Origin: a virus
Taxonomy: Duplodnaviria; Caudoviricetes
Direction: 5' to 3' (one strand)
Virus record (IMG/VR): IMGVR_UViG_3300037504_000149
DNA: 64,000 nucleotides
In this document: positions 1 through 64,000 of the stretch, piece after piece
How positions within the stretch are numbered: the first letter of the stretch is position 1
Layout: every line of letters starts with the position of its first letter
Notes under the pieces: model-generated
Database searches by the model: none
Seen by the model: the letters and a program-made list of their open reading frames with translations, nothing else
Told to the model about the DNA's origin: nothing
Made by a program: the position numbers and the translations under genes

Positions 1-1
1 T

Positions 2-838
2 ATACTAGATAGTGCAGACTATTATCGATCTTCTAACGCTTTCAATTGTTACGCGATCGAGATAGATCCACGTAACCCAGACAGAGAATACAATGTTAGT
101 GAAGTTGTTATACTTCGACTACCTTATAGTCACTTTTCTGTTCTGCAAAACGGATTGATTAAGTCTCCTGAAGAGCTATTTAGTAGTACTATATTAAAAG
201 CTCTCGAAGCGGATGGTATTGCATTAGATGTACCTTTGGCGTTGTATTTAGATAATAATACACCAAAGGAAGATAGGAGATACTTCCTGTTTAAGTCTAA
301 CCGTCCTGAAAAGATGAAGTATGGTAACGGTGGATGGGATCCATCTTACGTTGAAGCCAAGTATATCCCTGAAGAGATTTTAGACTCTTTACGTCCTTTA
401 GCTGATTGGTACTTAAACTTCCATAAGTTGCCTGATTCGGATGACCCAAAAGATATCTTCGACGAGAAGTTAGTACAGAGATCGTTGTATGCTTATCAGT
501 TGGAGGAAGCAGGTGAAGGAAGTTGGGAAACTTGTTATGATCTAGCTCTAGAATTAGTTAATGATTCTAAAACTGCAAAGACGTTGAGTAGTGTTGTGTC
601 AAAGGCTGCGTCTGCGGTAGACACATCTGACAAGTCCGATTCTACAAGCTCTGCTACGGAATCTTCGGATACTGAAAGTGAAGATGTTACTGAAGTTGAT
701 GTGACAGATTCTGAAGATGAGGATACTGAGTCGAAGATTGTAAAACAAGTTAAGGAAGAAGACAGTAGTTCTAAGAAAGTTTCTACGTTATTGCAACGTT
801 TACACGAAAAGAACGAAGAAAAGAAAGCTAAGATATAG
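2..838 (+). CDS. 5'-truncated protein with acidic C-terminal tail, possibly gp32-like ssDNA-binding protein
   Basis: Frame is open from window start (track start at 155 is an internal TTG). S/D/E-rich tail. Sits directly upstream of Mre11-Rad50-RecA. SSB call is inferred from context. Confidence 0.4.
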   Translation: MLDSADYYRSSNAFNCYAIEIDPRNPDREYNVSEVVILRLPYSHFSVLQNGLIKSPEELFSSTILKALEADGIALDVPLALYLDNNTPKEDRRYFLFKSNRPEKMKYGNGGWDPSYVEAKYIPEEILDSLRPLADWYLNFHKLPDSDDPKDIFDEKLVQRSLYAYQLEEAGEGSWETCYDLALELVNDSKTAKTLSSVVSKAASAVDTSDKSDSTSSATESSDTESEDVTEVDVTDSEDEDTESKIVKQVKEEDSSSKKVSTLLQRLHEKNEEKKAKI

Positions 839-891
839 CTTTGATGGGTGGGGTAGATATCTACCTCACCCCAACCTTAAAGGAAAGAATA

Positions 892-1128
892 ATGGCTGAT
901 TACACGGAAGTTAAAATACGTCTTGGTGGACAATATATAGCTGATATGCCTTTCGGCAGTGAATTTGAAAAAATTAAACCAGAGGCACATGTAGAAGTTG
1001 TTTATGATGGTGAACCTTCTGAAGAAAATATACGTGACCTGAGAGAAAGATTATCTATACTACTAGAACAATCAACTTCAGCTCTATTAGAGAGTTATGC
1101 TGATTTCAAAGATTGCTTGGATGAGTAG
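892..1128 (+). CDS. hypothetical protein
   Basis: ATG at 892 follows AAGGA. Hairpin 846-871 lies upstream. Confidence 0.6.
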   Translation: MADYTEVKIRLGGQYIADMPFGSEFEKIKPEAHVEVVYDGEPSEENIRDLRERLSILLEQSTSALLESYADFKDCLDE

Positions 1129-1140
1129 GAAGTTTGTTGC

Positions 1141-2166
1141 ATGGATATATTGTTCTTTACAGATACGCACATAAAAAATTCTAGTGTTGGCGGTTACACT
1201 AACTTTAAGAAGATGTTTCTTCATTTACTTAAAGTTTGTGATGACCACAATGTAGAGTTTGTGGTGTTTGGTGGAGACTTGTTTGATGCACGAGGCAATA
1301 TACCTTATGAAGCTTTCAACTTGGCAATGTGGTTCATAAAAGAATTAGTTAATAGAAATATTAAAATCTTTGCTACGGTAGGGAATCATGATCGTTTAGG
1401 TAATTACAAAACGTATACTACACATGCAATGGAAGCATTCGAGTGTGCGTTTCCAGACAACTTTAAATGTTTTAAAGAACCAATCTATATATTTAATCGA
1501 GACACTTGTACTAATGTTATTGATGGTGAAACAGATATCTCTGTTATAGAAACTGATGATAGTGATGATTTATATTCTATAGCTATGTTGCATCATGATG
1601 TACAAGGATATGATTTTGGTGGATACATTTGTGAGGATGGACTGGACCTCGAACACTTCAAAGATATTTGTGATTTAGTTTGTGTAGGGCATTACCACAA
1701 TGCAAGCAGTAAAGGTAAAGTAAGATATTTAGGATCGTTACACCATATGACACGTAATGATGCTAATACTACAAAGTATTATTATATTTTCAACACACAA
1801 ACTAGAGAGTTTATAGCACATGAAATGCCTCAATTCCACCCAACATATATAACTGTGTCTATAGATAATATTGATAGTTTCGAACTTGATAACATAGGAA
1901 ATAGTATTGTTTGTTTTGAATCTAACGAAGAAGTTTCACAAGAGCATATTGTAGAGCTTATAGAAGCTGTTAAAGATTCTGGAGCCATTAGCGCTGAATT
2001 TAAATTATCTAGTGTTACACGCAGTGCTGTAGTAGAATTAAGTACAGGTGATGATATAGACACTGTAGATGAAGCTTTAGGTGTTTTAGAAGAGTGGTTG
2101 ACCAAAAAAGATTATGATACAGATAAAATATTACAAACTAAGAAATTGGTAAAGGAGATAGTATAA
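1141..2166 (+). CDS. Mre11/SbcD-like metallophosphoesterase nuclease (gp47-like)
   Basis: Motifs TDTH, GGDLFD, GNHD, HH, GHYH; one gene upstream of a Rad50-like gene. Confidence 0.92.
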   Translation: MDILFFTDTHIKNSSVGGYTNFKKMFLHLLKVCDDHNVEFVVFGGDLFDARGNIPYEAFNLAMWFIKELVNRNIKIFATVGNHDRLGNYKTYTTHAMEAFECAFPDNFKCFKEPIYIFNRDTCTNVIDGETDISVIETDDSDDLYSIAMLHHDVQGYDFGGYICEDGLDLEHFKDICDLVCVGHYHNASSKGKVRYLGSLHHMTRNDANTTKYYYIFNTQTREFIAHEMPQFHPTYITVSIDNIDSFELDNIGNSIVCFESNEEVSQEHIVELIEAVKDSGAISAEFKLSSVTRSAVVELSTGDDIDTVDEALGVLEEWLTKKDYDTDKILQTKKLVKEIV

Positions 2167-2775
2167 ATGCTAGCAGATACGGCAGCACACATATATTTTG
2201 TAGCTTCGGCTATGGATGAGTTGGTACATAATAATTATAGTATATATGCTGCTACAGATGTACTGTTTGGTCCAGGAATACCTAAAGTTGCTGAGGGTTC
2301 ATATGATGTATTATACACTGATCCTACAGCATTTTATGGTATTTATCCATCTGGAAGTTTAGATTTAGATGACTTTGTAGGACGTATAGATGCTGATATT
2401 GACGGCGATAAACTGGACTTTGTACCATTAAATTCTATTGCAGGTTACGAGAAGACATCTTTACCACTATTTAGAGTAGGAATACAAGAAGGTTTTAAAC
2501 GTATTGCAATGTATACTGTAACATATGACACAGACTTAGCCGATGTTGAATTACTGAGTGCTGGTGTTTGTGGAAAGTGGTTTTCAGGTACAGCTAATTT
2601 GCCAAATATATTACATTATACAACAGCACAGTTTAAATCATATCTGAAAGATAGCTTGAGCTATATGTATATAACTAAGGATAGTCTATTTTTACATATT
2701 ACTGATGGTAATATACATAGCTTTACTGAGTTACTTCCTACTAACTATATTTTTGAATACGATGATAAAGATTAA
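2167..2775 (+). CDS. hypothetical protein
   Basis: AAGGAG RBS; ORF lies between the Mre11 and Rad50 genes. Confidence 0.65.
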   Translation: MLADTAAHIYFVASAMDELVHNNYSIYAATDVLFGPGIPKVAEGSYDVLYTDPTAFYGIYPSGSLDLDDFVGRIDADIDGDKLDFVPLNSIAGYEKTSLPLFRVGIQEGFKRIAMYTVTYDTDLADVELLSAGVCGKWFSGTANLPNILHYTTAQFKSYLKDSLSYMYITKDSLFLHITDGNIHSFTELLPTNYIFEYDDKD

Positions 2776-4510
2776 GTATATAAAAGCTAAGAACTTTATG
2801 AGTTTTGGTAACTTGGATTTAAATATCGAAGAGTTGCCTAACGGGGTATGTGTAGTTACGGGAAGAAATGATGATACATCTGATTCTGATAGTAATGGAG
2901 CAGGTAAATCTACTCTCTTTGAAGTAATTAGTTGGACAATATATGGTAGAACACATAAAGGTGTAGGTAAGGATAGTATAATTAAAGATGGTACATCTGA
3001 GACATATGGTGAAGTTTGTTTAGAAGTAGGTTCTACTACTGTTAAGGTTATTCGTCATAAGAAATTTAATAAGGCAGAAAAATTAGAAGTGTTTATTGAT
3101 GATGAAGAAATATGTAATACTGAAAGATTACGTCAAACTCAGCATAGACTAGATGAGATACTTAATATATCGTATGAGAAATTTGTAAATATAGTATATT
3201 TATCTTCATCAACCTATGGTAGTTTTGGTAATTCAACTGATAAAGATAAGAAGGATATACTACAACAATTTGTACCTACTATCTTCAATACTATTTATAC
3301 TAAAACTAGTGCAGTTTACTCTGAAGTTTCTAATGAACTAAGAAGATTAGAGACTGGCAAAGATTATCTAGATAAATCTATCCGTGAAGCAAAGACTAAT
3401 TTAAATAATAAAAACGAGGAATTAGTTAAGGTTACTGATGGAATAGAGGAATTAAGTATTCCAAATGAGGTTAAAGTAGATAGTGATGATTTATTACAGA
3501 GAATAACACATTACACTTCTGTTATAGATAATGTCGAATCAGCTAAAAGAAGACTTAAGGTATTTACAACTGAACTTGATGAACTTGAAAAGAAAATATT
3601 AGAAATAAGTAATAGACCAGCAGATGTTTGTTATGTGTGTGGTCAAGAATGGAAAGATGCTGAGAAGCATAACTTTGCTGAATTAGAAAAACTTACTGTT
3701 AAATATACTGCATTAGAAGATAAGATAGATAAATTTAAAGATGATAATAATGATAATCTAGAAAAGAATATCGAAGATTTGAAGAGAAAAAGAAGAGATC
3801 TTCAAACAGAATTAAAGAAGTATAATGCAAGTAATAAGAAAAGAGAAGAAGCTTTAAAGACAAAACATAAACTTGAAGGTAATAGGGAAAGTTTAGCTAA
3901 AACTATTGAAGAGTTACAATCTAATATTGTAAAATATGAAGAAGAACTATCTACTATTACACAAGAGTTACAAGATACTGAAAGTAAATTAGAAGTATTA
4001 GACATAATCAAGGCTGCGTTTTCCAGGAATGGGATACCTGCCGCAGTATTAGATAGTATTCTAGAAGAAATTCAAAATAGAATAAATTATTATTTGGAAC
4101 AATTATATAACAATGCATTATCTGTTACTATAAATTCTACTAGAGAATTGAAGAGTGGCGATAGTAAAGAAGAAATAGAGTTTATAATAAGGTCACCTAA
4201 AGGTATACGTGATTATAAAACATTATCTGGCGGAGAAAAGCGTAGAATTGACGTAGCATTTATATTAGCCTTACGTGAAGCGTATTTGACTAAAAAAGAT
4301 TTAGCCTTTAACATATTAGTGTTAGATGAGATATTTGATGCGTTAGATGTTACGGGAGGAAAACGTATACTAGATGTATTAAGTAATGCCTTAAAAGTAG
4401 ATCATGTATTTGTTATAGCACCTACAGATGAATATAAGCTATTGATAGACAATAATATTTGCGTTACTAAATCAAATGGCAATTCAGTATTAGAAACAGG
4501 AGATATTTAA
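2762..4510 (+). CDS. Rad50/SbcC-like SMC ATPase (gp46-like)
   Basis: N-terminal KNFMSF, Walker A NGAGKST, coiled coil with CYVC zinc hook, signature LSGGE, Walker B/D-loop LVLDEIFDALD. Start moved to MIKIKY. Confidence 0.93.
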   Translation: MIKIKYIKAKNFMSFGNLDLNIEELPNGVCVVTGRNDDTSDSDSNGAGKSTLFEVISWTIYGRTHKGVGKDSIIKDGTSETYGEVCLEVGSTTVKVIRHKKFNKAEKLEVFIDDEEICNTERLRQTQHRLDEILNISYEKFVNIVYLSSSTYGSFGNSTDKDKKDILQQFVPTIFNTIYTKTSAVYSEVSNELRRLETGKDYLDKSIREAKTNLNNKNEELVKVTDGIEELSIPNEVKVDSDDLLQRITHYTSVIDNVESAKRRLKVFTTELDELEKKILEISNRPADVCYVCGQEWKDAEKHNFAELEKLTVKYTALEDKIDKFKDDNNDNLEKNIEDLKRKRRDLQTELKKYNASNKKREEALKTKHKLEGNRESLAKTIEELQSNIVKYEEELSTITQELQDTESKLEVLDIIKAAFSRNGIPAAVLDSILEEIQNRINYYLEQLYNNALSVTINSTRELKSGDSKEEIEFIIRSPKGIRDYKTLSGGEKRRIDVAFILALREAYLTKKDLAFNILVLDEIFDALDVTGGKRILDVLSNALKVDHVFVIAPTDEYKLLIDNNICVTKSNGNSVLETGDI

Positions 4511-5562
4511 TGCCTAGTGAAAAAGTAGAGAAACTGTTAAAGAAACTTAATAACGATAAAAATATATCTAATATATTAGACGGTAATAAATTAGGAACCG
4601 TTAAAGATTATGTACCTCCTCGTAAGAACGTTATCTCTACTGGGTCATTAGTGTTTGATTACAGCGTACTGAATATAGGCGGGATACCAAAAGGGTGTAT
4701 CACAGAGTTGTTCGGACCAGAAGGTGCAGGGAAAACAACTATGGCTATGTTGCTAGTAGCTGAGGCTCAACGTAATGGTATACCTTGTATGTATTTAGAT
4801 ACTGAATGTAGTGTTGACCTATCTTATTCTGAGAAACTAGGTGTAGATATTGATGACCTTATATACCGAAAGCCTGAGACTGCTGAACGAGCACTAGATC
4901 TTATTTATCACGCATCTAAACTAGGTGGTGTTGGACTTATAGTTCTCGATACAATAGCGTCTATGATACCTACAGCGTCTTTAGAAGCTAGTGCAGATGA
5001 TGTGCAGGTAGCACTTATTGCTCGTTTATTGAGCGCTAACTTACCTAAGATTAGAACAGCTTTAAATAAAAATGATGTAGCATTATTGTGTGTAAATCAG
5101 GTAAGAGAAAAAATTGGAGGGTATTCTTCCTATGCCGCTACAACAACACCTGGTGGACGGGCTATGCGGCATTATACAGATTTACGCGTGGAAATAAGTA
5201 GGTCTGATCTAGAAAAAGATGGAGGTAATATAATTGGACAGGTCATTAGAATGAGTTTAAAAAAGACTCGATTCGGATCTCCTTATAAGAAAGGCACTGC
5301 TAAGTTAATTTATGGGGAAGGGTTTTCAGTTGGTGATGAGATTATAGAAGTTGCAGAGATGTGTGGTATTATTGAACGGAAAGGCGCTCATTATTATTAT
5401 AATGGTCAGAGACTAGGTATGGGTAAGTTAAAATCTACTAAATATATGAAAGAACATGGTATATTTGAAGAGATAAAAGAGGCCGTAGAAACAACACTCT
5501 TACCTGATAACGATGAAACCGAAGAAGGTATCGTTATCAAAAACACTGAGGATGAAGAATGA
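4510..5562 (+). CDS. recA: RecA recombinase
   Basis: GGIPKGCITELFGPEGAGKTT, YLDTE, NQVREKIG, TTPGGRA; full RecA length. Confidence 0.96.
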   Translation: MPSEKVEKLLKKLNNDKNISNILDGNKLGTVKDYVPPRKNVISTGSLVFDYSVLNIGGIPKGCITELFGPEGAGKTTMAMLLVAEAQRNGIPCMYLDTECSVDLSYSEKLGVDIDDLIYRKPETAERALDLIYHASKLGGVGLIVLDTIASMIPTASLEASADDVQVALIARLLSANLPKIRTALNKNDVALLCVNQVREKIGGYSSYAATTTPGGRAMRHYTDLRVEISRSDLEKDGGNIIGQVIRMSLKKTRFGSPYKKGTAKLIYGEGFSVGDEIIEVAEMCGIIERKGAHYYYNGQRLGMGKLKSTKYMKEHGIFEEIKEAVETTLLPDNDETEEGIVIKNTEDEE

Positions 5563-6035
5563 CGTACAAGCCCCAGCAGATAGTCGAAGATCTGAAGTCT
5601 TTTGTAGCTCGTTACCTTTACAGTGGTGACTTGAAACTGCAAGCTATAGATTATGTAACTCCAAGTGCTTTTAAACAGAGATTTATATTTCACTGGGATG
5701 ATCCTAAAGGTACTATGACGTGCAGTGCATACTTACCTACACACATAAATATTACAAAGGATTCTAACCCATGTGATTTACTGGAGTTGTATAGCAGATC
5801 TGCATTATCGCTTGGGATATTGCCGAAGATGATAAGTATACACTCTTTAGGGGGCAAGTTCAAAGATAAGTTTAGGTATCGTGCTAAGATAAAAGTAGCT
5901 GTATGTAAAGAAGATGTTGAAGCTAAGTATACAGTACCTTATAATTCTATCTGTACACTAGACGCAATAGCACGTAAACCTTGGTACGAGCTTACTGATA
6001 TAGATTTAGTTAAATTATACAGAGGGAGTACGTAG
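5559..6035 (+). CDS. hypothetical protein
   Basis: ATGA overlap with the recA stop. Confidence 0.65.
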   Translation: MTYKPQQIVEDLKSFVARYLYSGDLKLQAIDYVTPSAFKQRFIFHWDDPKGTMTCSAYLPTHINITKDSNPCDLLELYSRSALSLGILPKMISIHSLGGKFKDKFRYRAKIKVAVCKEDVEAKYTVPYNSICTLDAIARKPWYELTDIDLVKLYRGST

Positions 6036-6036
6036 A

Positions 6037-7146
6037 ATGGAAACTGTACAAGATAGCCAGAAAAATTTACGATGGAACGAGATGAATGAACCTTATAACT
6101 TAATCAGTTATGAATACGAAAGGGTTAAGTTAAAGGATTTAGAACTAACACCAAGTCTATATAATGGTGTTAAACTAAACAAACTTACTATGACTGGAGG
6201 AGAGTACGTTCCTATAACTGCCTCTGCCTACAAAGACTTACTTAAATATATCGGAGTATCTAGTAGTACTGCGAAGAAGATGGAAGGCACAAAACTATTA
6301 GATACGTTAATCCATACTAGATTACAAGACATCATAGAAGAATCTCCAGATAGAGAATTAGTGTTTGCATTAGCTCCGTGGGATGATCCATCTGGATACT
6401 GTATACGTGGTGTATCTTTGAAGCAACCGCTAGCAGATCCTAAAACAGTATTAAACTTATGGAGTAAAAAGGTAGACTCTTTAGTAGATAGTAGGGTTTT
6501 ATATAGCGTACAAGATACTCGCAGTATATGGATGTACAAGTTGCGAGATAGTATGTGTGCTAAGTTTTTACCCGATAGGTTTAGTTTATTGCTTGTACTT
6601 GATTACGATGATATTAATTGTGTACTAAACGAACGTATAGCTTTACGTTATTTTGAAGAGAATTATACAGAGGCTGTAATAGAAGGCAGTACAGAGACAA
6701 TGGTAATCCCAGATCATAAAGAATACACAGGTTCATTTTGGAGAAAAGGTATTGTTCCTTGTGTGGAATACCGTAACTTAAATAAGATAGATGTAAATAC
6801 ACTCTCTGAAAAGATGGATGAAAACAAACTTCTAAAATATACAGATCTAGAATCCTGCTTTACACCAGTAATAGAAGCTATTACAACAACTAAGTTATTT
6901 GACTTTACTGATTATCCAGTATTAGATATGAAAGCTAAGAAAGCTATGGGTAAAAAGGCTTATGAGCAGTCTAACTTACGTAGTGAAGTTGGTGGAGATT
7001 ATGTTAGGAATAATTTACCTTTACATGAATGGTTGATTGAGGTAGGAGATTCTATGTTTGATATGGAAACATTGAAGAAGAGTGTTAAACTACGCCATTT
7101 TGTAGGTGACGTACTAACTTATGTTACGGAGGAGTACACATCATGA
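6037..7146 (+). CDS. hypothetical protein
   Basis: 369-aa ORF with GGAG RBS, coupled to its neighbours. Confidence 0.7.
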   Translation: METVQDSQKNLRWNEMNEPYNLISYEYERVKLKDLELTPSLYNGVKLNKLTMTGGEYVPITASAYKDLLKYIGVSSSTAKKMEGTKLLDTLIHTRLQDIIEESPDRELVFALAPWDDPSGYCIRGVSLKQPLADPKTVLNLWSKKVDSLVDSRVLYSVQDTRSIWMYKLRDSMCAKFLPDRFSLLLVLDYDDINCVLNERIALRYFEENYTEAVIEGSTETMVIPDHKEYTGSFWRKGIVPCVEYRNLNKIDVNTLSEKMDENKLLKYTDLESCFTPVIEAITTTKLFDFTDYPVLDMKAKKAMGKKAYEQSNLRSEVGGDYVRNNLPLHEWLIEVGDSMFDMETLKKSVKLRHFVGDVLTYVTEEYTS

Positions 7147-7865
7147 AAAGTAAAGCAACATTATCTGTTGTGTTAGCCTTTCTTATAGGGAGTGTAGGTA
7201 CATTAATTGGTGTTAAAATTTATGATTATTTCAATACTGTTAATGCTGTTCAAGTATCTAAAGACACAATGACTTATATTACAGATCAAATTGTGGCATT
7301 ACGCGCAGCTTATGCAAAACGTATAAGTTTACTGGTTATAGATAATGAAGACTTGCGAAAGGAGTTGAAGAATCGTCCTGTTGAGATAATTGAAACTATT
7401 GAAGTTGTAGAAAAAGAACACACTGTGGAAGTTCCTGTGTATGTTGAAGAGCTTCCAGACGATAACGGATATGTATTGTGGTTTACTACAACTGAATTAC
7501 CTGATGAAGACAACTTATATGTAGAGGGCAATATAACTCTAGACCATTTTGATGTAAGAGAGGTTACTGACCCGATAGCTAGTATAACACAACTAGAACA
7601 TAGTATACCTATACAAATTATCAAAACAGAAGATGGCCAGTGGTATGTTTCGACCACCAGTCCGCATATAACATTTACAGATGTTAGTGTAGTAGAAACA
7701 CCTGAAGAAGAAAGTGTTTTTGTAGGAGGACACATAGCAGGTTACACTACACCAGATGTGGGTATTGGTTTAGATGCTATGTATAATAACTGGTGTGGCA
7801 GTATAGAGTATTTATTTAAACATGAAGATCTTAGACTAGAAATTGGTTATATGTGGGAGTTTTAA
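7143..7865 (+). CDS. membrane-anchored protein with C-terminal beta-strand-like segment
   Basis: N-terminal hydrophobic helix, short coiled coil, C-terminus LRLEIGYMWEF. Confidence 0.6.
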   Translation: MKSKATLSVVLAFLIGSVGTLIGVKIYDYFNTVNAVQVSKDTMTYITDQIVALRAAYAKRISLLVIDNEDLRKELKNRPVEIIETIEVVEKEHTVEVPVYVEELPDDNGYVLWFTTTELPDEDNLYVEGNITLDHFDVREVTDPIASITQLEHSIPIQIIKTEDGQWYVSTTSPHITFTDVSVVETPEEESVFVGGHIAGYTTPDVGIGLDAMYNNWCGSIEYLFKHEDLRLEIGYMWEF

Positions 7866-7866
7866 A

Positions 7867-8892
7867 ATGAGTGATAATAAAGATTTGCAAAAGACATTAA
7901 ATAAAGTTGTAGATAGGTATTATTCTGATAAGTACAATCCTTATGTTGTTATAGATTTTGTAAAAGATAGGTATGTAGATCGAGTAGAAGATGGTATAAA
8001 AACTATAGCTTCTATGGAAGCCGTGAGGGATTTCTTTACTGTAGTGGGGAATGGTCTTCCAGGAAACTTTAAATCTTTTAATGATTTTAGAACTACACAT
8101 GTTGATAGTGAGCTACCATCTACAGACGATACCGATACTCTAAATGAGTTTATTTTGTATGAATTTACATCATATAATATTAATGGTGTACCATTTAACA
8201 GGACCGAGATAGAAGATGTAAATTTTGTATTAACTAATTTAGATAAACTTTCACTTAGTTTACCGTTATCTACCAATATGTTATTACTAGGTTTAGGTGG
8301 CGGAGTATGGGATCCTAATAGTGAAGATCACATATACATTGAATTACTAAATTACCGTAAAAAGTATATGGAGAAATATGGTAAGTATCTATCGAAGTAT
8401 GTACCTATAAATCATTTATATAGTACTGATGTAATGCTTGCTATGTTATACGGTATATACAAGTTGAAAAGGTTTGGTATAGCTAATTTTGTTTACAAAG
8501 AATTTAAAGATAATATAGATAGTGATAAGGACGTAGATAGAATAATTAACTTCTTCGATGAATTAAAAATTGGGTTAGGTGAACCTATAACAGAATTGTA
8601 TAACAATCCAGAAATGGATAAAACAGATTACTATAACTCGAAAGTTAGACCAGTTGTAGTAGAATTACTGAATACCTATCCTAATTATTTATTAGAGTTT
8701 ACTGATGCTTTTAAGGAGCATAAACTTTCTGGTAAGGCAGATGATGTTACCCCGTCGGAAGTGATTAAGGAAAGTATAGTTGACGTGTATCAATTTATTC
8801 TACCCGAAACTGTGAGTGTGGATTATGCCTACAAAGATGGAGAAGCAGAAAAGGATCCAGGAAAAGTTAAAGATCAAGAGGAAGACACTTAG
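7867..8892 (+). CDS. hypothetical protein
   Basis: Long ORF; start moved to MSDNKD after GGGAG. Confidence 0.65.
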   Translation: MSDNKDLQKTLNKVVDRYYSDKYNPYVVIDFVKDRYVDRVEDGIKTIASMEAVRDFFTVVGNGLPGNFKSFNDFRTTHVDSELPSTDDTDTLNEFILYEFTSYNINGVPFNRTEIEDVNFVLTNLDKLSLSLPLSTNMLLLGLGGGVWDPNSEDHIYIELLNYRKKYMEKYGKYLSKYVPINHLYSTDVMLAMLYGIYKLKRFGIANFVYKEFKDNIDSDKDVDRIINFFDELKIGLGEPITELYNNPEMDKTDYYNSKVRPVVVELLNTYPNYLLEFTDAFKEHKLSGKADDVTPSEVIKESIVDVYQFILPETVSVDYAYKDGEAEKDPGKVKDQEEDT

Positions 8893-9355
8893 AGATAGAA
8901 TATCTAAATCAACTAGTCATAATTCTGGTGGATTTTCTTGGGTATCTACAATTCTTATATTAGTTGTAGTGGGATTATGTTGGTGGAATATAAGTTTACA
9001 CCGTAGATTAGAAGTATGCAAAGATTATGATACATCTAATTATACTGAGATACAACATACGATTTTAAACGATGATGATGCTGGTTACGTAGCAGAGTTG
9101 AAAAATTTTTCCGTTATCAGCTACAACGAACATATGGGAAATTACACAACGGTATGGGGAACACCCCTTACACCTAACAAATCATGCGCAGTTGATCCAA
9201 GAGTTATTCCTTATGGTGCGTATGTTATAATAGACGGAGAGATGTATGTTGCTGAAGACACTGGAGAATTTGTAGAAGGTGAGCGTATCATAGGTATTTG
9301 TACTACAGAATTTCGTCCATCTAAAATTACTGATGTATTGGTTATTGTAGACTAA
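8816..9355 (+). CDS. 3D-domain (MltA-like) membrane-anchored protein
   Basis: TM helix, then CAVDPRVIPYG...YVAEDTG. Third Asp position reads RIIGI. Start codon uncertain. Confidence 0.8.
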   Translation: MWIMPTKMEKQKRIQEKLKIKRKTLRDRISKSTSHNSGGFSWVSTILILVVVGLCWWNISLHRRLEVCKDYDTSNYTEIQHTILNDDDAGYVAELKNFSVISYNEHMGNYTTVWGTPLTPNKSCAVDPRVIPYGAYVIIDGEMYVAEDTGEFVEGERIIGICTTEFRPSKITDVLVIVD

Positions 9356-9367
9356 GAAAGGTATTGT

Positions 9368-10474
9368 ATGAAGATATTAATCCAAAAGAGTAAAACAGGT
9401 AATGGTGAAGACGTAGTACAGGAAGTAGTTATACCGGAAAATCTAGTTCCACTATACTCAGAGTTTCCGCATGTAGAAATTGAGGATTTAGGAGATAGAG
9501 TAGAAGAGTATACTGGACAAGATTTAGATGATAAGTCTCTACTTATTTCAAGATTTGGTGGTGGAGGTGATTTACTAGTAATTACGTCTGTCGCTAAATA
9601 TCTAAGATATTTGTATCCTCAATCACGGATAGCTTTGACAGCCGATCCTACATGGTTACAATTATTTAATTCACAAGATAACGTATATGATAAATGGCAT
9701 AGATACCCTATACCTGCTAGTGTATTAGATGAGTATGATTACTTGTTAACGTTTGAGGGTGTAGTCGAAGGTTCTGGTAAGGAGGGTGTACCTGGACCAT
9801 CAGATAATATTTACGATTTATTTATGGAGAAAGCAGGACTTAATCCTCAACTTATAGATGATAAACATAAGATTCCTTACTTTAATTTAACTAAACGTAC
9901 TATTAAAAAGGCTAAGAAAGAATTAGGTAAGCGCCATATAAAGCTAGGAACAAAGAAGAACACTAAAAAAGATACTATTATAGCTGTGCAATGGATGGCT
10001 AGTTCACCTATACGAACTTATCCCCCTAATAAACTCCAAGATGTATGTATTGGTTTAGCGGATAAAGGATACCAGGTAGTTATACTAGGCCAAAGAAAGT
10101 ATGTTAGACCAGATATAGTGCATAAAAAAGTACATTATCTATTAGATCTTAATGGTGGTGTAACAGAAGCTATAAGTATACTTAAATATACTGACTTACT
10201 ATTAGCTCCTGATTCATTGTTTGTACACGCTGCGGCTGCTTGGAATGTACCTACTGTCGCTTTATATGGACCCTTCACTAGGCATAGTCGAACTGAATAT
10301 TATCCTAACTGTACTACGTTAGAAGCGGAAGCTGATTGTGCACCTTGCTTTTTACATGGGCATAAACCTTGTCCAAACGCACGAGGATTGTATGGTGAAT
10401 GCTGGGATAGCTTACCACCTGAAGTAATTATAGATGAGTGTGTAAAGGTCTTATCTAGTCAGGAGAAAAAATGA
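9368..10474 (+). CDS. glycosyltransferase family 9 (heptosyltransferase-like)
   Basis: RFGGGGDLL, DSLFVHAAAAWNVPTVALYGP, C-terminal CAPC...CP...C cluster. Confidence 0.88.
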   Translation: MKILIQKSKTGNGEDVVQEVVIPENLVPLYSEFPHVEIEDLGDRVEEYTGQDLDDKSLLISRFGGGGDLLVITSVAKYLRYLYPQSRIALTADPTWLQLFNSQDNVYDKWHRYPIPASVLDEYDYLLTFEGVVEGSGKEGVPGPSDNIYDLFMEKAGLNPQLIDDKHKIPYFNLTKRTIKKAKKELGKRHIKLGTKKNTKKDTIIAVQWMASSPIRTYPPNKLQDVCIGLADKGYQVVILGQRKYVRPDIVHKKVHYLLDLNGGVTEAISILKYTDLLLAPDSLFVHAAAAWNVPTVALYGPFTRHSRTEYYPNCTTLEAEADCAPCFLHGHKPCPNARGLYGECWDSLPPEVIIDECVKVLSSQEKK

Positions 10475-11034
10475 AAGGTAGATTTGGTACATGGTTAAAA
10501 ACATATTGGTGGATTATACCAATTATGTTAGCCGTAGCTTTAATATCAGTTTATAGTATTGGTAAACTATTTGGTTTATACACTAGTTTATATAATGATG
10601 GATTAGTTTGGTTTTTTACACTAAGTATTATAGGTTCTGAGATAGGTGGTTTATCAGTAGTAGCACGTATGCATACTTTGGAATTTACTGGACGTAAACG
10701 TGATATCGCATTATCTTGGTTAGCTGTAGGATTAATAGTAGCATATGAAGTACTTGGTAATTATGGTGGCTCTATATCTACTATGTATGGTGTAGAGGGT
10801 GATGTAGCCTTAAGCATGGGGTCGTTCGGACTTATACCGCCCAATACCGCAGGAGTTATATTTGCTCTTATAACGGCTACTGTATTAGGTATAACTAATT
10901 TTATCTACATCAAGATAGTTACAGGTATGGTCATTGCACGTAAGGAATTAATACTAGTAGATGAAACGGACTCTATAAGTGATACTGATGAAGATGGAGT
11001 AGATGAGGAGGCTACTCCAGATAAACCCTTTTGA
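10471..11034 (+). CDS. multi-pass membrane protein
   Basis: About 4 hydrophobic helices; AGGAG RBS. Confidence 0.7.
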   Translation: MKGRFGTWLKTYWWIIPIMLAVALISVYSIGKLFGLYTSLYNDGLVWFFTLSIIGSEIGGLSVVARMHTLEFTGRKRDIALSWLAVGLIVAYEVLGNYGGSISTMYGVEGDVALSMGSFGLIPPNTAGVIFALITATVLGITNFIYIKIVTGMVIARKELILVDETDSISDTDEDGVDEEATPDKPF

Positions 11035-11461
11035 GTTAGATATAACTGAAGATACTAATATAGAAGAGGCTGATGAAATGGTAGAAGAGATTACCGAATC
11101 TTTAAATAAAAAAATTGCTGAATTAGAAGATCGATTAAAAGAAACAGAGAAACAAAAAGAAGATTTAATGGAAGAAAATGTATCTTTAAAGAAATCTATT
11201 ACATCTAAAGATACTACTATCAAAAAACTTAAAGAAGAAGTTAATAAGCCAATTCCCGCAGTTGTGGAGGATAAAGTATCTTTCGTTGCAAAAGACTATA
11301 ACTTGAAAGATGCTGAGAAACGTTGGAAAGATGATTCTATTTATGTTATAGTAGATGGTGTACATAAAGTTAAGGGTAAAGATAAGCCTCGTTTAGAAAT
11401 AAATTTCAGAAGGCTTAATGTAGATGCATCCAGATTGAATATTATAAGACCAAATAACTAA
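11003..11461 (+). CDS. coiled-coil hypothetical protein
   Basis: GGAG RBS; heptad-rich E/K segment. Confidence 0.65.
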   Translation: MRRLLQINPFELDITEDTNIEEADEMVEEITESLNKKIAELEDRLKETEKQKEDLMEENVSLKKSITSKDTTIKKLKEEVNKPIPAVVEDKVSFVAKDYNLKDAEKRWKDDSIYVIVDGVHKVKGKDKPRLEINFRRLNVDASRLNIIRPNN

Positions 11462-11994
11462 TGCCAGAAGAACTACCAGAAGGTGTAGTGCCTGAAGAAG
11501 AATTTAATCCGTGGGCACAAGAGATAGATAAAGCACATCAAGCGTGGGAGGAAGCGTTTAACTTGCCTCAAACGTTGCGTTATGCTGCGTGGCATTACAA
11601 AACAGTTACGATGACATTCAGTCGGCAGACCGGAGACATATACCCACCTGGTGTTGTTACACGACGCGTGGTGCTGTATAGTCTCCGTAAGTCTATTAAC
11701 CGCCAGCCAATACAACCAGTTTATTCATTATTAGTTTTCTTCTTTAATTTTGACTTAGACACAAGTCGTAGTGATTATCAAAAAACTGAGTCGTGCAACA
11801 TCAATAACATTACTGACGTAGTTATTAACCACGACGATGATATAAGAGCTTCAGGAGCACCTTTATATCGTGGAGCTACTGATGGTGTGCATGAGGAATT
11901 GGTTGATCAAATAACTGAATCTGGTGGAATAATAGGAGCTAAAGTACCAATATGGCGACCAGCATCAGCACGGAGAGGACCACATGGCTTCTAA
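11461..11994 (+). CDS. hypothetical protein
   Basis: TAATG coupling to the upstream gene. Confidence 0.65.
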   Translation: MPEELPEGVVPEEEFNPWAQEIDKAHQAWEEAFNLPQTLRYAAWHYKTVTMTFSRQTGDIYPPGVVTRRVVLYSLRKSINRQPIQPVYSLLVFFFNFDLDTSRSDYQKTESCNINNITDVVINHDDDIRASGAPLYRGATDGVHEELVDQITESGGIIGAKVPIWRPASARRGPHGF

Positions 11995-12724
11995 AGATTT
12001 AGTTTCTCGTAATACGACAGATTTAGTACGTCAAGGGGATCCTTGTGAAGCGTACAAAAAGTCGTGCCCAGAGTGTGGTTTTGTTTACAAGGGAACTTAT
12101 GAGGATGATAGAGTGTGTCCTATGTGTCATGCTGAAAGGCCGCGCTGTCAGCGTACAGTGTGTAAGGAAGCCAGAGCGGCAGGACATATGCTATGTTATG
12201 CTCACTGGAGAATGAAGTATCCAGAACTCAAAGGGATAGTAGATGTAGCTGAATCTAGGCGTATACCTTTCATAGAGGAATCTATTAGACAATTTGGTGA
12301 TAATAACGCACCAGATTTAAGTCCTGAGATTATTCAATTAAGAGAGATGATACAGAGGTCATACGAAGGCAATACATTAAACGCTGCTGAATATGGAAGA
12401 TTAATAAATTCATTAGCAACTGTCTCTGAAACTAATAAAAGGATACAAGAAAAGAATAGAGATATAGAAAAAGCTGTACAAAAGATTGTAGATGAGAAGC
12501 GTAAAGATGATGCTGTATATTACATGGCATATATGTTACTGCTTATCTTAGGACAGTTTGGTTGGAACAGTGACGAGGCAAAGTTTATCAAATCAAGATT
12601 GCTTTATTTAAATACTCCTTGGTTTAGAGAAATTATTAAAGCTGCGGAGGATATACGCGATAATGAGATAGTTGAATTTGCCGAAGATGAGGTAGATAAC
12701 ACAATAGATGAAGATACAGGATAA
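11984..12724 (+). CDS. probable terminase small subunit (N-terminal Zn-binding Cys motifs)
   Basis: CPEC, CPMC and C..C...CYAH motifs; helical C-terminus; directly upstream of and overlapping the large terminase. Confidence 0.55.
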   Translation: MASKDLVSRNTTDLVRQGDPCEAYKKSCPECGFVYKGTYEDDRVCPMCHAERPRCQRTVCKEARAAGHMLCYAHWRMKYPELKGIVDVAESRRIPFIEESIRQFGDNNAPDLSPEIIQLREMIQRSYEGNTLNAAEYGRLINSLATVSETNKRIQEKNRDIEKAVQKIVDEKRKDDAVYYMAYMLLLILGQFGWNSDEAKFIKSRLLYLNTPWFREIIKAAEDIRDNEIVEFAEDEVDNTIDEDTG

Positions 12725-14747
12725 AAGATTAGTTGAGTTTCTAGATTCACTACCTAAACCTGATAGGATAGAAGGTGAAACCATATGGGAGGGGACTCCC
12801 CCTGTTTCATTTGAAGATTTTCTAACGGCACAAAGGTATTTGAAGGGAGAAGTTATACCTTCTCCTAACCAGATGAAAATATGTAAAGCTATATTAGGCC
12901 AAAAACCTTCTGACTTATTTGACGACAAGCGACATATATCTCGTATAGTTGTAGCTGCCGGTAAGGGTGGTGGGAAGGATGAGATAATTTCGTTAGTATT
13001 TGTTTATGCTGTATATTTACTTCTTAAATTACGAAATCCACGGTCATACTTACAGGGAAAAACCGATCTAACTACTTCAGATATACGATCATCTGGTAGC
13101 TCTATTGACTTATTAAATGTTGCTACTTCTTCTGGACAAGCTGAGGGTGTTTTCTTTAATTACTTTTCCAATAAAGTACTTAACTGTGAATGGTTTAAAG
13201 ATAATTTTGTAATTAAACAATCAGGAAGGACAATAAGTATACCTAAACAGTATGAAGGTATGCGTATACATAATACACCTCGCATTGAAGTATCTACCAG
13301 TTCTATTATATTTCCAAAAGGTATACGTGCATTCACCTTAAACTCAAATTCAGAACGTTTAGAGGGATATAATACTTTCTTATGGTGTATGGATGAAGCT
13401 TCCGGTTTCGTAGATTCTAGTGGTCGCAGAAACGCACAAGCTGTATATGATAATCTTAACTCTTCTATGAAATCTAGGTTTGGATTAGTAGGTAAAGGTT
13501 TGATTATATCTTACCCCCGATCAACTACCGGAGACTTTACGTTACAAATGTATGATAGAAGCCAGATACCAGAGGGAGAACCTGGGTATGAAGATGACTT
13601 GATAGGGTTTAAATTCACTACATGGGAGATGCGTAAAGGAGCGCCTACTAACACTAAGTATGATTACAATAGAGATGGAACACCATTAGATTATGTACCT
13701 CACACATTAGTTAATGTTCCGGGAGAGGTTGAAGTAGAAGTACCTTCCTTCCTTGCAGCAGAGTTTGCATCAGATCCTGCTGACTCAGAGATGCGGTATA
13801 TGTGCTTACCTCCCCCTGTTAAACATAGATTTATTGAAGATGTTGCTGCTATATTTGATACCTATGATCCATCTATTAGACCAATGTTTTCTACTTCATC
13901 TAAAATTATACAAACTAATGGACGGCGAAGTATAGCTGTAGACATATATAATAAAGTACCTATAACTAATAAAGAGCGTAAAGAAGTAAAGTATTTTATG
14001 GCTATAGATAAAAGTAACATAAACCACCGTACTGTAGTTATGGTAGGCCATACTATGCATAAGCCTTCTGAAGTGTATGATGAGTTTAATAAAGTAACAT
14101 GGGTAGACTCGGCAGGAAGTAAATTAGTTATAGATGGTATAGCTGTTTGGACACCAGATCCTAAGCAACATATATATGTGTCCCATAGTAATGTAGCAGA
14201 GGTTATAGTTCATTTAGCTCGTTATTTTGGCATACATAACGATAACATTAATGCTGACCACTGGGATGCGGCATTACCAGATCAGTTAGTTAAACATGGT
14301 GTCACAGTAAATCTTACACGATCTAAGAATGCGGATTGGAACGTACTAAAGACAGCGGTGTTGAATCGACGTATATTACATGGCTATGATCCTGAGTTAG
14401 GTGGTATAGGTGCTGCCATCGAGTATGACTTAACTAATTTAGTACGTGAGGGAAGTAGAATAGGTTTCCCTAAAGCCAAAAAGAATACTGAGTCTCCAGA
14501 TATAGCTACATGTATGAATCGTTTACTTATGATGGCGTCTGATAGTTTAGGAAAAGAAACTAAGCTTCCTGGAATGGATATGTATGTTATGGGTCCATCA
14601 AGAGGTGGAAGTCCTATGCCTCCTCCAACCAAAAGAACATCTGACCAAGGTGTAAATGCGGAGGGGTCACCAGATTATCAGAGATTACCTAAAGAACGTC
14701 AACAGCGTAAGCCACCTAAATTGCAAATGTTTATATATGGTAAGTAG
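12708..14747 (+). CDS. terL: terminase large subunit
   Basis: Walker A AAGKGGGKD, Walker B WCMDEASG, ISYPR coupling motif, RNase H-like nuclease YFMAID...NADHWD. Confidence 0.88.
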   Translation: MKIQDKRLVEFLDSLPKPDRIEGETIWEGTPPVSFEDFLTAQRYLKGEVIPSPNQMKICKAILGQKPSDLFDDKRHISRIVVAAGKGGGKDEIISLVFVYAVYLLLKLRNPRSYLQGKTDLTTSDIRSSGSSIDLLNVATSSGQAEGVFFNYFSNKVLNCEWFKDNFVIKQSGRTISIPKQYEGMRIHNTPRIEVSTSSIIFPKGIRAFTLNSNSERLEGYNTFLWCMDEASGFVDSSGRRNAQAVYDNLNSSMKSRFGLVGKGLIISYPRSTTGDFTLQMYDRSQIPEGEPGYEDDLIGFKFTTWEMRKGAPTNTKYDYNRDGTPLDYVPHTLVNVPGEVEVEVPSFLAAEFASDPADSEMRYMCLPPPVKHRFIEDVAAIFDTYDPSIRPMFSTSSKIIQTNGRRSIAVDIYNKVPITNKERKEVKYFMAIDKSNINHRTVVMVGHTMHKPSEVYDEFNKVTWVDSAGSKLVIDGIAVWTPDPKQHIYVSHSNVAEVIVHLARYFGIHNDNINADHWDAALPDQLVKHGVTVNLTRSKNADWNVLKTAVLNRRILHGYDPELGGIGAAIEYDLTNLVREGSRIGFPKAKKNTESPDIATCMNRLLMMASDSLGKETKLPGMDMYVMGPSRGGSPMPPPTKRTSDQGVNAEGSPDYQRLPKERQQRKPPKLQMFIYGK

Positions 14748-14856
14748 TATTCTGTAGAAATCTTTTTATTCGTTGTATTTATGCTATAATTAAACTGAAG
14801 GTTAATTGAATAGAATACAACAATAAAGTTGTTAAATAATTAATGAGGGTACACCA

Positions 14857-16821
14857 ATGCCAGATGAAAAACTTTATGATAATCCGCTAGGGGATGCTTT
14901 ACTTACAGATGAAGTGTCTGTAATAATGGACGGTCATGAGAACACTATGGATATGTTCTCCCAACTATTTCATCCTTTACCAAGACGAGTACTTTCTAGA
15001 GGCATGATAGTTTATACACCGCCTGATTACAAAATGGGAAGAATAGTACGCATAACTCCTGATAGGCTTTATGTAAGTATATTGGGTAATGAGGCGGAAG
15101 ATTCTCAAAGAGTAATTGAACGTACTTCTAAAGATATAGATAAAATGGAAGTAGTTCTACCTCAGATTAGTACTAACCCAATTTTCAATCCTCCTACAAT
15201 AGGAACGCTAAGTAAAGCGGCTAGTAAAACTAAAAACATTAAAGTTAGTTTTAAAGAATGTTTTGCTTTTCCTTTGAAGTTTGCAATGACTACTCCTGTT
15301 GTAGATGATTTAGGTTTCTCTGGGTATATCGTTGGTGCTACAATGGACGGGTATACTATTAAGGGTACGGATGGTAGATTGTTTGAGAGGAAAGAAGCTG
15401 ATATTAAAAGTGTAGGACCGCCTATACACACACCTATATGGTTAAATAAACATAAATCATTCTGCAAGCTTGTACGTACCTCATCTATAGGTAATAAAGA
15501 GTACAGAGGTAAAGGGGCTATTATCAAAGAAATGGATCCTGTTACGGGACTAGCAGAGTATATGCTGCCTGGAGTGCTAGATAAGGATACATTGATAGCA
15601 CCATTATCAGTTATTGAGTATCCAGAGACTGCCGATGAACAATTACATCAAGCTGAGACTATTTTAGCTGATGCGTCTATGTACGGTGTAACGCCACCAG
15701 CGTATGGTGATGTAAGTGCGCCCTCTGGTATGGATTCTGAAAGTACTGGAATACCTGTGCACGAAGATAATATGGAATTAGGCATCGGGGATTCTGTGGT
15801 AATGCAAACAACTGATATGGAGGATTCCATGCCTGCCACTGTATCGCGTGTTTATGATGATGGATCAGTAGATGTAGAATATGCAAGTGGTTTAGGTAGT
15901 ATGGAAACTAAAAGATTGTCTCGTGAAGAGTTATATGACTTATCAGCAGAAGGAACACCTGGTGAAATATATAAGACTAGCCATCATTTAAGTTTCAGAA
16001 ATATTGGGGAACGCGCAAGTGATATGCCTATGTTTAAAATGGTAGAGGATAATCCAGTTAATCCTCATGCTGATAACAACATATTAAATACTGTAAGTAA
16101 GTATGCTAGAATTGTTAAATCTAAGGGTGGTAAGTATAATATAGTAAGTACTGCTGGTAAAATAGTAGATATCGCTAGCAATAAAAGAGAAGCAATGAGA
16201 AAGTTAGCTAGGTATGCAGCTAAAGAAATTAAAAAGATAAAGACCATTCTAGCTAAATTAGAAGAAGGCTTCCCAGTTGATACAAGATTAAAGGTTTCGC
16301 GTAATATGATGGGCGTTCCATTATATGTTAAGATAGTCGAACCAGTACACAAAAGACCTGTACTATCTAAAGTGATGGTTAATCCTGAAGTGTACTACTT
16401 AGAGTTAGAAGATAGGGAAAATAAGGATATACTTGTATCTACATTAAATACATATAACAATCAGCCACCTATAAATCTTAAATGGGCATCTACCCGCCTA
16501 CCATATGTTGTTGAGGTAGATAAGGATAGCTTAGAGAAGTTAGCACAGATAGGTGTATTTTCCTTAGTATCATGGCCTGGAGAAGATAAAATAGATGACG
16601 ATCAACAAGCACAGCAAGCGCCTCAACGTACACCAGGTGGTTTAGCAACACCACGTATAAGTAAGAAAACTGCTGCAATACCAAAGTATCCTTTCGATCA
16701 AGCCGAGTTTATGGCTACTGTTAGGTTAAAGGATGGTACTAAAGCAATTATACGTAAGTACGCTGTTAAGAATTACAACGACAATCATCCAGATAATCCA
16801 ATTGTAGAAATTATAGATTAA
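14857..16821 (+). CDS. hypothetical protein, possibly virion-associated
   Basis: 654-aa ORF after terL with upstream TGcTATAAT. No recognised family. Confidence 0.6.
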   Translation: MPDEKLYDNPLGDALLTDEVSVIMDGHENTMDMFSQLFHPLPRRVLSRGMIVYTPPDYKMGRIVRITPDRLYVSILGNEAEDSQRVIERTSKDIDKMEVVLPQISTNPIFNPPTIGTLSKAASKTKNIKVSFKECFAFPLKFAMTTPVVDDLGFSGYIVGATMDGYTIKGTDGRLFERKEADIKSVGPPIHTPIWLNKHKSFCKLVRTSSIGNKEYRGKGAIIKEMDPVTGLAEYMLPGVLDKDTLIAPLSVIEYPETADEQLHQAETILADASMYGVTPPAYGDVSAPSGMDSESTGIPVHEDNMELGIGDSVVMQTTDMEDSMPATVSRVYDDGSVDVEYASGLGSMETKRLSREELYDLSAEGTPGEIYKTSHHLSFRNIGERASDMPMFKMVEDNPVNPHADNNILNTVSKYARIVKSKGGKYNIVSTAGKIVDIASNKREAMRKLARYAAKEIKKIKTILAKLEEGFPVDTRLKVSRNMMGVPLYVKIVEPVHKRPVLSKVMVNPEVYYLELEDRENKDILVSTLNTYNNQPPINLKWASTRLPYVVEVDKDSLEKLAQIGVFSLVSWPGEDKIDDDQQAQQAPQRTPGGLATPRISKKTAAIPKYPFDQAEFMATVRLKDGTKAIIRKYAVKNYNDNHPDNPIVEIID

Positions 16822-16830
16822 GGAGAGTCA

Positions 16831-17709
16831 ATGGATAATAATGTAAAGAACAATGATATTGAGCAAGTAGAGCTTGAAAAAGAAACTGGTGTTTCTATTG
16901 ATATGTTAGCCAAAAAGATAGTAGAATATAAAGAAACAATGGCTGCTAAGAAACAAGCTTTGAAAAAGAAAAAAGAAATGTTAATTGAAAAAGGTACTTT
17001 GCCTGATGAAGCACGGGCAATGTTTAAGGATGAGTTACAGAAAGCAGCTACTGAAGCGGCAGGAGATATATTGGGTGAGTTAAAATTTTCGCCTGATGAA
17101 GAGTTATATATTAGCGATGGCGACGATCATAATGTTATACTTCATAATGCTGTAATTGATACGGCTGGTAGTGATACATCTGTTGTAATAGCATCATTAT
17201 ATGTTGATGGATACATAGAGCAGAGGTATGGTATACTTAATAAAACTATACCAAAAGAATCGTATCCCAACCCCACATGGTGGTTAATGATGCATTATAA
17301 AGATTTTACATTTTACAATTATATGAAAGATATAGTTAAGCCTCAAGCTAAACAGAAGTTAGCAGAGGTTACTAAAGCATGGAACTTATATAAAGGTAAG
17401 GTTTTACCAACTTCTGATTTAACAGAATTTGATGTAAAGGATGTTAAGTCTATTATAGGAAGGTTTAAAATAGGAGAGCTTAACGGAGCAGAAGATATAT
17501 ATTTATTTAAAGATTATATAGAGTTCGCTCTTTCGGCGATTGATACATATCTAAAAGCCTCACCTAAAAGAAGGCAAGCGCTATGGCGTAGTGGTATGAT
17601 AAAATACAAGGAAAAGAATCCGGATATTACTGCTAAATTAGAGAAGCAGCTAATAGGTATACGTGCTGCCGAACAGGAATATTCTTTCAATAGTGAGGAG
17701 GAAAATTAG
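16831..17709 (+). CDS. hypothetical protein
   Basis: AAGGAG RBS. Confidence 0.7.
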   Translation: MDNNVKNNDIEQVELEKETGVSIDMLAKKIVEYKETMAAKKQALKKKKEMLIEKGTLPDEARAMFKDELQKAATEAAGDILGELKFSPDEELYISDGDDHNVILHNAVIDTAGSDTSVVIASLYVDGYIEQRYGILNKTIPKESYPNPTWWLMMHYKDFTFYNYMKDIVKPQAKQKLAEVTKAWNLYKGKVLPTSDLTEFDVKDVKSIIGRFKIGELNGAEDIYLFKDYIEFALSAIDTYLKASPKRRQALWRSGMIKYKEKNPDITAKLEKQLIGIRAAEQEYSFNSEEEN

Positions 17710-17710
17710 T

Positions 17711-18757
17711 ATGTTTAATTTCGATCCAAATAAGTATGGGTTACCAAAACATGTGGAACCATTTTTGAAGAGTTTAGAATCTGGTAAGTATAATCAAGAT
17801 GCTGCCTATGGTAAAATATATTATAGGAAGAGTAGTTCAAGCGCACAAGATTCATATAATAGATCTGCAAGTGCTTTAGCAGAGGCGGGAATTACTCGTT
17901 CTAAATATGAATCTGAATGGGAAAAAGGATTAAAAGATAGTTCTATAGATAATTCACTAATTTATGGTGACTCTAGTCAAATGAGACTAGAGAAATTCTA
18001 TGAAGATTATGATCCAAGTTCTAATGAGGGTAAGTTAATAAGCGCCGAAGTTTTAATTAATCCTCCCAGAGGATGGTCTAGCAATATCAATCATCATAAA
18101 GGTATAGTTACTGCGATTAAAGCTAATGATATGGTAGAGGTAACCTCAGTTGATGGATCTAGTATTGATGTTCCGCGTAAATGGGTACAGATTATTAGTG
18201 GTGGACATGGTAAGTCTAGAAAACCGGTTAAAGCCACACTTAAATCAAGTAGAGATATTATGTCGTGGACTAACAGGGGAGATGCTGATGCAATAGTTTA
18301 CGAAGATGATCAGGTATTAGAATTCGCGCCCCAAGATCCAGACTTACGTATTGTAGATAAGATGGAAGATCCATATTATGATAACAAAGAACGTAATCTT
18401 AACGCTTATAAAAAGGATGTAGTTGCGGGAAAAGAAGATGTAACAGACATATCTGAGGTAGTAGTTACTAGAAAAACAGAAACTGGACCAAATCAGCAAT
18501 CCCAGTATGAAGATGAAGACGATAGGTCTACAGTAACGTTTGGGGATAAGTTAGATGCCGATGATCCCAATGTAGATGTAAAGAAATTAGTTAAAGCATT
18601 TAAGTATAGTAAAGCGGTGTGTGAAAAGCTAGAGGAAACTATAGCTAACACAGAAAATATAGAAGAAAAAGTAGAGCTATATACTAAACTTACTGCAGAA
18701 GCTAAAAAATTAGCAAGGTACAAAAAGAGCTTAACTAAAATAGCTATTAAGAATTAA
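17711..18757 (+). CDS. hypothetical protein
   Basis: Start moved to MFNFDP after GAGGAGG. Confidence 0.7.
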   Translation: MFNFDPNKYGLPKHVEPFLKSLESGKYNQDAAYGKIYYRKSSSSAQDSYNRSASALAEAGITRSKYESEWEKGLKDSSIDNSLIYGDSSQMRLEKFYEDYDPSSNEGKLISAEVLINPPRGWSSNINHHKGIVTAIKANDMVEVTSVDGSSIDVPRKWVQIISGGHGKSRKPVKATLKSSRDIMSWTNRGDADAIVYEDDQVLEFAPQDPDLRIVDKMEDPYYDNKERNLNAYKKDVVAGKEDVTDISEVVVTRKTETGPNQQSQYEDEDDRSTVTFGDKLDADDPNVDVKKLVKAFKYSKAVCEKLEETIANTENIEEKVELYTKLTAEAKKLARYKKSLTKIAIKN

Positions 18758-18768
18758 ATGAGGCTACT

Positions 18769-19269
18769 ATGGATACCTATGAACAAACACCGTTTGATGG
18801 TGTATACGATGAGTCACATGAGCTAGATTTTAACTTGGTGGATAGTATAATAGAAATTAATCCTATGCAACCAAGTAATTCAGTTAGAGGCTTTAAGGGT
18901 GAGGATATGCACGTTAACAGAAGTGCTAGTATGGATCGCGTAGTATATGCAATTAAAGACGCTATAAGTCATCCTAATTGCACACTATCAAAATTTTCTC
19001 TAACAATGCCTAGTGTAATAGAGAGTAACATTACTAAGATTGATGAGAGTGATAACGAAGTGTTGTCAGGTACGTTCAAGATAGCTTATGTGGTAGCTGA
19101 TGAAGGTATCGGAGAATCTATAACTATTGAACTAGATGTAGATGTTGAGGACGGTGTAATGGTTAAATTACCTAAAAAGGTATTTGTAGAAGAATTAAAT
19201 AAGAGTATAAAGCTTAAGCCAGACACTATTAGAAAGGCTATAGCACAGACTAAGCTGACTTATCAGTAA
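18769..19269 (+). CDS. hypothetical protein
   Basis: GAGG RBS. Confidence 0.65.
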   Translation: MDTYEQTPFDGVYDESHELDFNLVDSIIEINPMQPSNSVRGFKGEDMHVNRSASMDRVVYAIKDAISHPNCTLSKFSLTMPSVIESNITKIDESDNEVLSGTFKIAYVVADEGIGESITIELDVDVEDGVMVKLPKKVFVEELNKSIKLKPDTIRKAIAQTKLTYQ

Positions 19270-19280
19270 GAGGTTTTAAT

Positions 19281-19679
19281 ATGGCAAGTGAATACACAGT
19301 AGATGTTACTATAGACGTAACCTCATCATCATCTTTAGTTAATCCAGTAGAGATATCCAAATCAGATGATTTTAGTATACTATCTCAAGACGGATTGATT
19401 GAGGGAAATGTTAAAGTAGTAGCAGATAGTACATCATATATACCTATACCGTTTGGAGCACTATCTTATATCCAAATGTTGATGATAATTACTGACTATC
19501 CAGTTAAACTATTCTTAAACGGAACAACTGGTGTAGATGCTATACCTATTCATTCAGCATTTTTAGATACATTTGGTGATTCAAACAATGATGGTAAGGG
19601 AAAGATTACGTCTGCTTACTTGCGTAATGATGGTAATACAAGAGCCACATGTACTATAAGATTGTGTGGTAAAGAATAA
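19281..19679 (+). CDS. hypothetical beta-rich protein, possibly structural
   Basis: GAGG RBS; beta-strand-like composition. Confidence 0.6.
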   Translation: MASEYTVDVTIDVTSSSSLVNPVEISKSDDFSILSQDGLIEGNVKVVADSTSYIPIPFGALSYIQMLMIITDYPVKLFLNGTTGVDAIPIHSAFLDTFGDSNNDGKGKITSAYLRNDGNTRATCTIRLCGKE

Positions 19680-19694
19680 CTAAATATATAAGGA

Positions 19695-20471
19695 GTGATG
19701 TTTATGCCACCTATTTGGGCAAAAGATGAAAGACTATATCGTTTAGCAACTGAAGAGGCGAGAAAAAAGCATCGTGCTAATGTTATTAAAGATGGTCCTA
19801 GGTACTGGAAAGTAGTTAAAGAAATATATAATAGATTAGAGAGTGAAGCACTCATGTCTATTAATACTGATGAAGCTGTAAAAGAGGACAAGAAGCTTGA
19901 AAATAATGAGTATAGTGAACCGGAAGTTTTATCTTATGAAGTAGAAGATAAAACTACATTTGAAGAAAATGAATGTTATGAGCCAGATCAACAATGTGTA
20001 TGTATAGATTCTTATTCATTGCATACAATAGACGATACAGAAGTATTGAAGTATGGTTACCATACTGGTATCATTTATGTAGATACTGATATTAACACAG
20101 GAGATTACTTAACTGTTAAAGTTGAATCTCCTAACGTAGCTCGACTAAGTACACCAGGTATTGATGAATCATTGTGGTTATGCCGTTCAGACGACGAAAA
20201 GGTATCTAATAGTTATTCTATTGGACTAGAAGAAAATGATAAGATTTACATTCTAGATAATTATAATGAGGAAGTCACCGAGATATATAAAGATTACCCC
20301 CCGTTCGGTATGGTTATCTTTTATTGGTTGACCGATAAACTTGGTGTCAAGGTATCTAAAGTAGTTGGAGAAGACTTCCACTATACACTTAAGGAACCCG
20401 ATGGTTCTAAAATAAGTAAAGCTAAACGGCGTTTGTGTCAGAGTTATAAAGCGGCGGTTAATAAAGGCTAA
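19695..20471 (+). CDS. hypothetical protein
   Basis: AAGGAG RBS. Confidence 0.65.
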   Translation: MMFMPPIWAKDERLYRLATEEARKKHRANVIKDGPRYWKVVKEIYNRLESEALMSINTDEAVKEDKKLENNEYSEPEVLSYEVEDKTTFEENECYEPDQQCVCIDSYSLHTIDDTEVLKYGYHTGIIYVDTDINTGDYLTVKVESPNVARLSTPGIDESLWLCRSDDEKVSNSYSIGLEENDKIYILDNYNEEVTEIYKDYPPFGMVIFYWLTDKLGVKVSKVVGEDFHYTLKEPDGSKISKAKRRLCQSYKAAVNKG

Positions 20472-20476
20472 GTATA

Positions 20477-21172
20477 ATGGCTACTATACCCAGACTAGAG
20501 ACTTCAGGCTTAGAGCCTGTAAGCATCATGGAAGAAACTGCTATGGGTATAGTAGCTCATTCTTCCATACAATATAATGGTTACTTTTCTCTTCTAATTA
20601 TAGGTACTAGAAGAGGGGAGTGGCTATTTCGTTTATACAATTATATAGTACCAGCACACGTTAGTGGAGGTAATATAGTTGCAGTGGATAATATACATTG
20701 GGATGGTAGACCTTTTAATTACCAAGAAGGAAGGGATTTACTAACTCCTAGAGAAGCTGAAGAAAATGGAAGATATGTAACTAGTATTATTCACAATTAT
20801 AATTTACAAAACATAACTCTACATACGAAAGGTAGTACTGATTATTTTGCAAACCATAATGACACATTTGATTGTGTAATACTTAATGGTGCTCGTGGGT
20901 ATAGTGAATTTTCTAGTGATCTAACCAGTGCTTACGCTGTACTTAATGATAAAGGTACAATTGCTGTACCATTTTACGGTAAGACAATTAATGGTTTACG
21001 TACAGATAATAATCTTACTAAAGCTGTAGATGAGTTTTCCGATAAAACATGTAGAAAACGGCGAGTACGCTGTGCAACTGGTATGATGTTGATGAGAAAG
21101 TTTACGGAAAAGACAAGAAAGTTGAATGGTCCGGGAGGAAAAATAGATTACAATTGTAATCTTCCTGGTTGA
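20477..21172 (+). CDS. class I SAM-dependent methyltransferase-like protein (divergent)
   Basis: LIIGTRRG, IVAVD, FDCVILNG..GY...SDL..AY..L..KGTI resemble the Methyltransf_24 pattern. Confidence 0.55.
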   Translation: MATIPRLETSGLEPVSIMEETAMGIVAHSSIQYNGYFSLLIIGTRRGEWLFRLYNYIVPAHVSGGNIVAVDNIHWDGRPFNYQEGRDLLTPREAEENGRYVTSIIHNYNLQNITLHTKGSTDYFANHNDTFDCVILNGARGYSEFSSDLTSAYAVLNDKGTIAVPFYGKTINGLRTDNNLTKAVDEFSDKTCRKRRVRCATGMMLMRKFTEKTRKLNGPGGKIDYNCNLPG

Positions 21173-21197
21173 AAATTTTCGTGGAATATGCTATACT
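21169..21197 (+). promoter_or_regulatory. sigma70-type promoter
   Basis: TTGAAA-17-TATACT with TGn extension. Confidence 0.6.
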
Positions 21198-21399
21198 GGA
21201 AGTGTGAATGGGTTGTTTGTAAGCCATTTACATAAGGACGATAGCTTCGCATGATACCACGATTGACGAGACGAACATCTAAATGGGATTCTTTACTTTC
21301 GGAAATAAATTGGCTTAGATTTTACACCATCGCTAAACGTTATATTGATTTAAATGTAAAACAATTTAGGCGACGAGAAAATAAATAGGAGAGTTTACT

Positions 21400-22290
21400 G
21401 TGTATAGAACTAAATTACCTTTATATGTGCGTAAATTATTTGGGTTAGATATAGAAGATAGTTCATCTTTTATTGATATAGTTGGGCACACGCTTGAAGA
21501 GCGGTTAGATACTATAAGCCGCGTATGTATTAAACAGACAGATAAGATGTCTAAAGAGTATAAAGTATCATTAGCTAAATTATATGATGAGACTCGTGTA
21601 CAACAAGAAAAAGAAGACTTTAGTACTCTACATAATCTACAATCTTTACGATATAGATTTTTTAATGCTTTAAAAGCTATAACAGATAGCTTAAATCCTA
21701 TGAGCTTACGCACTATAGGAGTGATACCCCCTCCAGATATTCTTTCTGCATATCGAGATGCCTTCCAGACATATATCCCGCTGATTTATCAGGTTTACGA
21801 ATCATTATCCCCAAGTTTAAAAATAAAGTTAAATGAAATAATTCCACATAAAAGCTTCTTAGTTGATGGAATTTTAAATACTAACAATAAAAAATTACTA
21901 ACAACTGCGGATATAACAGCAGCCGCATTGTCTGTGTTACCAGCTCAAAGATGGAGTATTATTCCAGTTGACGGAACTAGTGAGGCAGAGGATGAGGATA
22001 GTAATCTACCGGACGTAGTTGTGTTATTAAGAAATGTCAATTCACCATACCTTCAGATGAATCCAGACAACCAAGAAAACACAGATGACATGACTAAGTT
22101 GAAGGATTACTTTAAGAAAAATATTGTTGGTAAAGAATATTATAATATAATTCCTATCTACGAAGAGTTTGTGTTAGGTATACATGGTTACACAGCTTTA
22201 TACGATGGTAAAACTTACAAACCATGCATCGACGCACGCATAGATTGTGAACACAACGGTGTTTGCCGAATTTTGACCGAACACGCTTGA
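21400..22290 (+). CDS. hypothetical protein
   Basis: AGGAG RBS, GTG start. Confidence 0.65.
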   Translation: MYRTKLPLYVRKLFGLDIEDSSSFIDIVGHTLEERLDTISRVCIKQTDKMSKEYKVSLAKLYDETRVQQEKEDFSTLHNLQSLRYRFFNALKAITDSLNPMSLRTIGVIPPPDILSAYRDAFQTYIPLIYQVYESLSPSLKIKLNEIIPHKSFLVDGILNTNNKKLLTTADITAAALSVLPAQRWSIIPVDGTSEAEDEDSNLPDVVVLLRNVNSPYLQMNPDNQENTDDMTKLKDYFKKNIVGKEYYNIIPIYEEFVLGIHGYTALYDGKTYKPCIDARIDCEHNGVCRILTEHA

Positions 22291-22305
22291 CAGGGAAGGC
22301 CGATT

Positions 22306-22779
22306 GTGTTATACTCGTATAAGTTAAGCTCGTTACTGCAGACTGCGAAACCGTCCCTACCCACTATTATTACCATAACGGATGATTGCGATGAGATTGA
22401 ACTGGTCAACGATTTAAATTTGGCTTGCAGTTTATATTTCTATAATTACGATAAGAATAACATAACTGAATCGTATGAATTATTGGTGAAGTACTCGGTT
22501 GTACGTACAGGTAAGTGTATGGCGATGGAAATGTCTTCGATAGAAGATGTAGGTTTATTAGTGGTAGTAGGAGATATAACTAAAGATCTTGAACGGCACG
22601 TAGGTTTTACCTCAGCTAAGTTATTGTTTATACCACGGAGTAATAATGTTACTGATAAACAGCTATCAGAAATACAAGATAAGACCGTCGAAAAGGTACA
22701 TACCAGAAGAACTGAAGATACTGGAAGCTCTACAAAGTCTAGTAGGAGAAGCACTGGTCGTAGGCTCTGGGAACTATAG
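22306..22779 (+). CDS. hypothetical protein
   Basis: Fills the gap, but overlaps the next gene by ~130 bp. Confidence 0.45.
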   Translation: MLYSYKLSSLLQTAKPSLPTIITITDDCDEIELVNDLNLACSLYFYNYDKNNITESYELLVKYSVVRTGKCMAMEMSSIEDVGLLVVVGDITKDLERHVGFTSAKLLFIPRSNNVTDKQLSEIQDKTVEKVHTRRTEDTGSSTKSSRRSTGRRLWEL

Positions 22780-23281
22780 TGTCTGTTACACATTAGAATA
22801 TAGTTTTCCTGTAGAAAACTATAACCCTGAAAATATTACATTAGAAAAATATATTACCGATACACACACGGTGTCGGAAGACGGTGTGTATGGTGTAACT
22901 ATCCCCGAAGACAGAGGCGTACCAATACCAACGCAAAATATGCATGGTAATATGTTGGGCGTCTTTAATTATCCTCATATGCCGAGAAACTATATGTTCG
23001 ATAAATGGCTAGGGTTAGGGATAAGACATTTTGCACTGTGTGGACTTAGTAGACATAGTGGTTTAATTAAAACTGCTGAAGCAATTAGACAATATTCACG
23101 TTATTATGAGATAGAGAAGGAAGTTAAAGTAGGTATTGTAGAAGATGCTAGTATGTCTATAAACTGTGATAACGATACAACTGTGCAAGTAAGTACTCGC
23201 TGTGATGAGTTTACCTCTCTTATGGTACAAACCGTTGTTGCTGAAGATACACAACAGTTGGCGGAGTTCCTTGATCGTTAG
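22646..23281 (+). CDS. degenerate isochorismatase/cysteine-hydrolase-like protein
   Basis: LGIRHFALCGLS....IKTA...VGIVEDAS follows the isochorismatase C-terminal pattern. Catalytic Cys appears absent. Confidence 0.45.
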   Translation: MLLINSYQKYKIRPSKRYIPEELKILEALQSLVGEALVVGSGNYSVCYTLEYSFPVENYNPENITLEKYITDTHTVSEDGVYGVTIPEDRGVPIPTQNMHGNMLGVFNYPHMPRNYMFDKWLGLGIRHFALCGLSRHSGLIKTAEAIRQYSRYYEIEKEVKVGIVEDASMSINCDNDTTVQVSTRCDEFTSLMVQTVVAEDTQQLAEFLDR

Positions 23282-23286
23282 GGGAT

Positions 23287-23730
23287 ATGATGGAACGCAA
23301 GAAATCAGCGGTAGGTAGTCGTGCATGGTCGTGGGCCTTTAACAAACTTCCGCAACTTACTGCTATATTATTTTGGCTTATCGTTAGCGTAGCAGTAGGG
23401 TGGTCTACGGAATGGATCTATGGGGTGATACTAGGGGGAGGGCTTGTAGTAGGCTTACTGGTTGTATGGGTTATTGGATTGATTATACCTAGCAAGAGTA
23501 AAGAAGAGACGGCTCTCGATACTTTTCACGAGTATAAAAACTCTACAGATGCAATCATTGCGAAGAGGGAAAGGATTAAAAGTACTTATGATGTGATTGT
23601 TAGTTACTCACAACTACAAGAGTTTATACTGCGGTCGCCTGAAAACATGAATCGAGTGATAACTATGGTAAATGATATTAAAGCTTCTCAGGGAGAGGCT
23701 ACGATTCCGAAGGTGGTTGATGATGGATAA
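23287..23730 (+). CDS. membrane protein (2 TM)
   Basis: Two hydrophobic helices. Confidence 0.65.
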   Translation: MMERKKSAVGSRAWSWAFNKLPQLTAILFWLIVSVAVGWSTEWIYGVILGGGLVVGLLVVWVIGLIIPSKSKEETALDTFHEYKNSTDAIIAKRERIKSTYDVIVSYSQLQEFILRSPENMNRVITMVNDIKASQGEATIPKVVDDG

Positions 23731-24043
23731 TATCTCAACAGATAGTCCAATGGATGGTAAATTAGCATATCAAATTGTAAAAAGTTTACAGATAGAAATA
23801 GGACAAGATGGGTTGGAGGATACTTTTAAGTATCTGACAGTGGAAAATTTGAATGAAATATGGGAAACTGTACTGACGCAAACTAAAGGATTTACATATG
23901 ACAGGATTGAGTTAGATGAAGCAGTACCTGTATCGGTAGCAGGTAGGGTCTCTATAGTGAGGCAACACGATATACAAGAAGCATTAGCTTTGTTTGTTCA
24001 AGCTGTGGTGGATCAGATTAAACAAGCTCAAGCTAGGGAATAA
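23720..24043 (+). CDS. hypothetical protein
   Basis: Start moved to MMDNIS. Confidence 0.6.
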   Translation: MMDNISTDSPMDGKLAYQIVKSLQIEIGQDGLEDTFKYLTVENLNEIWETVLTQTKGFTYDRIELDEAVPVSVAGRVSIVRQHDIQEALALFVQAVVDQIKQAQARE

Positions 24044-24333
24044 TGTATAATACTATTTACAGATTATTATCTTCTAGTGGTGCTATACTTTTCGAAGGCA
24101 CTATAGATATTAATTATGCTTTAGATAGTGAAATTGTTGAGCTAGATGCTAAGGAGTTTAAATCTGGAGCAAAAGTAGCTGATGATAAATTGTATTTAAT
24201 AAATGAATTAGTAACTAATTTTCCTACAAGTGAAGATTTCTTTAAATGTTTAGTAGGGGATAAATGTATAAAAATTATATTAATACAACGACGGAAGGAC
24301 TTAAATGAATCCAAACCAGAGGAACCTACTTAA
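24043..24333 (+). CDS. hypothetical protein
   Basis: TAATG coupling to the upstream gene. Confidence 0.6.
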   Translation: MYNTIYRLLSSSGAILFEGTIDINYALDSEIVELDAKEFKSGAKVADDKLYLINELVTNFPTSEDFFKCLVGDKCIKIILIQRRKDLNESKPEEPT

Positions 24334-25015
24334 TTTAACTGACTTCTCATATGATCCTACTAAGGTATTAGAGAAGACTATAGATACTACACGAGATTTA
24401 TTTTTAAGCGGTATTATAGATAGTAGAATGTCTTTATATATTTGTGCAGCTTTAAAAGTAATTACATCATGGCAACAGGAGGAGACCCAAGAACGAGTAA
24501 ATTCACTTAGTGCTATAGTCAAGCAAGAAGATATGGAGCAAGTACAGTACATGATTCCTTCTACCGCTATATATATTAATAGTAGTGGAGGATATTTAGG
24601 TGCATCTTCAGCTATAATAAATGCAATTCATGAAACACCATATCATGTAATATCTATAGCTGCGGGAGATGTATTTAGTGCAGCCGCATATGTATATGCA
24701 TCAGCAGATTTGAGGTTAGCTTCTCCTTTATCTATGTTTATGATACATGAACCAAGTTATATGCAGCAAGGAGAATTATCAAAACACAAAGGACGATGGG
24801 AAGCTATTGAACGGCAACAGGATAGGTGGCTTAGCTATTTTGCCAGTCGGACTAATAAACCTGTAGAGTTTTGGAAAGATAAATTAAATGATGAGCATGA
24901 TTACTATATGACTGCTGATGAAGCATTAGAATTAGGATTGGTTGATGAGATTATAGATTATAATGATACTAAACTCGGACTAGACAAGAAGGATAACGAT
25001 GGTAAATCAAAATAA
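24305..25015 (+). CDS. clpP: ClpP-family protease
   Basis: IYINSSGG, catalytic Ser region GDVFSAA, MFMIHEP, DYYMTADEALELGLVDEII. Confidence 0.9.
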   Translation: MNPNQRNLLNLTDFSYDPTKVLEKTIDTTRDLFLSGIIDSRMSLYICAALKVITSWQQEETQERVNSLSAIVKQEDMEQVQYMIPSTAIYINSSGGYLGASSAIINAIHETPYHVISIAAGDVFSAAAYVYASADLRLASPLSMFMIHEPSYMQQGELSKHKGRWEAIERQQDRWLSYFASRTNKPVEFWKDKLNDEHDYYMTADEALELGLVDEIIDYNDTKLGLDKKDNDGKSK

Positions 25016-26987
25016 GTTTTCACTAACTAAGAATTTTATACGGAAATATAAAAAGAAAACACCACCATTCGGATATAATGGTCTCGGAGAGATTGTGTAT
25101 ATGCGCACATACTCTCGTAAGAAAGAAGACGGTACTAAAGAACAATGGTGGGAAACTGTTAAAAGAGTAGTTGAAGGTACATACAATTTACAGAAGGAAT
25201 GGATTGAGCATTGGGGACTAGGCTGGAACCCTTGGAAAGGCCAGAAAAGTGCCCAGGAAATGTATGACAAGATATTTAATATGAAGTTCCTCCCCCCAGG
25301 TCGTGGCTTATGGGCTATGGGTACAGACATTATAGATAAGAAACGATTAATCATTGCTTTGAATAACTGTGCTTTTGTATCCACAGAAACAATTAAAGAT
25401 GATCCTGCCAAGCCATTTGCATTTATTATGGATGTAAGTATGTTAGGTGTAGGGTGTGGATTCGACACTAGAGGCGCAGGGACTATAGTTATACAAGGGC
25501 CAGATGAATCTAGGGAGACTGAAACATATACCATTCCAGACACCAGAGAGGGGTGGGTAGAATCAGTTAGTTTATTACTAGAGTCATACTTTAGAGGTTC
25601 ACATCCTATAGAGTTTAACTATGATGAGGTAAGACCTGAAGGTGTCCCTATTAAAACATTTGGCGGTATTAGTAGTGGTCCTGGACCTTTAAGAGATTTA
25701 CATAATAATATAAGGAACCTATTAGACAATAAGGTTGGTGAGCCTTTAGCAGATACTACTATAGTAGATATAGCTAATATGATAGGTGTTTGTGTAGTTA
25801 GTGGAGGTGTACGGCGTACTGCTCTACTGGCTTTAGGAGATCATGAATCTGATGAATATTTGGATTTAAAAGACTACGAACTTAATCCTGATCGTGTAGC
25901 TTACGGATGGTCATCTAATAATTCTATACTAAGTAAGCTAGGTATGGATTATGGACCAATAGCGGAGAGGATACGTAATAACGGTGAACCTGGTATAGTG
26001 TGGATGGACAACGTACACGCTTACTCTAGGATGAACGGCGTAGTAGATAATAAAGATATTCGAGCTAAAGGAGTTAACCCTTGTGCCGAGCAACCGTTAG
26101 ATTCTTATGAGGTATGTAACCTTGTTGAAACGTTCCCAGCACGTCATGATAGTTTAGAAGAATATATGCGTACTTTAAAATATGCTTATTTATACGCTAA
26201 AACTGTTTCTTTAGGGAACACTCATTGGCCTGAAACAAACCGAGTGTTACTGCGCAATAGACGTATAGGCTGTTCTATAAGCGGTGTAGCTCAATTTTTA
26301 GCTAAACACGACATACATACACTACGTGAATGGTTACTTGAAGGGTACAATTATATACAAGATTTAGATAAAGAATACTCCGACTGGATGGCAGTACCTC
26401 GTTCTATAAAAACAACAACAGTTAAACCTAGTGGGACTGTATCATTATTAGCAGGTTCAACTCCCGGAGTGCATTATCCTATCTCTAGGTATTACATACG
26501 CCGAGTACGGTTGAATAAAAACAACTTCATGGTTAAGGTGTTAGAGAAGGCAAATTATTCTATTGAGCCTGCGGTTGATGCGCCAGAAAGTACAGTAGTA
26601 GTAAGTATCCCTATTGATGTTGGTGAAGGTGTTCGCTCTTTAGAAGAAGTATCTATGTGGGAACAATTAAACTTGACTGCATTTATACAAGAACATTGGT
26701 CAGATAATGCGGTATCTAGTACCATATCTTTTAAGCCAGAAACTGAGGGTAAAGACATAGAACGAGCTTTAGATATGTTTCAGTATCGTTTGAAAGATGT
26801 ATCGTTCTTACCTAATGTTGAGGGTGGTGCGTATAAGCAGATGCCGTATGAAGCGATAGATGAGCAGACATACAAGAGTGAACTGTCTAAATTAAGCAAT
26901 ATAGATTACACTATCTTATCTGAAGAAGAAGCAGAAGATGGTATAGGTGAGAAGTATTGTGATGGAGATTCCTGTCAACTAACTTAG
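24999..26987 (+). CDS. nrdJ: class II (adenosylcobalamin-dependent) ribonucleotide reductase
   Basis: RTYSR, PPGRGLW, LNNC, GGVRR, NPCAEQ, TVKPSGTVS, C-terminal CDGDSC. Confidence 0.95.
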   Translation: MVNQNKFSLTKNFIRKYKKKTPPFGYNGLGEIVYMRTYSRKKEDGTKEQWWETVKRVVEGTYNLQKEWIEHWGLGWNPWKGQKSAQEMYDKIFNMKFLPPGRGLWAMGTDIIDKKRLIIALNNCAFVSTETIKDDPAKPFAFIMDVSMLGVGCGFDTRGAGTIVIQGPDESRETETYTIPDTREGWVESVSLLLESYFRGSHPIEFNYDEVRPEGVPIKTFGGISSGPGPLRDLHNNIRNLLDNKVGEPLADTTIVDIANMIGVCVVSGGVRRTALLALGDHESDEYLDLKDYELNPDRVAYGWSSNNSILSKLGMDYGPIAERIRNNGEPGIVWMDNVHAYSRMNGVVDNKDIRAKGVNPCAEQPLDSYEVCNLVETFPARHDSLEEYMRTLKYAYLYAKTVSLGNTHWPETNRVLLRNRRIGCSISGVAQFLAKHDIHTLREWLLEGYNYIQDLDKEYSDWMAVPRSIKTTTVKPSGTVSLLAGSTPGVHYPISRYYIRRVRLNKNNFMVKVLEKANYSIEPAVDAPESTVVVSIPIDVGEGVRSLEEVSMWEQLNLTAFIQEHWSDNAVSSTISFKPETEGKDIERALDMFQYRLKDVSFLPNVEGGAYKQMPYEAIDEQTYKSELSKLSNIDYTILSEEEAEDGIGEKYCDGDSCQLT

Positions 26988-27001
26988 AAAGTTGAGACAA
27001 G

Positions 27002-28897
27002 ATGGATAGTGTAAAAGATATACGCGATATAATTGAGAAGAATTTTAACATATACGCAAAGTATGTTATTACATCTAGGGCTTTACCTTCTGCTTTAGAC
27101 GGGTTGAAAGATTCTCAGCGTAAACTATTGTGGACTCTTTATAATTGTAAGAGAGAAATATATCAGAAGGTTACTAAAGTAGCCGGACAAGCAATGGCAT
27201 ATTACGTACATGGGCCAGCTAGTGCTGAGAAAGCATTAGTGGCCCTATATCATAAAACTTTACCATTGATTGATGGGCAGGGTAATTTTGGTAATTATAT
27301 ATTAGATATGCCAGCGGCTGCTGGGCGATACATTGAAGCGCGATTATCAGAAAAATATAAGGATTATCTATTTGATAATAAGATAACTACGTTTGTAGAT
27401 TCTTATGATGGGCAGTCCAAGGAGCCAGCATTACTACCCACTAAATTGCCTCTATTGCTCTGTAATGGGGCGGAAGGCATTGCGGTGGGGATGAGTACCT
27501 TGATATTTCCCCACGCTCCTAGAGAAGTTATAGACGCCGTGTGCAAGCATTTATCGGGAGTGGCGTTCCGTAAAATTCCTTTACCTGATTTTCAAGATAG
27601 TAAATGTAAGATTGATGCTACTACATACAAAGAGGATGGTCGTATAACTTGCCAAGCTATTATAGAGAAGGTAACAGATAAAGAGTTAAAAATTATTGGC
27701 CTTCCACCCCAAGTTAAAATACCTAAGTTACTAGATGAAATAGAGAACGTAAATACAAAATATGCTTTAGGTATTACCGATGTAGGTGACTATACTAGTA
27801 AGGATGATATAAGTAATAACAGGATAGATTTACGTATTAAGTTTGTTAATGGAAATTATTCAAAAGTATTACGAGCATTATTAGGAGATACCAGTTGTAC
27901 TATGACTATGGTATCTAATAATATAGCTTTAGATAAAACATCCAAACCCAAAGAATATACTATCCAAGACTTAGTTATTGAAGCGGCAGAATATATAGCG
28001 TATATATTCAAGTCCATAGACGAGAAAGAAGCTGCTAATATTGAAGAAAAGATAAATAGTTGGGAAAGATTTATCAATTTCTATACTGCGGTTAAGAATA
28101 ATGATTTAGATACCTATACTAAAGATGAGTTGATTTTACTTGCAGAAAATTGTGGTGATAAAGAATTATACAATACACCTACATATAAGATGACTGAATC
28201 ATATGTTGAAGACTTAGAAGAACGTAAGAAGGTTTTAGTTAAAGAACTTGATCTTTTACATAAATCATTAAAGAATAAAGATTATAAAATTAAAGCAATT
28301 AATTTCTTAGAAGAAGTAAAAGGTAATCTACCGAAGCGCAATTGTGAAATTGTGAACGATGATATAGATGATGTAGAAGTACCAACAATTGAGAATAAGT
28401 TAGAGTTTTATTATAGGACAGGTGATGTGGCGCTAATATCTCCAAACAAGACAAGTGGATTAAGTAAACTAGAATGTACACCAAAAGATAAAGTAGTAGT
28501 AGTTTATGATACAGGTGAGCATGTCCAGATTATTGCAGACACTATCACATCTATTGTATATTTGAATAGTTTAGTAAATGATGGTAATGTTATTGGTGTA
28601 TTTGTTTTAGATGAAGATGACGAATACTTAGTAGCTAGTGAATGTGGTAGAATTGCCAGACTGTACTTCGTATCTAAATGGAGTAATAGAGCTTACAAAT
28701 ATTTTAATATTACTGATAAGGTAATTTTCTTTGCTAAGAGACCAGAAGAATTAAAAGGTAGTATACATTATCTTACTAGTAAGCGAGAGAAGGAAGATAG
28801 CTTAGAAGTTTATGATACTATATCATTACAGAAGATAGGTAGTAAAGGAACTCGTAAATATAAATACGGTATAATTGATGTATGTTTAGACAAATAG
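27002..28897 (+). CDS. type IIA topoisomerase subunit A (GyrA/ParC family)
   Basis: RALP..LDGLK..QR, YYVHG, DGQGNFG, AAGRY (catalytic Tyr), GIAVGM. Confidence 0.93.
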   Translation: MDSVKDIRDIIEKNFNIYAKYVITSRALPSALDGLKDSQRKLLWTLYNCKREIYQKVTKVAGQAMAYYVHGPASAEKALVALYHKTLPLIDGQGNFGNYILDMPAAAGRYIEARLSEKYKDYLFDNKITTFVDSYDGQSKEPALLPTKLPLLLCNGAEGIAVGMSTLIFPHAPREVIDAVCKHLSGVAFRKIPLPDFQDSKCKIDATTYKEDGRITCQAIIEKVTDKELKIIGLPPQVKIPKLLDEIENVNTKYALGITDVGDYTSKDDISNNRIDLRIKFVNGNYSKVLRALLGDTSCTMTMVSNNIALDKTSKPKEYTIQDLVIEAAEYIAYIFKSIDEKEAANIEEKINSWERFINFYTAVKNNDLDTYTKDELILLAENCGDKELYNTPTYKMTESYVEDLEERKKVLVKELDLLHKSLKNKDYKIKAINFLEEVKGNLPKRNCEIVNDDIDDVEVPTIENKLEFYYRTGDVALISPNKTSGLSKLECTPKDKVVVVYDTGEHVQIIADTITSIVYLNSLVNDGNVIGVFVLDEDDEYLVASECGRIARLYFVSKWSNRAYKYFNITDKVIFFAKRPEELKGSIHYLTSKREKEDSLEVYDTISLQKIGSKGTRKYKYGIIDVCLDK

Positions 28898-29481
28898 AAA
28901 AGACTAAAGAAGAGATAGATAACATAAAAGATAACCTAGACGTATCTGTAGGTATTGCAGATATAAGTTTTAGGATTATAAAATATAGACCTGCTGCATT
29001 GTTTAAAAATATACATTTTATACCATCTACTTTACACGATATAGCTACTAAAGTGTTTATGAATGTATATACTTTTCCGTGGCATAAGATATTGAATCAT
29101 GATATGTTTCGTATAGATGAAGGCACAATAGCATTATCTAGATATTTACACGGATCTAATGATGGTGACATATCTATATATAGTTGTAGTGGGGATGAGT
29201 ACCGGAATGTATTAACAATACTTGACGGGGTATGTGGTGAAAATATAACAGATGTTGAATTACTACCATGTGAAGGTGATGAGTTTTATGAGTATATGTA
29301 TTATGTAGCAGATAGTATAACTATTAAGTTTATTAAACAACTACATAATTATAGAAATACAATGGTAGAAGAATATAGTTATGATAATTTAGAAGCACGA
29401 CCTAATGGTAAAGTATATATCTTTTATGCTAAGTACCCTCTTTATGCTTTGACTCCAGGAGATAGTTTACGTGACTGTTAG
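28882..29481 (+). CDS. hypothetical protein between the topoisomerase subunits
   Basis: Overlaps both neighbours. Confidence 0.6.
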   Translation: MFRQIEKTKEEIDNIKDNLDVSVGIADISFRIIKYRPAALFKNIHFIPSTLHDIATKVFMNVYTFPWHKILNHDMFRIDEGTIALSRYLHGSNDGDISIYSCSGDEYRNVLTILDGVCGENITDVELLPCEGDEFYEYMYYVADSITIKFIKQLHNYRNTMVEEYSYDNLEARPNGKVYIFYAKYPLYALTPGDSLRDC

Positions 29482-31261
29482 AAAATACACAGAAAAGGAT
29501 ATACAAACTCTTGAAGGGTTAGAACATATTCGTCAATGTCCATCGATGTATATAGGGGATACCTCTATAGGTGGAGTATTACAATTATTTATTGAAATAG
29601 TTTCGAATTCTATTGATGAAATTCTACAAGGTAATACCAAAAAACGTATTGATATTACTACTGATGGATTCTCTATAACTATACGTGATTACGGTAGAGG
29701 TATACCGTTAGGTAAGTTAACTGATGCTTGTTCTGTACCAAACACAGGTGGAAAGTTTGATAGTGATGGAGCGTATAGTGGTATTCAAACAGGTTTACAT
29801 GGTCTTGGATTAAAAGTAGTTAATGCACTTAGTGAAAAGTTTGATATAGTAAGTTATTACAACGGCAAGCGAAAGCAAGTCACGTTTGAACAAGGCGAAG
29901 AAACTTATGCCAGTAGAAGAAACAAGACAAAAGAACATAATGGAGTAGAAGTAACCTTTACACCTGATACAACTATCTTTAATGTAGAGGAGTGGCCGTA
30001 TAGTAAACTACATACAATTTGCGATGATTATTGTTATGTATTGCCAGGACTTACAATTTCATTAAATGGCGAGATATTAGAGCATCCAGAAGGATTGAAG
30101 GGCAAGTTACATTCATTAACATCTAAGGAGTTTTTATACGATCCTATTGAAATTAAGGAAGATGGATTGCAGATAGTATTTTCACATGTAGATGATTTTT
30201 CTGAAAAGATGGTCAGCTATGCTAATATGGTTCGTACAACGGATGGTGGTACTCACGTTACGTCGTTTAAGACAGCATTAACACAAGCCATTAATCAATT
30301 AGCTGATGATAAATTTACGGGAAAAGATGTAAGGAGTGGCATAGTATGTGTAATCTCCCTGTTTATTAATGACGCAGAATTTGAAGGACAAACTAAGCGT
30401 AAGCTGAATACTGACATGGGAGGAGTAGTTAAGCAGTGGAGAGAGTATATCATACGCACATTGATAAAGAATAATGACGCTAAAGATATAATTATTAAAG
30501 CTGCTGCTATGTACCATGAGTTGAAAAAGAGATCTAAGTTAGTTAAAGATAAAATACGTCAAGCAAATAGAAGTGTAAGCTTTAAGAGTAAACTATTAAA
30601 AGATTGTTTATCTAAGAATGTTGAGGATAGAGAAGTATTTATTGTAGAGGGGAATAGTGCTAGTGGTACTATAGTAGCAGCTAGGGATAAAAATACCCAA
30701 GCAGTTTACCCACTGAAAGGTAAGCTTAAAAACGTGCTTAACAGTTCTCCAGAAGTATTGTACAAGAATGAGACATTGTTTGGTTTGGTACACTCATTAG
30801 GTATATCTGAGGATATAGATAACTTAAAGTACAATAAAATTATTTTAACAACAGATGCTGACGAAGATGGTTATCATATACAAAATTTGTTACTAACGTT
30901 CTTTTATCATTTCTTTCCAGAAATAATAGATGCTGGACATTTATATATACTTAACACACCATTATTCAGATGTCAGAATTCAAAGGGGGAAATAGTATAT
31001 TGCTACAATCAAAAAGAGTTAGAAAAAGTTTTAAGTAAAGGCGATTATGGTATAATAACTAGGCACAAAGGTTTAGGTGAAGTGGATAGTCAGGACATGG
31101 CTATGTTCATAGATCCTTCTACACGCAGTTTAATCAATATCACAATTGATTGCTGGGATAACCTTGAAGATGACATAGAATTTTTCTGTGGGCATCGACG
31201 TTCTAAAGCACGTAAGAAATACTTGTTACGTAAATTTAAGGAGAAAGATAGCGGGGATTAG
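29471..31261 (+). CDS. type IIA topoisomerase subunit B (GyrB/ParE family)
   Basis: LEHIRQCPSMYIG, NSIDE, DYGRGIP, GLHGLG, VEGNSA, PLKGK, DADEDG, KGLGE. Confidence 0.95.
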   Translation: MTVRKYTEKDIQTLEGLEHIRQCPSMYIGDTSIGGVLQLFIEIVSNSIDEILQGNTKKRIDITTDGFSITIRDYGRGIPLGKLTDACSVPNTGGKFDSDGAYSGIQTGLHGLGLKVVNALSEKFDIVSYYNGKRKQVTFEQGEETYASRRNKTKEHNGVEVTFTPDTTIFNVEEWPYSKLHTICDDYCYVLPGLTISLNGEILEHPEGLKGKLHSLTSKEFLYDPIEIKEDGLQIVFSHVDDFSEKMVSYANMVRTTDGGTHVTSFKTALTQAINQLADDKFTGKDVRSGIVCVISLFINDAEFEGQTKRKLNTDMGGVVKQWREYIIRTLIKNNDAKDIIIKAAAMYHELKKRSKLVKDKIRQANRSVSFKSKLLKDCLSKNVEDREVFIVEGNSASGTIVAARDKNTQAVYPLKGKLKNVLNSSPEVLYKNETLFGLVHSLGISEDIDNLKYNKIILTTDADEDGYHIQNLLLTFFYHFFPEIIDAGHLYILNTPLFRCQNSKGEIVYCYNQKELEKVLSKGDYGIITRHKGLGEVDSQDMAMFIDPSTRSLINITIDCWDNLEDDIEFFCGHRRSKARKKYLLRKFKEKDSGD

Positions 31262-31299
31262 TGTGAAATCTAACTCTGCTCAAAATAAGGAGATGTTTT

Positions 31300-32427
31300 A
31301 TGCTAGGGATGCAAAATGAGAAACTAGATAAACACACACAAACTATTGTGGATATACTTGAGGTAGTAGTATCCAAATATACTAAGTTTTTAATAACTAA
31401 AAACGATTCTATTTTAAGTAAAAGAATTAAGTTAATGTCGTTGGATGGTAACACTAGGATTAAATTATGTAAATTGACTGATAAGGCACACCCAAATCTA
31501 TACTTAGCTATATGTCATTTACTAAATAACGATACTGAAAAGGCTAAGAATTGCCTTGTGTTAGATTTTAATTTTGCCGTAAGTATGTCTGGTATACTAG
31601 ATAGTTTAGAATGTACCATGAGCGATATTCGAGAAGATTTAAAAAAAGCTGATTGGACAAAAGTTTGTGGGTTTATAAAATCACATTACAGACGGTTACT
31701 TAAAGGTAAAGATATTATACTACCGTGGAATAAGTGGTATGTAGAAGGAATATTATATAGGAATCAGTCAATCAACTCAGCTATTACATCCAGAATACGT
31801 GATTATGATAAACTTTGTGAAAAGGTTATTATACCTGATAAATCACATGAAGTAAGTGAAGCGAGTGAAGTGAAATTACCTACTGAAGTTGGTGAATATG
31901 TAGAAATACCTCCTTCAGTATATGATACAAAGCGTAAATCTTTAGAAACTGGTTACAAGCACGAGAGACTACTAGAAATGCTTGGGGCTGTAGATAAGAT
32001 TATGGATATTAGTCCAAACTGGACTCCTTATCCAGTATGCGAAGCAAGAGAAGTTTGGGTAGAACCTAAGATATATGATATGGTTGAGTTGATGTATTTA
32101 GCAGATTTACATCAAGCAGAAGATTATGACATACCAGACGTTTATATTTACTTAGGTGAAACACCTATAACCCATAGTATATTTGATACGTACATACCTT
32201 CTATGTTCATAACTAATGTAATGATGGTAGTTAAAGATAAACGTACAGAAAGTTTATTAGACACTATTGTATTTAAGCATTTTATAGATGAAGACGATAT
32301 TGTAGATTCTAAAGAACGTAAGTTGTGGGAGGCTAGGTGGGAGAAGTATCTTGATAAAATTGAGGAAATAGAATCGGCTAAAGCGGACAATACTCCTTTG
32401 GCGAATGAGGATAAAGAACAGGCTTGA
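31300..32427 (+). CDS. hypothetical protein
   Basis: AAGGAG RBS. Confidence 0.7.
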   Translation: MLGMQNEKLDKHTQTIVDILEVVVSKYTKFLITKNDSILSKRIKLMSLDGNTRIKLCKLTDKAHPNLYLAICHLLNNDTEKAKNCLVLDFNFAVSMSGILDSLECTMSDIREDLKKADWTKVCGFIKSHYRRLLKGKDIILPWNKWYVEGILYRNQSINSAITSRIRDYDKLCEKVIIPDKSHEVSEASEVKLPTEVGEYVEIPPSVYDTKRKSLETGYKHERLLEMLGAVDKIMDISPNWTPYPVCEAREVWVEPKIYDMVELMYLADLHQAEDYDIPDVYIYLGETPITHSIFDTYIPSMFITNVMMVVKDKRTESLLDTIVFKHFIDEDDIVDSKERKLWEARWEKYLDKIEEIESAKADNTPLANEDKEQA

Positions 32428-32687
32428 CAACACAAAAAAATTGTGTTACTTTTAGAGCGATGGAACTTGCTGATTCTCGGAGGGTTATGCACGATGCAAA
32501 AGCTAAACTTTTACAAGCGCAAGTGCTTACTGGGATTTCGTTATGCTATGAGATGTTAGAAGTCATTGAAAAGGTTTCTCCTATAGAAGTTAGAGAACAG
32601 TTAGCTAATCGTCTCGAAGGTTTACTAACGACCAGTTGTAATTGTATCGAGATGTGCGATGAGCTAACTGATGGGGAGTTGAGCTAA
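32424..32687 (+). CDS. hypothetical protein
   Basis: Short ORF; start uncertain. Confidence 0.45.
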   Translation: MTTQKNCVTFRAMELADSRRVMHDAKAKLLQAQVLTGISLCYEMLEVIEKVSPIEVREQLANRLEGLLTTSCNCIEMCDELTDGELS

Positions 32688-32691
32688 TGGT

Positions 32692-33075
32692 ATGCTGATG
32701 GACTCCAAATCCATTAATGGGAGTTCAAATCTTCCACTCCCCGCCAAGCCTTCTATACGTTGGGATGTAGTGTCTGGTGTCAAAGAGACGACAATACGTA
32801 TAGGCACTTATATCGATCCTACAGATCTAAGGAGTAGTATGCCTGATGAAACTACGTTAAAGACAGACGATATAGTAGTTCTTCTTCGTGACGTATCTAA
32901 AGCTACTTGTTGGAAAAGTTTTGGATGGCATCTTACATTAGGGTATTTAGAATTATCGATAGCATTTGATGATAATAAAGAGAATAGACTACAAGCATTA
33001 GATAAGTTAATATCAATACTTAAATTAACATCTAAAGATGGGTATCTTGTACATATAACATACGCAATGGAGTGA
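32692..33075 (+). CDS. hypothetical protein
   Basis: ORF within the operon. Confidence 0.55.
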   Translation: MLMDSKSINGSSNLPLPAKPSIRWDVVSGVKETTIRIGTYIDPTDLRSSMPDETTLKTDDIVVLLRDVSKATCWKSFGWHLTLGYLELSIAFDDNKENRLQALDKLISILKLTSKDGYLVHITYAME

Positions 33076-33078
33076 GTT

Positions 33079-33606
33079 ATGGCTAATAGGGTTGAATTAT
33101 TTTCTATTCCTTTAACTGATTGTACTTGGGAAGAAAAAGTAGATGGTGGTTTCAAAAAATGTGTAGGTGTACATAAACCGTCACAAGCAAAATCAGAAGC
33201 CGTGGTAACAACAAGTATATGGTTAGGGTATTTGGAAGCTTTCAAAAAGCTTACAGAAACTGTAGAGTTTATAGAATGGATTAAAAAAGAGGCAGTACGT
33301 GTAAAGAAAGTATTAGCTCAAAAGACACGTAAAAAATACAGCGAATATGACGAATTTATATTAGATCCTAACGGCAGTATTTTAGAGGCATATACTTTTG
33401 AATATGCTAAAAAGAAGTCTAAGAAAAAATCTAATCAAAATAAGGCTAAGAAAAAATCTAATCAAAATAAGGCTAAGAAAAAATCTAATCAAAATAAGGC
33501 TAAGAAAAAATCTAATCAAAATAAGGCTAAGAAAAAATCTAATCAAAATAAGGCTAAGAAAAAATCTAATCAAAATAAGGCTAAGAAAAATGAAACTAAC
33601 AAGTAA
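33079..33606 (+). CDS. protein with Lys-rich repeat tail (KKKSNQNKA)x6
   Basis: GGAG RBS; tail is encoded by a 27-bp tandem repeat. Confidence 0.7.
   Translation: MANRVELFSIPLTDCTWEEKVDGGFKKCVGVHKPSQAKSEAVVTTSIWLGYLEAFKKLTETVEFIEWIKKEAVRVKKVLAQKTRKKYSEYDEFILDPNGSILEAYTFEYAKKKSKKKSNQNKAKKKSNQNKAKKKSNQNKAKKKSNQNKAKKKSNQNKAKKKSNQNKAKKNETNK
33419..33590 (+). repeat. perfect 27-bp tandem repeat, 6 copies plus a partial
   Basis: Unit CTAAGAAAAAATCTAATCAAAATAAGG. Confidence 0.97.
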
Positions 33607-33856
33607 AAATATTTTCACCGATGATAATGGTATCAAAGGTTATATCTGGTATGCTCATATAGCTGTTAAGAAGTTTCTGGATATGGTACAAGAGTATGAG
33701 CTAACAAATTTTCATCATACAATTGCGTATGATGAAAGAGATGTTAAGCAAATGTATTTCAAAAAGACAGAACCTAGTGATAGTGAACATACTATTTTTA
33801 CATTTATCTCTAACGAAAAATTTGGATATGAACCTTGTACTATGATGTATCGCTAA
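33590..33856 (+). CDS. hypothetical protein
   Basis: Start moved to MKLTSK after the repeat. Confidence 0.55.
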   Translation: MKLTSKNIFTDDNGIKGYIWYAHIAVKKFLDMVQEYELTNFHHTIAYDERDVKQMYFKKTEPSDSEHTIFTFISNEKFGYEPCTMMYR

Positions 33857-34086
33857 TGCAAACTACACTATTTAATTTAATTACACAAAACTTTAATGGA
33901 TTGTTTGAAGTAATTTGCGTTACGGGTGGTAAGCGAGCTAAGAAAAAATTACTAGAGATGGGAATTTATCGAGGAATCAAAGGACACGTAATTCAGCGGT
34001 GTCCTATTATTTTATGTATAGATGACACGCGGCTTGCGTTAGGATGTGGTTTGGCTGATAAAATTGTGGTTTGCCTTGACAAATGA
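33856..34086 (+). CDS. feoA: FeoA-domain protein
   Basis: GG....KKLLEMGI..G.......PII..IDDTRLALG.GLADKIVV. Confidence 0.85.
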   Translation: MQTTLFNLITQNFNGLFEVICVTGGKRAKKKLLEMGIYRGIKGHVIQRCPIILCIDDTRLALGCGLADKIVVCLDK

Positions 34087-34104
34087 CAAAACTCATGCTA
34101 TAAT
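34076..34104 (+). promoter_or_regulatory. consensus sigma70 promoter
   Basis: TTGACA-17-TATAAT with TGn. Confidence 0.85.
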
Positions 34105-34401
34105 GTATTTGTGATTGGAATTGGTCTGTGGCTAAATATGCATCGATGGTGTAATATATTTATGTTCTACATATACTTTTTTAAGCTCGGCAATCGTGTT
34201 GCGTGTGGTGTACCAGAAAGTGAATTTTATAGTAATATAACTCTTGATGGAGTGTTTAAAATATATAATAAAAATTTATGTAGTTTACTGCCTAGTACAA
34301 GTATACAAATAATTGAAGCCGTTAACATAAAACAATTTGGTAAGTTAAAATCAAGCGAGATATCTATTATGAAACTATAATTAAATAGAGGTGAAATATT
34401 T

Positions 34402-34596
34402 ATGACTAAGCAAGAGTTTATTGAGCAAACTATACTAGAGATTGAAGAGATGTACATAGAAGATGTAATTAAAAATTTAGATATCGTAGACAGTGTTTCT
34501 ACACCGTACACTAAACCAGACAGTATACATGACTGGGAAGAGTATGGTATAGGGTCATACAAGGATTTAAATTGGTGGAGAGGCTTGGGAGAATAA
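34402..34596 (+). CDS. small acidic hypothetical protein
   Basis: GAGGTG RBS. Confidence 0.6.
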   Translation: MTKQEFIEQTILEIEEMYIEDVIKNLDIVDSVSTPYTKPDSIHDWEEYGIGSYKDLNWWRGLGE

Positions 34597-34614
34597 TTTC
34601 ACTAGGAGATAAAC

Positions 34615-35463
34615 ATGGGTATTAAAACTATTGGAACGTATACATCTTTTGGAGAATACATACGTGATTTACGTTTAAATAAAAATGTAGGTTTTATTAA
34701 ACTAACCTCAAATGTATCTGAACTAGATACTGTAAGGTGGAGCGATATCGAAAGGGATATTGTACCACCTAGTTGTGAAGAGTTGTTAGCTGTAGCTAAA
34801 TATCTATATCCAGAGAAGAGGTTGCAAGCTTTGTCTTCTTTAATAGAAGCGTGGCAGGACTTAGTGTATGAAACAAAATATATTAGAAACTACGTTAAAG
34901 AAGCGGCAGTTCATATGAATCTACAGTCTGATAAATATAAGTATTCTAGAAACAGAGTGGCGTTTTCGGAGGATAATCAATCACAAGATAACTCTACAAA
35001 ACCTGATACAACTAAAGAAGTTGAAATAGATATGTGCCCAGTAACAGGAAGTGTTACTATGTTTAATCAACAATCGGATGATAATAAACATGAGTGTGTG
35101 GAGAAATCTGTCCCAACTGAGCGTTACGAAGTTTCATGGATAGATGATTCATCTGCAAGTAAACTAAGCTCATTTATGTCAAGTATAGAAACGTACTTCA
35201 CTACAGGTGATATTATTGATTGTATTGTAACTACAAAACGTTTAGATTATAATCAATGGAAGGTTGAAGTAGAGGTATATTCTCCTGTTAACAGGTGGTT
35301 CGCAGCTACTGATATCTTAGCAGACACACTTGTAAGTATAGGGACGCAACAAGTCTACCCTGCGAAGTGTGAGTCTAGTAAGGTTGGCGAAGTAGTGGGT
35401 AAGTTTTGTAGTGATAGTGCGCCACCAAACTCTAGTTTGTGGTGGTCTGGTGAACAACACTAA
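34615..35463 (+). CDS. protein with N-terminal XRE-type HTH
   Basis: SFGEYIRDLRLNK...WSDIERD...P. Confidence 0.65.
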   Translation: MGIKTIGTYTSFGEYIRDLRLNKNVGFIKLTSNVSELDTVRWSDIERDIVPPSCEELLAVAKYLYPEKRLQALSSLIEAWQDLVYETKYIRNYVKEAAVHMNLQSDKYKYSRNRVAFSEDNQSQDNSTKPDTTKEVEIDMCPVTGSVTMFNQQSDDNKHECVEKSVPTERYEVSWIDDSSASKLSSFMSSIETYFTTGDIIDCIVTTKRLDYNQWKVEVEVYSPVNRWFAATDILADTLVSIGTQQVYPAKCESSKVGEVVGKFCSDSAPPNSSLWWSGEQH

Positions 35464-35492
35464 TAAATGTTTAATAACATAGGATTATTAAA

Positions 35493-35768
35493 ATGAAATG
35501 TATTAATTGTGGTAGTCCAGGAGCATCTCGTAATACTCATCTATGTTTCTCATGTGAGCAAATGATGGAAGAGTACGAAGAGACAGTGGAAGATTCTATT
35601 AGTGATAGTGTATTTGAAGATCGTTTTGTCAAATGTAGTGTTTGTGGTAACCTAATAGATACGTACAGTGAGCCAGTTTATTGTGTAGCAGTTACTGGGG
35701 AGGAGTGTTGTGGAGCGTGTCGGTCTTACAATAGATATAAATTACATTACTTAATGGAGAAACTATAA
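35493..35768 (+). CDS. small Cys-rich Zn-binding protein
   Basis: CINC, CFSC, CSVC, CCGAC. Confidence 0.65.
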   Translation: MKCINCGSPGASRNTHLCFSCEQMMEEYEETVEDSISDSVFEDRFVKCSVCGNLIDTYSEPVYCVAVTGEECCGACRSYNRYKLHYLMEKL

Positions 35769-36091
35769 TGTCTTATGATAAGTATAAAGAAAGAGAGGTT
35801 TTCGAAATGTTGAAGTATCCAGATTTAATCTTAGTTGGTAATAAAACTTACCAAGGTTATGCTTCAGATGATCAAATAGCACAATGTATTAAAAAATACC
35901 TAATAGATACAAAAGAAACTTTAGATATTAGTCTTGGATCTGCCAAACCTACTGTAGTTAAATATATGGTGATGTCCCTTTGTCCGTTTGAATTTCCTGA
36001 GCATAGATCAGGTAAACCGGGGATATACCTAGAGGTGGAGGGTACAGGAAAGCATGGTGTCAGAGTGCCTAAGTGTACAACTAAAAAGTAA
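35768..36091 (+). CDS. paralog family A, copy 1
   Basis: Shares KETLDISLGSAKP and SGKPG.YLEV.GTGK blocks with its neighbours. Confidence 0.65.
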   Translation: MSYDKYKEREVFEMLKYPDLILVGNKTYQGYASDDQIAQCIKKYLIDTKETLDISLGSAKPTVVKYMVMSLCPFEFPEHRSGKPGIYLEVEGTGKHGVRVPKCTTKK

Positions 36092-36141
36092 TAGCTGTAA
36101 CACTACCCACTGCTTGTAAACCACAAATTGAGGATTAAGTT

Positions 36142-36417
36142 ATGTCAAAGCAGCTACCAAAAGAAACTACAAAAATCAATGTACATATCGGGTTGTGCCG
36201 ATATGGAGCTATTAAAGCTATTATTTGTGATGAGGTATTTGCTGAGATATGTAAACGTTACAACCTGGAAAACTACCCCACAACTATCTCAGGTAAGCCG
36301 GGAGTTTATCTAGAAGTAAAGGGTACAGGAAAATGTGGTGTTAAGGAAATTGATAATAAACCTAAACTAAAAGTTACGATACTACCCACTGCTTGTAAAC
36401 CACAAATTGAGAATTAA
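36142..36417 (+). CDS. paralog family A, copy 2
   Basis: MSKQLPKET...PKLKVTILPTACKPQI. Confidence 0.65.
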   Translation: MSKQLPKETTKINVHIGLCRYGAIKAIICDEVFAEICKRYNLENYPTTISGKPGVYLEVKGTGKCGVKEIDNKPKLKVTILPTACKPQIEN

Positions 36418-36420
36418 GTT

Positions 36421-36657
36421 ATGTCAAAGCAGCTACCAAAAGAAACTGCAAAAATCAGATTTAGCGCAAATAAAGTTTTATTTATTGAGTTAAATAATGT
36501 CGAGTGGCTAGACTATATACCTACATTCTATTCAACTAAGCCGGGGGCTTGGGTAGAGTTAGCCAGCGCAGTAAAGCATGGTGTTGAGACATTTGAACCA
36601 CCTAAACTAAAAGTTACGATACTACCCACTGCTCGTAAGTTACAATTTAAGGTGTAA
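36421..36657 (+). CDS. paralog family A, copy 3
   Basis: MSKQLPKET...PKLKVTILPTA. Confidence 0.65.
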   Translation: MSKQLPKETAKIRFSANKVLFIELNNVEWLDYIPTFYSTKPGAWVELASAVKHGVETFEPPKLKVTILPTARKLQFKV

Positions 36658-36660
36658 GAT

Positions 36661-36906
36661 ATGTTAAAAAAGCTACCAAAAGAAACTTTAGATATTAGTC
36701 TTGGATCTGCCAAACCTGCTATATTTGCTGGGTTATGTGAATTTTTGAATATAAAAAACCACCCTGGGTATTACTCAGGTAAGTCGGGTGTTTCTCTAGA
36801 AGTAAAGGATACAGGAAAATGTGATGTTAAGGAAGTTGATATGAAACCTAAATTAAAAGTTACGATATTACCCACTGCTTGCAAACCACAAATTGATAAG
36901 GACTGA
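36661..36906 (+). CDS. paralog family A, copy 4
   Basis: LPKETLDISLGSAKP...PKLKVTILPTACKPQI. Confidence 0.65.
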   Translation: MLKKLPKETLDISLGSAKPAIFAGLCEFLNIKNHPGYYSGKSGVSLEVKDTGKCDVKEVDMKPKLKVTILPTACKPQIDKD

Positions 36907-36908
36907 TA

Positions 36909-37214
36909 ATGTCTAGTGATAATCCTAAAGAGCGTCGCGCCAATAGCAACGCAGAAAAGGTGGATACTTTATACACAAAAAATTTAGTTAAATATGATAA
37001 GCGGCAGATGGTAACTAATTTACGTATAATATGTAATTTAAGGGCATGTAAGGTTATTAATGGGGATTATCCTATTGAGTTCGCAAAAAGTGCAAAACCA
37101 CATTTCTTGTATCGATGGGAATATTTAGTCCGTCCATCAGAGTTAGAGCTAAAACGCTTTACTACACTTCGTGCATCTAAACAAGTTAAGGAGAACGATC
37201 TTAAACGATCTTAA
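36909..37214 (+). CDS. hypothetical protein
   Basis: AAGGA RBS. Confidence 0.55.
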   Translation: MSSDNPKERRANSNAEKVDTLYTKNLVKYDKRQMVTNLRIICNLRACKVINGDYPIEFAKSAKPHFLYRWEYLVRPSELELKRFTTLRASKQVKENDLKRS

Positions 37215-37241
37215 TTGATCTTGTACAGGCGGAGTTGAATC

Positions 37242-37769
37242 ATGAGTAATATAAATATAGATATCGTTACGGATACTGATAATAATTTTAACTTAGAAGT
37301 AGAAGAGGGGGATAAGTATGCAGACCATCCCGCCTATCATGAAGATAACTCTCCAACAAACTGCACTATAAATTTAAGGGGACCAAAAACTGATGTTAAT
37401 GGTTCTCTTAAATGGGTATGTTTTGATATGTACGAGTTTAAAATATTAAACGATTTTTTAATATATACAATAAACACCTACGGCAGTACAAAACACTTTA
37501 GAGATAAGACAACTCGAATAACTTACAAGTTATCACCTCCTGTACCTATATATGATTACTGCGTAAGTTATGAATATGATATAGCTTTAAAAATGTACTA
37601 CATTACTGACGGGGATAGGATGGTAGGTTTTGATTATATATCTGGTACCGCTATACGTCGTGGTATTAAAACCATTCTAGATACGTTTTCTTGGGTAACC
37701 AGAAACAACCAAGCACCAGCGTGTGAACAACCCTCTGACACAACATACCTTGATTGTGAAAATTTATAA
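37242..37769 (+). CDS. hypothetical protein
   Basis: GGAG RBS. Confidence 0.6.
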   Translation: MSNINIDIVTDTDNNFNLEVEEGDKYADHPAYHEDNSPTNCTINLRGPKTDVNGSLKWVCFDMYEFKILNDFLIYTINTYGSTKHFRDKTTRITYKLSPPVPIYDYCVSYEYDIALKMYYITDGDRMVGFDYISGTAIRRGIKTILDTFSWVTRNNQAPACEQPSDTTYLDCENL

Positions 37770-37808
37770 CCCTCACTGTTAAATTACAAACGACCTTAAG
37801 GAGACGTT

Positions 37809-38483
37809 ATGAGTACATACAACATTTCTGAAAAAATATCTGATTTAGTTAGGAATCATGGAATAGATCAATGCAAAATTATGTTTTATTCTACTGATAC
37901 GAGTGGTATGAGAATGTGTATTAAAGGATACGTAGAGGACAAACATATTTCCCGATCGATTGATCTAGATACTGACAATAGTTTTGATGATCAGGTAGAA
38001 GCACTGTGTGAAAGTATACTGGATGAAGCCAAAGAAATACGTAACATAAATAGCGGCTATTATCATTGCCCACCACAGCAGACAAAAGAAAACAAACCTA
38101 CCTCTAAGTGGTATACATTAGCTACAAACTCTACCCCAACTATATATTATAAAGATAAAACTATAACATTACCCGACGTAGGAAGTCCGTGGAGATATAG
38201 TAAGGGTGGAGGGGGTTGTGTAATTCATATTTGGTATAGTATACAGTGTGTAAATACACCTACAACCGTATATTGTGAAACATTAGATTGTGTTTTAGCT
38301 ACCGCTGTTTATTCCAACCAGAAGTATTACCTTAACTATTCCGAAGAAGATGATTGCTTCGAAATGTATATATACGATCTAGATACTATAAGTATTCACC
38401 AGCAGTCTACTCAATATAAAGATGTGGATATCATAAACATTAACGCCGAACAAATTGAATATGATAATATACTTAAGGAGTAA
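37809..38483 (+). CDS. hypothetical protein
   Basis: AAGGAG RBS. Confidence 0.65.
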   Translation: MSTYNISEKISDLVRNHGIDQCKIMFYSTDTSGMRMCIKGYVEDKHISRSIDLDTDNSFDDQVEALCESILDEAKEIRNINSGYYHCPPQQTKENKPTSKWYTLATNSTPTIYYKDKTITLPDVGSPWRYSKGGGGCVIHIWYSIQCVNTPTTVYCETLDCVLATAVYSNQKYYLNYSEEDDCFEMYIYDLDTISIHQQSTQYKDVDIININAEQIEYDNILKE

Positions 38484-38484
38484 T

Positions 38485-38820
38485 ATGCTTAAGTTTGATA
38501 CAGAATCAGTGTGCTTTGATTTAACTTCTTCAGCTCCTCACAAAGATACCTCTGAAGATTTACAGTGGTATATTAAGTTTAAGTATAACGATCCTGATTT
38601 GTTAGATCACGATGGTTATAGTACGCATACATTAAAATTTACACATTGCACACGTAATTCCATACAAACATGGCTACAAAAACTTTATGCAGCTTCATGG
38701 TTAATTATTGACAAATCACGTGATATGTGTGAAATAAGATTATGTTATATACCTAAGAAACATATTATTAACATAACGGTCAGCAGATACACTGAATGTG
38801 AGACTAACCATTTCATATAA
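38485..38820 (+). CDS. paralog family B, copy 1
   Basis: Start moved to MLKFDT; similar to the N-terminus of 38860. Confidence 0.6.
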   Translation: MLKFDTESVCFDLTSSAPHKDTSEDLQWYIKFKYNDPDLLDHDGYSTHTLKFTHCTRNSIQTWLQKLYAASWLIIDKSRDMCEIRLCYIPKKHIINITVSRYTECETNHFI

Positions 38821-38859
38821 GGTAAAGCCGTAAGATTAGCACCAACTAATTGAGAACTA

Positions 38860-39429
38860 ATGTTATCTCTAAAACGAACAACTAGTGTAGATCTAAACAC
38901 ATCCAGACCACTCAAAGATGCATCTAAACATCTAAGGTGGGACGTAACTATCTACCACACTTCAAAACGATATGAAGATGCTAGTGTAGATCCTATGCGT
39001 TTTAGAGTTGAACATTGTTCGCACGATTCACTTACAGCATGGATAGATTCTATATACAGCGCAACTAGCATCACTATACCTATGCAAAATAAACCACGTG
39101 CCGAACACATTATACCTGTTAAAATGTTACAAGACATATTTATTGCTAAAGTACATCCAGAATGTAATATAGATCCATGCAATTTACCCCAGCTCCCCTT
39201 CCACGTTGAAGTGTTGGAGGGAGAACTTGAGGGTGAAATTATGATAGCTACTGAGGAGAATAATTCTACGTACACAACTACGTTGGGTAGGAGGCATAAA
39301 ATAGGTACAACAATTAGACCTCCCCATTACCAAGTAAGTCTTACATCAGAAAAAACTAATCATATACGACAGGTACCATTACAAAAACTAAAGCTGATAC
39401 TATATGGACCAAAACTAATGCCTGGTTAA
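38860..39429 (+). CDS. paralog family B, copy 2
   Basis: DL.S..P.KD.S..L.W...HC...S...W...Y.A shared with 38485. Confidence 0.6.
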   Translation: MLSLKRTTSVDLNTSRPLKDASKHLRWDVTIYHTSKRYEDASVDPMRFRVEHCSHDSLTAWIDSIYSATSITIPMQNKPRAEHIIPVKMLQDIFIAKVHPECNIDPCNLPQLPFHVEVLEGELEGEIMIATEENNSTYTTTLGRRHKIGTTIRPPHYQVSLTSEKTNHIRQVPLQKLKLILYGPKLMPG

Positions 39430-39606
39430 ACCATTTCAATAGTAAATCATAAAGTGTAACCCTCCTATTATCAGTAATTTACTACAACCTATAACTCCCC
39501 TAATATCAACACCTTATAACTTATTGTAAAATTTACAACATATTTCATTCTATTTATGCGAAATAATAAACACTTCAAGTAAACACACTAACCTAGGAGG
39601 CTAACT

Positions 39607-39771
39607 ATGAGTAAGAATCCTAAAGAAAATCCACCCTTAGATCCAAAGATAAAACTACCAAAACCCAAAAAGTTTAAAACATTAGTGGGTAGGCTCTTTT
39701 TCCCGCCTCTAGCACCAGATGAAGATATAGCATTTACCGAAGGCCCATCAATAGCGATATGGAATAAGTGA
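39607..39771 (+). CDS. 54-aa Pro/Lys-rich protein (below the ORF track cutoff)
   Basis: AGGAGG RBS; MSKNPKENPPLDPK...WNK. Confidence 0.6.
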   Translation: MSKNPKENPPLDPKIKLPKPKKFKTLVGRLFFPPLAPDEDIAFTEGPSIAIWNK

Positions 39772-39789
39772 TAAAATTAAGGAGTTGCC

Positions 39790-40713
39790 ATGAGTAAACT
39801 AACGATCCGCTTCCACGAATTAGCCTGTCCAGTACGTGGTGTAGTCGAAGACCAGGATCAGGATGTATTTTCAAAACACAGAAACATTTGGAGTATCGAG
39901 ATTCCAATGTGGAAGTCTGGTAGAATACCAGTTTACCAATCACCAGAAGAACCAGAGACGTTCATAGCTAACAGATGGCTAACTCCCCGTGAATTCTTAA
40001 CCTATTTAGTTGATAGATTACAAACCGATGAAGTGCTATTAGACAATCCCTACATTGATTTTGGGGAACAAGAAATAAGGTTGGTTTATAAATTGATAAC
40101 TGATTCCCCTACAGTTATAGAACGTCTAAATAAGGCAGTTGTAGAGGGGGACGGCAACTCCTATGTTATTATAAAACAACGCCCCTACAATAGAATACAA
40201 TGGTGTTATGAGCACGTAGTAGAAACACCAGAAGACCTAGTCTATGTTCCACCAAGACCGGCTGAGTATGACGATGTGCGGGAGGAAATGTCATTTACAT
40301 TCAAGAAATCAACAACAAACGTGAGGTGTACCACGGACTGTGTCACATATGAACGTTGCCATGCTATTAAAGGCTCAGAAGGATACTACCAAGGCTTACC
40401 TTTTTACATAACTTTCGATTCTAACTCGCGTAAATATGACGAGGAGTTAGGGGTAGAAAAAGTAGACTTTGCACTTACTGCAAGATACTCAGATAACGAT
40501 GAGCCCATTAAACAAATTAAAGGATATTCCTACTACAAACCTGATGATGCAGACGTTACCGTAATGTTTAGACAACCCCTACTAGGTCAGTATAGCAAGA
40601 GAATAGAAAGCTGCTTCGATGGTTGGAAACCCCAAGAAGTTAAGGTGTTGGGAGATGCTATTATTAATGCCTACAAAAACTCTATTGTATCATGTATATA
40701 CAAGCGCAATTAA
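39790..40713 (+). CDS. paralog family C (C-terminal domain)
   Basis: AAGGAG RBS; DFA.T.R.S....P..QIKGY shared with 40765. Confidence 0.65.
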   Translation: MSKLTIRFHELACPVRGVVEDQDQDVFSKHRNIWSIEIPMWKSGRIPVYQSPEEPETFIANRWLTPREFLTYLVDRLQTDEVLLDNPYIDFGEQEIRLVYKLITDSPTVIERLNKAVVEGDGNSYVIIKQRPYNRIQWCYEHVVETPEDLVYVPPRPAEYDDVREEMSFTFKKSTTNVRCTTDCVTYERCHAIKGSEGYYQGLPFYITFDSNSRKYDEELGVEKVDFALTARYSDNDEPIKQIKGYSYYKPDDADVTVMFRQPLLGQYSKRIESCFDGWKPQEVKVLGDAIINAYKNSIVSCIYKRN

Positions 40714-40717
40714 CTGC

Positions 40718-40755
40718 CAAGGATTCCTTGACAGTTGATAACCCTAGTAAAGGAG
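40718..40755 (+). repeat. 38-bp palindrome+RBS element, copy 1 (copy 2 at 41263-41300)
   Basis: CAAGGATTCCTTGACAGTTGATAACCCTAGTAAAGGAG is identical at both sites. Confidence 0.9.
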
Positions 40756-40764
40756 GCTCTAACA

Positions 40765-41229
40765 ATGGGTTTTAAAACATATGAACACTCTAAAAATATT
40801 ACCAAAATCTCAGGAGTATATTATAAAGGTATAACAATGTACATAACCTTGGATTATGACGACCCATCCTTATATAAGGAGGAGGAACATGGTGGTCACT
40901 TAGATTTTGCAATTACTGTGAGGGATTCTACTAATGGTGTTCCTCTTGCACAAATCAAAGGATATGCACACTGTGGTCCTGATACTACAGAGCCTGACAT
41001 ACAATTTATACATCCTCTGGAAGGCTACGTCTGTGAGACAATAGAAGACTGCTTATTCAGGAGGGGTGAAACATACAAAGACTATAAATTGCTGGTAGAG
41101 GAAGCAGTAGATAAGGTAGTGGGGGATGAAGAAGTAGATAAGGTGCTGTGGGGCTTTATGTTTAATGTCTTCGAAAGGGATATGGTAGATGCCTTAGTTC
41201 CGGAAGGATGGTATACTAAGATTAAATAA
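40765..41229 (+). CDS. paralog family C, copy 2
   Basis: Start moved to MGFKTY after AGGAGG. Confidence 0.65.
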   Translation: MGFKTYEHSKNITKISGVYYKGITMYITLDYDDPSLYKEEEHGGHLDFAITVRDSTNGVPLAQIKGYAHCGPDTTEPDIQFIHPLEGYVCETIEDCLFRRGETYKDYKLLVEEAVDKVVGDEEVDKVLWGFMFNVFERDMVDALVPEGWYTKIK

Positions 41230-41305
41230 GAGAATAGTGTATACGAAGCAAAAAGCAGATGTCAAGGATTCCTTGACAGTTGATAACCCTAGTAAAGGAG
41301 CAATC

Positions 41306-41824
41306 ATGGGAGAATTACACTGGCCTGGTGAACGCTGTGACAGATGCAAGAATCGCATTGTCGTTGGTTTCGATATTACTGATGGAGACTGGGACGCAGT
41401 AACACGACACACTAACTATGACATACTTTGTTTAGCCTGCTTCGACGAACTTGCCCAAATAAGGGGAGTACACTATGAGATGAAAACAACTGATTTACAA
41501 CCGCCCCTCACTTGGCATGATTGGAATCTCCCCGGAGTAAACAATGAGGTTGTCGAGCTACCCAGTGAACTGAGAAGTATAACTAGAAAAACGCTAGGTA
41601 ATGATTATCCACGACCCCACGATAAATGTGGACCGTGGAGTGTTAACGAGAAAGGATATCTGTGCTATAATTATAATCCGGTATTGTTTGGAGGCCAAGA
41701 ACAACTCTTTGTATGTGCATATCTAGTCACCGCACTTTATGACTCTGGAAAAACACAAGAGGCTGAGTTTGTACATCGATGGGGTACAGCACGATTGTCA
41801 CGTTGTTACTGGAAGTATAGCTAA
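41306..41824 (+). CDS. hypothetical protein with CxxC pairs
   Basis: Start moved to MGELHW; CDRC, CLAC. Confidence 0.65.
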   Translation: MGELHWPGERCDRCKNRIVVGFDITDGDWDAVTRHTNYDILCLACFDELAQIRGVHYEMKTTDLQPPLTWHDWNLPGVNNEVVELPSELRSITRKTLGNDYPRPHDKCGPWSVNEKGYLCYNYNPVLFGGQEQLFVCAYLVTALYDSGKTQEAEFVHRWGTARLSRCYWKYS

Positions 41825-41860
41825 GGAATCCTTGATAAATAAAATCCCAAGGAGGTAGAT

Positions 41861-42109
41861 ATGTGGTGGTTGACTATTGTTATTTCGGTAGTAGTGGTAG
41901 GAGTTTGGTGTATGTTGTATGCCTACCATAATAAAACTTCTCCAGAGGAACGCTTGGAAAAGATAAAAACAAAAGAGCTGCGTCGTTGCAGGAGATTACA
42001 GAGAAAGTATCTTAGGGAGATCGACGGGAGCTGGGGCAGCTCCGGGATGAAAGTGTTTAATTTTTACGATAGTCTTGAGGAGTGGTTGAAAAACCCCGAG
42101 GAAGAATAA
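41861..42109 (+). CDS. small membrane-anchored protein
   Basis: AAGGAGG RBS; N-terminal TM helix. Confidence 0.65.
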   Translation: MWWLTIVISVVVVGVWCMLYAYHNKTSPEERLEKIKTKELRRCRRLQRKYLREIDGSWGSSGMKVFNFYDSLEEWLKNPEEE

Positions 42110-42453
42110 TGGAACGCAAGCAAGCTTATGAGCTTATCCAGAAACATGCCTTACGCGCTCATCGAGGTGAAGTTAACTTTCGTGAAGCTATTTTAAATGA
42201 CCCCGAAATAACCAAGCGTCTATCACGAGCTACGATTCTAAAATGCTTTGAGCTGAAACCAAAATACCTAGATTATATTTACAAACGAGTTGAGAGAGCA
42301 ACACGTAAATATGGTGTGTTTGTAAGAGGATGTTCAACACCTTACTTAGGAGGGAGATATAGGAGTGGAAAATCGTTAGGATGTAATAGGAGAGGAGAGT
42401 ATAGTGGAGGGAAGCAAATGAGAAGAAGACTAAGGAAGGAGGTAACAAGATGA
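42109..42453 (+). CDS. stand-alone adenylosuccinate lyase (PurB) C-terminal domain-like protein
   Basis: R..AY.LIQK.A..A......FRE.IL.DP.IT..LS...I..CF.....LDYIYKRV matches the PurB C-terminus. Confidence 0.7.
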   Translation: MERKQAYELIQKHALRAHRGEVNFREAILNDPEITKRLSRATILKCFELKPKYLDYIYKRVERATRKYGVFVRGCSTPYLGGRYRSGKSLGCNRRGEYSGGKQMRRRLRKEVTR

Positions 42454-42548
42454 GTCTTTGGATGGCGATTAAACCTATAGTGCTGGTTATTGTTGGCATC
42501 TGCCTAGGGAGTGCTTTGTATTACTTTACAATAGGTAGAAGGAAGTAG
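42450..42548 (+). CDS. 32-aa single-TM peptide (below the track cutoff)
   Basis: AAGGAGG RBS; MSLWMAIKPIVLVIVGICLGSALYYFTIGRRK. Confidence 0.6.
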   Translation: MSLWMAIKPIVLVIVGICLGSALYYFTIGRRK

Positions 42549-42631
42549 AGAGGGAGAGGATAACAGTAGGAACGCAATAGAATATTACCTTCAGGAGATC
42601 CTACCTTACACCAGATCTAAGGAGATAAAGA

Positions 42632-42994
42632 ATGAAGATTCCACAGTATTACAACAAAGATAAAAAGATTCTCGCTATCATCATGACGGAGAAAGTTCTA
42701 AAAAACGTAACGTCTCGTATGATACTTGGTTGTATTGCTGATGCTTGTATATTTCGGGGGTTAGAAGTGGACTGCCTAGAAATATGCTTTCCAATGCTTG
42801 AGGATAAACCCCAACCTGTACCTTGGCAGACTACCCCTTTGATGCTTCAGGATGTTGTAGCTCTTCTGACTCGTCATCTTAATCGTGTTCCGGGAGGGGT
42901 GGTGGTAAGGTTTATAGATAACCATCACATACTAGAAATAACTGAACGGTGGATTCACCTAGACGAAGAGGAAGATAAAGAAGTAGATGAATAA
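42632..42994 (+). CDS. hypothetical protein
   Basis: AAGGAG RBS. Confidence 0.6.
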   Translation: MKIPQYYNKDKKILAIIMTEKVLKNVTSRMILGCIADACIFRGLEVDCLEICFPMLEDKPQPVPWQTTPLMLQDVVALLTRHLNRVPGGVVVRFIDNHHILEITERWIHLDEEEDKEVDE

Positions 42995-43316
42995 TGAGGT
43001 ACTACCTTACGAAATTACATTAAACACAGAGGAAGGTAATGACTACTTAGCTAGTTTCCTAGACGAGCCTCTACAACCAGGAACGGAAGTTAGTATCCTC
43101 TTTGAGTTTGATACAGGGCGGTGTTCCTTTGACTTCTTTAATGGTACAAGCTCACCAGAAGGTTGGGATGATGATTGGGAAGGAGCACTCGATTGGTTAT
43201 CTAAGAATGGTTATGAGGATGAGGTGGCAGAAATAAATCGCCTAGCAGAAGAGTGGAATACTTTTAGTTATCAAAAGGAGAACTATGAAGGTAACAGTGA
43301 CAACCGAGCACGGTGA
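42987..43316 (+). CDS. acidic hypothetical protein
   Basis: Strongly D/E-rich. Confidence 0.6.
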   Translation: MNNEVLPYEITLNTEEGNDYLASFLDEPLQPGTEVSILFEFDTGRCSFDFFNGTSSPEGWDDDWEGALDWLSKNGYEDEVAEINRLAEEWNTFSYQKENYEGNSDNRAR

Positions 43317-43530
43317 GATGAGTGGACAGGATGCCGTAGATCAATTGCGTCGTGATGTTGTGGAGGCTCGTGAGGATTGGCGAGAAGCTGCACAGAGAGC
43401 GATAGACAAGCCTACGGATGAGGACTTCAGGTGCTGGGATACTGACCGTGAGGCGCATAGACTTTATGAGAGGTATAAAACTTGCTTACTCCAGTTCTGT
43501 GACGTTGAGCGGGCAGTAGGAGAAGAGTGA
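43285..43530 (+). CDS. hypothetical protein
   Basis: AAGGAG RBS. Confidence 0.6.
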   Translation: MKVTVTTEHGEMSGQDAVDQLRRDVVEAREDWREAAQRAIDKPTDEDFRCWDTDREAHRLYERYKTCLLQFCDVERAVGEE

Positions 43531-43566
43531 CTGGGAACCCTAAAGAGGAGGTAGGTATGAGGAGGG

Positions 43567-43884
43567 ATGGTTATAATGACAGATGAACTCTTAGATATGA
43601 TAGATGTGGTAAATGCTTACCGTCCTTGGACTATGGAATATATAGTTGAGGAGGGGTATATCCCAGGGTCCGAACCTACTTGTGTGTTAACTGTAGAGAA
43701 TGGTGAAAGAATTTACAAGCCAGCAAAAGGAGAATGTTCTATAGATTATGGAGAGCTTGTGTATATGGAATGCTTCCAGTCTAAAAAAGAAGCAATAGAT
43801 AGGCGCAAAGAACTAGAAAATAAATACAAGTTACGCTGGGCACATATCTATCGCACAGAGGCAGAATACGAGAATGGGAGATAA
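43567..43884 (+). CDS. hypothetical protein
   Basis: GGAGG RBS; last gene before the non-coding region. Confidence 0.6.
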   Translation: MVIMTDELLDMIDVVNAYRPWTMEYIVEEGYIPGSEPTCVLTVENGERIYKPAKGECSIDYGELVYMECFQSKKEAIDRRKELENKYKLRWAHIYRTEAEYENGR

Positions 43885-44110
43885 GGAAGAAGTGAAGAGT
43901 AGGAGGGGGAGGCACGATAGTTATAAGAGATACAAGGGAGGGGAGGGAGTAGTTGTAGGAGAGACAGGAGGGACACAGGGGAGAGATGAGGTAGGGGAGG
44001 ATAGAGTTAGGAGGGAGTAGTTGTAGGAGGGGGAAAGCTATGATGATGGAGGGGAGGGAAGTTAGAGGGGACATAGAAGGAGTATAGCAGGAGTATAGAG
44101 GGGGGGGGAT
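43870..44110 (+). other. G-rich polypurine tract containing a 20-bp direct repeat
   Basis: Almost no C on +; GGAGGGAGTAGTTGTAGGAG at 43942 and 44010; ends in a G9 run. Confidence 0.85.
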
Positions 44111-44157
44111 TGTACTGCCTTCTGCGTCCCCCCGAATATCTACCCCCCTCTACCTCT

Positions 44158-44336
44158 ATTTTAACATATTTTTTATTAAATGTCAAGTGTCATCTTGCTA
44201 TATTATTAAAATCGAATATAAAATAAAATATACATTTTTTTTATTATAACATATTATTTATTAAATGTCAAGTAAAATCTTTTATTTTTTTATTTTTATA
44301 ATCTTTTATTATAACATATTATTTATTAAATGTCAA
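44158..44336 (-). promoter_or_regulatory. three tandem leftward sigma70 promoters
   Basis: Minus strand: TTGACA-17-TAAAAT (44158-44186) and TTGACA-17-TATAAT (44243-44271, 44308-44336), all with TGn and AT-rich upstream sequence. Confidence 0.85.
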
Positions 44337-44640
44337 GTAAAATCTTAATTTTTTATTTATTTTTATTATTCATACTTCCCTATTTATAATAATAATATCC
44401 TTATTTATAAACTCCGTAACTCCCCTATTATCAATAAGTTATAACTGGCCCCTATCGCCACTCAAGGCATACCATACCACCCCTAGAACCGATCGGCGCT
44501 CTATGGCCCGTTATATCGATCCTGAGCGAAAATGCGTAAATACGCATATGGAGCCAATTGATATACTGTCTCAGTGTGCGCAACGTCACACCTTCCAATA
44601 AATATCGTGTATCAATAAGCCTACTTTGTGATAAAAGCCC

Positions 44641-44669
44641 TTGACAACACTAATCTTTTATGTTAGAAT
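44641..44669 (+). promoter_or_regulatory. promoter, mirror copy of the cassette reverse promoter
   Basis: TTGACA-17-TAGAAT followed by CACGTTATGAGGGG, as at 45280. Confidence 0.75.
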
Positions 44670-45201
44670 CACGTTATGAGGGGCAGTGTAGGGGTTTATA
44701 CATATACTACACTCCCCACTATTCATATACTCAATACTACAATTACAATAATGGGGAGGTGTATTCATATACTAACTAATCCTTCCCCTATATACAACAT
44801 TGAATAATAGTAATCTTAATTAGCATCGTCGCATATGTATCTTTATTCATATGCTCCACCAGACATTACCTGCTACCAGTCTATTTATAATATGAATATC
44901 AAAACTTATAATTAAGTATGTTAACACTATACTTAATTATACCATATTCGCCTATTCTAAAATGGATTTTACAGAATAATCTAATATGAATATAAGAAGA
45001 ACAGGGGGAGGGACCAGATAATTACAATATGAATATAAACAATTCCCCACTTAGGGGTCTCTATACAGGAAAAATCCCCACTGCTATATGATTATTCCTA
45101 TGTAGAGAGTCGCTCTTTCCCCACTTATTCATACTACCAGCATTCATAACATGAATAAATGCAGGTATAGCAAGGGTCTAGGGGGTGGGGAATAAATAAA
45201 A

Positions 45202-45281
45202 GTGATATAAACCTTGTACCAATAGGGTTTTATAGTGATATAAACCCTTGCCGCACTAAGGTTTATAGTGATATAAACCTT
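45202..45281. repeat. three 33-bp-period repeats containing the palindrome AAGGTTTATA-GTGA-TATAAACCTT
   Basis: GTGATATAAACC at 45202, 45235, 45268. Confidence 0.85.
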
Positions 45282-45405
45282 GACACAAAAGAAGTTTTAT
45301 GTTAGAATCACGTTATGAGGGGGAGTGTAGGGGGAGTATATATAACTATATACGTATAATCGAATATCCAGAATAAAAAAAAACCCCCGGCGATAACACC
45401 GGGGG
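45280..45405 (-). repeat. mirror-orientation cassette module (promoter, conserved spacer, terminator of the minus-strand gene)
   Basis: TTGACA-17-TAGAAT, GAGGGGGAG, ATAATCGAATAT, hairpin CCCCCGG..CCGGGGG with a T-tract on the minus strand. Confidence 0.8.
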
Positions 45406-45415
45406 AAGGGGGCGG

Positions 45416-45598
45416 CTATGCGTCGTCAAGAGCACCGCGAGCAGACCAGACGGCCTGGGCGGCCCGAACTATGGCACTGCGGGCGGCGGCGGCAGGGTCG
45501 CTGGTGAGGTGTTTGAGGGCGTCAAGGGTGTTGTATGCATCGCAAATGTCGTTGATAGCGGAAGTGAGGGCGGCGGCGGCGCGGGCAGTGTTTCTCAT
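45416..45598 (-). CDS. cassette cargo, 60-aa Ala-rich helical protein
   Basis: Has its own promoter (45649-45678 on -), GCCCC-ACC-GGGGC leader hairpin, GGGAG RBS and terminator. Confidence 0.75.
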   Translation of the reverse strand: MRNTARAAAALTSAINDICDAYNTLDALKHLTSDPAAAARSAIVRAAQAVWSARGALDDA

Positions 45599-45648
45599 GA
45601 TCTTCTCCCTTCTGCCCCGGTGGGGCGGTTGTTGATTGTTGTGAGACA

Positions 45649-45731
45649 AGTATACCATATAAACTAGAGGATTGTCAAGGGTAAAATTAAATAAAATAGT
45701 ACTTGACTTTAAGGGAGTTTTATGTTATCAT
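45649..45731. promoter_or_regulatory. back-to-back promoter pair, mirror orientation
   Basis: Minus TTGACA-18-TATACT; plus TTGACT-17-TATCAT; 24 bp between the -35 boxes. Confidence 0.8.
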
Positions 45732-46070
45732 CATGTTATGAGGGGGAGTGTAGGGGGAAGGGAGCGGGAGACGTTGAATAGTTACAATATGAATGGGGGA
45801 GTAGAGGGGAGCGGGAGATGTTGAGAGGATGTTGAATAGTTAGAATATGAATAGGGAGGAAGAAGGGGGGGTGATTATTCATATTAAGATCATTCTGAGA
45901 TTTTGCAGGGTATTTATATTATTGATATACCGTACAATCCCCCAATATACGCGCACAAAATTTTGCAACCCCCAATTTTAATTATTCATAATAATTATAT
46001 TCTACCCCCCCCCTGCTCCTTCCCCTGCTCCCGTATTCCTCGCGCTATTATAATTCTACATACCTACCAT

Positions 46071-46209
46071 AAAAGAGTTTAACATAAAACTTCCCTGAAG
46101 TCAATACCTATTTTATTCCATTTTATCCTTGACAAGTTTTCAATCCATATGGTATACTGCCTTCAGAAGATAAAAACGCCCCGGAGGGGGCATAACCTGG
46201 AAGGGAACG
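46071..46209 (+). repeat. cassette module R0 (no terminator)
   Basis: AGTCAA 46099-46104, TTGACA 46129-46134, TATACT 46153, leader hairpin, RBS. Confidence 0.9.
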
Positions 46210-46410
46210 ATGGATAAGGAAAACTTTGATGTATTTTATGCGGCGGCGCAAGCTGTAGCAACACTTAAATCAGCTCGTGCCATTGCCTGTGTCGTTGACG
46301 CTGCTGTCCGTACAAAAGAAACACGGACAGCGCTGAATAAAATCTGTGATGCGCTGAAAACGATGGAATCGGTGCGAAACAGTAACCTAGAAACAATATA
46401 TTCTCGCTAA
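46210..46410 (+). CDS. cassette cargo, 66-aa helical protein
   Basis: Lies between R0 and R1. Confidence 0.8.
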   Translation: MDKENFDVFYAAAQAVATLKSARAIACVVDAAVRTKETRTALNKICDALKTMESVRNSNLETIYSR

Positions 46411-46422
46411 ACATACTACACC

Positions 46423-46655
46423 GCCCCGCTGGAATCCAGCGGGGCTTTTCTTTATCCTGGATATTCGATTATTCTTATATCCTATTTTATATATTCCCCT
46501 TAGTCTTCCCCTTCAAACATAATGCTAACATAAAACTTACCTGAAGTCAATACCTATTTTATTCAATTTTATCCTTGACAATCTAGGAACTAGTATGATA
46601 TAATAGCTTTACAAGATTAGAAACGCCCGCAAGGCGGGCATAACAGGGAGGATAT
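46423..46655 (+). repeat. cassette module R1
   Basis: Terminator GCCCCGCTGG-AAT-CCAGCGGGGC-TTTT, spacer, AGTCAA 46545, TTGACA 46575, leader, RBS. Confidence 0.95.
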
Positions 46656-46838
46656 ATGGAACGGACAACCTATATTGTTATCGGCGGCCAGCAGGTCGGC
46701 ATCACTGGCAACCCCAACGATGACCCGCTGTCCGCCCCGGCGGCCAAGGCGGCGCTGAAGGACTATCGCGCCCGCACCGGCCGGACCGCTGTCCCTATCC
46801 GGCTGGCCAATGGGACGGTATTCTCACGGGGATTCTAG
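46656..46838 (+). CDS. cassette cargo, 60-aa protein
   Basis: GGGAGG RBS; GC-rich. Confidence 0.8.
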   Translation: MERTTYIVIGGQQVGITGNPNDDPLSAPAAKAALKDYRARTGRTAVPIRLANGTVFSRGF

Positions 46839-46846
46839 GTTATTAC

Positions 46847-47076
46847 GCCCCGCTGGAATCCAGCGGGGCTTTTCTATACCTTGTATATTCGATTATTCTT
46901 ATATCCTAATATATTCCCCTTAGTCTCCCCCTTCAAACATAATGCTAACATAAAACTTCCCTGAAGTCAAGACCTATTTTATTCCATTTTATACTTGACA
47001 ATCTAGGAATCCATATGGTATACTACTTTCAGAAGATGAAAACGCCCCGGAGGGGCAAAACTAGGGAGGGGAAAGA
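46847..47076 (+). repeat. cassette module R2
   Basis: Near-identical to R1; AGTCAA 46965, TTGACA 46995. Confidence 0.95.
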
Positions 47077-47328
47077 ATGGAGTATTTATTGCGTCTGACC
47101 CGCGCCCGATATAATGATATACCGATAGATAACATCGGGCAAGCTACGCGAATAAAGGTCAAGAGTATACAAGCCGCTAAGATAGCGGCAACAAGATGGG
47201 CGGAGCAAGTGGCAACACCAAACAAGCCCTATTGTGTCGTTATCTACACAATCGAGGGTACACCTATAATAAGAAAACACAGCTTTACTAAGAAATGGGC
47301 GAAAGCGGGAGAATTCTACTGTACCTAG
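47077..47328 (+). CDS. cassette cargo, 83-aa basic protein
   Basis: GGGAGG RBS. Confidence 0.8.
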   Translation: MEYLLRLTRARYNDIPIDNIGQATRIKVKSIQAAKIAATRWAEQVATPNKPYCVVIYTIEGTPIIRKHSFTKKWAKAGEFYCT

Positions 47329-47334
47329 CATTTA

Positions 47335-47563
47335 CCCCCGCTGGATTCCAGCGGGGCTTTTCTTTATCCTGGATATTCGATTATTCTTATATCCTAATAT
47401 ATTCCCCTTACTCTCCCCTTCAAACATAATGCTAACATAAAACTTCCCTGAAGTCAAGACCTATTTTATTCCATTTTATACTTGACACTCTAGGAACTAG
47501 TATGGTATACTACCTTCAGAAGATGAAAAGCCCGCATAGCGGGCATAACAGGAAGGGAAACGG
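47335..47563 (+). repeat. cassette module R3
   Basis: AGTCAA 47452, TTGACA 47482. Confidence 0.95.
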
Positions 47564-47896
47564 ATGATTTACGAAGTTATTACTCGCGATGAACTCTATC
47601 ACCGTCTGAAGGGGTATAACGACGTATTCTCGTATGAGGGGGCTCGGATAATATACGATTATATTACCGAACTCGGCGATACGGAGCTAGACGTTCCCGA
47701 CATTCACGGCGGGTTTACGGAGTATTCCGATGCTGAGGAAGCGGCAGAGGACATTCTCCCCCCTGATGAGGTCGAGGAAATGCGGAAAGAATTCGCGGAA
47801 TTCCCCGGCCTTGATGATGAATGCTGGAAGGCGCTGGAGCGGGCCGGTGAAACAGTGCTGGGCTCGGCGTCCGGGCCTGTCATTATCGCGGAATAG
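47564..47896 (+). CDS. cassette cargo, 110-aa strongly acidic protein
   Basis: D/E-rich; single gene between R3 and R4. Confidence 0.8.
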   Translation: MIYEVITRDELYHRLKGYNDVFSYEGARIIYDYITELGDTELDVPDIHGGFTEYSDAEEAAEDILPPDEVEEMRKEFAEFPGLDDECWKALERAGETVLGSASGPVIIAE

Positions 47897-47903
47897 TTTT
47901 ATC

Positions 47904-48130
47904 GCCCCGCTGGTATTCCAGCGGGGCTTTTCTATACCTTGTATATTCGATTATTCTTATATATATTCCCCTTACACTTCCCCTTCAAACATAATGCTAA
48001 CATAAAAGTTCCCTGAAGTCAATACCTATTTTATTTAATTTTACACTTGACAATCATTTAATCCGTATGATATAATACCTTTACAAGATTGAAACGCCCC
48101 TACAGGGGCATAACAGGAAAGGGAAGGAAT
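47904..48130 (+). repeat. cassette module R4
   Basis: AGTCAA 48017, TTGACA 48047. Confidence 0.95.
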
Positions 48131-48568
48131 ATGATTTACACCAATCTTGATGAAGCACGCGCCGCGAAGGCGGCGAGCGTAGCAAAGGCGCGAGAGCTGG
48201 AGTCCCGCGCTATCGAAGGTGAGGGGCCTACTTCCACCGAAGCCGAAGAAGTCAGGCATGAACGGTGGATCAAGGAAAACACCCTGGTTGTTACCAGGCA
48301 CGCAGGCCTGGTCGACTACATCAAAGAAGAGTTCATTTATCCCGCGTACCTGGCATCAGACGTGGTATTCTCTCACGTTGAGCAAAAGGACGTGGAGGGG
48401 AAGCACGTGGTTGGCATTTTGCCGCTCCACCTGGCCGCATTGGCAGATAAGGTGACGGTCATCCCCCTGAACCTGACCCCGGCGGATCGAGGTCAGGAAC
48501 TTTCCGCCGAACGGGTGCGGGAAGTGGCCGGTGACCCGGTAACCTACCGGGTCGAGCAGGTGAATTAG
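48131..48568 (+). CDS. Csx16-like protein (putative cyclic-oligoadenylate ring nuclease)
   Basis: VTRHAG...VVGILPLHLAA...L.LTPADRGQELSAE matches the recalled Csx16 pattern SRHPG...IGTLP.HLAA...RG.ELS. Start moved to 48131. Confidence 0.75.
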   Translation: MIYTNLDEARAAKAASVAKARELESRAIEGEGPTSTEAEEVRHERWIKENTLVVTRHAGLVDYIKEEFIYPAYLASDVVFSHVEQKDVEGKHVVGILPLHLAALADKVTVIPLNLTPADRGQELSAERVREVAGDPVTYRVEQVN

Positions 48569-48576
48569 CTCTCACT

Positions 48577-48707
48577 GCCCCGCTGGATTCCAGCGGGGCT
48601 TTTCTATACCTTGTATATTCGATTATTCTTATATCCTATTATATATATATATTACCCTAGTCTCCCCCTTCAAACATAATGCTAACATAAAACTTCCCTG
48701 AAGTCAA
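48577..48707 (+). repeat. cassette module R5 (terminator and reverse promoter only)
   Basis: Similarity ends just after AGTCAA 48702-48707. Confidence 0.9.
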
Positions 48708-48903
48708 GAACTATTTTAATGTATCTAAAACAAGGCAGCACAAGGGTATATTTTAGTCGCCCGTAGAAGTGATATAACGGGCCGTAGATGGCCGTAAAGG
48801 GTGGCAGAGTGGTATAGTATACTTATCTATTGAACGGCCTTAAAATCGCCCTACGGGCATTATATGGAATATCAGGAAAGTTTAATATAGATAAAGTTTT
48901 CTC

Positions 48904-49136
48904 TTGACAGGGAGCAAAGGTTATGATATACTTCCCCCGTAAGATTGAGAAATAGATACCTGAAACGCCCCCCAGAGGGGGCATAAAGGAAAGGGGAATA
49001 AATGAAGGGTTGACAGCGATGGGGAAGTATGATATACTTCCCCCGTAAGATTGAAGATGTAGTAAACGCCCCTACGGGGCACAAAGGAAAGGGGCTAAAA
49101 TTAGGGGTTGACAAGGGTGGGGAAGTATGATATAAT
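48904..49136 (+). promoter_or_regulatory. three tandem promoters, the first two with leader hairpin and RBS but no gene
   Basis: TTGACA-17-TATACT at 48904 and 49010; TTGACA-17-TATAAT at 49108; ~100-bp period. Confidence 0.85.
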
Positions 49137-49145
49137 CCCCTTGAT

Positions 49146-49389
49146 GAGCGTTACCTATAACACAGTATCATTTATTCACTAGAGTTAACAAGGGAGGGAG
49201 GCGCAGGATGAAACACTATCAGCGTAACATCCTGCTGGAACCCGGTTAAATCATCGGGGCGGAAAGTAAGTCGGCCCCGCCCCGGCTTTCCCGGGCCTTA
49301 ACATGGGATACACCGTAGACCTATTGTGATCAACGGTAAATCCGTTGTGACGCTCCCCCGGTCCCTAAACTATGGGGACCGGGGATTTT
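49146..49389 (+). ncRNA. candidate structured ncRNA A with its own terminator
   Basis: End pairing GAGCGTTAC/GTGACGCTC, four internal hairpins, terminator stem 49356-49384. Only a 13-aa ORF inside. Confidence 0.6.
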
Positions 49390-49430
49390 AGTATAGTTAG
49401 TTTATATTATAAGACTGCCGGACTGCCCAC

Positions 49431-49569
49431 AAAAGAGTTTAACATAAAAGTTACCTGAAGTCAATACCTATTTTATTTAATTTTACGCTTGACATTCTAG
49501 GAACTAGTATGATATAATAGCTTTACAAGATTAAAACGCCCCGGAACGGGGCATAACAGGGAGGGAACG
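49431..49569 (+). repeat. cassette module R6 (no terminator, same 5' end as R0)
   Basis: AAAAGAGTTTAACATAAAA..., AGTCAA 49459, TTGACA 49489. Confidence 0.9.
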
Positions 49570-49782
49570 GTGTTTCACTTAAAATTCTACGACGGGACGA
49601 CCGGGAGTGCCGGTTGTTACGGGAGTTTTGATACGCTCGCCGACGCTATGGCTGAGTGTGATACCGTCCCCGGTTGCTCCGGGGAGTCAGGGTATGAGTC
49701 ATCCTCGTTGTATATCGAGGATGACACAGGAGAAGTTGTCGCATCCCTAGGCGCATATTGCGCCGGTTGGGTTGTGGGCTAG
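49570..49782 (+). CDS. cassette cargo, 70-aa acidic protein
   Basis: GGGAGG RBS, GTG start. Confidence 0.75.
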   Translation: MFHLKFYDGTTGSAGCYGSFDTLADAMAECDTVPGCSGESGYESSSLYIEDDTGEVVASLGAYCAGWVVG

Positions 49783-49789
49783 ATTTACG

Positions 49790-49962
49790 GCCCCGCTGAT
49801 ATTCTCAGCGGGGCTTTTCTTTTACCTTGTATATTCGATTATTCTTATATATATCCCCTTACTCTCCCCCTTCAAACATAATGATAACATAAAACTTTCC
49901 TGAAGTCAACCCCTAAATTTCCCTATTAAATCCTTGACATCTATCTGCTGTTTTGATACAAT
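49790..49962 (+). repeat. cassette module R7 (variant; drives an RNA, no leader or RBS)
   Basis: Terminator with compensatory TGA/TCA change; AGTCAA 49904; TTGACA 49934-17-TACAAT. Confidence 0.9.
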
Positions 49963-49969
49963 ACTCGTC

Positions 49970-50102
49970 GAGGTGGCAGCCGCAGTAGGCGCAGGGAAGT
50001 TGAGACCCCTAGACGTAGGACTCCGGTCCCTGTATCCCCGCCGATCACGGGGTGCATGCGGGTGTCGGGATTGTCCGGGCAATCCCCAATCCCGCCCACC
50101 TT
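49970..50102 (+). ncRNA. candidate structured ncRNA B occupying a cassette slot
   Basis: GAGGTGG/CCACCTT closing stem with four internal stems; lies between promoter and terminator; no RBS or ATG-started ORF of meaningful length. Confidence 0.7.
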
Positions 50103-50113
50103 ACATGAAACGG

Positions 50114-50348
50114 CCCCCGCTGGATTCCAGCGGGGCTTTTCTTTTACCTTGTATATTCGATTATTCTTATATCCTAATATATTCCCCTTAGTCTCCCCCT
50201 TCAAACATAATGCTAACATAAAAGTTACCTGAAGTCAATACCTATTTTATTCAATTTTATACTTGACAAGCTATAAACTAGTATGATATACTATCCCCAC
50301 AAGATTAGAAACGCCCCCGGAGGGGGCATAACAAAGGAAGGGGAAGAA
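50114..50348 (+). repeat. cassette module R8
   Basis: AGTCAA 50233, TTGACA 50263. Confidence 0.95.
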
Positions 50349-50861
50349 ATGGGCTGGGATGGTAGGTATATGGATAACACTGTGAAAGCCCGTCAACGAG
50401 TGATGATGGAGACTGTCGGACTGATAGACTTGTCGGTCCGGGGCAATGAAGGGTACGCTGCAGTGAAACATCCCGATATGGAGGCCGTGTTTTGTATGAT
50501 CTTCATTTTCCGGTATTCTGAAGGGGAATTGTGTACAAAGACCTGTACGGAGCTTGACGGCCCGTTTTGTTGGAATTGCCCGCAACGTATTATGAAACAG
50601 CTCACTGCGCCGCTGAACGAGCGGGCGGCGGATTGGCGCGATGCTTGTCGGCTCGCTGCGAAGTTGCGCAAAGCGCGTTATGTTTATCTGGAGCGGTCGC
50701 CGCATGGCACTGACATACGCTTAGTGGAAAAGGTGGCGAATGCTCGGAGTGTTTACCGTGAGATGTATACCGGTGAACTATGGCGGCTGCGCGTTAACAC
50801 TATGATGCACTACGGCGCTCGTCCAGTGGATAAGGACGAAGCCGAGGCGATGTTACGTTAG
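50349..50861 (+). CDS. DUF6927-like protein
   Basis: MGW...YAAV...E.DGP...NCP.RIM..LT.....A.DWR..C. Start moved to 50349. Confidence 0.65.
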   Translation: MGWDGRYMDNTVKARQRVMMETVGLIDLSVRGNEGYAAVKHPDMEAVFCMIFIFRYSEGELCTKTCTELDGPFCWNCPQRIMKQLTAPLNERAADWRDACRLAAKLRKARYVYLERSPHGTDIRLVEKVANARSVYREMYTGELWRLRVNTMMHYGARPVDKDEAEAMLR

Positions 50862-50868
50862 ATTTACC

Positions 50869-51088
50869 GCCCCGCTGGAATCCAGCGGGGCTTTTCTTTA
50901 TCCTTTATATTCAATTATTCTTATATATATATTCCCCTTAGTCTTCCCCTTCAAACATAATGCTAACATAAAACTTCCCTGAAGTCAATACCTATTTTAT
51001 CCAATTTTACACTTGACAAGCTATAAACTAGTATGATATAATAGCTTTACAAGATTGATAGCAGTTAACATTAAAAGGGGAGGGCTCC
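50869..51088 (+). repeat. cassette module R9
   Basis: AGTCAA 50983, TTGACA 51013. Confidence 0.9.
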
Positions 51089-51958
51089 ATGCGTGTTGAT
51101 AAGAAAAAGGAAAAGGTACTCACACACTTAGAGGATATTTTATCGGCGCTGAAGAATGACCCGGCGGCGCTGAAGCGCTTGTCGTGGATTAAACCGTGGA
51201 GTAACCCACCCCGTAACTTGGCCGGGCGTCAATATAACGGTGGTAATGTACATATTCTGAACTTTGCCTCCGTCGTTAGTAGTTATAAGCATAATAGGTG
51301 GGGAACGTTCAATCAATATAAGAAGTATGGGGCCAGCATTATTAAGGGCTCCAGTGCGACGCCTATCTATTACTATAATGTAAAGAAATACACTAAAGAA
51401 GATGAGAATGGAGAGGAAAAGGAATATACTTATTATGTGTTTAAGTATTTTAATCTTTTCAATATCGCACAAACGACATTGGAGATTGAGCGGCTCCCCG
51501 GCGTCGAGTATAAAGAAGTAGAATATACCACACCGGAACGAATCCGGAGGGGATATTGTGACAATGGCGGCCCGGAGTATCAGGAATCCGGTGACCGTGC
51601 CTTTTATCGGCCCGGAGGGGATTTAGTCTGCTTGCCGCCCCGCGAAACATTCCATTCATCAGCGGAGTATGCCAGTACGCTATATCATGAACTGGTGCAT
51701 AGCACCGGGCATGAAAAGCGGCTGGACCGGGGATTTAGCTTGTCTCGGGGCGGGGAAGGGTACGCCCTAGAGGAACTGGTCGCAGAGACTGGAGCGCTAA
51801 TCCTTTGTGACCGGAGCGGTATTAACCCGGACGTGAATAACTTCAAGGCGTATATTGCTAGCTGGCTTCAGGCGGTAAAATCTGACCAGCGTTACAAAAC
51901 TTTCTCCGCATTGTCACAAGCGGAGAAGGCCGTTGACTACATTCTAGGGGAAAGGTAG
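51089..51958 (+). CDS. ardC: ArdC-family antirestriction protein (ssDNA-binding domain plus zincin-like domain)
   Basis: WIKPW, Y.G.N, WGTFNQ, FNIAQT, AFY.P..D.V.LP, HELVHSTGHEKRLDR, YALEELVAE, YIASWL. Confidence 0.92.
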   Translation: MRVDKKKEKVLTHLEDILSALKNDPAALKRLSWIKPWSNPPRNLAGRQYNGGNVHILNFASVVSSYKHNRWGTFNQYKKYGASIIKGSSATPIYYYNVKKYTKEDENGEEKEYTYYVFKYFNLFNIAQTTLEIERLPGVEYKEVEYTTPERIRRGYCDNGGPEYQESGDRAFYRPGGDLVCLPPRETFHSSAEYASTLYHELVHSTGHEKRLDRGFSLSRGGEGYALEELVAETGALILCDRSGINPDVNNFKAYIASWLQAVKSDQRYKTFSALSQAEKAVDYILGER

Positions 51959-51996
51959 ACTTTCCCCTTGACATTATAGAGCATTTTATGGTACTA
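51947..51996 (+). promoter_or_regulatory. palindrome fused to a promoter (type-2 module, copy 1)
   Basis: GGGGAAAG-GTAGA-CTTTCCCC immediately followed by TTGACA 51968-17-TACTAT. Confidence 0.75.
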
Positions 51997-52039
51997 TTGC
52001 CTTAGAAGATTGAAAAACAAAACAAGGGAAGGGGAAAAC

Positions 52040-52612
52040 ATGGCCACGGGAAACTTTCACTATCATACGAATTTGTGTTATGCTTTGCCTGATGACGGTC
52101 CAAACGTATTAGAAGATGCGTTAGATCGTATAAAGGTCGAAGCGGCCCGTATGGGGTTGACGCTGGAAAAGTACCTAGCACCGGAAAAATTCGATACAAA
52201 ATCATACGGTCGGCACTATTATACTCACCTTGCTGAGTATAGTGTAGAACAGCCGTATTATGGCGGGTTCATTACTGTTTCTGCTGGTATTGGCGTCCGT
52301 GCTGGATACTATACTGGTGGATGCTATGACTGCTGCATTATTGCAGAGTTTTACGGCAGTAAGATAGCTGATAGTCACTACGATGACTCCTATACGGATG
52401 TAGATGAGATTGAGGAACTTTTGCTAGAATGTAGCGATGTACCAAAGGGTTTTATTCAGCACGCTGCAATTAAGGTGCGGGATAAAGCCGATGAACTGAT
52501 TGATGAGGTAGAAGATACGACAAACCGCTTACTCGCTGCCGCTGCTGAAGTGAAACTGGCTTGTCTAGGCTCGGCCAGTAACGGCGAGACGTTTTATCGG
52601 AAGGTGGATTAG
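52040..52612 (+). CDS. hypothetical protein
   Basis: Start moved to MATGNF after AGGGAAGGGG. Confidence 0.75.
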   Translation: MATGNFHYHTNLCYALPDDGPNVLEDALDRIKVEAARMGLTLEKYLAPEKFDTKSYGRHYYTHLAEYSVEQPYYGGFITVSAGIGVRAGYYTGGCYDCCIIAEFYGSKIADSHYDDSYTDVDEIEELLLECSDVPKGFIQHAAIKVRDKADELIDEVEDTTNRLLAAAAEVKLACLGSASNGETFYRKVD

Positions 52613-52620
52613 GTTAGATA

Positions 52621-52723
52621 GGGGAAAGCATATGCTTTCCCCTTGACTTTCACGTTGTCTTATGGTACAGTTGTCTTAGAAGATTAAACAACGCCCCGTC
52701 GGGGCATAACTGGGAGGGAAAAG
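52621..52723 (+). promoter_or_regulatory. type-2 module, copy 2
   Basis: 22-bp perfect palindrome GGGGAAAGCATATGCTTTCCCC, TTGACT, leader GCCCC-GTC-GGGGC-ATAAC, RBS. Confidence 0.8.
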
Positions 52724-53353
52724 ATGAAACTGTACAAGCGTAACGGCAAGATGTACCTTGCCGTCGAAGGACAAGAGATTGAGATAGCCGACATTCGAGA
52801 CGCTGTTAAGGCGCTCGGCGGTACGGTCGAAACGTCAACCTATCGCAAAGTCGAGCTGTTTCATGATTACGATTGTCCTAATCCGCTGGAGGGTGATTCG
52901 GAAGTTTTCATCTATCATAAGCGGAATCGAGAGTTTGAAGTCGGTCAAGATATTGAAGCGGCTGGCGGCTTCGAGGGCGTCCGAGAAGCGCATCCCGATG
53001 CTGTTATCGCGCCCCTGTACGCATACGTGCATTCTGGCGTGTGCTTCAGTACCAAGTACACCTATCCTTTCACTTGTCAATGGGATGCTGGATTGACGGG
53101 TTGCATCGTCGGTCCGAGTAAAGAAGCGATTCTTGGCGCTATCGAGGAATTGAATCATTATGTAGCAGGGAACTGCTACGGATATGAGGTGCAAGATGAA
53201 TGGGGTGAGGTGCTGGATTGTTGTGGCGGTTTCTGGGGATATATCGACGACGAACTTTTGAAGGAATATGCGATGGCGCATTGCCCCGACCCGGAGAACA
53301 TGGACGTTGTTTTTAGCGACCCCTTCGGCCGAGAAGAGAAGGTTGAGTGGTAG
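52724..53353 (+). CDS. acidic hypothetical protein
   Basis: GGGAGG RBS. Confidence 0.75.
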   Translation: MKLYKRNGKMYLAVEGQEIEIADIRDAVKALGGTVETSTYRKVELFHDYDCPNPLEGDSEVFIYHKRNREFEVGQDIEAAGGFEGVREAHPDAVIAPLYAYVHSGVCFSTKYTYPFTCQWDAGLTGCIVGPSKEAILGAIEELNHYVAGNCYGYEVQDEWGEVLDCCGGFWGYIDDELLKEYAMAHCPDPENMDVVFSDPFGREEKVEW

Positions 53354-53361
53354 GTAGGATA

Positions 53362-53412
53362 GGGGAAAGCATATGCTTTCCCCTTGACTTTACCGTTATC
53401 TTGTGGTATACT
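53362..53412 (+). promoter_or_regulatory. type-2 module, copy 3
   Basis: Same 22-bp palindrome, then TTGACT-17-TATACT. Confidence 0.8.
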
Positions 53413-53463
53413 TGAGGCAACGTAGCATTGAGAGTAACGTTACATCAAAGGGAAGGAAAAAAG

Positions 53464-53610
53464 ATGATTATGTCACTGAAGATGCGTGCGGAGGCCGCCG
53501 AGAAAAAGGCCGCCGAGTATGCGGCTCGCGATCAGAATGAGGCCAGTGCGGAAATGCACCGCCGCGCCGAGGCTATCCGACGCCGGATGGACCGGGAAGC
53601 GGGGAGGTAA
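53464..53610 (+). CDS. 48-aa helical protein
   Basis: Start moved to follow AGGGAAGG. Confidence 0.6.
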   Translation: MIMSLKMRAEAAEKKAAEYAARDQNEASAEMHRRAEAIRRRMDREAGR

Positions 53611-53612
53611 AG

Positions 53613-54089
53613 ATGCCTTGCACCGAATGTCAAAAAGGACAGTGTGAATGGTATGACGCTGTTATGAGCGGCCTTGCTACGCATTCCGACTTTCCGTTTA
53701 TGGACGCTCGCGGGCGCTGTCTACGCAATGCTGACCCCGATGAACTGTTGCGCCGGGGGATCGACCCGGTATACGATGAATGCTCGGAGTACGAATATGT
53801 CCCCCACGATTGGGAATATCCTGATGGCATGGGGACGCAGGTCCGTGTCCGCTGTTACGATAACGGTGGGCAGACTGTTGACCGGTATACTATTCTGTAT
53901 CAGTATATCGGTGATAAGCATATACTTAACCCGGTATGGGCATTGGCAGTCGGCGCTACGCCGCGTCACTTTTGTCAGCATACCGCTGCCGTTGCGGGTG
54001 ATCACTTGGGCAATCCTATTGCCTTTGATGACCTGCCCGAATCGGTCCAGCGGGCGGCGCTGAAGGATACGCTGAAGGATACCAAGTAA
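53613..54089 (+). CDS. hypothetical protein
   Basis: GGAGG RBS; hairpin 54095-54116 follows. Confidence 0.7.
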   Translation: MPCTECQKGQCEWYDAVMSGLATHSDFPFMDARGRCLRNADPDELLRRGIDPVYDECSEYEYVPHDWEYPDGMGTQVRVRCYDNGGQTVDRYTILYQYIGDKHILNPVWALAVGATPRHFCQHTAAVAGDHLGNPIAFDDLPESVQRAALKDTLKDTK

Positions 54090-54145
54090 CGATATGGCGG
54101 TCCTCTATGGGCCGCCTTAACTATTCTTTTACAGAAAGGATAACA

Positions 54146-54721
54146 ATGTTTACCGACTTCAACGATATATTCGATAACTACCAAGAGGACGACTTGTGGT
54201 TGGATCCGGTAGATGAGAATGAGATATATTTCGGTACGCTGATCAATACGTTTCCGGGCACTGAAGCGGTGGTACATCAGCTTGATGCGGCGTCACACTT
54301 GGGATATATTCAGTATCAGAATACTGAGAAGGAAGTATTCTTTAGTATTGCTACTCTGAAGGAATTGGTCCCTGTGGACAATTTCTCTGGAGAAGATGAA
54401 TGGAAAGAAGAGCTAGAGGATACCTTGAAGGTGTGGGGTGGCCGCATTGACGGCGATGAAGTCTACCTTGTATTGCGAGCGTATGACGTTATTTATACGC
54501 CGCTGGAGCGAATCAAAGAGAAGTTGGATGCCGGGATGTATTCCGCAGAGCGGCTTGAATTTTGGTGCTGGCAAGCCTATAGTGTTGCCACCGTTGACGG
54601 GTGGGTTAGCATCCGTAACGGCCGGTTCAAGCATTCTCGACAAGAGATGATGCAGGAACTGGTGGACATTATCGAAGGTCGCGTTACGCTTGATGATATG
54701 CGGCATGGGGAACGAAACTAA
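54146..54721 (+). CDS. acidic hypothetical protein
   Basis: Start moved to MFTDFN after AAGGA. Confidence 0.7.
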   Translation: MFTDFNDIFDNYQEDDLWLDPVDENEIYFGTLINTFPGTEAVVHQLDAASHLGYIQYQNTEKEVFFSIATLKELVPVDNFSGEDEWKEELEDTLKVWGGRIDGDEVYLVLRAYDVIYTPLERIKEKLDAGMYSAERLEFWCWQAYSVATVDGWVSIRNGRFKHSRQEMMQELVDIIEGRVTLDDMRHGERN

Positions 54722-54759
54722 AAGGATGAGTATGACATTACTTACAAGAAAGGATAGCA

Positions 54760-55038
54760 ATGGGTATCAGTAATTATATGGATAACCGCGAGAAGTGGCT
54801 TAAAAACCTTAAAGCCGGTTCGCTAGTTTGGTGCGCCGAGCTGGGCCGAGGCGGATGCTGGAAGGCTCAGATTAACGATGTTACAGAGCGTACTATTGAA
54901 GTGCAAGCCGATGCGTGGCGTACTGTCGTAGTGGACAGACAGACTGGAATGCAACGTGACGGCACGTTGCGTATCTACCAAAGTATGCCACGTAACATTA
55001 TGAGCCCAGTACAGGAAGTGCGGGCTAAATCATACTAA
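54760..55038 (+). CDS. hypothetical protein
   Basis: AAGGA RBS. Confidence 0.65.
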   Translation: MGISNYMDNREKWLKNLKAGSLVWCAELGRGGCWKAQINDVTERTIEVQADAWRTVVVDRQTGMQRDGTLRIYQSMPRNIMSPVQEVRAKSY

Positions 55039-55054
55039 ACACAGGGAGATAGTT

Positions 55055-55477
55055 ATGAGTGCGTACATGGTCAGTCCGACGACGATTGAGAATATCTTGG
55101 GGTACTTCGAAAGTAAGCTACCTGATACGGTTAAAGATGTGCTAAGTGAGTATGATTTGGGACTTAGTTGGAGACGACTAGGTCGTGAGTTGGTAGCTAT
55201 GAATGCCCGTGCTATTATGGCGCGGTATGATGAAGACCCGTTAGGTAAAGATTGGCAGAGTTGGATGCCTGCACCTGACATATACGATAATCTACGGCCT
55301 AATACTGCCGTGACGCAGATACAGGCGGTTAAATCACTAAAGTGCTACTTGTATCAGTGTAGTGAGGGTGATGTACCTAAAGAGAAGTTGTATAATATGC
55401 TAAAGAAGATAGAGGGCGCGACAATTCGCGCAATTGTCGAGAATTCACAAGAATATCAAGATGCAGATTGGGGATAG
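55055..55477 (+). CDS. hypothetical protein
   Basis: GGGAG RBS; motif LKCYLYQCSEG. Confidence 0.7.
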   Translation: MSAYMVSPTTIENILGYFESKLPDTVKDVLSEYDLGLSWRRLGRELVAMNARAIMARYDEDPLGKDWQSWMPAPDIYDNLRPNTAVTQIQAVKSLKCYLYQCSEGDVPKEKLYNMLKKIEGATIRAIVENSQEYQDADWG

Positions 55478-55559
55478 ATGAGCTTACTAGGTTACATTGG
55501 GTTAACAGTGCTTATAGGTATAACTTGCTGGATTTACCAGTACAGTTTGGAGGTTAAAG

Positions 55560-56075
55560 ATGAGTAACATTATTAACGTAGTAAACAAACCTAACATTTA
55601 CCTAGTTGGCATTACGTTAGGAACGGGAGATTATTTTACGCATAGCGGTAGGTATGCGGAAATCGGAGACCTGAAGCAATACCGTCAGTCTTTACTTGAC
55701 GATTACCATAATGGAGCTACTTATTTAACGTACATTTATAGTGTAGATACTTTGGCAACGATCCCCCGTCATTACTATACCGGACCCTATCTTATTCAGT
55801 CAGTCGAAGATTTAGAGGATAACTTGGATTATCTGATGGGATTGGGTATGGTATGGGGCAAGTATGGTAGTGACTTTCTACTGATGGAGAGCGACGAGAA
55901 TGCCGAAGCATGGGCTGACGCGACGGCCCTTCGCATATCTGATGAATCGCCGTATGACGACGATACTAAAGAGCTGCTACGGGAAGTGCTGTCTAATGCT
56001 CTGCTTAATAATCCTGGGCAGCTTATGCGGTTGATTGGGACTGAGATTATTGAAGAGAATTACTTTAATGAGTAA
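55560..56075 (+). CDS. hypothetical protein
   Basis: GGAGG RBS. Confidence 0.7.
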   Translation: MSNIINVVNKPNIYLVGITLGTGDYFTHSGRYAEIGDLKQYRQSLLDDYHNGATYLTYIYSVDTLATIPRHYYTGPYLIQSVEDLEDNLDYLMGLGMVWGKYGSDFLLMESDENAEAWADATALRISDESPYDDDTKELLREVLSNALLNNPGQLMRLIGTEIIEENYFNE

Positions 56076-56083
56076 CTTTACAC

Positions 56084-56113
56084 TTGACAACCTACCATAC
56101 TCTATGGTAGAAT
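56084..56113 (+). promoter_or_regulatory. sigma70 promoter with internal inverted repeat
   Basis: TTGACA-18-TAGAAT; CTACCATA-CTC-TATGGTAG. Confidence 0.75.
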
Positions 56114-56151
56114 ATGGGTAGAAACGATAAACAAAGGAAGGGGAAAGGGAT

Positions 56152-56646
56152 ATGGCTTGCAGATATACCAAGAAAGGTAAAGAGCTATTCGGCAAACACA
56201 TTCGCCGCTCGCTAGATGCTGCGAAGGTGCCCGTGCCACGTTACAACGTCATTCATGGCATCGTGAACGGCGATAGTGACAGTGGCGTCATTGCGGCATT
56301 GAGTAATGGCGTCCAGTGGCAGGTGACTAACTGCCCCGAAGACTTCGAGGAAGGTACACTGGACGATTACGTCCAGCTTCTGGAGTACGCTAAGGATAAC
56401 ATCGCCGCTGTTACCTATCTGGCGGAAATGCTGGATGTATACTTGGGCGATGAAGTGTGCTTGGTGCCGTCACATCAGACGATACATGCTATCACGCACT
56501 ATGGTATAGGGTACTACAGAACCTGGGCCGAGGAAAATCAGGCTCGGGAGTGGGTAAAGGGAACTGTTAGTGAGTATGCCCATTTACTGCGTACTTATAT
56601 GCAGCCTGAGCTTGTGGAGTACCTTATAGATTCACTTAAGCGATAA
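56152..56646 (+). CDS. hypothetical protein
   Basis: GGAAGGGG RBS. Confidence 0.7.
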   Translation: MACRYTKKGKELFGKHIRRSLDAAKVPVPRYNVIHGIVNGDSDSGVIAALSNGVQWQVTNCPEDFEEGTLDDYVQLLEYAKDNIAAVTYLAEMLDVYLGDEVCLVPSHQTIHAITHYGIGYYRTWAEENQAREWVKGTVSEYAHLLRTYMQPELVEYLIDSLKR

Positions 56647-56665
56647 CTGTCTAGGAGGCGTTACT

Positions 56666-57001
56666 ATGAGTCGGTATTACCGTATGAGTTTCGAGATCAC
56701 GGGGCATGACGATAAGAAGCAGGAAGCGATCTGCTCCGTTGTGAGCGATGCCTACGGCATCGATATGTTCCCTGATGGTAAGGGAATCTACGGTAGCGGG
56801 GAGTATACTCTCGCTGGTGGACAGACTGAGGATGAGTTCGCTCAGGAGGCTACGCTGCTGGTATGGAAGGCCAACGGCAAGCCTTGCCGAGTAAGTATTA
56901 TGCAGTATTATTTGGAAGACCCGCCGTGTACACTATATGAATACACTGAGGACGATGGGGCTATGCTGTCCTTGTATAAAGCCCAACAGAAGGAGAGTTG
57001 A
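56666..57001 (+). CDS. hypothetical protein
   Basis: AGGAGG RBS. Confidence 0.7.
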   Translation: MSRYYRMSFEITGHDDKKQEAICSVVSDAYGIDMFPDGKGIYGSGEYTLAGGQTEDEFAQEATLLVWKANGKPCRVSIMQYYLEDPPCTLYEYTEDDGAMLSLYKAQQKES

Positions 57002-57002
57002 T

Positions 57003-57380
57003 ATGATTCATATCTTACCTATTAAGTTTGTGTGGTATAACACTACGTCGCATGGGTACTGTTGGACTACCGATGAAGGATACCCTAATGGGTATCAAGT
57101 GTGCCAAAACACTATCGCAGGTATCCGCGACATCGTTTTAGAAGACCCCGACATCACATGCAATCGCGGCATGGACCCACTGTTGGACAAAGTATTTTGC
57201 CCTGATTGTCTTGATGATTTTCTGCCTCACGTTTTACCGGATATGTGCGCTGATACCGGATTACGGAACGTACTGGAATCCGTTTCAGCAAGTTATAAGG
57301 TTGTCATTCACTTGGCCGCTGATGAAATTGTTATCACAGTGGGGGAACTTCAGGACGAGATGGCTGAGACAGAAAGTTGA
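57003..57380 (+). CDS. hypothetical protein
   Basis: Start moved to MIHILP after AAGGAG. Confidence 0.65.
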   Translation: MIHILPIKFVWYNTTSHGYCWTTDEGYPNGYQVCQNTIAGIRDIVLEDPDITCNRGMDPLLDKVFCPDCLDDFLPHVLPDMCADTGLRNVLESVSASYKVVIHLAADEIVITVGELQDEMAETES

Positions 57381-57405
57381 CTTTACGATGAATGACTGCT
57401 ATACT
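57377..57405 (+). promoter_or_regulatory. sigma70 promoter
   Basis: TTGACT-17-TATACT with TGn. Confidence 0.8.
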
Positions 57406-57410
57406 GTTTA

Positions 57411-57572
57411 CGGTATCCGCTAGGTTCCCCTTCCCTACCTGGCGGCGGGCGCAGGGGACGAGATGCCCTGTCGGGTGCGCCGTATCTACCCGAGACCTAA
57501 ATACGGTAGCGACCTGTCGCGCTGAGTCGGCAGGAAGTATGGGGGAGTGGCCCTCCCCACTCCCCCTAAACT
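57411..57572 (+). ncRNA. candidate structured RNA C (sRNA or 5' leader)
   Basis: Five hairpins plus a CCGTAT/ATACGG pseudoknot between the promoter and the RBS of the clamp-like gene. Confidence 0.6.
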
Positions 57573-57592
57573 TTCCTAAAGGAGATGTATGT

Positions 57593-58801
57593 ATGACTGT
57601 TAAGCAGTTAAAGAAGATTTTGGATACGCTGAAAAAGTTCTATATGTGGTATAATTGCGGATATTACGCGCTTACGTATACGCGGGTTGAGGTTACGCCG
57701 CTAGGCACAATTTTCGACTTCCTACACAAGGATCGTAGGTTGCGAATTATTACAGAAGAAGAGACGCCGCAGGAACATTGTGGTGAGGTGTACCTTGATG
57801 AAGAGCGTACTAAAACGCTTAAACGGTTGCTTACCAAGAAGTCTACTAAGGATGGCATTACACTAAGTATTAGTAATGATAAGCTAGTGGTAGCTTTCAA
57901 AAAAGGCGATTATAAATTTTCATCTACGCCACCTAAAGATACAAGCGGTTTTGAGGATGTGATAAGTGCATGGAGTAATGCTGCGCACTATGAGCGGGTG
58001 AGCTTGTCTGGTGCGGAGTGGTATAATGAGGTTACACGCATAGGTAAAGTGTGTGCGAAGGACAATGAAAATCGCGAAAAGCTACACTATGTGTACACGC
58101 ATTATTGGGATGGTAAGTTGCGTCTTGGTGCTGTTGATGGACACCGTTTAGTTGACAAGATTTATCGTCCTTTTGCTACAGTTGACACTGCTGATGCTTA
58201 CTTGCACAAGAACGATGTGGCGCTTATCGGAACTGTGTGTAAGAAAGCTGATAGCGTAGATATATGTTATCAGATGAATAGCAGTAAACAAGAAGGAAAC
58301 CGTGATTATGTACTGCGTACATACTATGATGGTATTACTACGTTGGTGTACGGTCCCGCCGCAGAGATAGAGGCACCGTACTGGCAAGAGTTTAAGCAGT
58401 CGCAGACAGGATGGTATGAGGCGCTCCTTGTGGAAGGTGAACGTCTATACACTACAATTGACTTAGCACGTATGGAAGCTGCGTTGAAGCACGTTATACC
58501 ATTGGCGCGTATGAACAGCGATAATAGGGTTAAGTTGACACTGGGTTGTGACATTACGGTGTCTACAAGATCGTGGAATGATGACGTAGCTACCTATACT
58601 ATAGAACATAATAGTAAAGACCTAGGAGCGCGAGTAGTCTACATTAACGGTGTAGAATTACTTGAGCAAGTACAGTTTCTAAAAGTGTTGGGGTTTGAAA
58701 CGACTGAATTGTCTGTTAAAGATGGAGATGAGTCGTTAACTGCGGTAGTCCTAGAGGTGCCGGATTGCGTGTTTTTACAACTGCCTATGCGGGCACCCTA
58801 A
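57593..58801 (+). CDS. DNA sliding clamp (DnaN/beta)-like protein
   Basis: REKLHYVY....LRLGAVDGHRL matches the beta-clamp domain II motif; C-terminal YIN...L.E...LQLPMR. Start moved to 57593. Confidence 0.65.
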   Translation: MTVKQLKKILDTLKKFYMWYNCGYYALTYTRVEVTPLGTIFDFLHKDRRLRIITEEETPQEHCGEVYLDEERTKTLKRLLTKKSTKDGITLSISNDKLVVAFKKGDYKFSSTPPKDTSGFEDVISAWSNAAHYERVSLSGAEWYNEVTRIGKVCAKDNENREKLHYVYTHYWDGKLRLGAVDGHRLVDKIYRPFATVDTADAYLHKNDVALIGTVCKKADSVDICYQMNSSKQEGNRDYVLRTYYDGITTLVYGPAAEIEAPYWQEFKQSQTGWYEALLVEGERLYTTIDLARMEAALKHVIPLARMNSDNRVKLTLGCDITVSTRSWNDDVATYTIEHNSKDLGARVVYINGVELLEQVQFLKVLGFETTELSVKDGDESLTAVVLEVPDCVFLQLPMRAP

Positions 58802-58805
58802 AAAC

Positions 58806-58834
58806 TTGACATTTACCTTATCGTGTGGTATTAT
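58806..58834 (+). promoter_or_regulatory. sigma70 promoter
   Basis: TTGACA-17-TATTAT with TGn. Confidence 0.75.
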
Positions 58835-58863
58835 AGAGTTGACCTACTAAGGAAGGGAAGGTT

Positions 58864-59520
58864 ATGGGCCAGGAAGAGTTACTAAACTACATTGAAGATG
58901 TCAAGACGGACATCGAGGCTACTCTGCAGAAAGAGTATGACGCCGTAGTGGAACGTTACACCGAGCGGGAATTCGCCACCCCGCCTGATTGGGGTGCGGG
59001 CAATCCTACGCTGCTCGAAACGTCTTGTTACGACCAGCACGTTTATGAGGCGATGCGGCACGCCCCGAAGGGCATTTACATTCTCGATGCCAACCTGAAC
59101 ACGGAGTATTCGTTCCAGTTTCCGGCATTAGAGTTGCCGAGTTATAACCTGATTACTGAGGTACTGTCTAGCGCAGTGGTACGTCAGATTATCAAAAACA
59201 TCGCGGATTTTGATGTGGACTTTTACGCACTAGAGGACGGTGTGCCGCTATTCACTCAGTACGAAACTTGCCCTATCATGGCATACCGCATCGATCCGGT
59301 TCCGGAGTACGATCACTATACTTTGGAAAACTTTCATCATGCGTATCTCGTTCGTCACGACGGGGTGTGGAGTGTTTTTTGTAAGAATGGTAAAGTACGT
59401 GCCTTGGCGGCGTATCAGCAAGGTCTGCTGCGTCTGCTTGAAGTAGAGGACTTTGACACGGCGATGGGTGAATTCGTTGAGTCGATGGATACCAAGATCG
59501 ACTACACTAAACTTGCTTAG
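58864..59520 (+). CDS. hypothetical protein
   Basis: GGAAGG RBS. Confidence 0.7.
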   Translation: MGQEELLNYIEDVKTDIEATLQKEYDAVVERYTEREFATPPDWGAGNPTLLETSCYDQHVYEAMRHAPKGIYILDANLNTEYSFQFPALELPSYNLITEVLSSAVVRQIIKNIADFDVDFYALEDGVPLFTQYETCPIMAYRIDPVPEYDHYTLENFHHAYLVRHDGVWSVFCKNGKVRALAAYQQGLLRLLEVEDFDTAMGEFVESMDTKIDYTKLA

Positions 59521-59530
59521 GAAGGTAGTT

Positions 59531-59785
59531 ATGCCGAAGTATAAACTGGAAATACCTTATCTGGAGTTGTGGTACTGTACGGCTATTGTTGAGGCGGATT
59601 CCGCCGAAGATGCTGTACAGAAATATAACGAGAGTCTAACTGGATCCCCGCGTACAGATGACCCGGATGGGAGTGAGTTTGTGGAAACTCTGGGAGTGGC
59701 GGAAGATCAACCTTTCTATGCTCAAGAAGTTGAAGAGCATACGACTTATGAACCTATTGGAGAGAGTGTGCGTATAGACCTCTAA
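59531..59785 (+). CDS. small acidic protein, DpnD/PcfM-like motif
   Basis: VEADSAEDAVQK; similar to 62738. Confidence 0.55.
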   Translation: MPKYKLEIPYLELWYCTAIVEADSAEDAVQKYNESLTGSPRTDDPDGSEFVETLGVAEDQPFYAQEVEEHTTYEPIGESVRIDL

Positions 59786-59802
59786 AGGAGGGAAGGATTA
59801 CG

Positions 59803-59988
59803 ATGGAAGTTATTCGAGGCAAGTACGGTGAGGCTATTGGGTACAGGGAGCGCTGCGGTTCACGTATTTATCTACGTGACGAAGCAGGACAAACCCTCGG
59901 ATACTACGACGAGGGTATGGATCGAACGTATGACAATGTTGGCATGGAAGTTGGTCAGGGTAACATCCTGTCTAGCCTTCTGCCGTAG
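59803..59988 (+). CDS. hypothetical protein
   Basis: GGAGG RBS. Confidence 0.65.
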   Translation: MEVIRGKYGEAIGYRERCGSRIYLRDEAGQTLGYYDEGMDRTYDNVGMEVGQGNILSSLLP

Positions 59989-60110
59989 AGGACTTTTCCT
60001 AGTTAGTCCTAAAATAAACTAGGTGGTGGACCTCCGCATGAATGCGGTTTGCCCCTTGCCACCCCTCGATCTTTGTGGCAGTGTCCCGTCGAAGCGAGGG
60101 ATAGACGGGA
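59989..60110 (+). other. intergenic structured element (H-type pseudoknot and kissing hairpins)
   Basis: AGGACT/AGTCCT with CCTAGTT/AACTAGG; hairpin loops CCCTCG and CGAGGG are complementary. Confidence 0.55.
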
Positions 60111-60129
60111 ACAACTATACAGAGGGAAT

Positions 60130-60597
60130 ATGAGAATTACTATTATAGATGATATGATTAGTCGTTTAGAGCAGTTTGAAGAAAACTTACCTAAAGGACA
60201 TACCGTTCGTACACCTTTGGACCTAGAAATTGCAGAGGTTACAAAGGGGTGTATTGAAAATACTTTAATGTGTGGAGAAGTTTTACTAGAGGAAGGTTGT
60301 GATGTATTATATTTAGATCATGACTTCGGACCGGATACTTTACAAGGCGCGTATGGCGGTGTCACGTCAGGTACTGGAATGGATTTATTGCAAGGGATTA
60401 TAAAAAACTTGCTGCCCTGCCCTACTTGTGCTATAATTGTACATAGCGCAAACGTTCCGGCAGCGATTCAAATGGTTGCTAAGGCGCAGGTGCTTGATAT
60501 TCCAGTAGTTAAAATGTGGGCACCATGGGCTGTTAAAGGTTGTAAATTAACTTCTGTTATCAACGAGGATAATAATGATAATATGGGAACTACCTGA
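60130..60597 (+). CDS. cyclic-phosphate-processing receiver domain (cREC-like) protein
   Basis: IIDD, LYLDHDFG, GTGMDLL, IIVHSANV. Start moved to 60130. Confidence 0.8.
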   Translation: MRITIIDDMISRLEQFEENLPKGHTVRTPLDLEIAEVTKGCIENTLMCGEVLLEEGCDVLYLDHDFGPDTLQGAYGGVTSGTGMDLLQGIIKNLLPCPTCAIIVHSANVPAAIQMVAKAQVLDIPVVKMWAPWAVKGCKLTSVINEDNNDNMGTT

Positions 60598-61003
60598 TAG
60601 TGTCAAAGAAGTATTGCGCGATGCTTTCAGAAAAAAAGATCACTTCTCAACAAAACCGTATTCAACTATTACTGATTTTAGTTATAGTACGAAAGAGGGG
60701 ACAAGACCTTACTACGAAGAAAATGGTGATAAATATGTAGTTGACGAAATTCCCCCTTACTGGTGTGAGCGACTAGGTTGTTATAGTTGTATGTATTCTA
60801 AGTTTGAGGGTACATATAAAGGTTGTTATTGTTTTGAAGTATGTGTAATGGAAGACGGAACCTGCTTATCATATGAACCTAAAGAAGTGACAATCGAAAA
60901 ATGTAAATCACAAAAATCTGCGGCAACTAGAGGCAGAGCTAAAAAAGCAGTAATCGATAAAGGTTCACATCGTCAGACAATAAAAACAGCCTGTAAACCT
61001 TGA
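60575..61003 (+). CDS. Cys-rich hypothetical protein
   Basis: GAGG RBS. Confidence 0.6.
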   Translation: MIIWELPDSVKEVLRDAFRKKDHFSTKPYSTITDFSYSTKEGTRPYYEENGDKYVVDEIPPYWCERLGCYSCMYSKFEGTYKGCYCFEVCVMEDGTCLSYEPKEVTIEKCKSQKSAATRGRAKKAVIDKGSHRQTIKTACKP

Positions 61004-61028
61004 CAAAACTGATATTATATGCTATACT
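61000..61028 (+). promoter_or_regulatory. sigma70 promoter
   Basis: TTGACA-17-TATACT with TGn. Confidence 0.8.
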
Positions 61029-61060
61029 GTATATAGAAACTCAAACACAAAGGAGAAGTT

Positions 61061-61252
61061 TTGGCCTGGAATTACTACGGACCTTATAGTACATACGAAG
61101 AAGCTGAAGAGCATCTTCGGGAATGTAAAAAGAAACATGAATCCGAGTACGGAGAAAAGGTGCTCGGAAAACAGTGGCAAATTCGCAGTAAAGCGGACGG
61201 CTTTTACGTTCGTATCAGAACGAAAAGTCTGAAAACTGATTGTCCTACATAG
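61061..61252 (+). CDS. hypothetical protein
   Basis: AAGGAG RBS, TTG start. Confidence 0.65.
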   Translation: MAWNYYGPYSTYEEAEEHLRECKKKHESEYGEKVLGKQWQIRSKADGFYVRIRTKSLKTDCPT

Positions 61253-61263
61253 AAAGGATACAG

Positions 61264-61602
61264 ATGCCTACTCCTACCCTGACGGAAAAGTTGCATCCTC
61301 GGCGATTCGCAGGTATGTCGGGATTCATGGAACGCCTGCTGGCGTACATGATGAACAACGTTTACTATGATGGGGAATTGCCTCATGATGCCTTTACCGG
61401 CACTGCTTGGACTTCTGAAGGGTATCTGATGATTTCTCACGTTGAAGACGGTGGAATGTTGAACCGTTTTCATGGAGCGACACCTACTCAGCTTCGGTAC
61501 AATTTCCGTAAACTTTTCGATACGGCAGAACTAACCGATGCTGAGCTGGAAGAAGCAAAGCTACGTTTCTTCCAAGCGTTTCGTATCACGCTGGACGAGT
61601 AG
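61264..61602 (+). CDS. hypothetical protein
   Basis: Start moved to MPTPTL. Confidence 0.65.
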   Translation: MPTPTLTEKLHPRRFAGMSGFMERLLAYMMNNVYYDGELPHDAFTGTAWTSEGYLMISHVEDGGMLNRFHGATPTQLRYNFRKLFDTAELTDAELEEAKLRFFQAFRITLDE

Positions 61603-61604
61603 TT

Positions 61605-61805
61605 ATGATTACGGAAGGACATCTGGATCCTAAATATGTCATCAAGACGTTAGGCTGTGAAGGGTGTAAGTACGCACTTCCTGATGCCCTCCGTAATAAA
61701 CAAAACTGGTGTAATTATCCTCCATTACATTATAATGAGATGGTTATAACATCAATTCTGTCATTCGTAATTAGTGGGGAGGGGTGCCCGTATAAAGAAG
61801 TTTAA
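61605..61805 (+). CDS. hypothetical protein
   Basis: Coupled ORF with a CEGC motif. Confidence 0.5.
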   Translation: MITEGHLDPKYVIKTLGCEGCKYALPDALRNKQNWCNYPPLHYNEMVITSILSFVISGEGCPYKEV

Positions 61806-61818
61806 CGTAGGAGAAGCT

Positions 61819-62022
61819 ATGCTAGGTTACATTATCTTAGGTGTTATTATATTAGGTGGTATATTAGGATTATGTTTTATTGATTCTATGATTAGTCATT
61901 ATAAATCATTTAAAGATAGAGTACGCTGGAAAAGGTATATAAAAGAGCTTCAGCGTAGAAATAAAGATATACATGACATCGAGTTACCTTTTAGAGTCCG
62001 GGAGTCGGTTGTAGAAAGGTAA
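61819..62022 (+). CDS. small TM protein
   Basis: AGGAG RBS; N-terminal TM helix. Confidence 0.6.
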   Translation: MLGYIILGVIILGGILGLCFIDSMISHYKSFKDRVRWKRYIKELQRRNKDIHDIELPFRVRESVVER

Positions 62023-62025
62023 GTA

Positions 62026-62256
62026 ATGTCTACGGTAAAGAAAGATACTCCATACGGTGCAATAGTGTACCAACGGGTCACTGCTCGTAATCTTAGAGCC
62101 ACTACACCGTGGGGTATTTCATATCGAATCAAACGTATTAATGGTAAATGGTACTTTGATACGATATGCGTAACATCTACCAGTGATTGGAGAGCAGCGT
62201 GTAGTGACGCTACACGAATACTAGTTAAACGGTATGAGCGTAGTAACCTAGTATAG
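62026..62256 (+). CDS. hypothetical protein
   Basis: Coupled ORF. Confidence 0.55.
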   Translation: MSTVKKDTPYGAIVYQRVTARNLRATTPWGISYRIKRINGKWYFDTICVTSTSDWRAACSDATRILVKRYERSNLV

Positions 62257-62269
62257 ATAGGAGTCTCTT

Positions 62270-62500
62270 ATGGGGCAGTCAAGCTATAAAAACATCTTCT
62301 TAGGTATCCTAACAATTTTCATCGTTATGATTATGCTAGCCATAGGTTATGGATTGATAACGGTTTACGTTTTCAATTGGTATCCTAACTCTCAGTGGTA
62401 TGAGGTAGCGTTTATAGCAGGCTACATTCAATTAGCAATATGTATCGCAGCTCTAGGTAATTATGCTATTGTAGCTTACGCATTTTCAGATCGTAAATAA
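62270..62500 (+). CDS. small 2-TM protein
   Basis: AGGAG RBS; two hydrophobic helices. Confidence 0.65.
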   Translation: MGQSSYKNIFLGILTIFIVMIMLAIGYGLITVYVFNWYPNSQWYEVAFIAGYIQLAICIAALGNYAIVAYAFSDRK

Positions 62501-62502
62501 TT

Positions 62503-62745
62503 ATGGATAAACACAATATGATTATAGAAGTAAACAGAGGTACACCAAATAATCCCCTGTGGGAGGAAGTATCGATGATACAACGATACTTAACTCCTCC
62601 AGTTGTACAGCGTATACTTTACGGTAGTACGCTTGAGAAGCAACAAGTATCTGTTAACATTTTCCAGTTCCTAGAAATGTTACCTATGACACGAGATTGT
62701 GTCGAGTTCAGATTACGCGAAAGGGGAGGAACGTACCATGCCTAA
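62503..62745 (+). CDS. hypothetical protein
   Basis: Coupled ORF. Confidence 0.5.
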   Translation: MDKHNMIIEVNRGTPNNPLWEEVSMIQRYLTPPVVQRILYGSTLEKQQVSVNIFQFLEMLPMTRDCVEFRLRERGGTYHA

Positions 62746-63118
62746 GCAATACAAGGTGCTGACAGAACAGAAGTATATCATTCCTATTTGGGTTGAGGCG
62801 GATTCTCAAGAGGAAGCCGTTGAGAAGGTTAAGAACGGGGAAGGGTTTGAGCTTGATCACGCAGGACACTATAAAGAGTGTTTGGTTCCTGGTGAGCAAG
62901 GCGACACTCCGGTTGTCGTAGAGGTTCCTGAGAACAGTGAGGGACTCACCCTTTACCGTGTACGGCTGTCTGAGCTGCATTACGGTGAGTATATTGTGTA
63001 TGCAGCAAGTAAGGGAGAGGCGTTTCAGAAGGTTTGGGACGGTGGCGGAGTAGCGTTGGGGCATACGGATTATGTGGACACTTTGGACGATGATAGTGCT
63101 TTGGTGGTAGAGGTGTGA
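62738..63118 (+). CDS. tandem-duplicated DpnD/PcfM-like motif protein
   Basis: VEADSQEEAVEKV..GEG and VYAASKGEAFQKV..GGG. Confidence 0.6.
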   Translation: MPKQYKVLTEQKYIIPIWVEADSQEEAVEKVKNGEGFELDHAGHYKECLVPGEQGDTPVVVEVPENSEGLTLYRVRLSELHYGEYIVYAASKGEAFQKVWDGGGVALGHTDYVDTLDDDSALVVEV

Positions 63119-63504
63119 GAGACTTTAACAAAGACTTGCACGTTAGGGCTGTCATGTTTCTTCAGCGTAACGCTAGGAAGCAGCAAGCAGCGTTAGGTGG
63201 AACTACTGACAGACCTAGACTAGAGTTGCAACGAGATAAGGTGGGAGAAATAGAGGGTTATAGAGGTGATACTATACCACTTTATCGTTACTTCCTTAAT
63301 GATGGTTCTATAGTGGAGGAAGTGGCACAACGTAAAGTTAATCTTAACGATGTACTGGGTATTACTTTAACTCAGTTGATTGATGACAAGTTGGGATGTA
63401 TTATATTTAAGTGCCTACAAACTGATGATGGTAGGGCTTTTGGTAAATGGACGCAAGATGAGATAAAGGAAATTACAGCAAAAATAATTGATAAAATAAC
63501 TTGA
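63115..63504 (+). CDS. hypothetical protein
   Basis: GTGA overlap with the upstream gene. Confidence 0.6.
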   Translation: MRDFNKDLHVRAVMFLQRNARKQQAALGGTTDRPRLELQRDKVGEIEGYRGDTIPLYRYFLNDGSIVEEVAQRKVNLNDVLGITLTQLIDDKLGCIIFKCLQTDDGRAFGKWTQDEIKEITAKIIDKIT

Positions 63505-63529
63505 CATAGACACCTGCTTATGGTATCAT
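63501..63529 (+). promoter_or_regulatory. tmRNA promoter
   Basis: TTGACA-17-TATCAT with TGn. Confidence 0.8.
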
Positions 63530-63544
63530 GGGTGTACGTTACGT

Positions 63545-63929
63545 GGGGCTGATAAGGGTTCGACGTGCGAGTAAAAGTGAGGTAGCATCCCGTGGTTGGT
63601 CTCTAGGCCACGTAAAAAAGAGACCAAACAACAACAGCCGAAAATGCTGTTCCCTTGGCTGCTTAAAAAGCCGCTCCTCTATGGAGCTAGGCTCGTAGCC
63701 CGCCCCCGGAAAGGTTTCTCTGCACCTGACTGGATAAGGCGTCAAAAAGCAGGGGTCCGACTTGGAGTTACCTAATCGCTCCTAAAAGGACTACAGAGTA
63801 ATTAGGTAGGGTGCGCGAGACTGTGCCGTATCAGCCGGACCGCACCGACACGACATGATACGGCTATGGATGTAGATGCCGAAGCGGCACTTGACACGGA
63901 CGCGGGTTCGATTCCCGCCAGCTCCACCA
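63545..63929 (+). ncRNA. ssrA: tmRNA, tag AENAVPLAA
   Basis: Acceptor stem GGGGCTG/CAGCTCC with G3:U, ACCA end, T-arm GCGGGTTCGATTCCCGC, pseudoknot pk1, tag frame 63637-63666 ending LAA-stop. Confidence 0.97.
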
Positions 63930-64000
63930 TTATTTTAACTACCTTCAAAGGAGATAGGATGCTGATAATTGAAGATAGTTACAAGATGCTTGATCATATT

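Follow-up and report, generated by a model that had tools for sequence, protein, structure and literature searches.

The window, a 64-kb stretch of DNA (38.6% GC) from a giant uncultured phage of ~230 kb, contains an array of ~10 single-gene units, each with a module of ~230 bp, that opens what is presumably the early region. Ten copies of the module (R0-R9; eight full and two half, some without certain parts) lie at 46.07-51.09 kb in direct orientation, repeating every 0.4-1.5 kb, and one inverted cassette lies at 45.28-45.73 kb. The slots hold an ArdC protein, a Csx16-family protein, seven orphan proteins, and two structured RNAs. Cassette order and number rest on one short-read assembly through the 230-bp repeats, because the independent Logan assemblies L023, L024, and L025 break exactly within modules, the repeats being longer than short reads. 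The features are as follows.

45280-45731, minus strand: inverted cassette (parts in plus-strand coordinates) with facing promoter TTGACA-17-TAGAAT (45280-45308), 20-bp box (45348-45367), terminator (45405-45384, minus strand), cargo c0 of 60 aa (45598-45416, minus strand), leader hairpin (45612-45628), cassette promoter (45678-45649, minus strand), and back-to-back promoter (45703-45731, plus strand)
46072-46209, plus strand: half module R0; reverse promoter 46104-46076, AT tract, forward promoter 46129-46158, leader hairpin 46176-46193, RBS
46210-46410, plus strand: cargo c1, orphan, 66 aa, GC3 0.36
46419-46655, plus strand: full module R1; terminator 46423-46445, box 46461-46480, reverse promoter 46550-46522, forward promoter 46575-46604, leader hairpin 46624-46636
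46656-46838, plus strand: cargo c2, orphan, 60 aa, GC3 0.77
46843-47076, plus strand: full module R2; terminator 46847-46869, box 46885-46904, reverse promoter 46970-46942, forward promoter 46995-47024, hairpin 47043-47057
47077-47328, plus strand: cargo c3, orphan, 83 aa
47331-47563, plus strand: full module R3; terminator 47336-47356, box 47373-47392, reverse promoter 47457-47429, forward promoter 47482-47511, hairpin 47530-47544
47564-47896, plus strand: cargo c4, acidic orphan, 110 aa
47901-48130, plus strand: full module R4; terminator 47904-47927, box 47943-47962, reverse promoter 48022-47994, forward promoter 48047-48076, hairpin ~48087-48104
48131-48568, plus strand: cargo c5, 145 aa; Csx16-family domain at residues 53-141, preceded by a ~50-aa helical N-terminal extension
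48573-48731, plus strand: truncated module R5; terminator 48577-48599, box 48615-48634, reverse promoter 48707-48679, forward promoter absent
48904-49140, plus strand: three tandem forward promoters, at 48904, 49010, and 49108
49143-49392, plus strand: non-coding cargo, a structured transcript of ~250 nt that includes a 13-codon ORF and has a terminator of its own (49356-49384); z -5.3
49432-49569, plus strand: half module R6; reverse promoter 49464-49436, forward promoter 49489-49518, hairpin 49536-49554
49570-49782, plus strand: cargo c6, Cys-rich orphan, 70 aa, GTG start
49786-49962, plus strand: module R7; terminator 49789-49815, box 49831-49850, reverse promoter 49909-49881, forward promoter 49934-49962; leader hairpin and RBS absent
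49969-50105, plus strand: non-coding cargo, a ~135-nt structured RNA; z -3.2
50107-50348, plus strand: full module R8; terminator 50115-50135, box 50153-50172, reverse promoter 50238-50210, forward promoter 50263-50292, hairpin ~50304-50324
50349-50861, plus strand: cargo c8, 170 aa, Cys cluster; matches phrog_21047 (function unknown)
50865-51088, plus strand: module R9; terminator 50869-50891, box (one mismatch) 50907-50926, reverse promoter 50988-50960, forward promoter 51013-51042; leader hairpin absent
51089-51958, plus strand: cargo c9, ArdC-like, 289 aa; ArdcN and zincin MPTase-PolyVal domains, HELVH motif present
51945-52723, plus strand: short second module type, a stem-loop GGGGAAAG-N6-CTTTCCCC abutting the -35 hexamer TTGACA/TTGACT
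52040-52612: gene d1, between the first two stem-loops of the second type

The repeat is genuine and restricted to the array stretch. Within the window, the 24-mer AACATAAAACTTCCCTGAAGTCAA is found ten times on the plus strand between 46081 and 50988 with at most two mismatches and once inverted at 45703 (0 expected in shuffles), and the 20-mer ATATTCGATTATTCTTATAT is found seven times exactly, once with one mismatch, and once inverted at 45348 with two mismatches (0.02 expected). Counts so far above those of shuffles, together with an alignment of all copies, bear out the repeated module of the original prediction. The alignment also reproduces the proposed order of parts, i.e., terminator, 20-mer, C-rich box, reverse promoter, AT-rich tract, forward promoter, AAGAT, GC hairpin, ATAAC, and RBS in a full module. 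The order stands, but the copies are not all alike: R0 and R6 are halves without terminator, 20-mer, and C-box, R5 has no forward promoter, and R9, which precedes ArdC, has no leader hairpin. R7 has neither leader hairpin nor RBS because its cargo is an RNA. For the first ORF of the inverted cassette, the start is most likely at 45598 (60 aa) instead of 45658, as previously assigned. Of the three tandem promoters, those at 48904 and 49010 are read as empty slots, because only a leader hairpin and an RBS come after them; in one such slot, a 3-codon ORF extends into the -35 hexamer that follows.

By its promoter, RBS, and terminator calls, each slot looks like the self-contained transcription unit that had been proposed. 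The forward promoter is a consensus extended -10 sigma70 promoter whose AT-rich tract is shared with the minus-strand promoter; 16 forward sites match 11-12 of 12 consensus positions, all with TG. Promoter-like sites (59 found vs. 20.5 expected) cluster at 44.1-53.4 kb and are rare across the 44 kb upstream. Nine forward terminators were called, and the terminator hairpin was called in eight modules (stem 9-11 bp, -22.6 kcal/mol). The array is presumably the start of the early region, transcribed by host RNA polymerase as monocistronic cassettes. Each transcript would start at the near-consensus promoter with its AT-rich upstream tract, would carry at its 5' end an A-tract, a GC hairpin that probably stabilises this end, and a strong Shine-Dalgarno sequence, and would be closed by the intrinsic terminator 3-15 nt past the stop codon.

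A second, opposing layer of transcription is predicted. Ten minus-strand promoter sites have the form TTGACT-17-TAnnnT with TG, and the one in each module would fire back through the 20-bp box and the upstream cargo. On the minus strand, the leader hairpins have the form of terminators, and therefore each cargo may be covered by antisense RNA, i.e., by a regulated transcript, one per cargo, that would end at the leader hairpin. That this hairpin may double as a minus-strand terminator is a point missed by the original prediction. The hairpin is also present without a facing reverse promoter (d2, 83-aa gene of the relative described below); thus, the terminator role is not needed to explain it. 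Antisense transcription over early regions is known from PAK_P3 and from the antisense promoter of Phikmvvirus, where a promoter that lies on the non-coding strand and faces early genes is proposed to limit early expression later in infection (PMC10914365). The module promoter is likewise directed from the non-coding strand against early genes, whereas here an antisense promoter is predicted for every gene, each with its own terminator and repressor-type site.

The 20-bp box, which had also been overlooked as a regulatory site, matches the operator of an autoregulator of the ArsR family that is conserved in Acidobacteriota. In five soil contigs, the exact 20-mer precedes an ArsR-family gene by 6-8 nt, and 78 of 80 Acidobacteriota loci have ATATTCGAA-N3-TCGAATAT upstream of the regulator orthologue; at 22.6 bits, the phage box compares with a median of 23.8 for real sites. 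Operator-like sites in the window are confined to the nine modules and position 44200 (0.4 expected by chance), and no ArsR homologue is encoded in these 64 kb. The box would probably be bound by a host ArsR-family protein or a phage copy, acting as a roadblock or insulator. Two observations, the operator match and the cargo GC, point to a putative Acidobacteriota host; the 38.6% GC of the phage, however, is much lower than the GC content of Acidobacteriota. SulP or DabA genes follow the gene of the regulator, which controls its own expression, and the array might accordingly be pictured as a decoy in which at least nine operator copies, multiplied by genome replication, would titrate the host regulator and derepress its SulP/DabA regulon, the cargo being secondary. 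An operator match as good as that of real sites, restricted to the modules, would suit such a sponge. Nonetheless, the box is phased to the terminator (15 nt past it in eight of nine copies), which points to a local transcriptional role, and derepressed anion or carbon transporters offer no obvious benefit to a phage, making a sponge quite improbable.

The box is also an imperfect palindrome present at every cassette boundary, and the array shares with integron cassette arrays a linear series of single unrelated genes, a recurring boundary element, and accessory or adaptive cargo. A true integron-like system would use the palindrome as the site of a recombinase encoded elsewhere in the 230-kb genome, of which 64 kb were inspected. 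Integron cassettes, however, are promoterless and moved by IntI at attC, whereas every cassette here has its own promoter and terminator. Moreover, the box fits the ArsR operator consensus, breakpoints in the relative fall at the -35 region and at the RBS, away from the box, and neither a recombinase or integrase nor an attC-like site was found among the ~45 reading frames scanned in the window. We consider such a system highly improbable, and the earlier label "integron-like" a poor one.

Recombination-driven turnover of cassettes is indirectly suggested by several features. Because the ~230-bp repeat is in direct orientation, the module is a candidate substrate for phage RecA and Mre11/Rad50-type recombination, and cassettes could therefore be deleted, duplicated, inverted, or exchanged between co-infecting relatives. 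As originally envisaged, the phage's own genes could serve, since RecA, a Metallophos (Mre11/SbcD-like) protein, and an SbcC/Rad50-like protein are encoded within the window. Among six full modules, 286 of 528 informative-site pairs fail the four-gamete test, and two 5'-half types and two 3'-half types occur in all four combinations (R1-R4); a neighbour-incompatibility (PHI-like) test was not significant (p 0.29), and the mosaicism could partly reflect recurrent mutation in short repeats. The one relative found (L024, ~86% nucleotide identity) has a different cassette between ArdC and d2, in the region of 51945-52723, with breakpoints at CTTTCCCCTTGACA. It also has an extra unit of a promoter and a 98-aa gene, with a duplicated promoter on its flanks; at the corresponding site of the window (56077-56147), the promoter is single. 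These differences are seen beside the array, just downstream, rather than inside it because the contigs of the relative break in the module.

The same comparison bears on a rival account, in which the array serves expression and insulation alone: the module recurs because all early genes require one strong and insulated control region, exchange between copies homogenises them incidentally, and the array is evolutionarily stable and no platform for shuffling. The R9-ArdC junction, the sole junction compared, is kept in the relative (92% identity), which is collinear over it and ~11 kb downstream; gene conversion alone could explain the similarity of the modules, and the PHI-like result is in keeping with this account. 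Set against it are whole cassettes that differ between relatives at promoter repeats directly beside the array, the empty slots, the inverted cassette, and the half modules. Furthermore, cargo GC3 is 0.36-0.77, compared with 0.17-0.28 in core genes, in line with the GC-rich cargo noted earlier in an AT-rich genome, and the orphans are absent from the samples of the relative by gene calls. A stable array thus seems unlikely to us. The shuffling originally proposed is indirectly favoured by the mosaics, the two empty slots, the inverted cassette, and the neighbouring cassette differences, but not by the conserved junction. The reading that we regard as probable is an early-region array of monocistronic, PeSL-like recombining cassettes with operator and antisense layers.

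The array is of the PeSL kind, a longer relative and not an integron. PeSLs are promoter-early stem-loop mobile regulatory cassettes of the T4-type phages RB49 and phi1 (Arbiol et al. 2010, PMC2839356), a precedent that had been aptly chosen. In both cases, small orphan genes in a plastic region are preceded by a repeated unit made of a sigma70-consensus promoter, the AT-rich tract upstream of it, and a terminator stem-loop, and a cassette lies between two copies in one phage where the other has one copy (cf. ORFan192, PMC2839356). The short second module type has the PeSL layout itself, with the GGGGAAAG/CTTTCCCC stem-loop abutting the -35 hexamer at 51948 and 52620; this stem-loop recurs near 53361. 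Unlike PeSLs (~100 bp), the module is ~230 bp, and its terminator lies ~125 bp upstream of the -35 hexamer. Its additional parts are the divergent promoter on the minus strand, the 20-bp site of repressor type, the C-rich box, and a fixed leader hairpin at the 5' end; non-coding RNAs also fill slots. Exchange of cassettes would follow the PeSL mechanism in a longer, more elaborate form. The host-takeover and pre-early blocks of large virulent phages, e.g., the SPO1 terminal-redundancy module and the T5 pre-early region, similarly combine dense small genes with strong host-type promoters, ribosome sites, and terminators, and lie to one side of the genome, beside a large non-coding region. To our knowledge, they are not built from one near-identical 230-bp module, and we know of no description of a per-gene antisense promoter or host operator in them.

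The cargo is a mixed accessory set. In clustering at 90%, c1, c2, c4, and c5 are each a singleton; 5.8 billion proteins include no close homologue of c5 or c8, and none was found for c8 besides its phrog_21047 match; the closest homologue of c4 (49% identity) is on an unrelated contig, and the ~135-nt RNA belongs to no Rfam family. Two of nine protein cargoes fall in counter-defence families (ArdC and Csx16 ring nucleases), in agreement with the anti-defence-type cargo first suggested, no function being assigned to the other seven; the ArdC call is upheld by both domains of c9 and the Csx16 call by PF09652 (E 8e-17). Csx16, a ring nuclease specific for cA4, is rare in phages, with 2 of 28,114 genomes encoding it (10.1101/2024.09.24.614671). 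The phage protein retains all family-invariant residues, with at most 60% identity to any other member and a score below the TIGR02620 cut-off. Like the viral ring nucleases that act as anti-CRISPRs (AcrIII-1/Crn2, phage Crn4b, and phage Csx16/Csx20; 10.1101/2024.09.24.614671, PMC12830947), it is a small stand-alone phage protein of a cA4-degrading family behind a strong promoter; unlike them, it has the helical N-terminal extension, and its activity is putative. Together, ArdC and the putative Csx16-type cA4 ring nuclease would blunt restriction and type III CRISPR signalling.

The cassettes at 46071-51088 are self-contained units of predicted promoter, leader, gene and terminator, separated by copies R0-R9 of a module of ~230 bp. 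A repeat search of the window recovered families of 7-8 copies, each copy 76-178 nt long, at a spacing of 420-2216 bp. A 24-mer from the reverse-promoter core has ten plus-strand copies (46081-50988) and one inverted copy (45703); the 20-mer ATATTCGATTATTCTTATAT, here called the 20-bp box, is found in the window in seven exact copies, one copy with a single mismatch and one inverted copy; and a terminator hairpin, with a GC stem of 9-11 bp followed by TTTTCT, is present in eight modules. Less than one occurrence of each of these three elements is expected by chance, and all three are confined to the array within the 64-kb window. The repeated module and the mirror-image parts described in the original prediction are thus real, their copies being far above chance, and an alignment of all copies with MAFFT reproduced the proposed order of parts, i.e., terminator, 20-bp box, C-rich box, reverse promoter, AT tract, forward promoter, leader hairpin and ribosome-binding site (RBS). 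Some copies are incomplete: R0 and R6 are halves, and R5, R7 and R9 lack some parts.

Incomplete copies of the module and the inverted cassette
R0 and R6, plus strand: half modules (MAFFT alignment)
R5, plus strand: forward promoter lost
R7, plus strand: without leader hairpin and without RBS; the cargo is an RNA
R9, plus strand: without leader hairpin
45280-45731, inverted cassette: mirror image of module parts flanking a 60-aa gene on the minus strand

The forward promoters read, in every module, TTGACA-17/18-TATAAT/TATACT with a TG element, and an AT tract of 24 bp precedes the -35 hexamer; in a consensus scan they matched 11-12 of 12 consensus positions, and all have the TG-extended -10. 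At a fixed distance of 24 bp behind the forward -35 hexamer lie ten minus-strand sites of the form TTGACT-17-TAnnnT, again all with TG, and TAGCAT or TATCAT in eight of the ten. The reverse promoter is a recurring phage element rather than a chance match, because promoters of this type, in which the first ~30 transcribed bases are likewise G-rich and the same, recur on the plus strand at 44641, 45280 and 45703. Nine forward terminators were called in the consensus scan, and the forward terminator folds at -22.6 kcal/mol, compared with -9 to -14 kcal/mol for the leader hairpins. In the minus-strand reading, a U-rich tract comes after every leader hairpin, and minus-strand terminators were called at six of the hairpins. 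The hairpin is nonetheless probably a sense-mRNA element in the first place, since it is present without a facing reverse promoter at d2, a gene downstream of the ArdC gene, and at an 83-aa gene of a relative. Two further readings were considered, namely that the C-rich, G-poor stretch past each terminator would be a Rho-utilisation site and that the reverse leader, rich in G, would be a tandem ribosome-binding site. The three further plus-strand promoters (TTGACA/TTGACT-17-TAGAAT/TATCAT; regions 44641-44810, 45280-45360 and 45703-45830) have an ATG 6 nt past the -10, and their open reading frames, of 43, 14 and 28 codons, respectively, all start with MRGSVG(G). Messages from these promoters could be leaderless, and the shared peptide may merely reflect the repeated DNA.

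When the whole window was scanned with a stricter regular expression, consensus promoters were dense at 44.1-53.4 kb, sparser up to 63.5 kb and almost absent from the 44 kb upstream; the long ORFs of the window are all on the plus strand. Because of this packing of promoters, the orientation of the ORFs and the 1.8-kb non-coding hub that precedes the array, we infer that the array marks the start of the region transcribed by the host polymerase. The hub (44150-46070, just upstream of the array) contains three 65-bp AT-rich repeats, each with a left-facing consensus promoter (44336, 44271 and 44186), eight of the nine copies of TATTCATAT in the window, three 33-bp repeats (TTTATAGTGATATAAACC), G-rich boxes and an operator-like site at 44200; an origin of replication, one end of the genome or a hub for regulation are conceivable roles. 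The window also encodes a tRNA-Trp at 32424-32746 and, at 63501-63929, a tmRNA (137.9 bits) whose tag was read as ENAVPLAA; in front of each stands a consensus promoter, of which there are few outside the array.

Several features of the window point to recombination between modules. In six full modules, the four-gamete test fails for 286 of 528 pairs of informative sites, and the alignment of R1-R4 reveals two types of terminator-proximal half and two of promoter-proximal half in all four combinations, as expected with crossovers in the conserved middle of the module, each half moving with its own cargo. A neighbour-based permutation test for mosaicism on the same six modules was not significant (p 0.29), and therefore the mosaic tracts must be very short or some sites must be recurrent changes. 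At 48904-49107, two promoter-leader-RBS units stand without a gene, their ends fused to the following -35 hexamer, and one cassette of the array is inverted. The phage itself carries the RecA, Metallophos (Mre11/SbcD-like) and SbcC/Rad50-like proteins on which the original prediction had drawn, all three at 1.1-5.6 kb of the window.

The parent contig of the window is 229,864 bp long, and its sole relative in the protein collection is represented by Logan contig L024 (13.6 kb) and its twin L025 (1.2 kb), which are ~86% identical to 50956-62954 of the window. A further Logan piece, L023 from SRR12689834, is 100% identical to the window. No near-identical DNA was found in 50,697 phage records, the 24-mer has no match in IMG/VR, and exact-protein look-ups of the flanking genes gave no match. 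ArdC matches in IMG/VR were rejected as relatives of the array phage, as they are at most 36% identical. L024 and L025 both start within a module upstream of ArdC, so the relative has modules too. The differences in cassettes map to promoter units just downstream of the array. In the relative, the interval from ArdC to d2 is occupied by a module-type promoter, a leader hairpin and the 83-aa membrane-like gene, whereas the window has the gene d1 there; the promoter of d1 in the window is that of d2 in the relative, and the breakpoints fall at CTTTCCCCTTGACA. The relative also has an added promoter and a 98-aa gene, with a copy of another promoter on either side; the window has that promoter once only (56077-56147). 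ORFan192 of phages RB49 and phi1 is a case of the same kind (PMC2839356). Whole cassettes that differ downstream of ArdC lend indirect support to turnover by module recombination, as originally proposed; R9-ArdC, the one array junction that can be compared, is conserved. Another gene of the relative, of 87 aa (L024 3264-3527), is cut to ~30 nt between two similar RBSs in the window (54730-54760); the loss is a deletion at RBS repeats, not at promoters. A cREC_REC (cyclic-phosphate processing receiver) protein at 60049-60597 is conserved in the relative (L024 9223-9690) and, alongside the Csx16-like gene in the array, may have a bearing on signalling by cyclic nucleotides.

Among known systems, the nearest counterpart is the PeSL of T4-type phages, which likewise combines a sigma70-consensus promoter, an AT tract and a stem-loop terminator in one repeated unit (PMC2839356). 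However, the present module is longer, has three extra functional-looking parts and differs in layout from the five PeSL subclasses. A short second type of module, in which the stem-loop GGGGAAAG-N6-CTTTCCCC adjoins the -35, occurs at 51948-51975, 52620-52648 and 53361-53390 of the window and at L024 1333-1360; the layout of those at 51948 and 52620, with the stem-loop on the -35, does fit PeSL subclasses, and the cassette breakpoints relative to L024 fall at these short modules. The integron-like label of the original prediction is less apt. Integron cassettes are promoterless and share a common Pc, whereas each cassette of the array has its own consensus promoter and terminator; because of this and because the observed breakpoints lie at promoters, the array is most probably not an integron. 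No recombinase family, IntI-type included, was found among the ~45 window ORFs scanned with Pfam or PHROGs, and the box at the cassette boundaries matches an ArsR operator. Other phages have antisense promoters that target early regions (PMC10914365), but an arrangement with one for each gene, as predicted here, is not known from them.

The 20-bp box lies 15 nt past the terminator stem in eight of nine copies and, from the coordinates, 30-44 nt from the reverse promoter. In a metagenome scan, ten contigs had the exact 20-mer; in five of these, the start codon of a ~110-aa gene follows it at 6-8 nt, and in one further contig it precedes a flavoprotein gene. Acidobacterial homologues of the ~110-aa gene (60-75% identical) belong to the ArsR family (HTH_20 and HTH_5 in Pfam), and nearly all of 80 homologues from species genomes come from Acidobacteriota, namely Acidobacteriaceae, Bryobacteraceae and other Terriglobia. 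The regulator has no cysteine, and the next gene encodes a SulP-family transporter or DabA. Of the 80 loci, 78 have a site ATATTCGAA-N3-TCGAATAT at most 80 nt upstream of the regulator gene. With a weight matrix built from the sites of these 78 loci, the phage box scores 22.6 bits, compared with a median of 23.8 (range 13.9-29.3) for the real sites; above-threshold sites in the window are limited to nine modules and position 44200, whereas shuffles give 0.4. We therefore read the 20-bp box as the predicted binding site of a host-type ArsR-family repressor, and the host as probably an acidobacterium. A tblastn search with the ArsR protein found no homologue of the regulator encoded in the window. 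The exact 20-mer had no match in 185,579 species genomes, and the operator consensus gave 34 single sites in IMG/VR, about the chance number by a rough estimate, and no arrays. In the IMG/VR motif search, the 20-mer occurred in one unrelated 47.7-kb contig only (L001/L002, IMGVR_UViG_3300016476_001127), probably a temperate phage, in which the exact box and a GC hairpin are 20 nt apart and which also has a consensus promoter and similar G-rich boxes (GGGGGTAGAGGGGGG); this phage may share its host or regulator with the array phage. In Acidobacteriaceae bacterium KBS 96 (L059 231-1172), an ArdC gene lies directly upstream of the ArsR-family regulator and operator; with only 30% identity to the phage ArdC, this adjacency was dismissed as probably coincidental.

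Among the cargo, Pfam profiles upheld the original calls of ArdC and Csx16. The ArdC protein matches ArdcN (PF08401, 1.4e-20), a zincin domain (PF18818, 7e-34) and phrog_7245 (1.9e-61), and its translation contains HELVH, i.e., the HExxH metallopeptidase motif. The 145-aa Csx16-like protein scores 61.6 bits against Cas_VVA1548 (PF09652; cut-off 25) over profile positions 2-90 of 91 and keeps all 13 invariant columns of a 19-member alignment (TRH, LPLHLAA, RG), but reaches only 23.2 bits against the stricter NCBIfam model TIGR02620 (cut-off 46.35). Its AlphaFold model (pLDDT 83) had no significant Foldseek match in PDB, and its VIA matches cover mostly the N-terminal helical hairpin. Csx16 is a cA4-specific ring nuclease, as established biochemically for cellular Csx16 only, and occurs in 2 of 28,114 phage genomes (10.1101/2024.09.24.614671); viral ring nucleases are anti-CRISPRs (10.1101/2024.09.24.614671, PMC12830947). 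The position of a Csx16-type gene inside a predicted early array that also contains ArdC supports a putative anti-CRISPR use.

The seven other cargo proteins, of 60-170 aa, gave no informative family in Pfam, PHROGs or NCBIfam. An Atlas search with cargo gene c8 was uninformative, an exhaustive HMMER search with c4 returned six weak relatives, none in a similar context, and the similarity of c0, the gene of the inverted cassette, to c1 extends over 18 residues only. At 90% identity, c1, c2, c4 and the Csx16-like c5 are singleton clusters, and c5 and c8 are without a close homologue; this is a weak hint that the array of the relative has other genes, as short contigs may miss gene calls. Two structured RNAs were also seen, at 49143-49392 (fold z -5.3; served by three tandem promoters and containing a 13-codon ORF behind a strong RBS) and at 49969-50105 (fold z -3.2). 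Rfam gave nothing above threshold in the array, both RNAs included, and its weak matches are all terminators. The GC-rich character ascribed to the cargo was confirmed: its GC3 is 0.36-0.77 vs. 0.17-0.28 in the replication genes, and that of the downstream early genes is raised too (0.42-0.58). The cargo values fit acquisition from GC-richer genomes. Whether the array is enriched in counter-defence functions appears to us evenly balanced.

It is likely, from the sequence and one fragmentary relative on which the analysis is based, that the units are early and monocistronic and that, as with PeSLs, homologous recombination between the modules drives their turnover. It is conceivable, at somewhat short of an even chance, that an ArsR-family protein would bind the 20-bp box and form a roadblock or an insulator there. 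That the reverse promoters would yield antisense RNA over the upstream cargo, ending at the leader hairpin, seems slightly less likely still. Quite improbable is the fullest model, in which the antisense arm between the convergent promoters would be gated by a hijacked host ArsR-family repressor, giving each gene of the shuffled array a timer driven by copy number. In such a timer, cassettes would be insulated from their neighbours, and the antisense RNA polymerase blocked, by repressor sitting 15 nt past the sense terminator; once replication had raised the operator copies above the repressor, antisense transcription would shut off the whole counter-defence set.

Of value are the match to a host operator, the convergent layout at each gene, a Csx16 of a kind rare in phages and the list of counter-defence candidates in a probable Acidobacteriota jumbo phage. 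If it works as read, the module would be a compact, portable plug for the strong, insulated and possibly time-limited expression of any inserted gene. The cargo narrows the choice of candidate genes and RNAs for counter-defence in a very little-known phage group that probably infects Acidobacteriota, and the operator match offers a concrete host prediction together with a test case for the borrowing of a host repressor site by a phage. Finally, the array would extend PeSL-type shuffling past the T4-type coliphages.

Follow-up and report, generated by a model that had tools for sequence, protein, structure and literature searches.

Promoter-early stem-loop (PeSL) cassettes have been described in T4-type phages (Arbiol et al. 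2010, PMC2839356; Comeau et al. 2014, PMC4122927). These terminator-promoter cassettes appear to be the closest known kind to the repeated spacers between small early genes in the 64,000-nt phage window analysed here, each of which carries a strong forward promoter together with a weaker candidate promoter (P_rev) aimed back at the preceding gene. Both are repeated composites of a terminator and a strong early promoter with an A/T-rich upstream region, and both stand in front of small ORFan genes, in variable parts of large phage genomes whose close relatives differ in gene content. The inter-cassette modules here differ in being ~230-bp, ~90% identical repeats of one unit with a conserved 5′-leader hairpin, and in having a second, opposite-strand promoter with a G-rich start, the PeSL descriptions containing no reverse promoter. 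Shuffling is hinted at here, and PeSL carriers are T4-type phages, whereas the present phage is not assigned there.

Phage cis-antisense RNAs from convergent promoters include lambda oop, directed against cII, and P22 sar, directed against ant. The modules resemble these systems, in which a moderate promoter 3′ of an early gene points back and a non-coding antisense RNA lowers expression. However, oop and sar are single loci, whereas here about ten cassettes with unrelated cargo would share the arrangement, and each leader holds a predicted reverse-only terminator. The back-to-back divergent pair lambda pR/pRM likewise combines opposite-strand promoters with upstream DNA in common; in contrast to such divergent pairs, the P_rev modules have no known regulator site. 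Symmetric bidirectional promoters have starts 7–25 bp apart and overlapping −10 elements (Warman et al., bioRxiv 10.1101/2020.01.31.928960), whereas the two promoters here share neither −35 nor −10, and ~96 bp separate their predicted starts.

The genome belongs to an uncultured giant phage, a large dsDNA phage with T4-like replication and recombination genes, whose contig (at least 230 kb) encodes topoisomerase II, ribonucleotide reductase and SbcC and carries no transfer genes. Copies of P_rev cluster around a mirror-symmetric non-coding hub (43.9–46.1 kb) that shows no GC-skew turn. The array is followed by an ArdC gene, placed under the forward promoter of module R10.

Pattern search, consensus scan and extraction of all copies agreed that the minus strand of all ten modules carries TTGACT and, after a 17-bp spacer whose last bases are TATG-T, a −10 hexamer, as the initial annotation had described, with the full TATG motif (−16) in every copy. 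Seven modules have TAGCAT as this hexamer, 49909 has TATCAT, and 46104 and 49464 have TAAACT. With each −35 starting at the higher coordinate, these minus-strand sites are R1 (46076–46104), which faces the non-coding hub and no gene; R2 (46522–46550; TTGACT-17-TAGCAT), facing cassette C1; R3 (46942–46970), facing C2; R4 (47429–47457), facing C3; R5 (47994–48022), facing C4; R6 (48679–48707), facing C5, a Csx16-like gene; R7 (49436–49464), facing an RNA cargo and its own terminator (49356–49384); R8 (49881–49909); R9 (50210–50238), facing the non-coding RNA cargo C8; and R10 (50960–50988), facing C9. When one 125-bp module was dinucleotide-shuffled, a minus-strand site this good with TG arose in 1.2% of the shuffles. 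Because the ten copies are near-identical repeats, "ten of ten" amounts to about one event and the number proves little.

The forward promoter of R2 (46575–46604, plus strand) matches the consensus at 12/12 positions plus TG, and its plus-strand equivalents start at 46129, 46995, 47482, 48047, 49489, 49934, 50263 and 51013. Between the two −35 hexamers lies an A/T-rich gap with phased T-tracts (46551–46574 in R2), which, in line with the initial annotation, is 24 bp long in nine of the ten modules and in the inverted copy (45678 minus/45703 plus). One module had been said to keep this length with a different gap sequence, and this also held, at 49909/49934 (R8 here, R7 in the earlier numbering), where ~14/24 bases are alike and no indel occurs. 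The gap has the size of one UP element and may serve both promoters. The exception, R6 (48707), has no forward promoter behind it, and forward promoters at 48904, 49010, 49108, 51968, 52643 and 53384 lack a P_rev; the two units are therefore separable.

Better support for P_rev than its ten copies comes from stand-alone paralogs, the pattern across sequence classes and a relative. Two plus-strand paralogs, S1 (44641–44669) and S2 (45280–45308), read TTGACA-17-TAGAAT (11/12 plus TG) and share the G-rich start; the chance of one site of this quality in the 1-kb hub is 0.25%. S1 would fire into non-coding DNA. S2 lies behind the terminator of a leftward gene (45416–45598) and is directed towards that gene, with no forward promoter at its back, which indicates that the unit is associated with terminator and gene and not with the forward promoter. 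The P_rev of inverted module M (45703–45731, plus strand; TTGACT-17-TATCAT) sits 24 bp from a leftward forward promoter (45649–45678).

All 13 copies share TTGAC, the 17-bp spacer, TTTTATGTTA and a T at position 6 of the −10, and in the upstream 9 nt of the spacer the other classes match the module form at 6/9, 5/9 and 3/9 positions. This combination of fixed hexamers and spacing with a diverged upstream spacer half looks promoter-like. The P_rev block is also the only stretch common to every module class. In the relative (L012), 32/33 P_rev bases are identical, against 71% of ArdC third-codon positions; the sole change brings the −10 nearer to consensus, and the gap is again 24 bp. Module copies may nevertheless be kept alike by recombination, so that their conservation, including that in the relative, need not mean selection on a promoter.

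The predicted R2 P_rev RNA begins with a G-rich segment (46490–46515, minus strand) containing two Shine-Dalgarno (SD)-like boxes and no start codon. This start, initially proposed to be conserved throughout, recurs in eight modules and in S1, S2 and M; the two TAAACT modules (46104, 49464) have other downstream sequence without G boxes. Eight of the ten modules follow it with a 59–73 nt run to the upstream terminator stem. Pairing of the G boxes with a generic anti-SD gave −8.8 to −12.8 kcal/mol against a background of −4.3 ± 3.0, and the SDs of the cassettes themselves gave similar values (−9.9 to −12.2 kcal/mol). SD-like sequences that lie at the 5′ end and precede no start codon are a known means of stabilising long untranslated RNAs in Bacilli (review PMC3997798). 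The STAB-SD or polypurine 5′ elements that stabilise Bacillus RNAs (Agaisse and Lereclus 1996; Hue et al. 1995; reviewed in PMC3997798) likewise consist of a strong, purine-rich SD-like box close to the 5′ end of an untranslated RNA lacking a start codon. The G-rich 5′ end is probably a ribosome-binding stabiliser of this SD type, a match made here on sequence and pairing energy.

Terminator stems such as the forward intrinsic terminator of C1 (46423–46445, plus strand) have tails with only 1–3 U in 8 nt when read in reverse, bearing out the earlier remark that they lack a U-tract in that direction, so the terminator would not end the P_rev RNA. The leader hairpins are terminator-like in reverse only, their tails containing 4–6 U in 8 in that direction versus 0–1 forward. 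On the minus strand, the C1 hairpin (46176–46193; 6 U in 8) is the predicted end of the R2 antisense RNA, and further reverse-only hairpins lie in the leaders of C2 (46624–46636), C3 (47043–47057), C4 (47530–47544) and C7 (49536–49554), with weaker tracts (4 of 8) in C5 (48095–48112) and C9 (50311–50327). Together, the stems and hairpins predict antisense RNAs of 320–650 nt and not the ~100-nt transcript first envisaged. Its supposed firing into a gene-less spacer stands insofar as the spacer comes first, and falls in that nothing would stop the RNA before the upstream ORF.

We tentatively favour the reading that P_rev is a genuine, weaker sigma-70/sigma-A-type promoter making antisense RNA into the preceding cassette, which we regard as quite possible; promoter activity, RNA starts and ends and a regulatory effect are what we infer from the observed anatomy, paralogs and conservation. 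Of the four alternatives raised initially, antisense control of the upstream cassette fits this anatomy best, because the terminator, and not the forward promoter, is what the unit accompanies, and because the leader hairpins look like terminators only when read in reverse. As part of the module's terminator side, P_rev would be a tail element of the preceding cassette, pointing back into it. Its RNA would open with the two G boxes as a ribosome-binding 5′ stabiliser, pass through an A/U-rich spacer of ~60–70 nt and then the terminator stem, run antisense over the preceding ORF and end at the leader hairpin of that cassette. Such an end would make each cassette a convergent unit, in which a very strong sense promoter meets a moderate antisense promoter with both ends closed, and head-on transcription plus sense/antisense pairing would probably damp, time-limit or insulate each early, partly anti-defence, gene. 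Several points count against this antisense reading: no gene lies in front of the P_rev copies R1, M and S1, the reverse U-tracts of the leader hairpins are interrupted and moderate, the cassette at 52724 has a leader hairpin but is not followed by a P_rev, the RNA cargo C8 is followed by one but lacks a leader hairpin, and the host polymerase may have other sequence preferences.

The same G boxes could instead open a short (~85–100 nt), G-rich, multicopy non-coding RNA with its 3′ end at or within the terminator stem and a role in trans, for instance as an SD mimic that titrates ribosomes or C-rich RNAs or frees cassette SDs from pairing with their own 5′ leader. Conserved 5′ boxes and a 3′ stem in eight near-identical copies and three paralogs, an SD-like pairing energy equal to that of true SDs, and leaders whose 5′ ends pair with their own SDs as a possible target all suit this idea; we consider it unlikely, given a reversed stem without a U-tract, the stem being the sole conserved structure, an A/U-rich middle that takes indels of up to 14 nt and no matching Rfam family. 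T4 R-loop origins, ColE1 RNA II and the mitochondrial LSP–CSBII pair are precedents for a further role, in which P_rev transcription across a G cluster and the readily melting A/T-rich DNA beyond it would yield a stable RNA-DNA hybrid that primes replication or starts recombination. The recurrence of a promoter with a G-rich non-template start in three forms unrelated in sequence (module, S-type, 44186 minus), the clustering around the hub and the T4-like gene set are consistent with it, but each unit has just two short G runs, 13 origins in 7 kb would be odd and the hub lacks a skew turn, making this very improbable. The Frpo/ssi single-strand promoters found in plasmid leading regions (Masai and Arai 1997; Samuel et al. 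2024, PMC11541004) also place consensus-like −35/−10 boxes upstream of anti-defence-type genes including ArdC, and both arms here contain TTGAC...TATG.TA with ArdC after the array. A fold-back of the two arms on ssDNA into a duplex promoter was rejected because ssDNA folds of the two-promoter stretch from six modules, a check proposed in the initial annotation, gave −1.9 to −5.8 kcal/mol (z −1.04 to +0.64), no better than shuffles, and left the arms unpaired save for a 6-bp −35/−35 stem in some. The arms, earlier taken for imperfect reverse complements, merely share the promoter consensus (~6/13 agreement outside it), and changes in the forward spacer, which is free to vary, are not matched by compensating ones in the reverse arm. 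With ordinary duplex promoters on a non-conjugative phage replicon rather than a conjugative leading region, this explanation is scarcely credible; the promoter interpretation gains real support from the paralogs, the cross-class pattern and the relative, and its Frpo-like version fails.

Other explanations place the role of P_rev in the DNA. Polymerase at or leaving P_rev might insulate or tune the forward promoter by blocking read-through head-on, by rivalry for the shared UP-like gap or by sending negative supercoiling into the forward promoter, and P_rev might also be an RNA polymerase sink. A gap held at the length of about one full UP element in nine modules (including the diverged one), the inverted module and the relative, with the ~96-bp separation of predicted starts, speaks for such a device. 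Yet S1, S2 and 48707 have no forward partner, consensus forward promoters exist without P_rev, the conserved G boxes would have no role, and the forward terminators look strong, leaving little read-through to block; we therefore find it doubtful. Somewhat less doubtful, though still on the unlikely side, is that P_rev is a hitch-hiking relic or recombination core, descended from the stand-alone S-type promoters, copied with the modules and kept uniform by PeSL-type recombination, so that any transcription from it would serve no role. Such recombination is documented (PMC2839356), and here gene content after ArdC varies among relatives and low-depth alternative joints are present between leaders. 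The module copies are weakened relative to S1/S2 (TTGACT/TAGCAT versus TTGACA/TAGAAT), and their P_rev block is the one segment common to all module classes, with homology breakpoints on its flanks. Against a relic, the three classes change bases after the "TA" of the −10 and all retain T at position 6, the −35 and 17-bp spacing persist in S1, S2 and M despite a diverged spacer, the one difference in the relative makes for a better −10, and a pure recombination core needs no promoter shape with a TATG motif. The P_rev spacer is nearly invariant among the modules and that of the forward promoter is not; this is more invariance than a plain promoter needs and hints at another or additional DNA-level role.

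Examination of the inter-cassette modules revealed a putative minus-strand promoter, P_rev, directed at the preceding cassette. As the initial annotation had claimed, its box is present in all ten modules (R1-R10), as TTGACT and a 17-bp spacer ending in TATG-T, followed by a -10 hexamer that reads TAGCAT in seven modules, TATCAT in one and TAAACT in two. A P_rev-type promoter with its transcribed start recurs three more times on the plus strand left of the array, in two stand-alone paralogs (S1, 44641; S2, 45280) and in an inverted module (M). Across the 13 copies, the -35 hexamer is TTGACT in 11 and TTGACA in two, the spacer is invariably 17 bp (within the 16-18 bp of sigma-70/sigma-A-type promoters), and the -10 forms (TAGCAT, TATCAT, TAAACT or TAGAAT) all retain the A at position 2 and the T at position 6 of that class. 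Every copy also carries TATG one base ahead of the -10, constituting an extended -10 element; in Gram-positive bacteria this -16 motif is TRTG.

The -35 hexamers of P_rev and of the strong sense promoter (the forward promoter) lie 24 bp apart in nine modules and in the inverted copy at 45678(-)/45703(+), again as annotated, and the expected module with a diverged gap sequence and unchanged length was found at 49909/49934. For the P_rev at 48707, the forward partner is missing. In eight modules a common G-rich start is followed by 59-73 nt to the upstream terminator stem, which, read in reverse, precedes only 1-3 U in the next 8 nt, consistent with the annotated lack of a reverse U-tract.

The modules are copies of one unit, about 90% identical from terminator through ribosome-binding site, so their ten occurrences amount to little more than one event. 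When a single 125-bp module was dinucleotide-shuffled, 1.2% of the shuffles contained a minus-strand site of P_rev quality with TG. S1 and S2 (TTGACA-17-TAGAAT, 11/12 plus TG) equal the forward promoters in quality, and the chance of one such site within the 1-kb hub, the non-coding stretch left of the array, is 0.25%. The modules, the inverted module, S2 and S1 agree without exception in TTGAC, in the spacing of 17 bp and in ten bases surrounding the -16 motif, and the upstream nine spacer bases match the module form at 6, 5 and 3 of 9 positions in the inverted module, S2 and S1, respectively. In the two TAAACT modules all sequence past the -10 'TA' has been replaced, yet the T at position 6 is kept. 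Such fixed hexamers and spacing, coupled with a drifting upstream spacer, are what selection on a promoter would be expected to produce.

A related phage locus recovered through its ArdC gene (L012) retains 32 of the 33 bases of the P_rev box and the 24-bp gap; its ArdC shares 86.7% nucleotide identity, with 71% at third-codon positions. The single change in the box, TAGCAT to TATCAT, brings the -10 nearer consensus. Concerted evolution of the repeats is a caveat on this conservation. Collectively, P_rev is probably a functional promoter of some kind; its anatomy is read directly, and everything past that anatomy we infer.

To which unit P_rev belongs is indicated by a leftward gene (45416-45598) that forms a full mirror image of a cassette. 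Its strong minus-strand promoter (45649-45678) is followed by a leader hairpin, the ORF lies between this hairpin and a minus-strand terminator (45384-45405), and the near-consensus S2 (45280, plus strand) faces the gene and is not backed by a forward promoter. Six consensus forward promoters, at 48904, 49010, 49108, 51968, 52643 and 53384, have no P_rev. The existence of P_rev copies lacking a forward partner (S2 and 48707) and of forward promoters lacking P_rev thus identifies two separable units; judged from this layout, P_rev goes with the terminator side and is the tail of the preceding cassette. It lies downstream of, and convergent with, a gene in ten units (cassettes C1-C9 and the leftward gene), the position typical of a cis-antisense RNA regulator, and this placement is absent for R1 (46104), M and S1.

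The reverse transcript had been annotated as an RNA of about 100 nt confined to the spacer; the anatomy instead predicts a much longer product. Nothing terminator-like stands at the upstream stem in the path of the predicted P_rev RNA. The 5'-leader hairpins of the cassettes are followed on the minus strand by 4-6 U within 8 nt, versus 0-1 T in the forward direction, and five of the seven in the array were independently called as minus-strand terminators by a consensus scan. Because the reverse U-tract is missing at the terminator and reverse terminators lie in the leaders, overlap with the cassette mRNA is predicted, and the P_rev product would be a 320-650-nt antisense RNA spanning the preceding ORF. 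We put this antisense model forward tentatively, as a credible role that falls somewhat short of probable. Antisense ORFs opposite C1 and C3 were inconsistent between cassettes and were discarded.

The predicted G-rich start contains two SD-like boxes within its first 25 nt, whose predicted pairing energy with a generic anti-SD is -8.8 to -12.8 kcal/mol; on this scale, true cassette SDs pair at -9.9 to -12.2 kcal/mol and the background lies at -4.3 +/- 3.0 kcal/mol. No start codon is conserved 5-10 nt 3' of the G boxes, and tiny ORFs behind them were rejected for this reason; the ATG of S1, S2 and M is not kept in the modules, where it precedes the predicted start. The boxes thus have the form of a STAB-SD, in which a strong SD-like sequence sits close to the 5' end without a start codon and bound ribosomes shield the RNA from 5' exonuclease. 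In Bacilli, long untranslated RNAs are stabilised by a strong SD close to the 5' end, even where no start codon is present (PMC3997798), and a comparable stabilising role would make sense for an antisense RNA. From the TATG -16 motif together with the very strong SDs we infer, as a suggestion, a Gram-positive-like host.

The window comes from a phage contig whose length is at least 229,864 bp. Bases 1-43,000 have a G+C content of 28-42%, mostly 33-38%, and carry plus-strand genes only, including SbcC/Rad50-like, class II ribonucleotide reductase and topoisomerase II subunit genes. Near 43000 the G+C content steps from mostly 33-38% in the replication genes to about 40-53% in the cassette region, the A/T-rich hub at 44-45 kb excepted, and a Logan contig is continuous across 43500-44268. 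Genes past about 43 kb are small and individually promoted, and the array ends with an ArdC-type anti-restriction gene (51089-51958). Given the phage replication genes, the small promoted genes, the ArdC end and the distant phage matches, the array region is an early or accessory part of a large uncultured phage rather than a plasmid leading region. The sole public run with the sequence is a DNA run from a tidal-flat metagenome, available as contigs, with no RNA run listed for 45300-52000; these contigs break at modules, and among them are two joints of low depth and an insertion of 3 bases.

By megablast, no GenBank phage matched the array, and exact-pattern searches with the P_rev core or with P_rev plus G-box returned 0 matches in viral_contigs, metagenome_contigs and genome_contigs. 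Protein-anchored searches on two flanking genes recovered no relatives in IMG/VR, and the IMG/VR loci found via ArdC are at most 36% identical. Modules are absent from the contexts of distant ArdC homologues (L015-L017) and of Csx16-like homologues (L013, L014), which consist of ordinary tightly packed genes. A 170-aa cassette protein has no homologue besides itself. The Csx16-like cargo itself (48131-48568; 145 aa; Cas_VVA1548 domain, E 8e-17) has no other cas genes nearby, and its homologues, at 42-60% identity, lie mostly on short metagenomic contigs.

The closest known match to the array is the PeSL cassettes of T4-type phages (PMC2839356, PMC4122927). As in PeSLs, terminators with stems of 9-11 bp (8-9 G-C) and a U-tract precede promoters matching 11-12/12 positions that have A/T-rich DNA upstream, and the unit is repeated, here in ten modules, ahead of small genes, most cargos lacking a Pfam or PHROG match. 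ArdC neighbours differ among relatives, marking a variable region. Motif recombination in PeSLs yields indels and mini-circles; here, two low-depth alternative joints in contigs of the source run hint at exchange between modules. The phage encodes topoisomerase II, SbcC-like and ribonucleotide reductase genes, with best phage protein matches below 40% identity. After ArdC (51959-53412; L012:1006-1100) the module type changes to a short hairpin that directly abuts the -35, with neither P_rev nor a long spacer, and the next gene past ArdC is not the same in this phage as in its relatives. PeSL descriptions include no reverse promoter, reverse-only leader terminator or G-rich start (PMC2839356, PMC4122927), whereas the array, as predicted here, carries all three, and these are its new features.

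Several other readings of P_rev were weighed. A Frpo-like promoter formed by fold-back of single-stranded DNA, one of the initially proposed alternatives, did not survive the folding check: predicted energies of -1.9 to -5.8 kcal/mol are no better than those of shuffles (z -1.04 to +0.64), the arms stay unpaired, their likeness off consensus positions is only about 6/13, and the forward spacer varies without compensating change. Nor is the setting that of a leading region, as the phage contig carries, beside its replication genes, a phage-borne tRNA-Trp (32673-32746) and tmRNA (63545-63929; tag ENAVPLAA). Symmetric bidirectional promoters have divergent starts 7-25 bp apart and overlapping -10 elements (bioRxiv 10.1101/2020.01.31.928960); here the core elements are separate, with -35 hexamers 24 bp apart and predicted starts about 96 bp apart, and this class was likewise rejected.

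The P_rev spacer is more uniform among modules than a promoter requires, the forward promoter showing fixed hexamers and a freely varying spacer. The P_rev block may be a relic or a recombination core maintained by PeSL-like exchange, which we consider unlikely; if P_rev is inactive, it would be a conserved repeat core marking cassette recombination sites. Somewhat less likely still is a short trans-acting G-rich RNA: in the first 100 nt of nine predicted reverse RNAs, RNAalifold detected the terminator stem as the sole conserved structure, and their A/U-rich middle tolerates indels, so that a structured small RNA is disfavoured; the only Rfam matches at E<=1 were terminator look-alikes. A similarly low likelihood attaches to a device acting by polymerase roadblock, a shared UP element or supercoiling; its chief support is the constant length of the 24-bp A/T-rich gap. 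More improbable again is an R-loop formed at every module by P_rev, the G cluster and the A/T-rich stretch, priming DNA synthesis or recombination, a reading suggested by the occurrence of a promoter followed by a G cluster in three unrelated forms around the mirror-symmetric non-coding hub. Were it true, the modules would be active engines of cassette exchange, possibly extra replication starts, and PeSL-type shuffling would gain a mechanism in place of passive homology.

Should P_rev be active, as we favor, each early gene, several cargos being anti-defence-like, would be wrapped in a standard two-way unit. This unit would combine a strong sense promoter with a leader hairpin that halts antisense RNA alone, a terminator that halts sense RNA alone, and an antisense promoter whose RNA has a stabilised 5' end. 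Such an arrangement would offer a portable route to a self-limiting expression burst for any newly captured gene, add a regulatory layer to T4-type phage promoter-terminator cassettes and provide compact insulated parts usable in synthetic biology.

The non-coding hub (43880-46104) contains a 230-bp purine/G-rich tract and two tandem repeats, one of 33 bp (45201-45282) and one of 65 bp, the latter with three leftward consensus promoters (44186, 44271, 44336) that have no ORF ahead. Two P_rev-type promoters (45703+, 46104-) converge within it on G-rich and then C-rich DNA, and contigs over 44654-46116 have about twice the flank depth. The hub is a candidate origin or genome end. A block of about 50 bp 5' of S1 (44469-44517) recurs inverted 5' of the P_rev at 48707 (48771-48820), with a local score of 34 versus 27 for the best of 300 shuffles.

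In the predicted cassette mRNAs, the first 5-6 nt pair with their own SD region around the leader hairpin (CCUUC/GGAAGG; 46159-46209, 47512-47563, 48077-48130 and 50293-50348), and in C9 both sides are altered, UCCCC pairing with GGGGA. Such pairing points to a sequestered 5' end or a masked SD. Two cassette slots are free of protein genes and gave no Rfam match. In the slot at 48904-49389, three tandem consensus promoters (48904, 49010, 49108) are followed by a 13-codon ORF and a structured stretch that has a terminator of its own; the product of the slot at 49934-50141 would be a roughly 170-nt RNA lacking both leader hairpin and ribosome-binding site. At the low-depth joints (47040-47041, 49143, 49535), the C3 leader is linked to the promoters at 49108 and 49489 on contigs with depths of 2.9 and 6.2, versus about 22 for the main form, which hints at variants with another cassette order.

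Follow-up and report, generated by a model that had tools for sequence, protein, structure and literature searches.

Viral ring nucleases are, to our knowledge, the main known route by which phages counter the signaling arm of type III CRISPR systems, and we know of none besides AcrIII-1 that has been characterized in depth. A ring nuclease role was predicted for Csx16 as well, from the polar residues that it conserves, the fusions that it forms with Csx1, and a partial likeness to DUF1874 (reviewed in PMC8284326). Hoikkala et al. 2025 then established biochemically that Csx16 is a ring nuclease specific for cyclic tetra-adenylate (cA4); the protein tested turned over a 100-fold excess of cA4 and remained cA4-specific even at high enzyme concentration (PMC12409355). 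Of 28,114 phage genomes surveyed in that study, two carry Csx16, and we guess these to be a single phage, Shbh1, filed twice. The idea that a phage Csx16 acts against type III systems is sound and already in print.

The protein described here, P0001, is encoded within a 64,000-nucleotide stretch of viral DNA (the window) and is recorded on a 229,864 bp phage contig. An earlier note, made from the letters of the window, had proposed it as a stand-alone Csx16-like protein; in calling Csx16 a family that is "regarded as" a ring nuclease, the note had the right family in outdated terms, as cA4 cleavage has since been demonstrated (PMC12409355). We think it probable that P0001 is a dimeric cA4 ring nuclease that is made early in infection and blunts type III CRISPR signaling. 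The role proposed is the same as that of AcrIII-1 and Crn2 (DUF1874), namely to block type III signaling through a dimeric cA4 nuclease that the virus encodes. P0001 also resembles the phage and plasmid orthologues of Crn4b (Chi et al. 2025, PMC12830947), which are mobile-element ring nucleases proposed as anti-CRISPRs, some of them with an N-terminal extension. In contrast to P0001, these have an unrelated fold and family, and the substrate range of Crn4 is broad.

The coding sequence, its domain, and its N-terminal extension

The coding sequence of P0001 (48131..48568, + strand) is an open frame of 145 amino acids plus stop without an internal stop codon. The ATG at 48131 is likely to be the start rather than the upstream TTG at 48089; it is favored by a normally spaced GGGAAGG ribosome-binding site, which is preceded by a leader hairpin that also recurs before neighboring genes. 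The TTG is an unlikely start, as it lacks a ribosome-binding site and would lie only ~5 nt beyond the point at which the transcript is expected to begin. All three motifs named in the earlier note are found in the translation, with RHAG at residues 56-59, GILPLHLAA at 95-103, and RGQELSAE at 120-127. The note had also made its reading depend on a profile match, and Pfam family PF09652 (Cas_VVA1548) provides a strong one (E 8.1e-17), aligning residues 53-141 with profile positions 2-90 of 91 (89/91) at 61.6 bits relative to a Pfam cut-off of 25. The domain is taken here as residues 51-145 (48281..48565, + strand), with R56, H57, H82, G95, P98, R120, G121, E123, and Y139 conserved. Three PADLOC models for Csx16 (E values of 1.3e-16 and 5.6e-10 among them) and one model for a CARF-HEPN-Csx16 fusion also match P0001. 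The NCBIfam equivalog model TIGR02620 gives 23.2 bits (E 6.2e-5), below its curated cut-off of 46.35, and by these scores P0001 would belong inside the wider Pfam family and outside the narrow CRISPR-locus clade that TIGR02620 describes. No Pfam family besides PF09652 matches P0001 at E up to 10, so it has no DUF1874 profile match, and a family profile search of the PDB did not find a DUF1874 chain.

When 1.84 billion cluster representatives were searched exhaustively, 1045 relatives were recovered with E values of at most 0.001, and for 381 the value was 1e-10 or lower. In alignments with 168 relatives, P0001 retains every near-invariant position: V54, T55, R56, H57, L60, H82, V93, G95, L97, and P98, followed by L101, A102, P112, L113, R120, G121, E123, L124, A133, and Y139. 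The six-residue signature R56, H57, H82, R120, G121, and E123 is present in P0001, in 30/30 canonical Csx16 proteins, in a copy from an Allochromatium CRISPR locus, and in 69 of 81 IMG/VR copies. The polar residues (His, Arg, Glu/Asp) that have been put forward as cA4-binding and catalytic are accordingly represented by R56, H57, H82, R120, and E123. The oddities of P0001 fall in the loop after the first helix, where it has a three-residue insertion (A72-L74) and a phenylalanine (F68) at a position that is glycine in most members; this loop is the least confident part of the P0001 model. Two scans of 185,579 species genomes returned no close relative, although the search patterns were narrow and make this weak evidence of absence.

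Sequence and profile searches of the PDB found no solved Csx16 structure and returned only designed ankyrin repeats. The family profile matches these designed proteins with a summed E of ~1e-10, and an ankyrin identity was considered and rejected as a chance likeness, given that each single repeat match is insignificant and the modeled structure in this region is strand-helix-strand. The resemblance stems from residues 86-115 (48386-48475), where the stretch DV-G-hV-G-LPLHLAA mimics the ankyrin-repeat consensus and sets a trap for automatic annotation.

The N-terminal extension comprises residues 1-50 (48131..48280, + strand). The helical extension of ~50 residues that the earlier note described appears in the AlphaFold2 model as helices 6-28 and 35-50 ahead of the core, a two-helix hairpin without detectable relatives; none of 287 family members gives a significant match to the first 52 residues. 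Extra residues before or after the domain occur in about half of the relatives, and N-terminal extensions compared between members are not alike in sequence. Phage and plasmid orthologues of Crn4 have unexplained N-terminal extensions of 60-80 residues (PMC12830947), and such an extension may be a common theme of mobile-element ring nucleases. An orphan extension, a score below the TIGR02620 cut-off, and neighboring cassette genes that mostly lack a known function could also be read as signs of a function unrelated to defense signaling, such as the regulation of some phage process by a protein with a reused Csx16 fold, in which the N-terminal hairpin might take part. We regard this as very improbable, as conservation is centered on the polar signature common to CRISPR-locus Csx16 and not on the extensions, which are not conserved between members, and as anti-restriction genes recur nearby.

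Modeled fold, dimer, and putative cA4 pocket

The full-length AlphaFold2 model of P0001, built with an 80-sequence alignment, has a pLDDT of 86 and shows two N-terminal helices followed by an alternating strand-helix core; a core-only model built with 140 sequences reaches 88.6 and likewise alternates strands and helices. A Foldseek search of the PDB with the full-length model gave only generic Rossmann and methyltransferase rows with E above 0.1 and nothing specific. VIA-align results for the full-length model were dominated by helical-hairpin matches to the N-terminal extension, so the core was searched alone. In that search AFV3-109 (2j6c) ranks first and the Crn2 domain of 8y7g third, both with weak Z. 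The best solved matches of the core are ring nuclease and CARF proteins, again with weak Z, and the ranking is enriched for proteins that bind cyclic oligoadenylate (cOA). These model-based scores are weak and would not stand alone, yet the ranking reproduces the published result. The statement in the earlier note that DUF1874 (AcrIII-1) is a different family holds by sequence and needs the qualification that a DUF1874 protein also heads the structural ranking of the core, at weak Z. Counted from the first aligned residues, H57 would lie close to residue 495 of 8y7g, a histidine that was mutated in that protein, which we take as a hint only.

Two copies of the full protein were modeled as a homodimer with scores of 0.59, 0.59, and 0.61 in three runs, relative to 0.39 for the best control. 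The margin over this control is exactly the required minimum of 0.20, so the dimer passes narrowly, at a mark that is reached by 20/30 solved homodimers and 1/23 solved monomers. Contact agreement between the runs is 100% and the partner pLDDT is at least 90. Residues 96-112, which span the LPLHLAA helix and the strand after it, form the modeled interface together with the C-terminal strand 136-145, which pairs across the axis; the N-terminal hairpin lies outside this interface. The predicted combination of a small CARF-like (derived Rossmann) fold and a homodimer is what membership in the family would entail. In such a dimer, P0001 would bind cA4 in a putative pocket on the dimer axis to which the loop following strand 1 (T55-R56-H57), the loop following strand 4 (G95-x-L-P-x-H100), H82, and R120-G121-x-E123 would all contribute.

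The cassette array and the phage that carries it

P0001 is encoded in its own strongly promoted cassette, as the earlier note claimed; the promoter hexamers match at 12/12 positions and matching hairpin terminators stand on either side. The intrinsic terminator of the preceding cassette (47904..47927, + strand) reads GCCCCGCTGG-loop-CCAGCGGGGC and then a T run, with a 10-bp stem that includes 9 GC pairs, and belongs to a repeat family of the window (D4). As judged from its sequence, this terminator probably insulates the Csx16 cassette from upstream transcription. The sigma-70-type promoter (48047..48076, + strand) consists of TTGACA, an 18-nt spacer, and TGnTATAAT, so that an extended -10 element is added to the perfect hexamers. 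It is followed by a conserved leader (48096..48128, + strand) with a GCCCC-TACA-GGGGC hairpin (48096-48109), the sequence ATAAC, and the purine-rich ribosome-binding site GGGAAGG (48121-48127), and the leader recurs ahead of other cassette genes (repeat family D8). The cassette closes with an intrinsic terminator (48577..48599, + strand) that is near-identical to the one at 47904-47927.

This arrangement is one unit of an array of single-gene cassettes at 45280-51958, in which at least 8 copies of a module of ~180 nt each stand before one small gene. The order within the module is a terminator hairpin, a conserved block, a perfect sigma-70 promoter, the GCCCC/GGGGC leader hairpin, and a ribosome-binding site. 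On the minus strand, each module also repeats a weaker promoter in reverse orientation, TTGACT-17-TAGCAT. Promoter-like sites are approximately three times more frequent in the array region than in shuffled sequence (57 versus 19.5), and consensus promoters of the host type suggest early transcription by the host polymerase. The array genes are mostly without a recognizable family, and the exceptions are the Csx16 gene and an ArdC-type anti-restriction gene with ArdcN and MPTase-PolyVal domains (51089..51958, + strand; phrog_7245, E 1.9e-61). The latter lies in the same array 2.5 kb downstream of the Csx16 gene, three cassettes on.

A strong promoter would also suit a protein needed in stoichiometric amounts, and P0001 might serve as a cA4 sponge that sequesters the signal with little or no turnover. 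This has been proposed for Csx15, a related small CARF-like protein that binds cA4 well and cleaves it very slowly (PMC13148439). Such a role for P0001 seems quite unlikely to us. The putative catalytic histidine, arginine, and glutamate are all kept and are conserved across the mobile-element branch described below, the tested Csx16 turned over cA4 in large excess, and Csx15 was not found in phages (PMC13148439). A catalytic ring nuclease is still the reading that we prefer.

By its gene content the carrier element is a phage, and the Csx16 gene is of mobile-element origin. The window encodes SbcC- and SbcD-like nucleases, a UvsX-like recombinase, both subunits of a T4-type topoisomerase II, a ribonucleotide reductase, and a ClpP-type head maturation protease, and 96 of its 104 candidate genes lie on one strand. 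The earlier note saw no other cas genes in the window, and this holds for the 89 ORFs scanned against PADLOC, where the remaining matches are SMC/SbcC-type ATPase look-alikes only; a CRISPR-like array was not found in the window either. The absence of a type III locus beside P0001 is expected for a viral copy. The cultured-phage collection holds no near-identical phage at the DNA level, and the public runs listed for the stretch comprise one DNA run, from a tidal-flat metagenome, and no RNA runs. ARAGORN places a tRNA-Trp (CCA) at 32673-32746 and a tmRNA with the tag peptide ENAVPLAA at 63545-63929. Elsewhere among the 89 ORFs, one matches PF20274 (cREC_REC, cyclic-phosphate processing receiver domain) with E 1.7e-8; it is not among the ten ORFs scanned between 46210 and 54089. 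Because ring nuclease products carry 2′,3′-cyclic phosphates, a tie between the two proteins is conceivable.

A mobile-element branch of Csx16

Relatives of P0001 are encoded on at least 100 IMG/VR contigs. A peptide-pattern search of IMG/VR gave 112 stretches, 100 of which encode a relative, and the domain is intact in 80/80 loci kept. The G+C content of these loci ranges from 0.30 to 0.71, which indicates many host groups. Large ORFs near the IMG/VR copies encode terminases, portals, head-tail connectors, DNA polymerases, and helicases; the PADLOC tally of these ORFs is swamped by helicase models and does not formally exclude Cas10. In a crude scan, four viral Csx16 loci (L034, L040, L056, and L059) showed short repeats spaced 50-90 nt apart. 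Among the IMG/VR records with a relative are three complete phage genomes, with lengths of 108, 137, and 261 kb. In the longest (L071) two Csx16 genes are adjacent, one of which encodes a tandem two-domain protein (7956-9302) directly after the single-domain gene. Tandem two-domain forms were also seen in P0021-P0024, and these are possibly single-chain pseudo-dimers.

A scan of JGI metagenomes, which is not virus-biased, added 158 confirmed relatives. In the 23 metagenome loci of 7 kb or more, the neighbors are terminase, capsid, lysozyme, polymerase, and thymidylate synthase genes, and none of the families listed near Csx16 is a RAMP or Cas family. Five metagenome loci (L139, L141, L154, L158, and L164), which represent at least two lineages, encode a homologue of the ArdC protein of the window no more than a few kb from Csx16. 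This co-occurrence suggests that ArdC and Csx16 are a recurring counter-defense pairing. A look-up of the exact P0001 sequence gave no database record. The closest database proteins come from a 360-kb contig of small unfamiliar genes, from a 100-kb element that carries genes for a relaxase and a coupling protein, and from phage-like contigs; the contigs of P0028, P0021, and P0015 are too short for their gene settings to be telling.

Three plasmid copies in the mobile-element branch adjoin transfer genes. In PLSDB, three plasmids have a match (Deinococcus, Allomeiothermus, and Allochromatium). The copies of Allomeiothermus silvanus pMESIL02 (L088, 8992-9777) and Deinococcus proteolyticus pDEIPR02 (L089, 8992-9276) are annotated as "CRISPR-associated protein Csx16". 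They adjoin genes for a type IV secretion coupling protein or SSB, have no cas genes within 9 kb, and look like plasmid counter-defense genes rather than CRISPR components. Of the PLSDB copies, only that of Allochromatium belongs to a type III-B locus, where it is accompanied by Cmr genes, Csm6, and Cas1. This CRISPR-embedded protein is 32% identical to P0001 and stands at the head of a tight group of more than 1200 proteins; NCBI and JGI name many of these Csx16.

Cultured phages offer one point of comparison. By tblastn, gp42 of Bacillus phage Shbh1 (KU640380.1 / NC_030925.1) is their only Csx16-domain gene. Like P0001, it has an N-terminal extension (~90 aa) and sits among small early genes, and an anti-restriction gene with an ocr domain lies 4 kb downstream. 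The two proteins differ in that gp42, at 31% identity, lacks H82 and the R-G-x-E motif and has an unrelated N-terminal extension. Without H82 and R-G-x-E, gp42 may not be catalytic.

The relatives from mobile elements separate cleanly from the CRISPR-locus proteins that were sampled. The P0001 core scores 126.9 bits on a mobile-element profile built without P0001 versus 39.6 on a canonical profile; all 157 of 157 IMG/VR and metagenome copies side with the former, and 31/31 canonical proteins do the opposite. A FastTree phylogeny with 195 rows groups the canonical proteins as an exclusive clade at an SH-like support of 100; this canonical set is narrow, having been grown from a single seed, and its clade need not take in all CRISPR-locus Csx16. 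On these comparisons P0001 is placed in a diverse mobile-element group distinct from the sampled canonical clade. The earlier note had proposed a host off-switch co-opted by the phage. Such co-option is one possible course, and transfer may have gone in either direction; P0001 falls in a large mobile-element branch at the low identity to the sampled CRISPR-embedded Csx16 given above. P0001 shares with CRISPR-associated Csx16 (PF09652; TIGR02620) the same domain, the signature R-H...H...G-x-L-P...R-G-x-E-L, a small size, a predicted dimer, and a weak DUF1874 likeness, and differs in its place outside a CRISPR locus, its score below the TIGR02620 cut-off, its separate branch, and its helical N-terminal extension.

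Both groups have R56, H57, H82, G90, G95, L97, P98, L101, A102, L113, R120, G121, E123, and L124 in common. They differ at H100 (N in the canonical set), K91-H92 (D-T), T109 (L), and P112 (S). These differences lie near the putative pocket, and with only 32% identity to the compared CRISPR-embedded protein, the substrate and rate of P0001 could differ. Should P0001 act on another cyclic nucleotide (cA3, cA6, or a CBASS-type product), it would counter a defense other than, or in addition to, cA4-dependent type III immunity, and Crn4 is an example of a ring nuclease with a broad range. The two clades nevertheless have identical core signature residues, and the tested Csx16 was specific for cA4. 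We consider another substrate to be improbable and continue with cA4.

Binding and cleavage of cA4 by P0001 would follow by analogy with the tested Csx16 proteins, and its early expression and anti-CRISPR role are likewise what we infer. In the sequence of events that we propose, the homodimeric ring nuclease would be transcribed by host RNA polymerase from its consensus promoter, probably very early in infection. Once the host type III complex recognizes phage RNA and Cas10 makes cA4, P0001 would bind the ring in its dimer-axis pocket and cut it to linear products, such that the cA4-dependent effectors (Csx1/Csm6, Can1/Can2, Cami1) would never be switched on.

A bolder and, in our estimate, rather unlikely proposition concerns the mobile-element branch as a whole, which comprises hundreds of clusters, tandem two-domain forms included. 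Mobile-element Csx16 might be a major, largely overlooked anti-signaling family of phages and plasmids rather than an occasional borrowing from CRISPR loci, and both the conserved residues of its own (H100, K91-H92) and the N-terminal add-ons of particular lineages, the helical hairpin of P0001 being one, could alter the substrate range or add a second activity. The gain from P0001 itself is modest: it is a further candidate, whose expression cassette is clean and whose N-terminal hairpin is unexplained. An active phage Csx16, if true, would add a second enzyme family to the viral ring nucleases. Published counts cover cultured phages only (two genomes), and the sequences gathered here suggest that Csx16-type genes are much commoner in uncultured phages and on plasmids, where they form a branch of their own.

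Follow-up and report, generated by a model that had tools for sequence, protein, structure and literature searches.

The hyperplastic regions of T4-type phages contain PeSL cassettes, in which an early sigma-70-like promoter and a terminator stem-loop flank a small orphan cargo (Arbiol et al. 2010, PMC2839356; Comeau et al. 2014, PMC4122927). The first of these papers says nothing of RNA cargo; the terms "RNA gene" and "small RNA" have no occurrences in PMC2839356. Another group of small phage elements is formed by the RNA anti-CRISPRs (Racrs), which are solitary mimics of CRISPR repeats (Camara-Wilpert et al. 2023, PMC10651486). The unit described here, RNA B (49108–49389), is a self-contained promoter-to-terminator cassette located in a PeSL-like array of an uncultured phage with a genome of approximately 230 kb. 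All positions refer to the window, i.e., the whole stretch of 64,000 nucleotides that was analysed. We tentatively read RNA B as an early RNA that is non-coding and whose vestigial RBS is occluded, although our confidence in this reading is somewhat below even.

The window, whose genes are on the plus strand and whose GC content is 38.5%, is part of a 229,864-bp contig. The phage encodes class II RNR, both subunits of topoisomerase II, and SbcCD, along with a tmRNA and a tRNA-Trp. Of the eight larger phage proteins tested, seven have no PHROG family. The tmRNA (63545–63929) is full-length, scores 137.9 bits, possesses its own consensus-like promoter, and carries the tag (A)ENAVPLAA, which is encoded by no contig of the GTDB representative genomes under any choice of codons. 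The array occupies approximately 46.0–51.1 kb and consists of eight repeats of a module of about 230 bp, with one small cargo between successive modules. The module combines a terminator hairpin and a conserved block with two promoters, one reverse and one consensus forward, as well as a leader hairpin and an RBS. The GC content of the array cargo (46000–53400) is 44–65%, compared with 35.5% in the phage core (1–44000), which suggests that the cargo is foreign and was acquired from higher-GC sources. High GC content as a mark of an RNA was rejected, since all of the array cargo falls within this range.

Two cargo-less cassette heads directly precede the RNA B unit on the plus strand. The first one (48904–49009), which belongs to repeat family D9, comprises a promoter with the TTGACA-17-TATACT boxes (48904–48932), a leader hairpin at about 48967–48982, and an RBS; it ends with ATG-AAG-GGT-TGA (49002–49013), running into the next -35 box. 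The second head (49010–49107) also contains a promoter (49010–49038), a leader hairpin, and an RBS; its start codon has been lost (ATT), and it adjoins the promoter of the RNA B unit, promoter 3. Farther upstream, the module at 48573–48900 is devoid of a forward promoter. It is followed by approximately 170 nt with several short GGCC/GCCC hairpins and no ORF, after which the first empty head begins; this ORF-less stretch may likewise be debris of recombination, or else a further small unit.

Promoter 3 (49108–49136, plus strand) has the TTGACA-17-TATAAT boxes with a TG of the extended -10 type and matches the consensus at 12 of the 12 positions. It is homologous to the promoters at 48904 and 49010, which lie 204 and 98 bp upstream of it, the successive spacings being 106 and 98 bp. 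Thus, with the two cargo-less heads upstream, three tandem consensus promoters feed the RNA B unit. Transcription from promoter 3 is predicted to start at about 49143 (plus strand), and the promoter and terminator signals together predict a primary transcript, RNA B, of about 247 nt (49143–49389, plus strand). Promoters 2 and 1 would give nested forms of RNA B with predicted lengths of about 345 and 450 nt, respectively. In the region, 38 promoter-like sites were seen, compared with 11.5 expected; the promoter and terminator of the RNA B unit exceed chance.

The intrinsic terminator (49356–49389, plus strand; stem-loop 49356–49384) has a 12-bp stem with nine G-C pairs and a 5-nt loop and is followed by ATTTT. 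It is unique and differs from the module terminator of the seven neighbouring cassettes (CCCCGCTGG...CCAGCGGGG), which is absent from the RNA B unit. The gap between the stop codon and the terminator also differs, being 107 nt in the RNA B unit and 7–13 nt in the seven protein cassettes. The 3' flank (49390–49439, no strand assigned) is unique and AT-rich and stands in for the first half of the standard module, which restarts at about 49440 with a copy of repeat family D2 (49440–49551). The foreign terminator and the restart of the module only at 49440 suggest that a non-coding piece, terminator included, was brought in as the cargo. The preliminary description of this DNA had proposed an RNA cargo with a consensus promoter and a terminator of its own; both signals are confirmed, and the notion of a discrete unit is supported by them. 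On the minus strand, a module reverse promoter-like site with the TTGACT-17-TAAACT boxes (49436–49464) would read antisense through RNA B if active, and no minus-strand terminator was found within 49140–49430. With TAAACT, its -10 box is of a weaker type, and every module contains this reverse promoter. The cassette that follows carries a separate consensus promoter at 49489.

The RNA B unit carries a mini-ORF of 13 codons together with about 190 bases of RNA rich in hairpins. At its very start, the transcript recalls the module's GATGA box and also the ArdC-cassette leader, which lacks a hairpin. The cassette RBS signature, TAACA followed by GGGAGG(GAGG), is located at 49186–49201 (plus strand) and is partly paired with 49285–49299 in the MFE structure. 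The purine tract GGGAGGGAGG (49192–49201) ends 6 nt before ATG 49208. In the 64 kb, TAACA followed by GGGAGG within 8 nt occurs five times, compared with 0.3 expected, and four of the five occurrences, that at 49186–49201 included, are at cassette RBS positions. The strong SD noted previously is present 6 nt before the ATG, but it proves to be the RBS signature of the array itself. In its syntax the unit thus resembles a protein cassette and not a dedicated RNA slot.

The mini-ORF (49208–49249, plus strand) consists of 13 codons, encodes the peptide MKHYQRNILLEPG, and ends with the TAA stop codon at 49247–49249. The peptide is polar, contains no hydrophobic stretch, signal, or recognisable motif, and is too short to search. 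Apart from Leu-Leu, no residue is repeated in it, and no regulatory codon run can be noted. As had been described, the ATG lies within a stem: the AUG is inside the 8-bp hairpin 49203–49210/49228–49235 and has an unpaired probability of 0.00. Predicted folding gave the SD an unpaired probability of 0.25, and the values for the AUG and the SD are the lowest among the ten cassette RBSs compared. Codons 2–7 (49211–49228) encode Lys-His-Tyr-Gln-Arg-Asn, a series that was spotted post hoc. The tRNAs for these residues are targets of anticodon nucleases. Given that these codons lie in and beside the A-rich hairpin loop, the pattern may be a coincidence.

Behind the RBS, no frame remains open past 13 codons, and there are three to five stops per frame. 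All three frames are stopped within the last 55 nt before the terminator, so the cargo does not represent a gene's 3' end either. The GC content by codon position is flat in RNA B (0.56/0.51/0.56), whereas real cargo genes have values of 0.68/0.38/0.67 and 0.52/0.39/0.53. No Pfam or PHROG match to the six-frame pieces of RNA B was found. When the ATG frame was read through its three stops and compared with 1.84 billion proteins, only four matches were obtained. In the matches that were examined, scores had been summed on a short stretch repeated within long multi-repeat proteins; for instance, the P0024 match is made of four copies of a 26-residue stretch, and the protein contains four copies of a domain of about 120 residues. 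The best single stretch in this search scored at most 33.5 bits, and about 1000 such stretches are estimated to occur in the library by chance. A decayed protein gene was rejected as the origin of the cargo, since no six-frame piece resembles a Pfam or PHROG family and the ATG frame yielded only the four matches described above among the 1.84 billion proteins.

The predicted fold of RNA B is closed by a helix between GAGCGTTAC (49146–49154) and GTGACGCTC (49347–49355), with 9 bp including one G-U pair and a mean pair probability of 0.94. The 3' arm of this helix directly abuts the terminator. The start-codon hairpin pairs GCAGGATG (49203–49210) with CATCCTGC (49228–49235) in 8 bp with a probability of 0.99. 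It is followed by a G/C hairpin, in which CGGGGCGG (49255–49262) and CCGCCCCG (49277–49284) form an 8-bp stem with a 14-nt loop (probability 0.95), and by a small hairpin AACGG/CCGTT (49332–49336/49342–49346; probability 0.70). An anti-SD pyrimidine tract, GC-TTCCC...CCTT (49285–49299), pairs with the SD tract in helices with probabilities of 0.53–0.76; all of these elements are on the plus strand. All features named in the preliminary description occur where it places them, one hairpin arm being shifted by one base. The end-to-end pairing was found at the same positions, the CGGGGC/GCCCCG hairpin is best drawn as 49255–49262/49277–49284, and the CAACGG/CCGTTG hairpin as the small hairpin given above. 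The start-codon hairpin is also present, but its 3' arm is one base to the left of a naive count. The CCCGG/CCGGG hairpin exists in the sequence but is missing from both the MFE and centroid structures; its tract pairs with the SD region instead.

Three pyrimidine tracts of RNA B could mask the SD. In nascent RNA that still lacks the terminator 3' arm, the predicted partner of the SD tract (49191–49198) is the terminator 5' arm (49356–49366), with probabilities up to 0.98; once the 3' arm exists, the terminator is predicted to beat this pairing by 22.8 kcal/mol. Towards the remainder of the window, RNA B shows no more complementarity than chance would give, and its antisense matches do not exceed 11 nt.

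The statistics of the fold were compared with those of shuffled sequences and of other windows. The MFE z-score is -4.6 with the terminator and -2.7 to -3.0 for the body without it, and none of the 200 shuffles is as stable as the body. As for the array background, 8 of the 51 local windows of 213 nt reach z-scores of -3 or lower, and the ArdC coding control has an MFE z-score of -2.9. The ensemble diversity of RNA B (43.6) is equal to that of the shuffles (45.0 ± 13.8; z -0.1), and no single fold is predicted to dominate. A closing helix of at least 9 bp arises in 20 of the 400 shuffles (5%). The comparison with shuffles, which had been set beforehand as the test of the fold, thus gave a nominally positive result: the body beats its 200 shuffles, but the coding control equals it, and the diversity is that of shuffled sequence. 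The fold of RNA B goes beyond chance only weakly; these statistics fail to discriminate, and the fold is not exceptional. In this array, neither the stability of a fold, nor the pairing of its ends, nor the strength of its promoter tells a selected RNA apart from a recombination remnant.

Searches for known RNA families gave no candidates at the locus. With Rfam 15 at gathering thresholds, only the tmRNA and the tRNA pass in the window. When the locus alone was compared with Rfam at E ≤ 10, the best hits had E values of 2–6 and scores of 11–15 bits, and all of them were on the minus strand or on the terminator. ARAGORN found no tRNA-like structure in RNA B, and its only predictions in the window were the tRNA-Trp at 32673 and the tmRNA at 63545. 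The statement that RNA B belongs to no known RNA family is therefore supported. Its interpretation as a novel ncRNA is supported in part: an ORF-less unit of its own and the lack of an Rfam family at the locus speak for it, while the protein-cassette RBS and the unexceptional fold speak against it.

A blastn search with the locus and its surroundings against phage and plasmid records revealed no homologue. Exact patterns of RNA B had no match in IMG/VR, JGI metagenome, and GTDB genome contigs, and the module patterns had no homologue in viral or metagenome contigs; one 21-mer module match proved to be unrelated. The exact products of the flanking ORFs are not on record. The same phage, 100% identical, is present in a Logan contig that is broken at the module repeats. 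A related phage was found in the Logan runs SRR25621648 and SRR25621649 by means of the protein encoded at 39790–40713. Its 3.7-kb contigs, with 73–84% nucleotide identity, span only 39652–43857 of the window and do not cover the array. Some segments of this phage, the sole relative found, are in a different order compared with the window. A 32-mer conserved between the window and the relative had no match in viral contigs, protein-anchored searches revealed no further relative, and the clade of the related phage is absent from IMG/VR. The Csx16-like protein has homologues with up to 60% identity; the contigs fetched through them are a conjugative plasmid and phage contigs with a GC content of 53–65%. 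They are unrelated elements that contain neither the modules nor RNA B.

Two neighbouring slots of the array are also of interest with respect to RNA cargo. RNA A, an ORF-less slot at 49969–50105, has an ensemble diversity of 7.2 compared with 29.8 in shuffles, of which 1% are as low, and the Rfam search with it gave only terminator look-alikes. As this neighbouring slot is both ORF-less and well folded, the array does carry RNA cargo. The second slot is the cassette 49525–49820 with a "70-residue ORF" (GTG, 49570–49782), the body of which has an MFE z-score of -4.3 and a diversity of 15.8 compared with 51.8 in shuffles (0 of 120 shuffles as low). Its GC content by codon position is flat (0.55/0.52/0.59), and no homologue of its product, not even the product itself, was found in a collection of 5.8 billion proteins. 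The cassette does have the standard leader hairpin and RBS. The "70-residue ORF" may correspond to a structured RNA and not to a protein, and both it and RNA A are better RNA candidates than RNA B.

The head of the unit is of the array's own making, with a consensus promoter, a GATGA box close behind the transcription start, and the RBS signature TAACA-GGGAGG. According to the explanation that we tentatively prefer, the cargo, i.e., the 13-codon ORF and about 105 nt of G/C-rich, hairpin-rich sequence, would have been imported with its own terminator. Host RNA polymerase would produce RNA B in quantity early in infection from the three tandem promoters, and the product of about 247 nt would act, if at all, as RNA. 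With the AUG in an 8-bp hairpin, the SD paired downstream, and the ends paired beside the terminator, RNA B is expected to be stable and poorly translated. The sequence itself demonstrates the signals, the absence of a longer ORF and of a known family, and the cassette syntax; we infer the transcription of RNA B, its stability, its lack of translation, and any function. The most likely role would be that of a decoy or sponge for a host factor, and it is proposed on account of the anti-defence-type neighbours, the Csx16-like protein and ArdC. A bolder version, in which RNA B represents a new class of anti-defence RNA, an abundant early structured decoy that is produced from the three promoters within minutes of infection and binds and neutralises a host immune or RNA-binding protein, seems to us unlikely. 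In a still more speculative variant, the mini-ORF could sense tRNA-cleaving defence through its translation. If functional, RNA B would be a further instance in which swappable early-gene cassettes of phages carry RNA as well as protein cargo, and it would be a candidate RNA-based counter-defence factor.

Several observations count against reading RNA B as a functional RNA. It has an array-type RBS and an ATG at good spacing, as in a protein or peptide cassette. It is located amid recombination debris, next to two empty heads and a module without a forward promoter, and there is neither a homologue among the collections searched nor a sign of selection. The most serious alternative, which we regard as possible, is that the unit is a transcribed recombination scar. 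PeSL-type recombination would have deleted or truncated the cargo, and the RBS head would have been fused to a stray non-coding fragment bearing a terminator; the RNA would be made but have no function, and its hairpins would stem from the G/C-run composition and not from selection. In T4-type phages, PeSL recombination makes such indels (PMC2839356, PMC4122927), which fits the empty heads beside the RNA B unit. The two cargo-less heads directly upstream and the module 48573–48900 without a forward promoter are consistent with this origin, as is an array-type RBS with an ATG that is followed by 13 codons only. The fold, no better defined than that of shuffles and no more stable than the coding control, the closure of the ends in 5% of shuffles, and the fact that the RNA B homologue was found in no collection searched point in the same direction. 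On the other hand, no remnant of a coding sequence can be detected in six frames, the fragment has a perfect 12-bp terminator and ends that pair with each other, the MFE of its body beats all 200 shuffles, and the neighbouring slot contains a convincing RNA, RNA A. Given that the locus lies in recombination debris and that selection on the fold is not demonstrated, a scar is nearly as likely as a functional RNA.

The unit could also be a micro-peptide cassette whose cargo is MKHYQRNILLEPG, with the downstream 105 nt serving as a stabilising 3' UTR. The array RBS signature, with GGAGG 6 nt from the ATG, and the three promoters feeding the unit would suit such a cassette; however, the AUG is predicted to be fully paired and the SD to be the most occluded of the ten cassette RBSs, the gap between the stop codon and the terminator does not exceed 13 nt in any other cassette, and the peptide has no signal, hydrophobic stretch, or known motif, so we consider this explanation improbable. 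Similarly improbable is a cis-acting or antisense device, either a translation-coupled attenuator or insulator before the next cassette or one half of a sense/antisense pair with a transcript from 49464–49436: the short ORF, hairpins, and intrinsic terminator do resemble leader-peptide attenuators, the nascent SD tract is predicted to pair with the terminator 5' arm (up to 0.98), and the reverse promoter-like site faces the unit with no intervening minus-strand terminator, but the terminator wins by 22.8 kcal/mol, the next cassette is served by its own consensus promoter at 49489, the mini-ORF contains no regulatory codon run, and the reverse promoter has a weak -10 box (TAAACT) and is common to every module.

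Returning to RNA B as a non-coding early RNA, its likeness to known systems is partial in each case. In phage T7, three tandem early promoters, A1, A2, and A3, drive a multi-gene early operon. The RNA B unit likewise has three strong host-polymerase promoters approximately 100 bp apart; however, they feed one ORF-less unit of about 250 nt that is closed by a terminator, and two of the three belong to cassette heads whose duplication is visible. Type I toxin mRNAs such as hok contain a small ORF, an SD occluded by a downstream anti-SD, and an inhibitory fold-back of the 5' end on the 3' end. For RNA B, thermodynamic folding predicts an SD occlusion and an end pairing of this kind, and a comparable closure appears in 5% of shuffles; an antisense promoter-like site is located near RNA B as well. 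The ORF of a hok-like toxin is hydrophobic and has about 20–60 residues, whereas the ORF of RNA B has 13 codons and is not hydrophobic, and there is neither an overlapping frame nor a defined antisense RNA gene.

Leader-peptide attenuators, such as trpL, place an SD and a short ORF (about 14 codons) ahead of several hairpins and an intrinsic terminator. RNA B has its SD, short ORF, hairpins, and intrinsic terminator in the same order, but it differs in having no regulatory codon run, no competitive antiterminator, and a gap of 107 nt between the stop codon and the terminator; moreover, the gene downstream of RNA B has its own promoter. Like Racrs, RNA B appears to be small, non-coding, and driven by a promoter, and it lies in a phage region that contains anti-defence-type proteins. 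It differs from them in its length of about 210 nt, its several helices, and its lack of a repeat unit.

The array itself resembles PeSL cassettes, as it contains repeated composite elements and a strong early promoter directly upstream of the RNA B cargo. The phage described here is not T4-like, and the PeSL design is found in an unrelated phage. Its module, at about 230 bp, is longer than that of PeSL cassettes and has extra parts, namely a promoter in reverse orientation, an RBS, and a leader hairpin. The RNA B slot itself departs from membership in two features, as it contains neither the array terminator nor a small-ORF cargo. Placed beside these systems, RNA B is an orphan promoter-to-terminator small-RNA unit in a phage cassette array.
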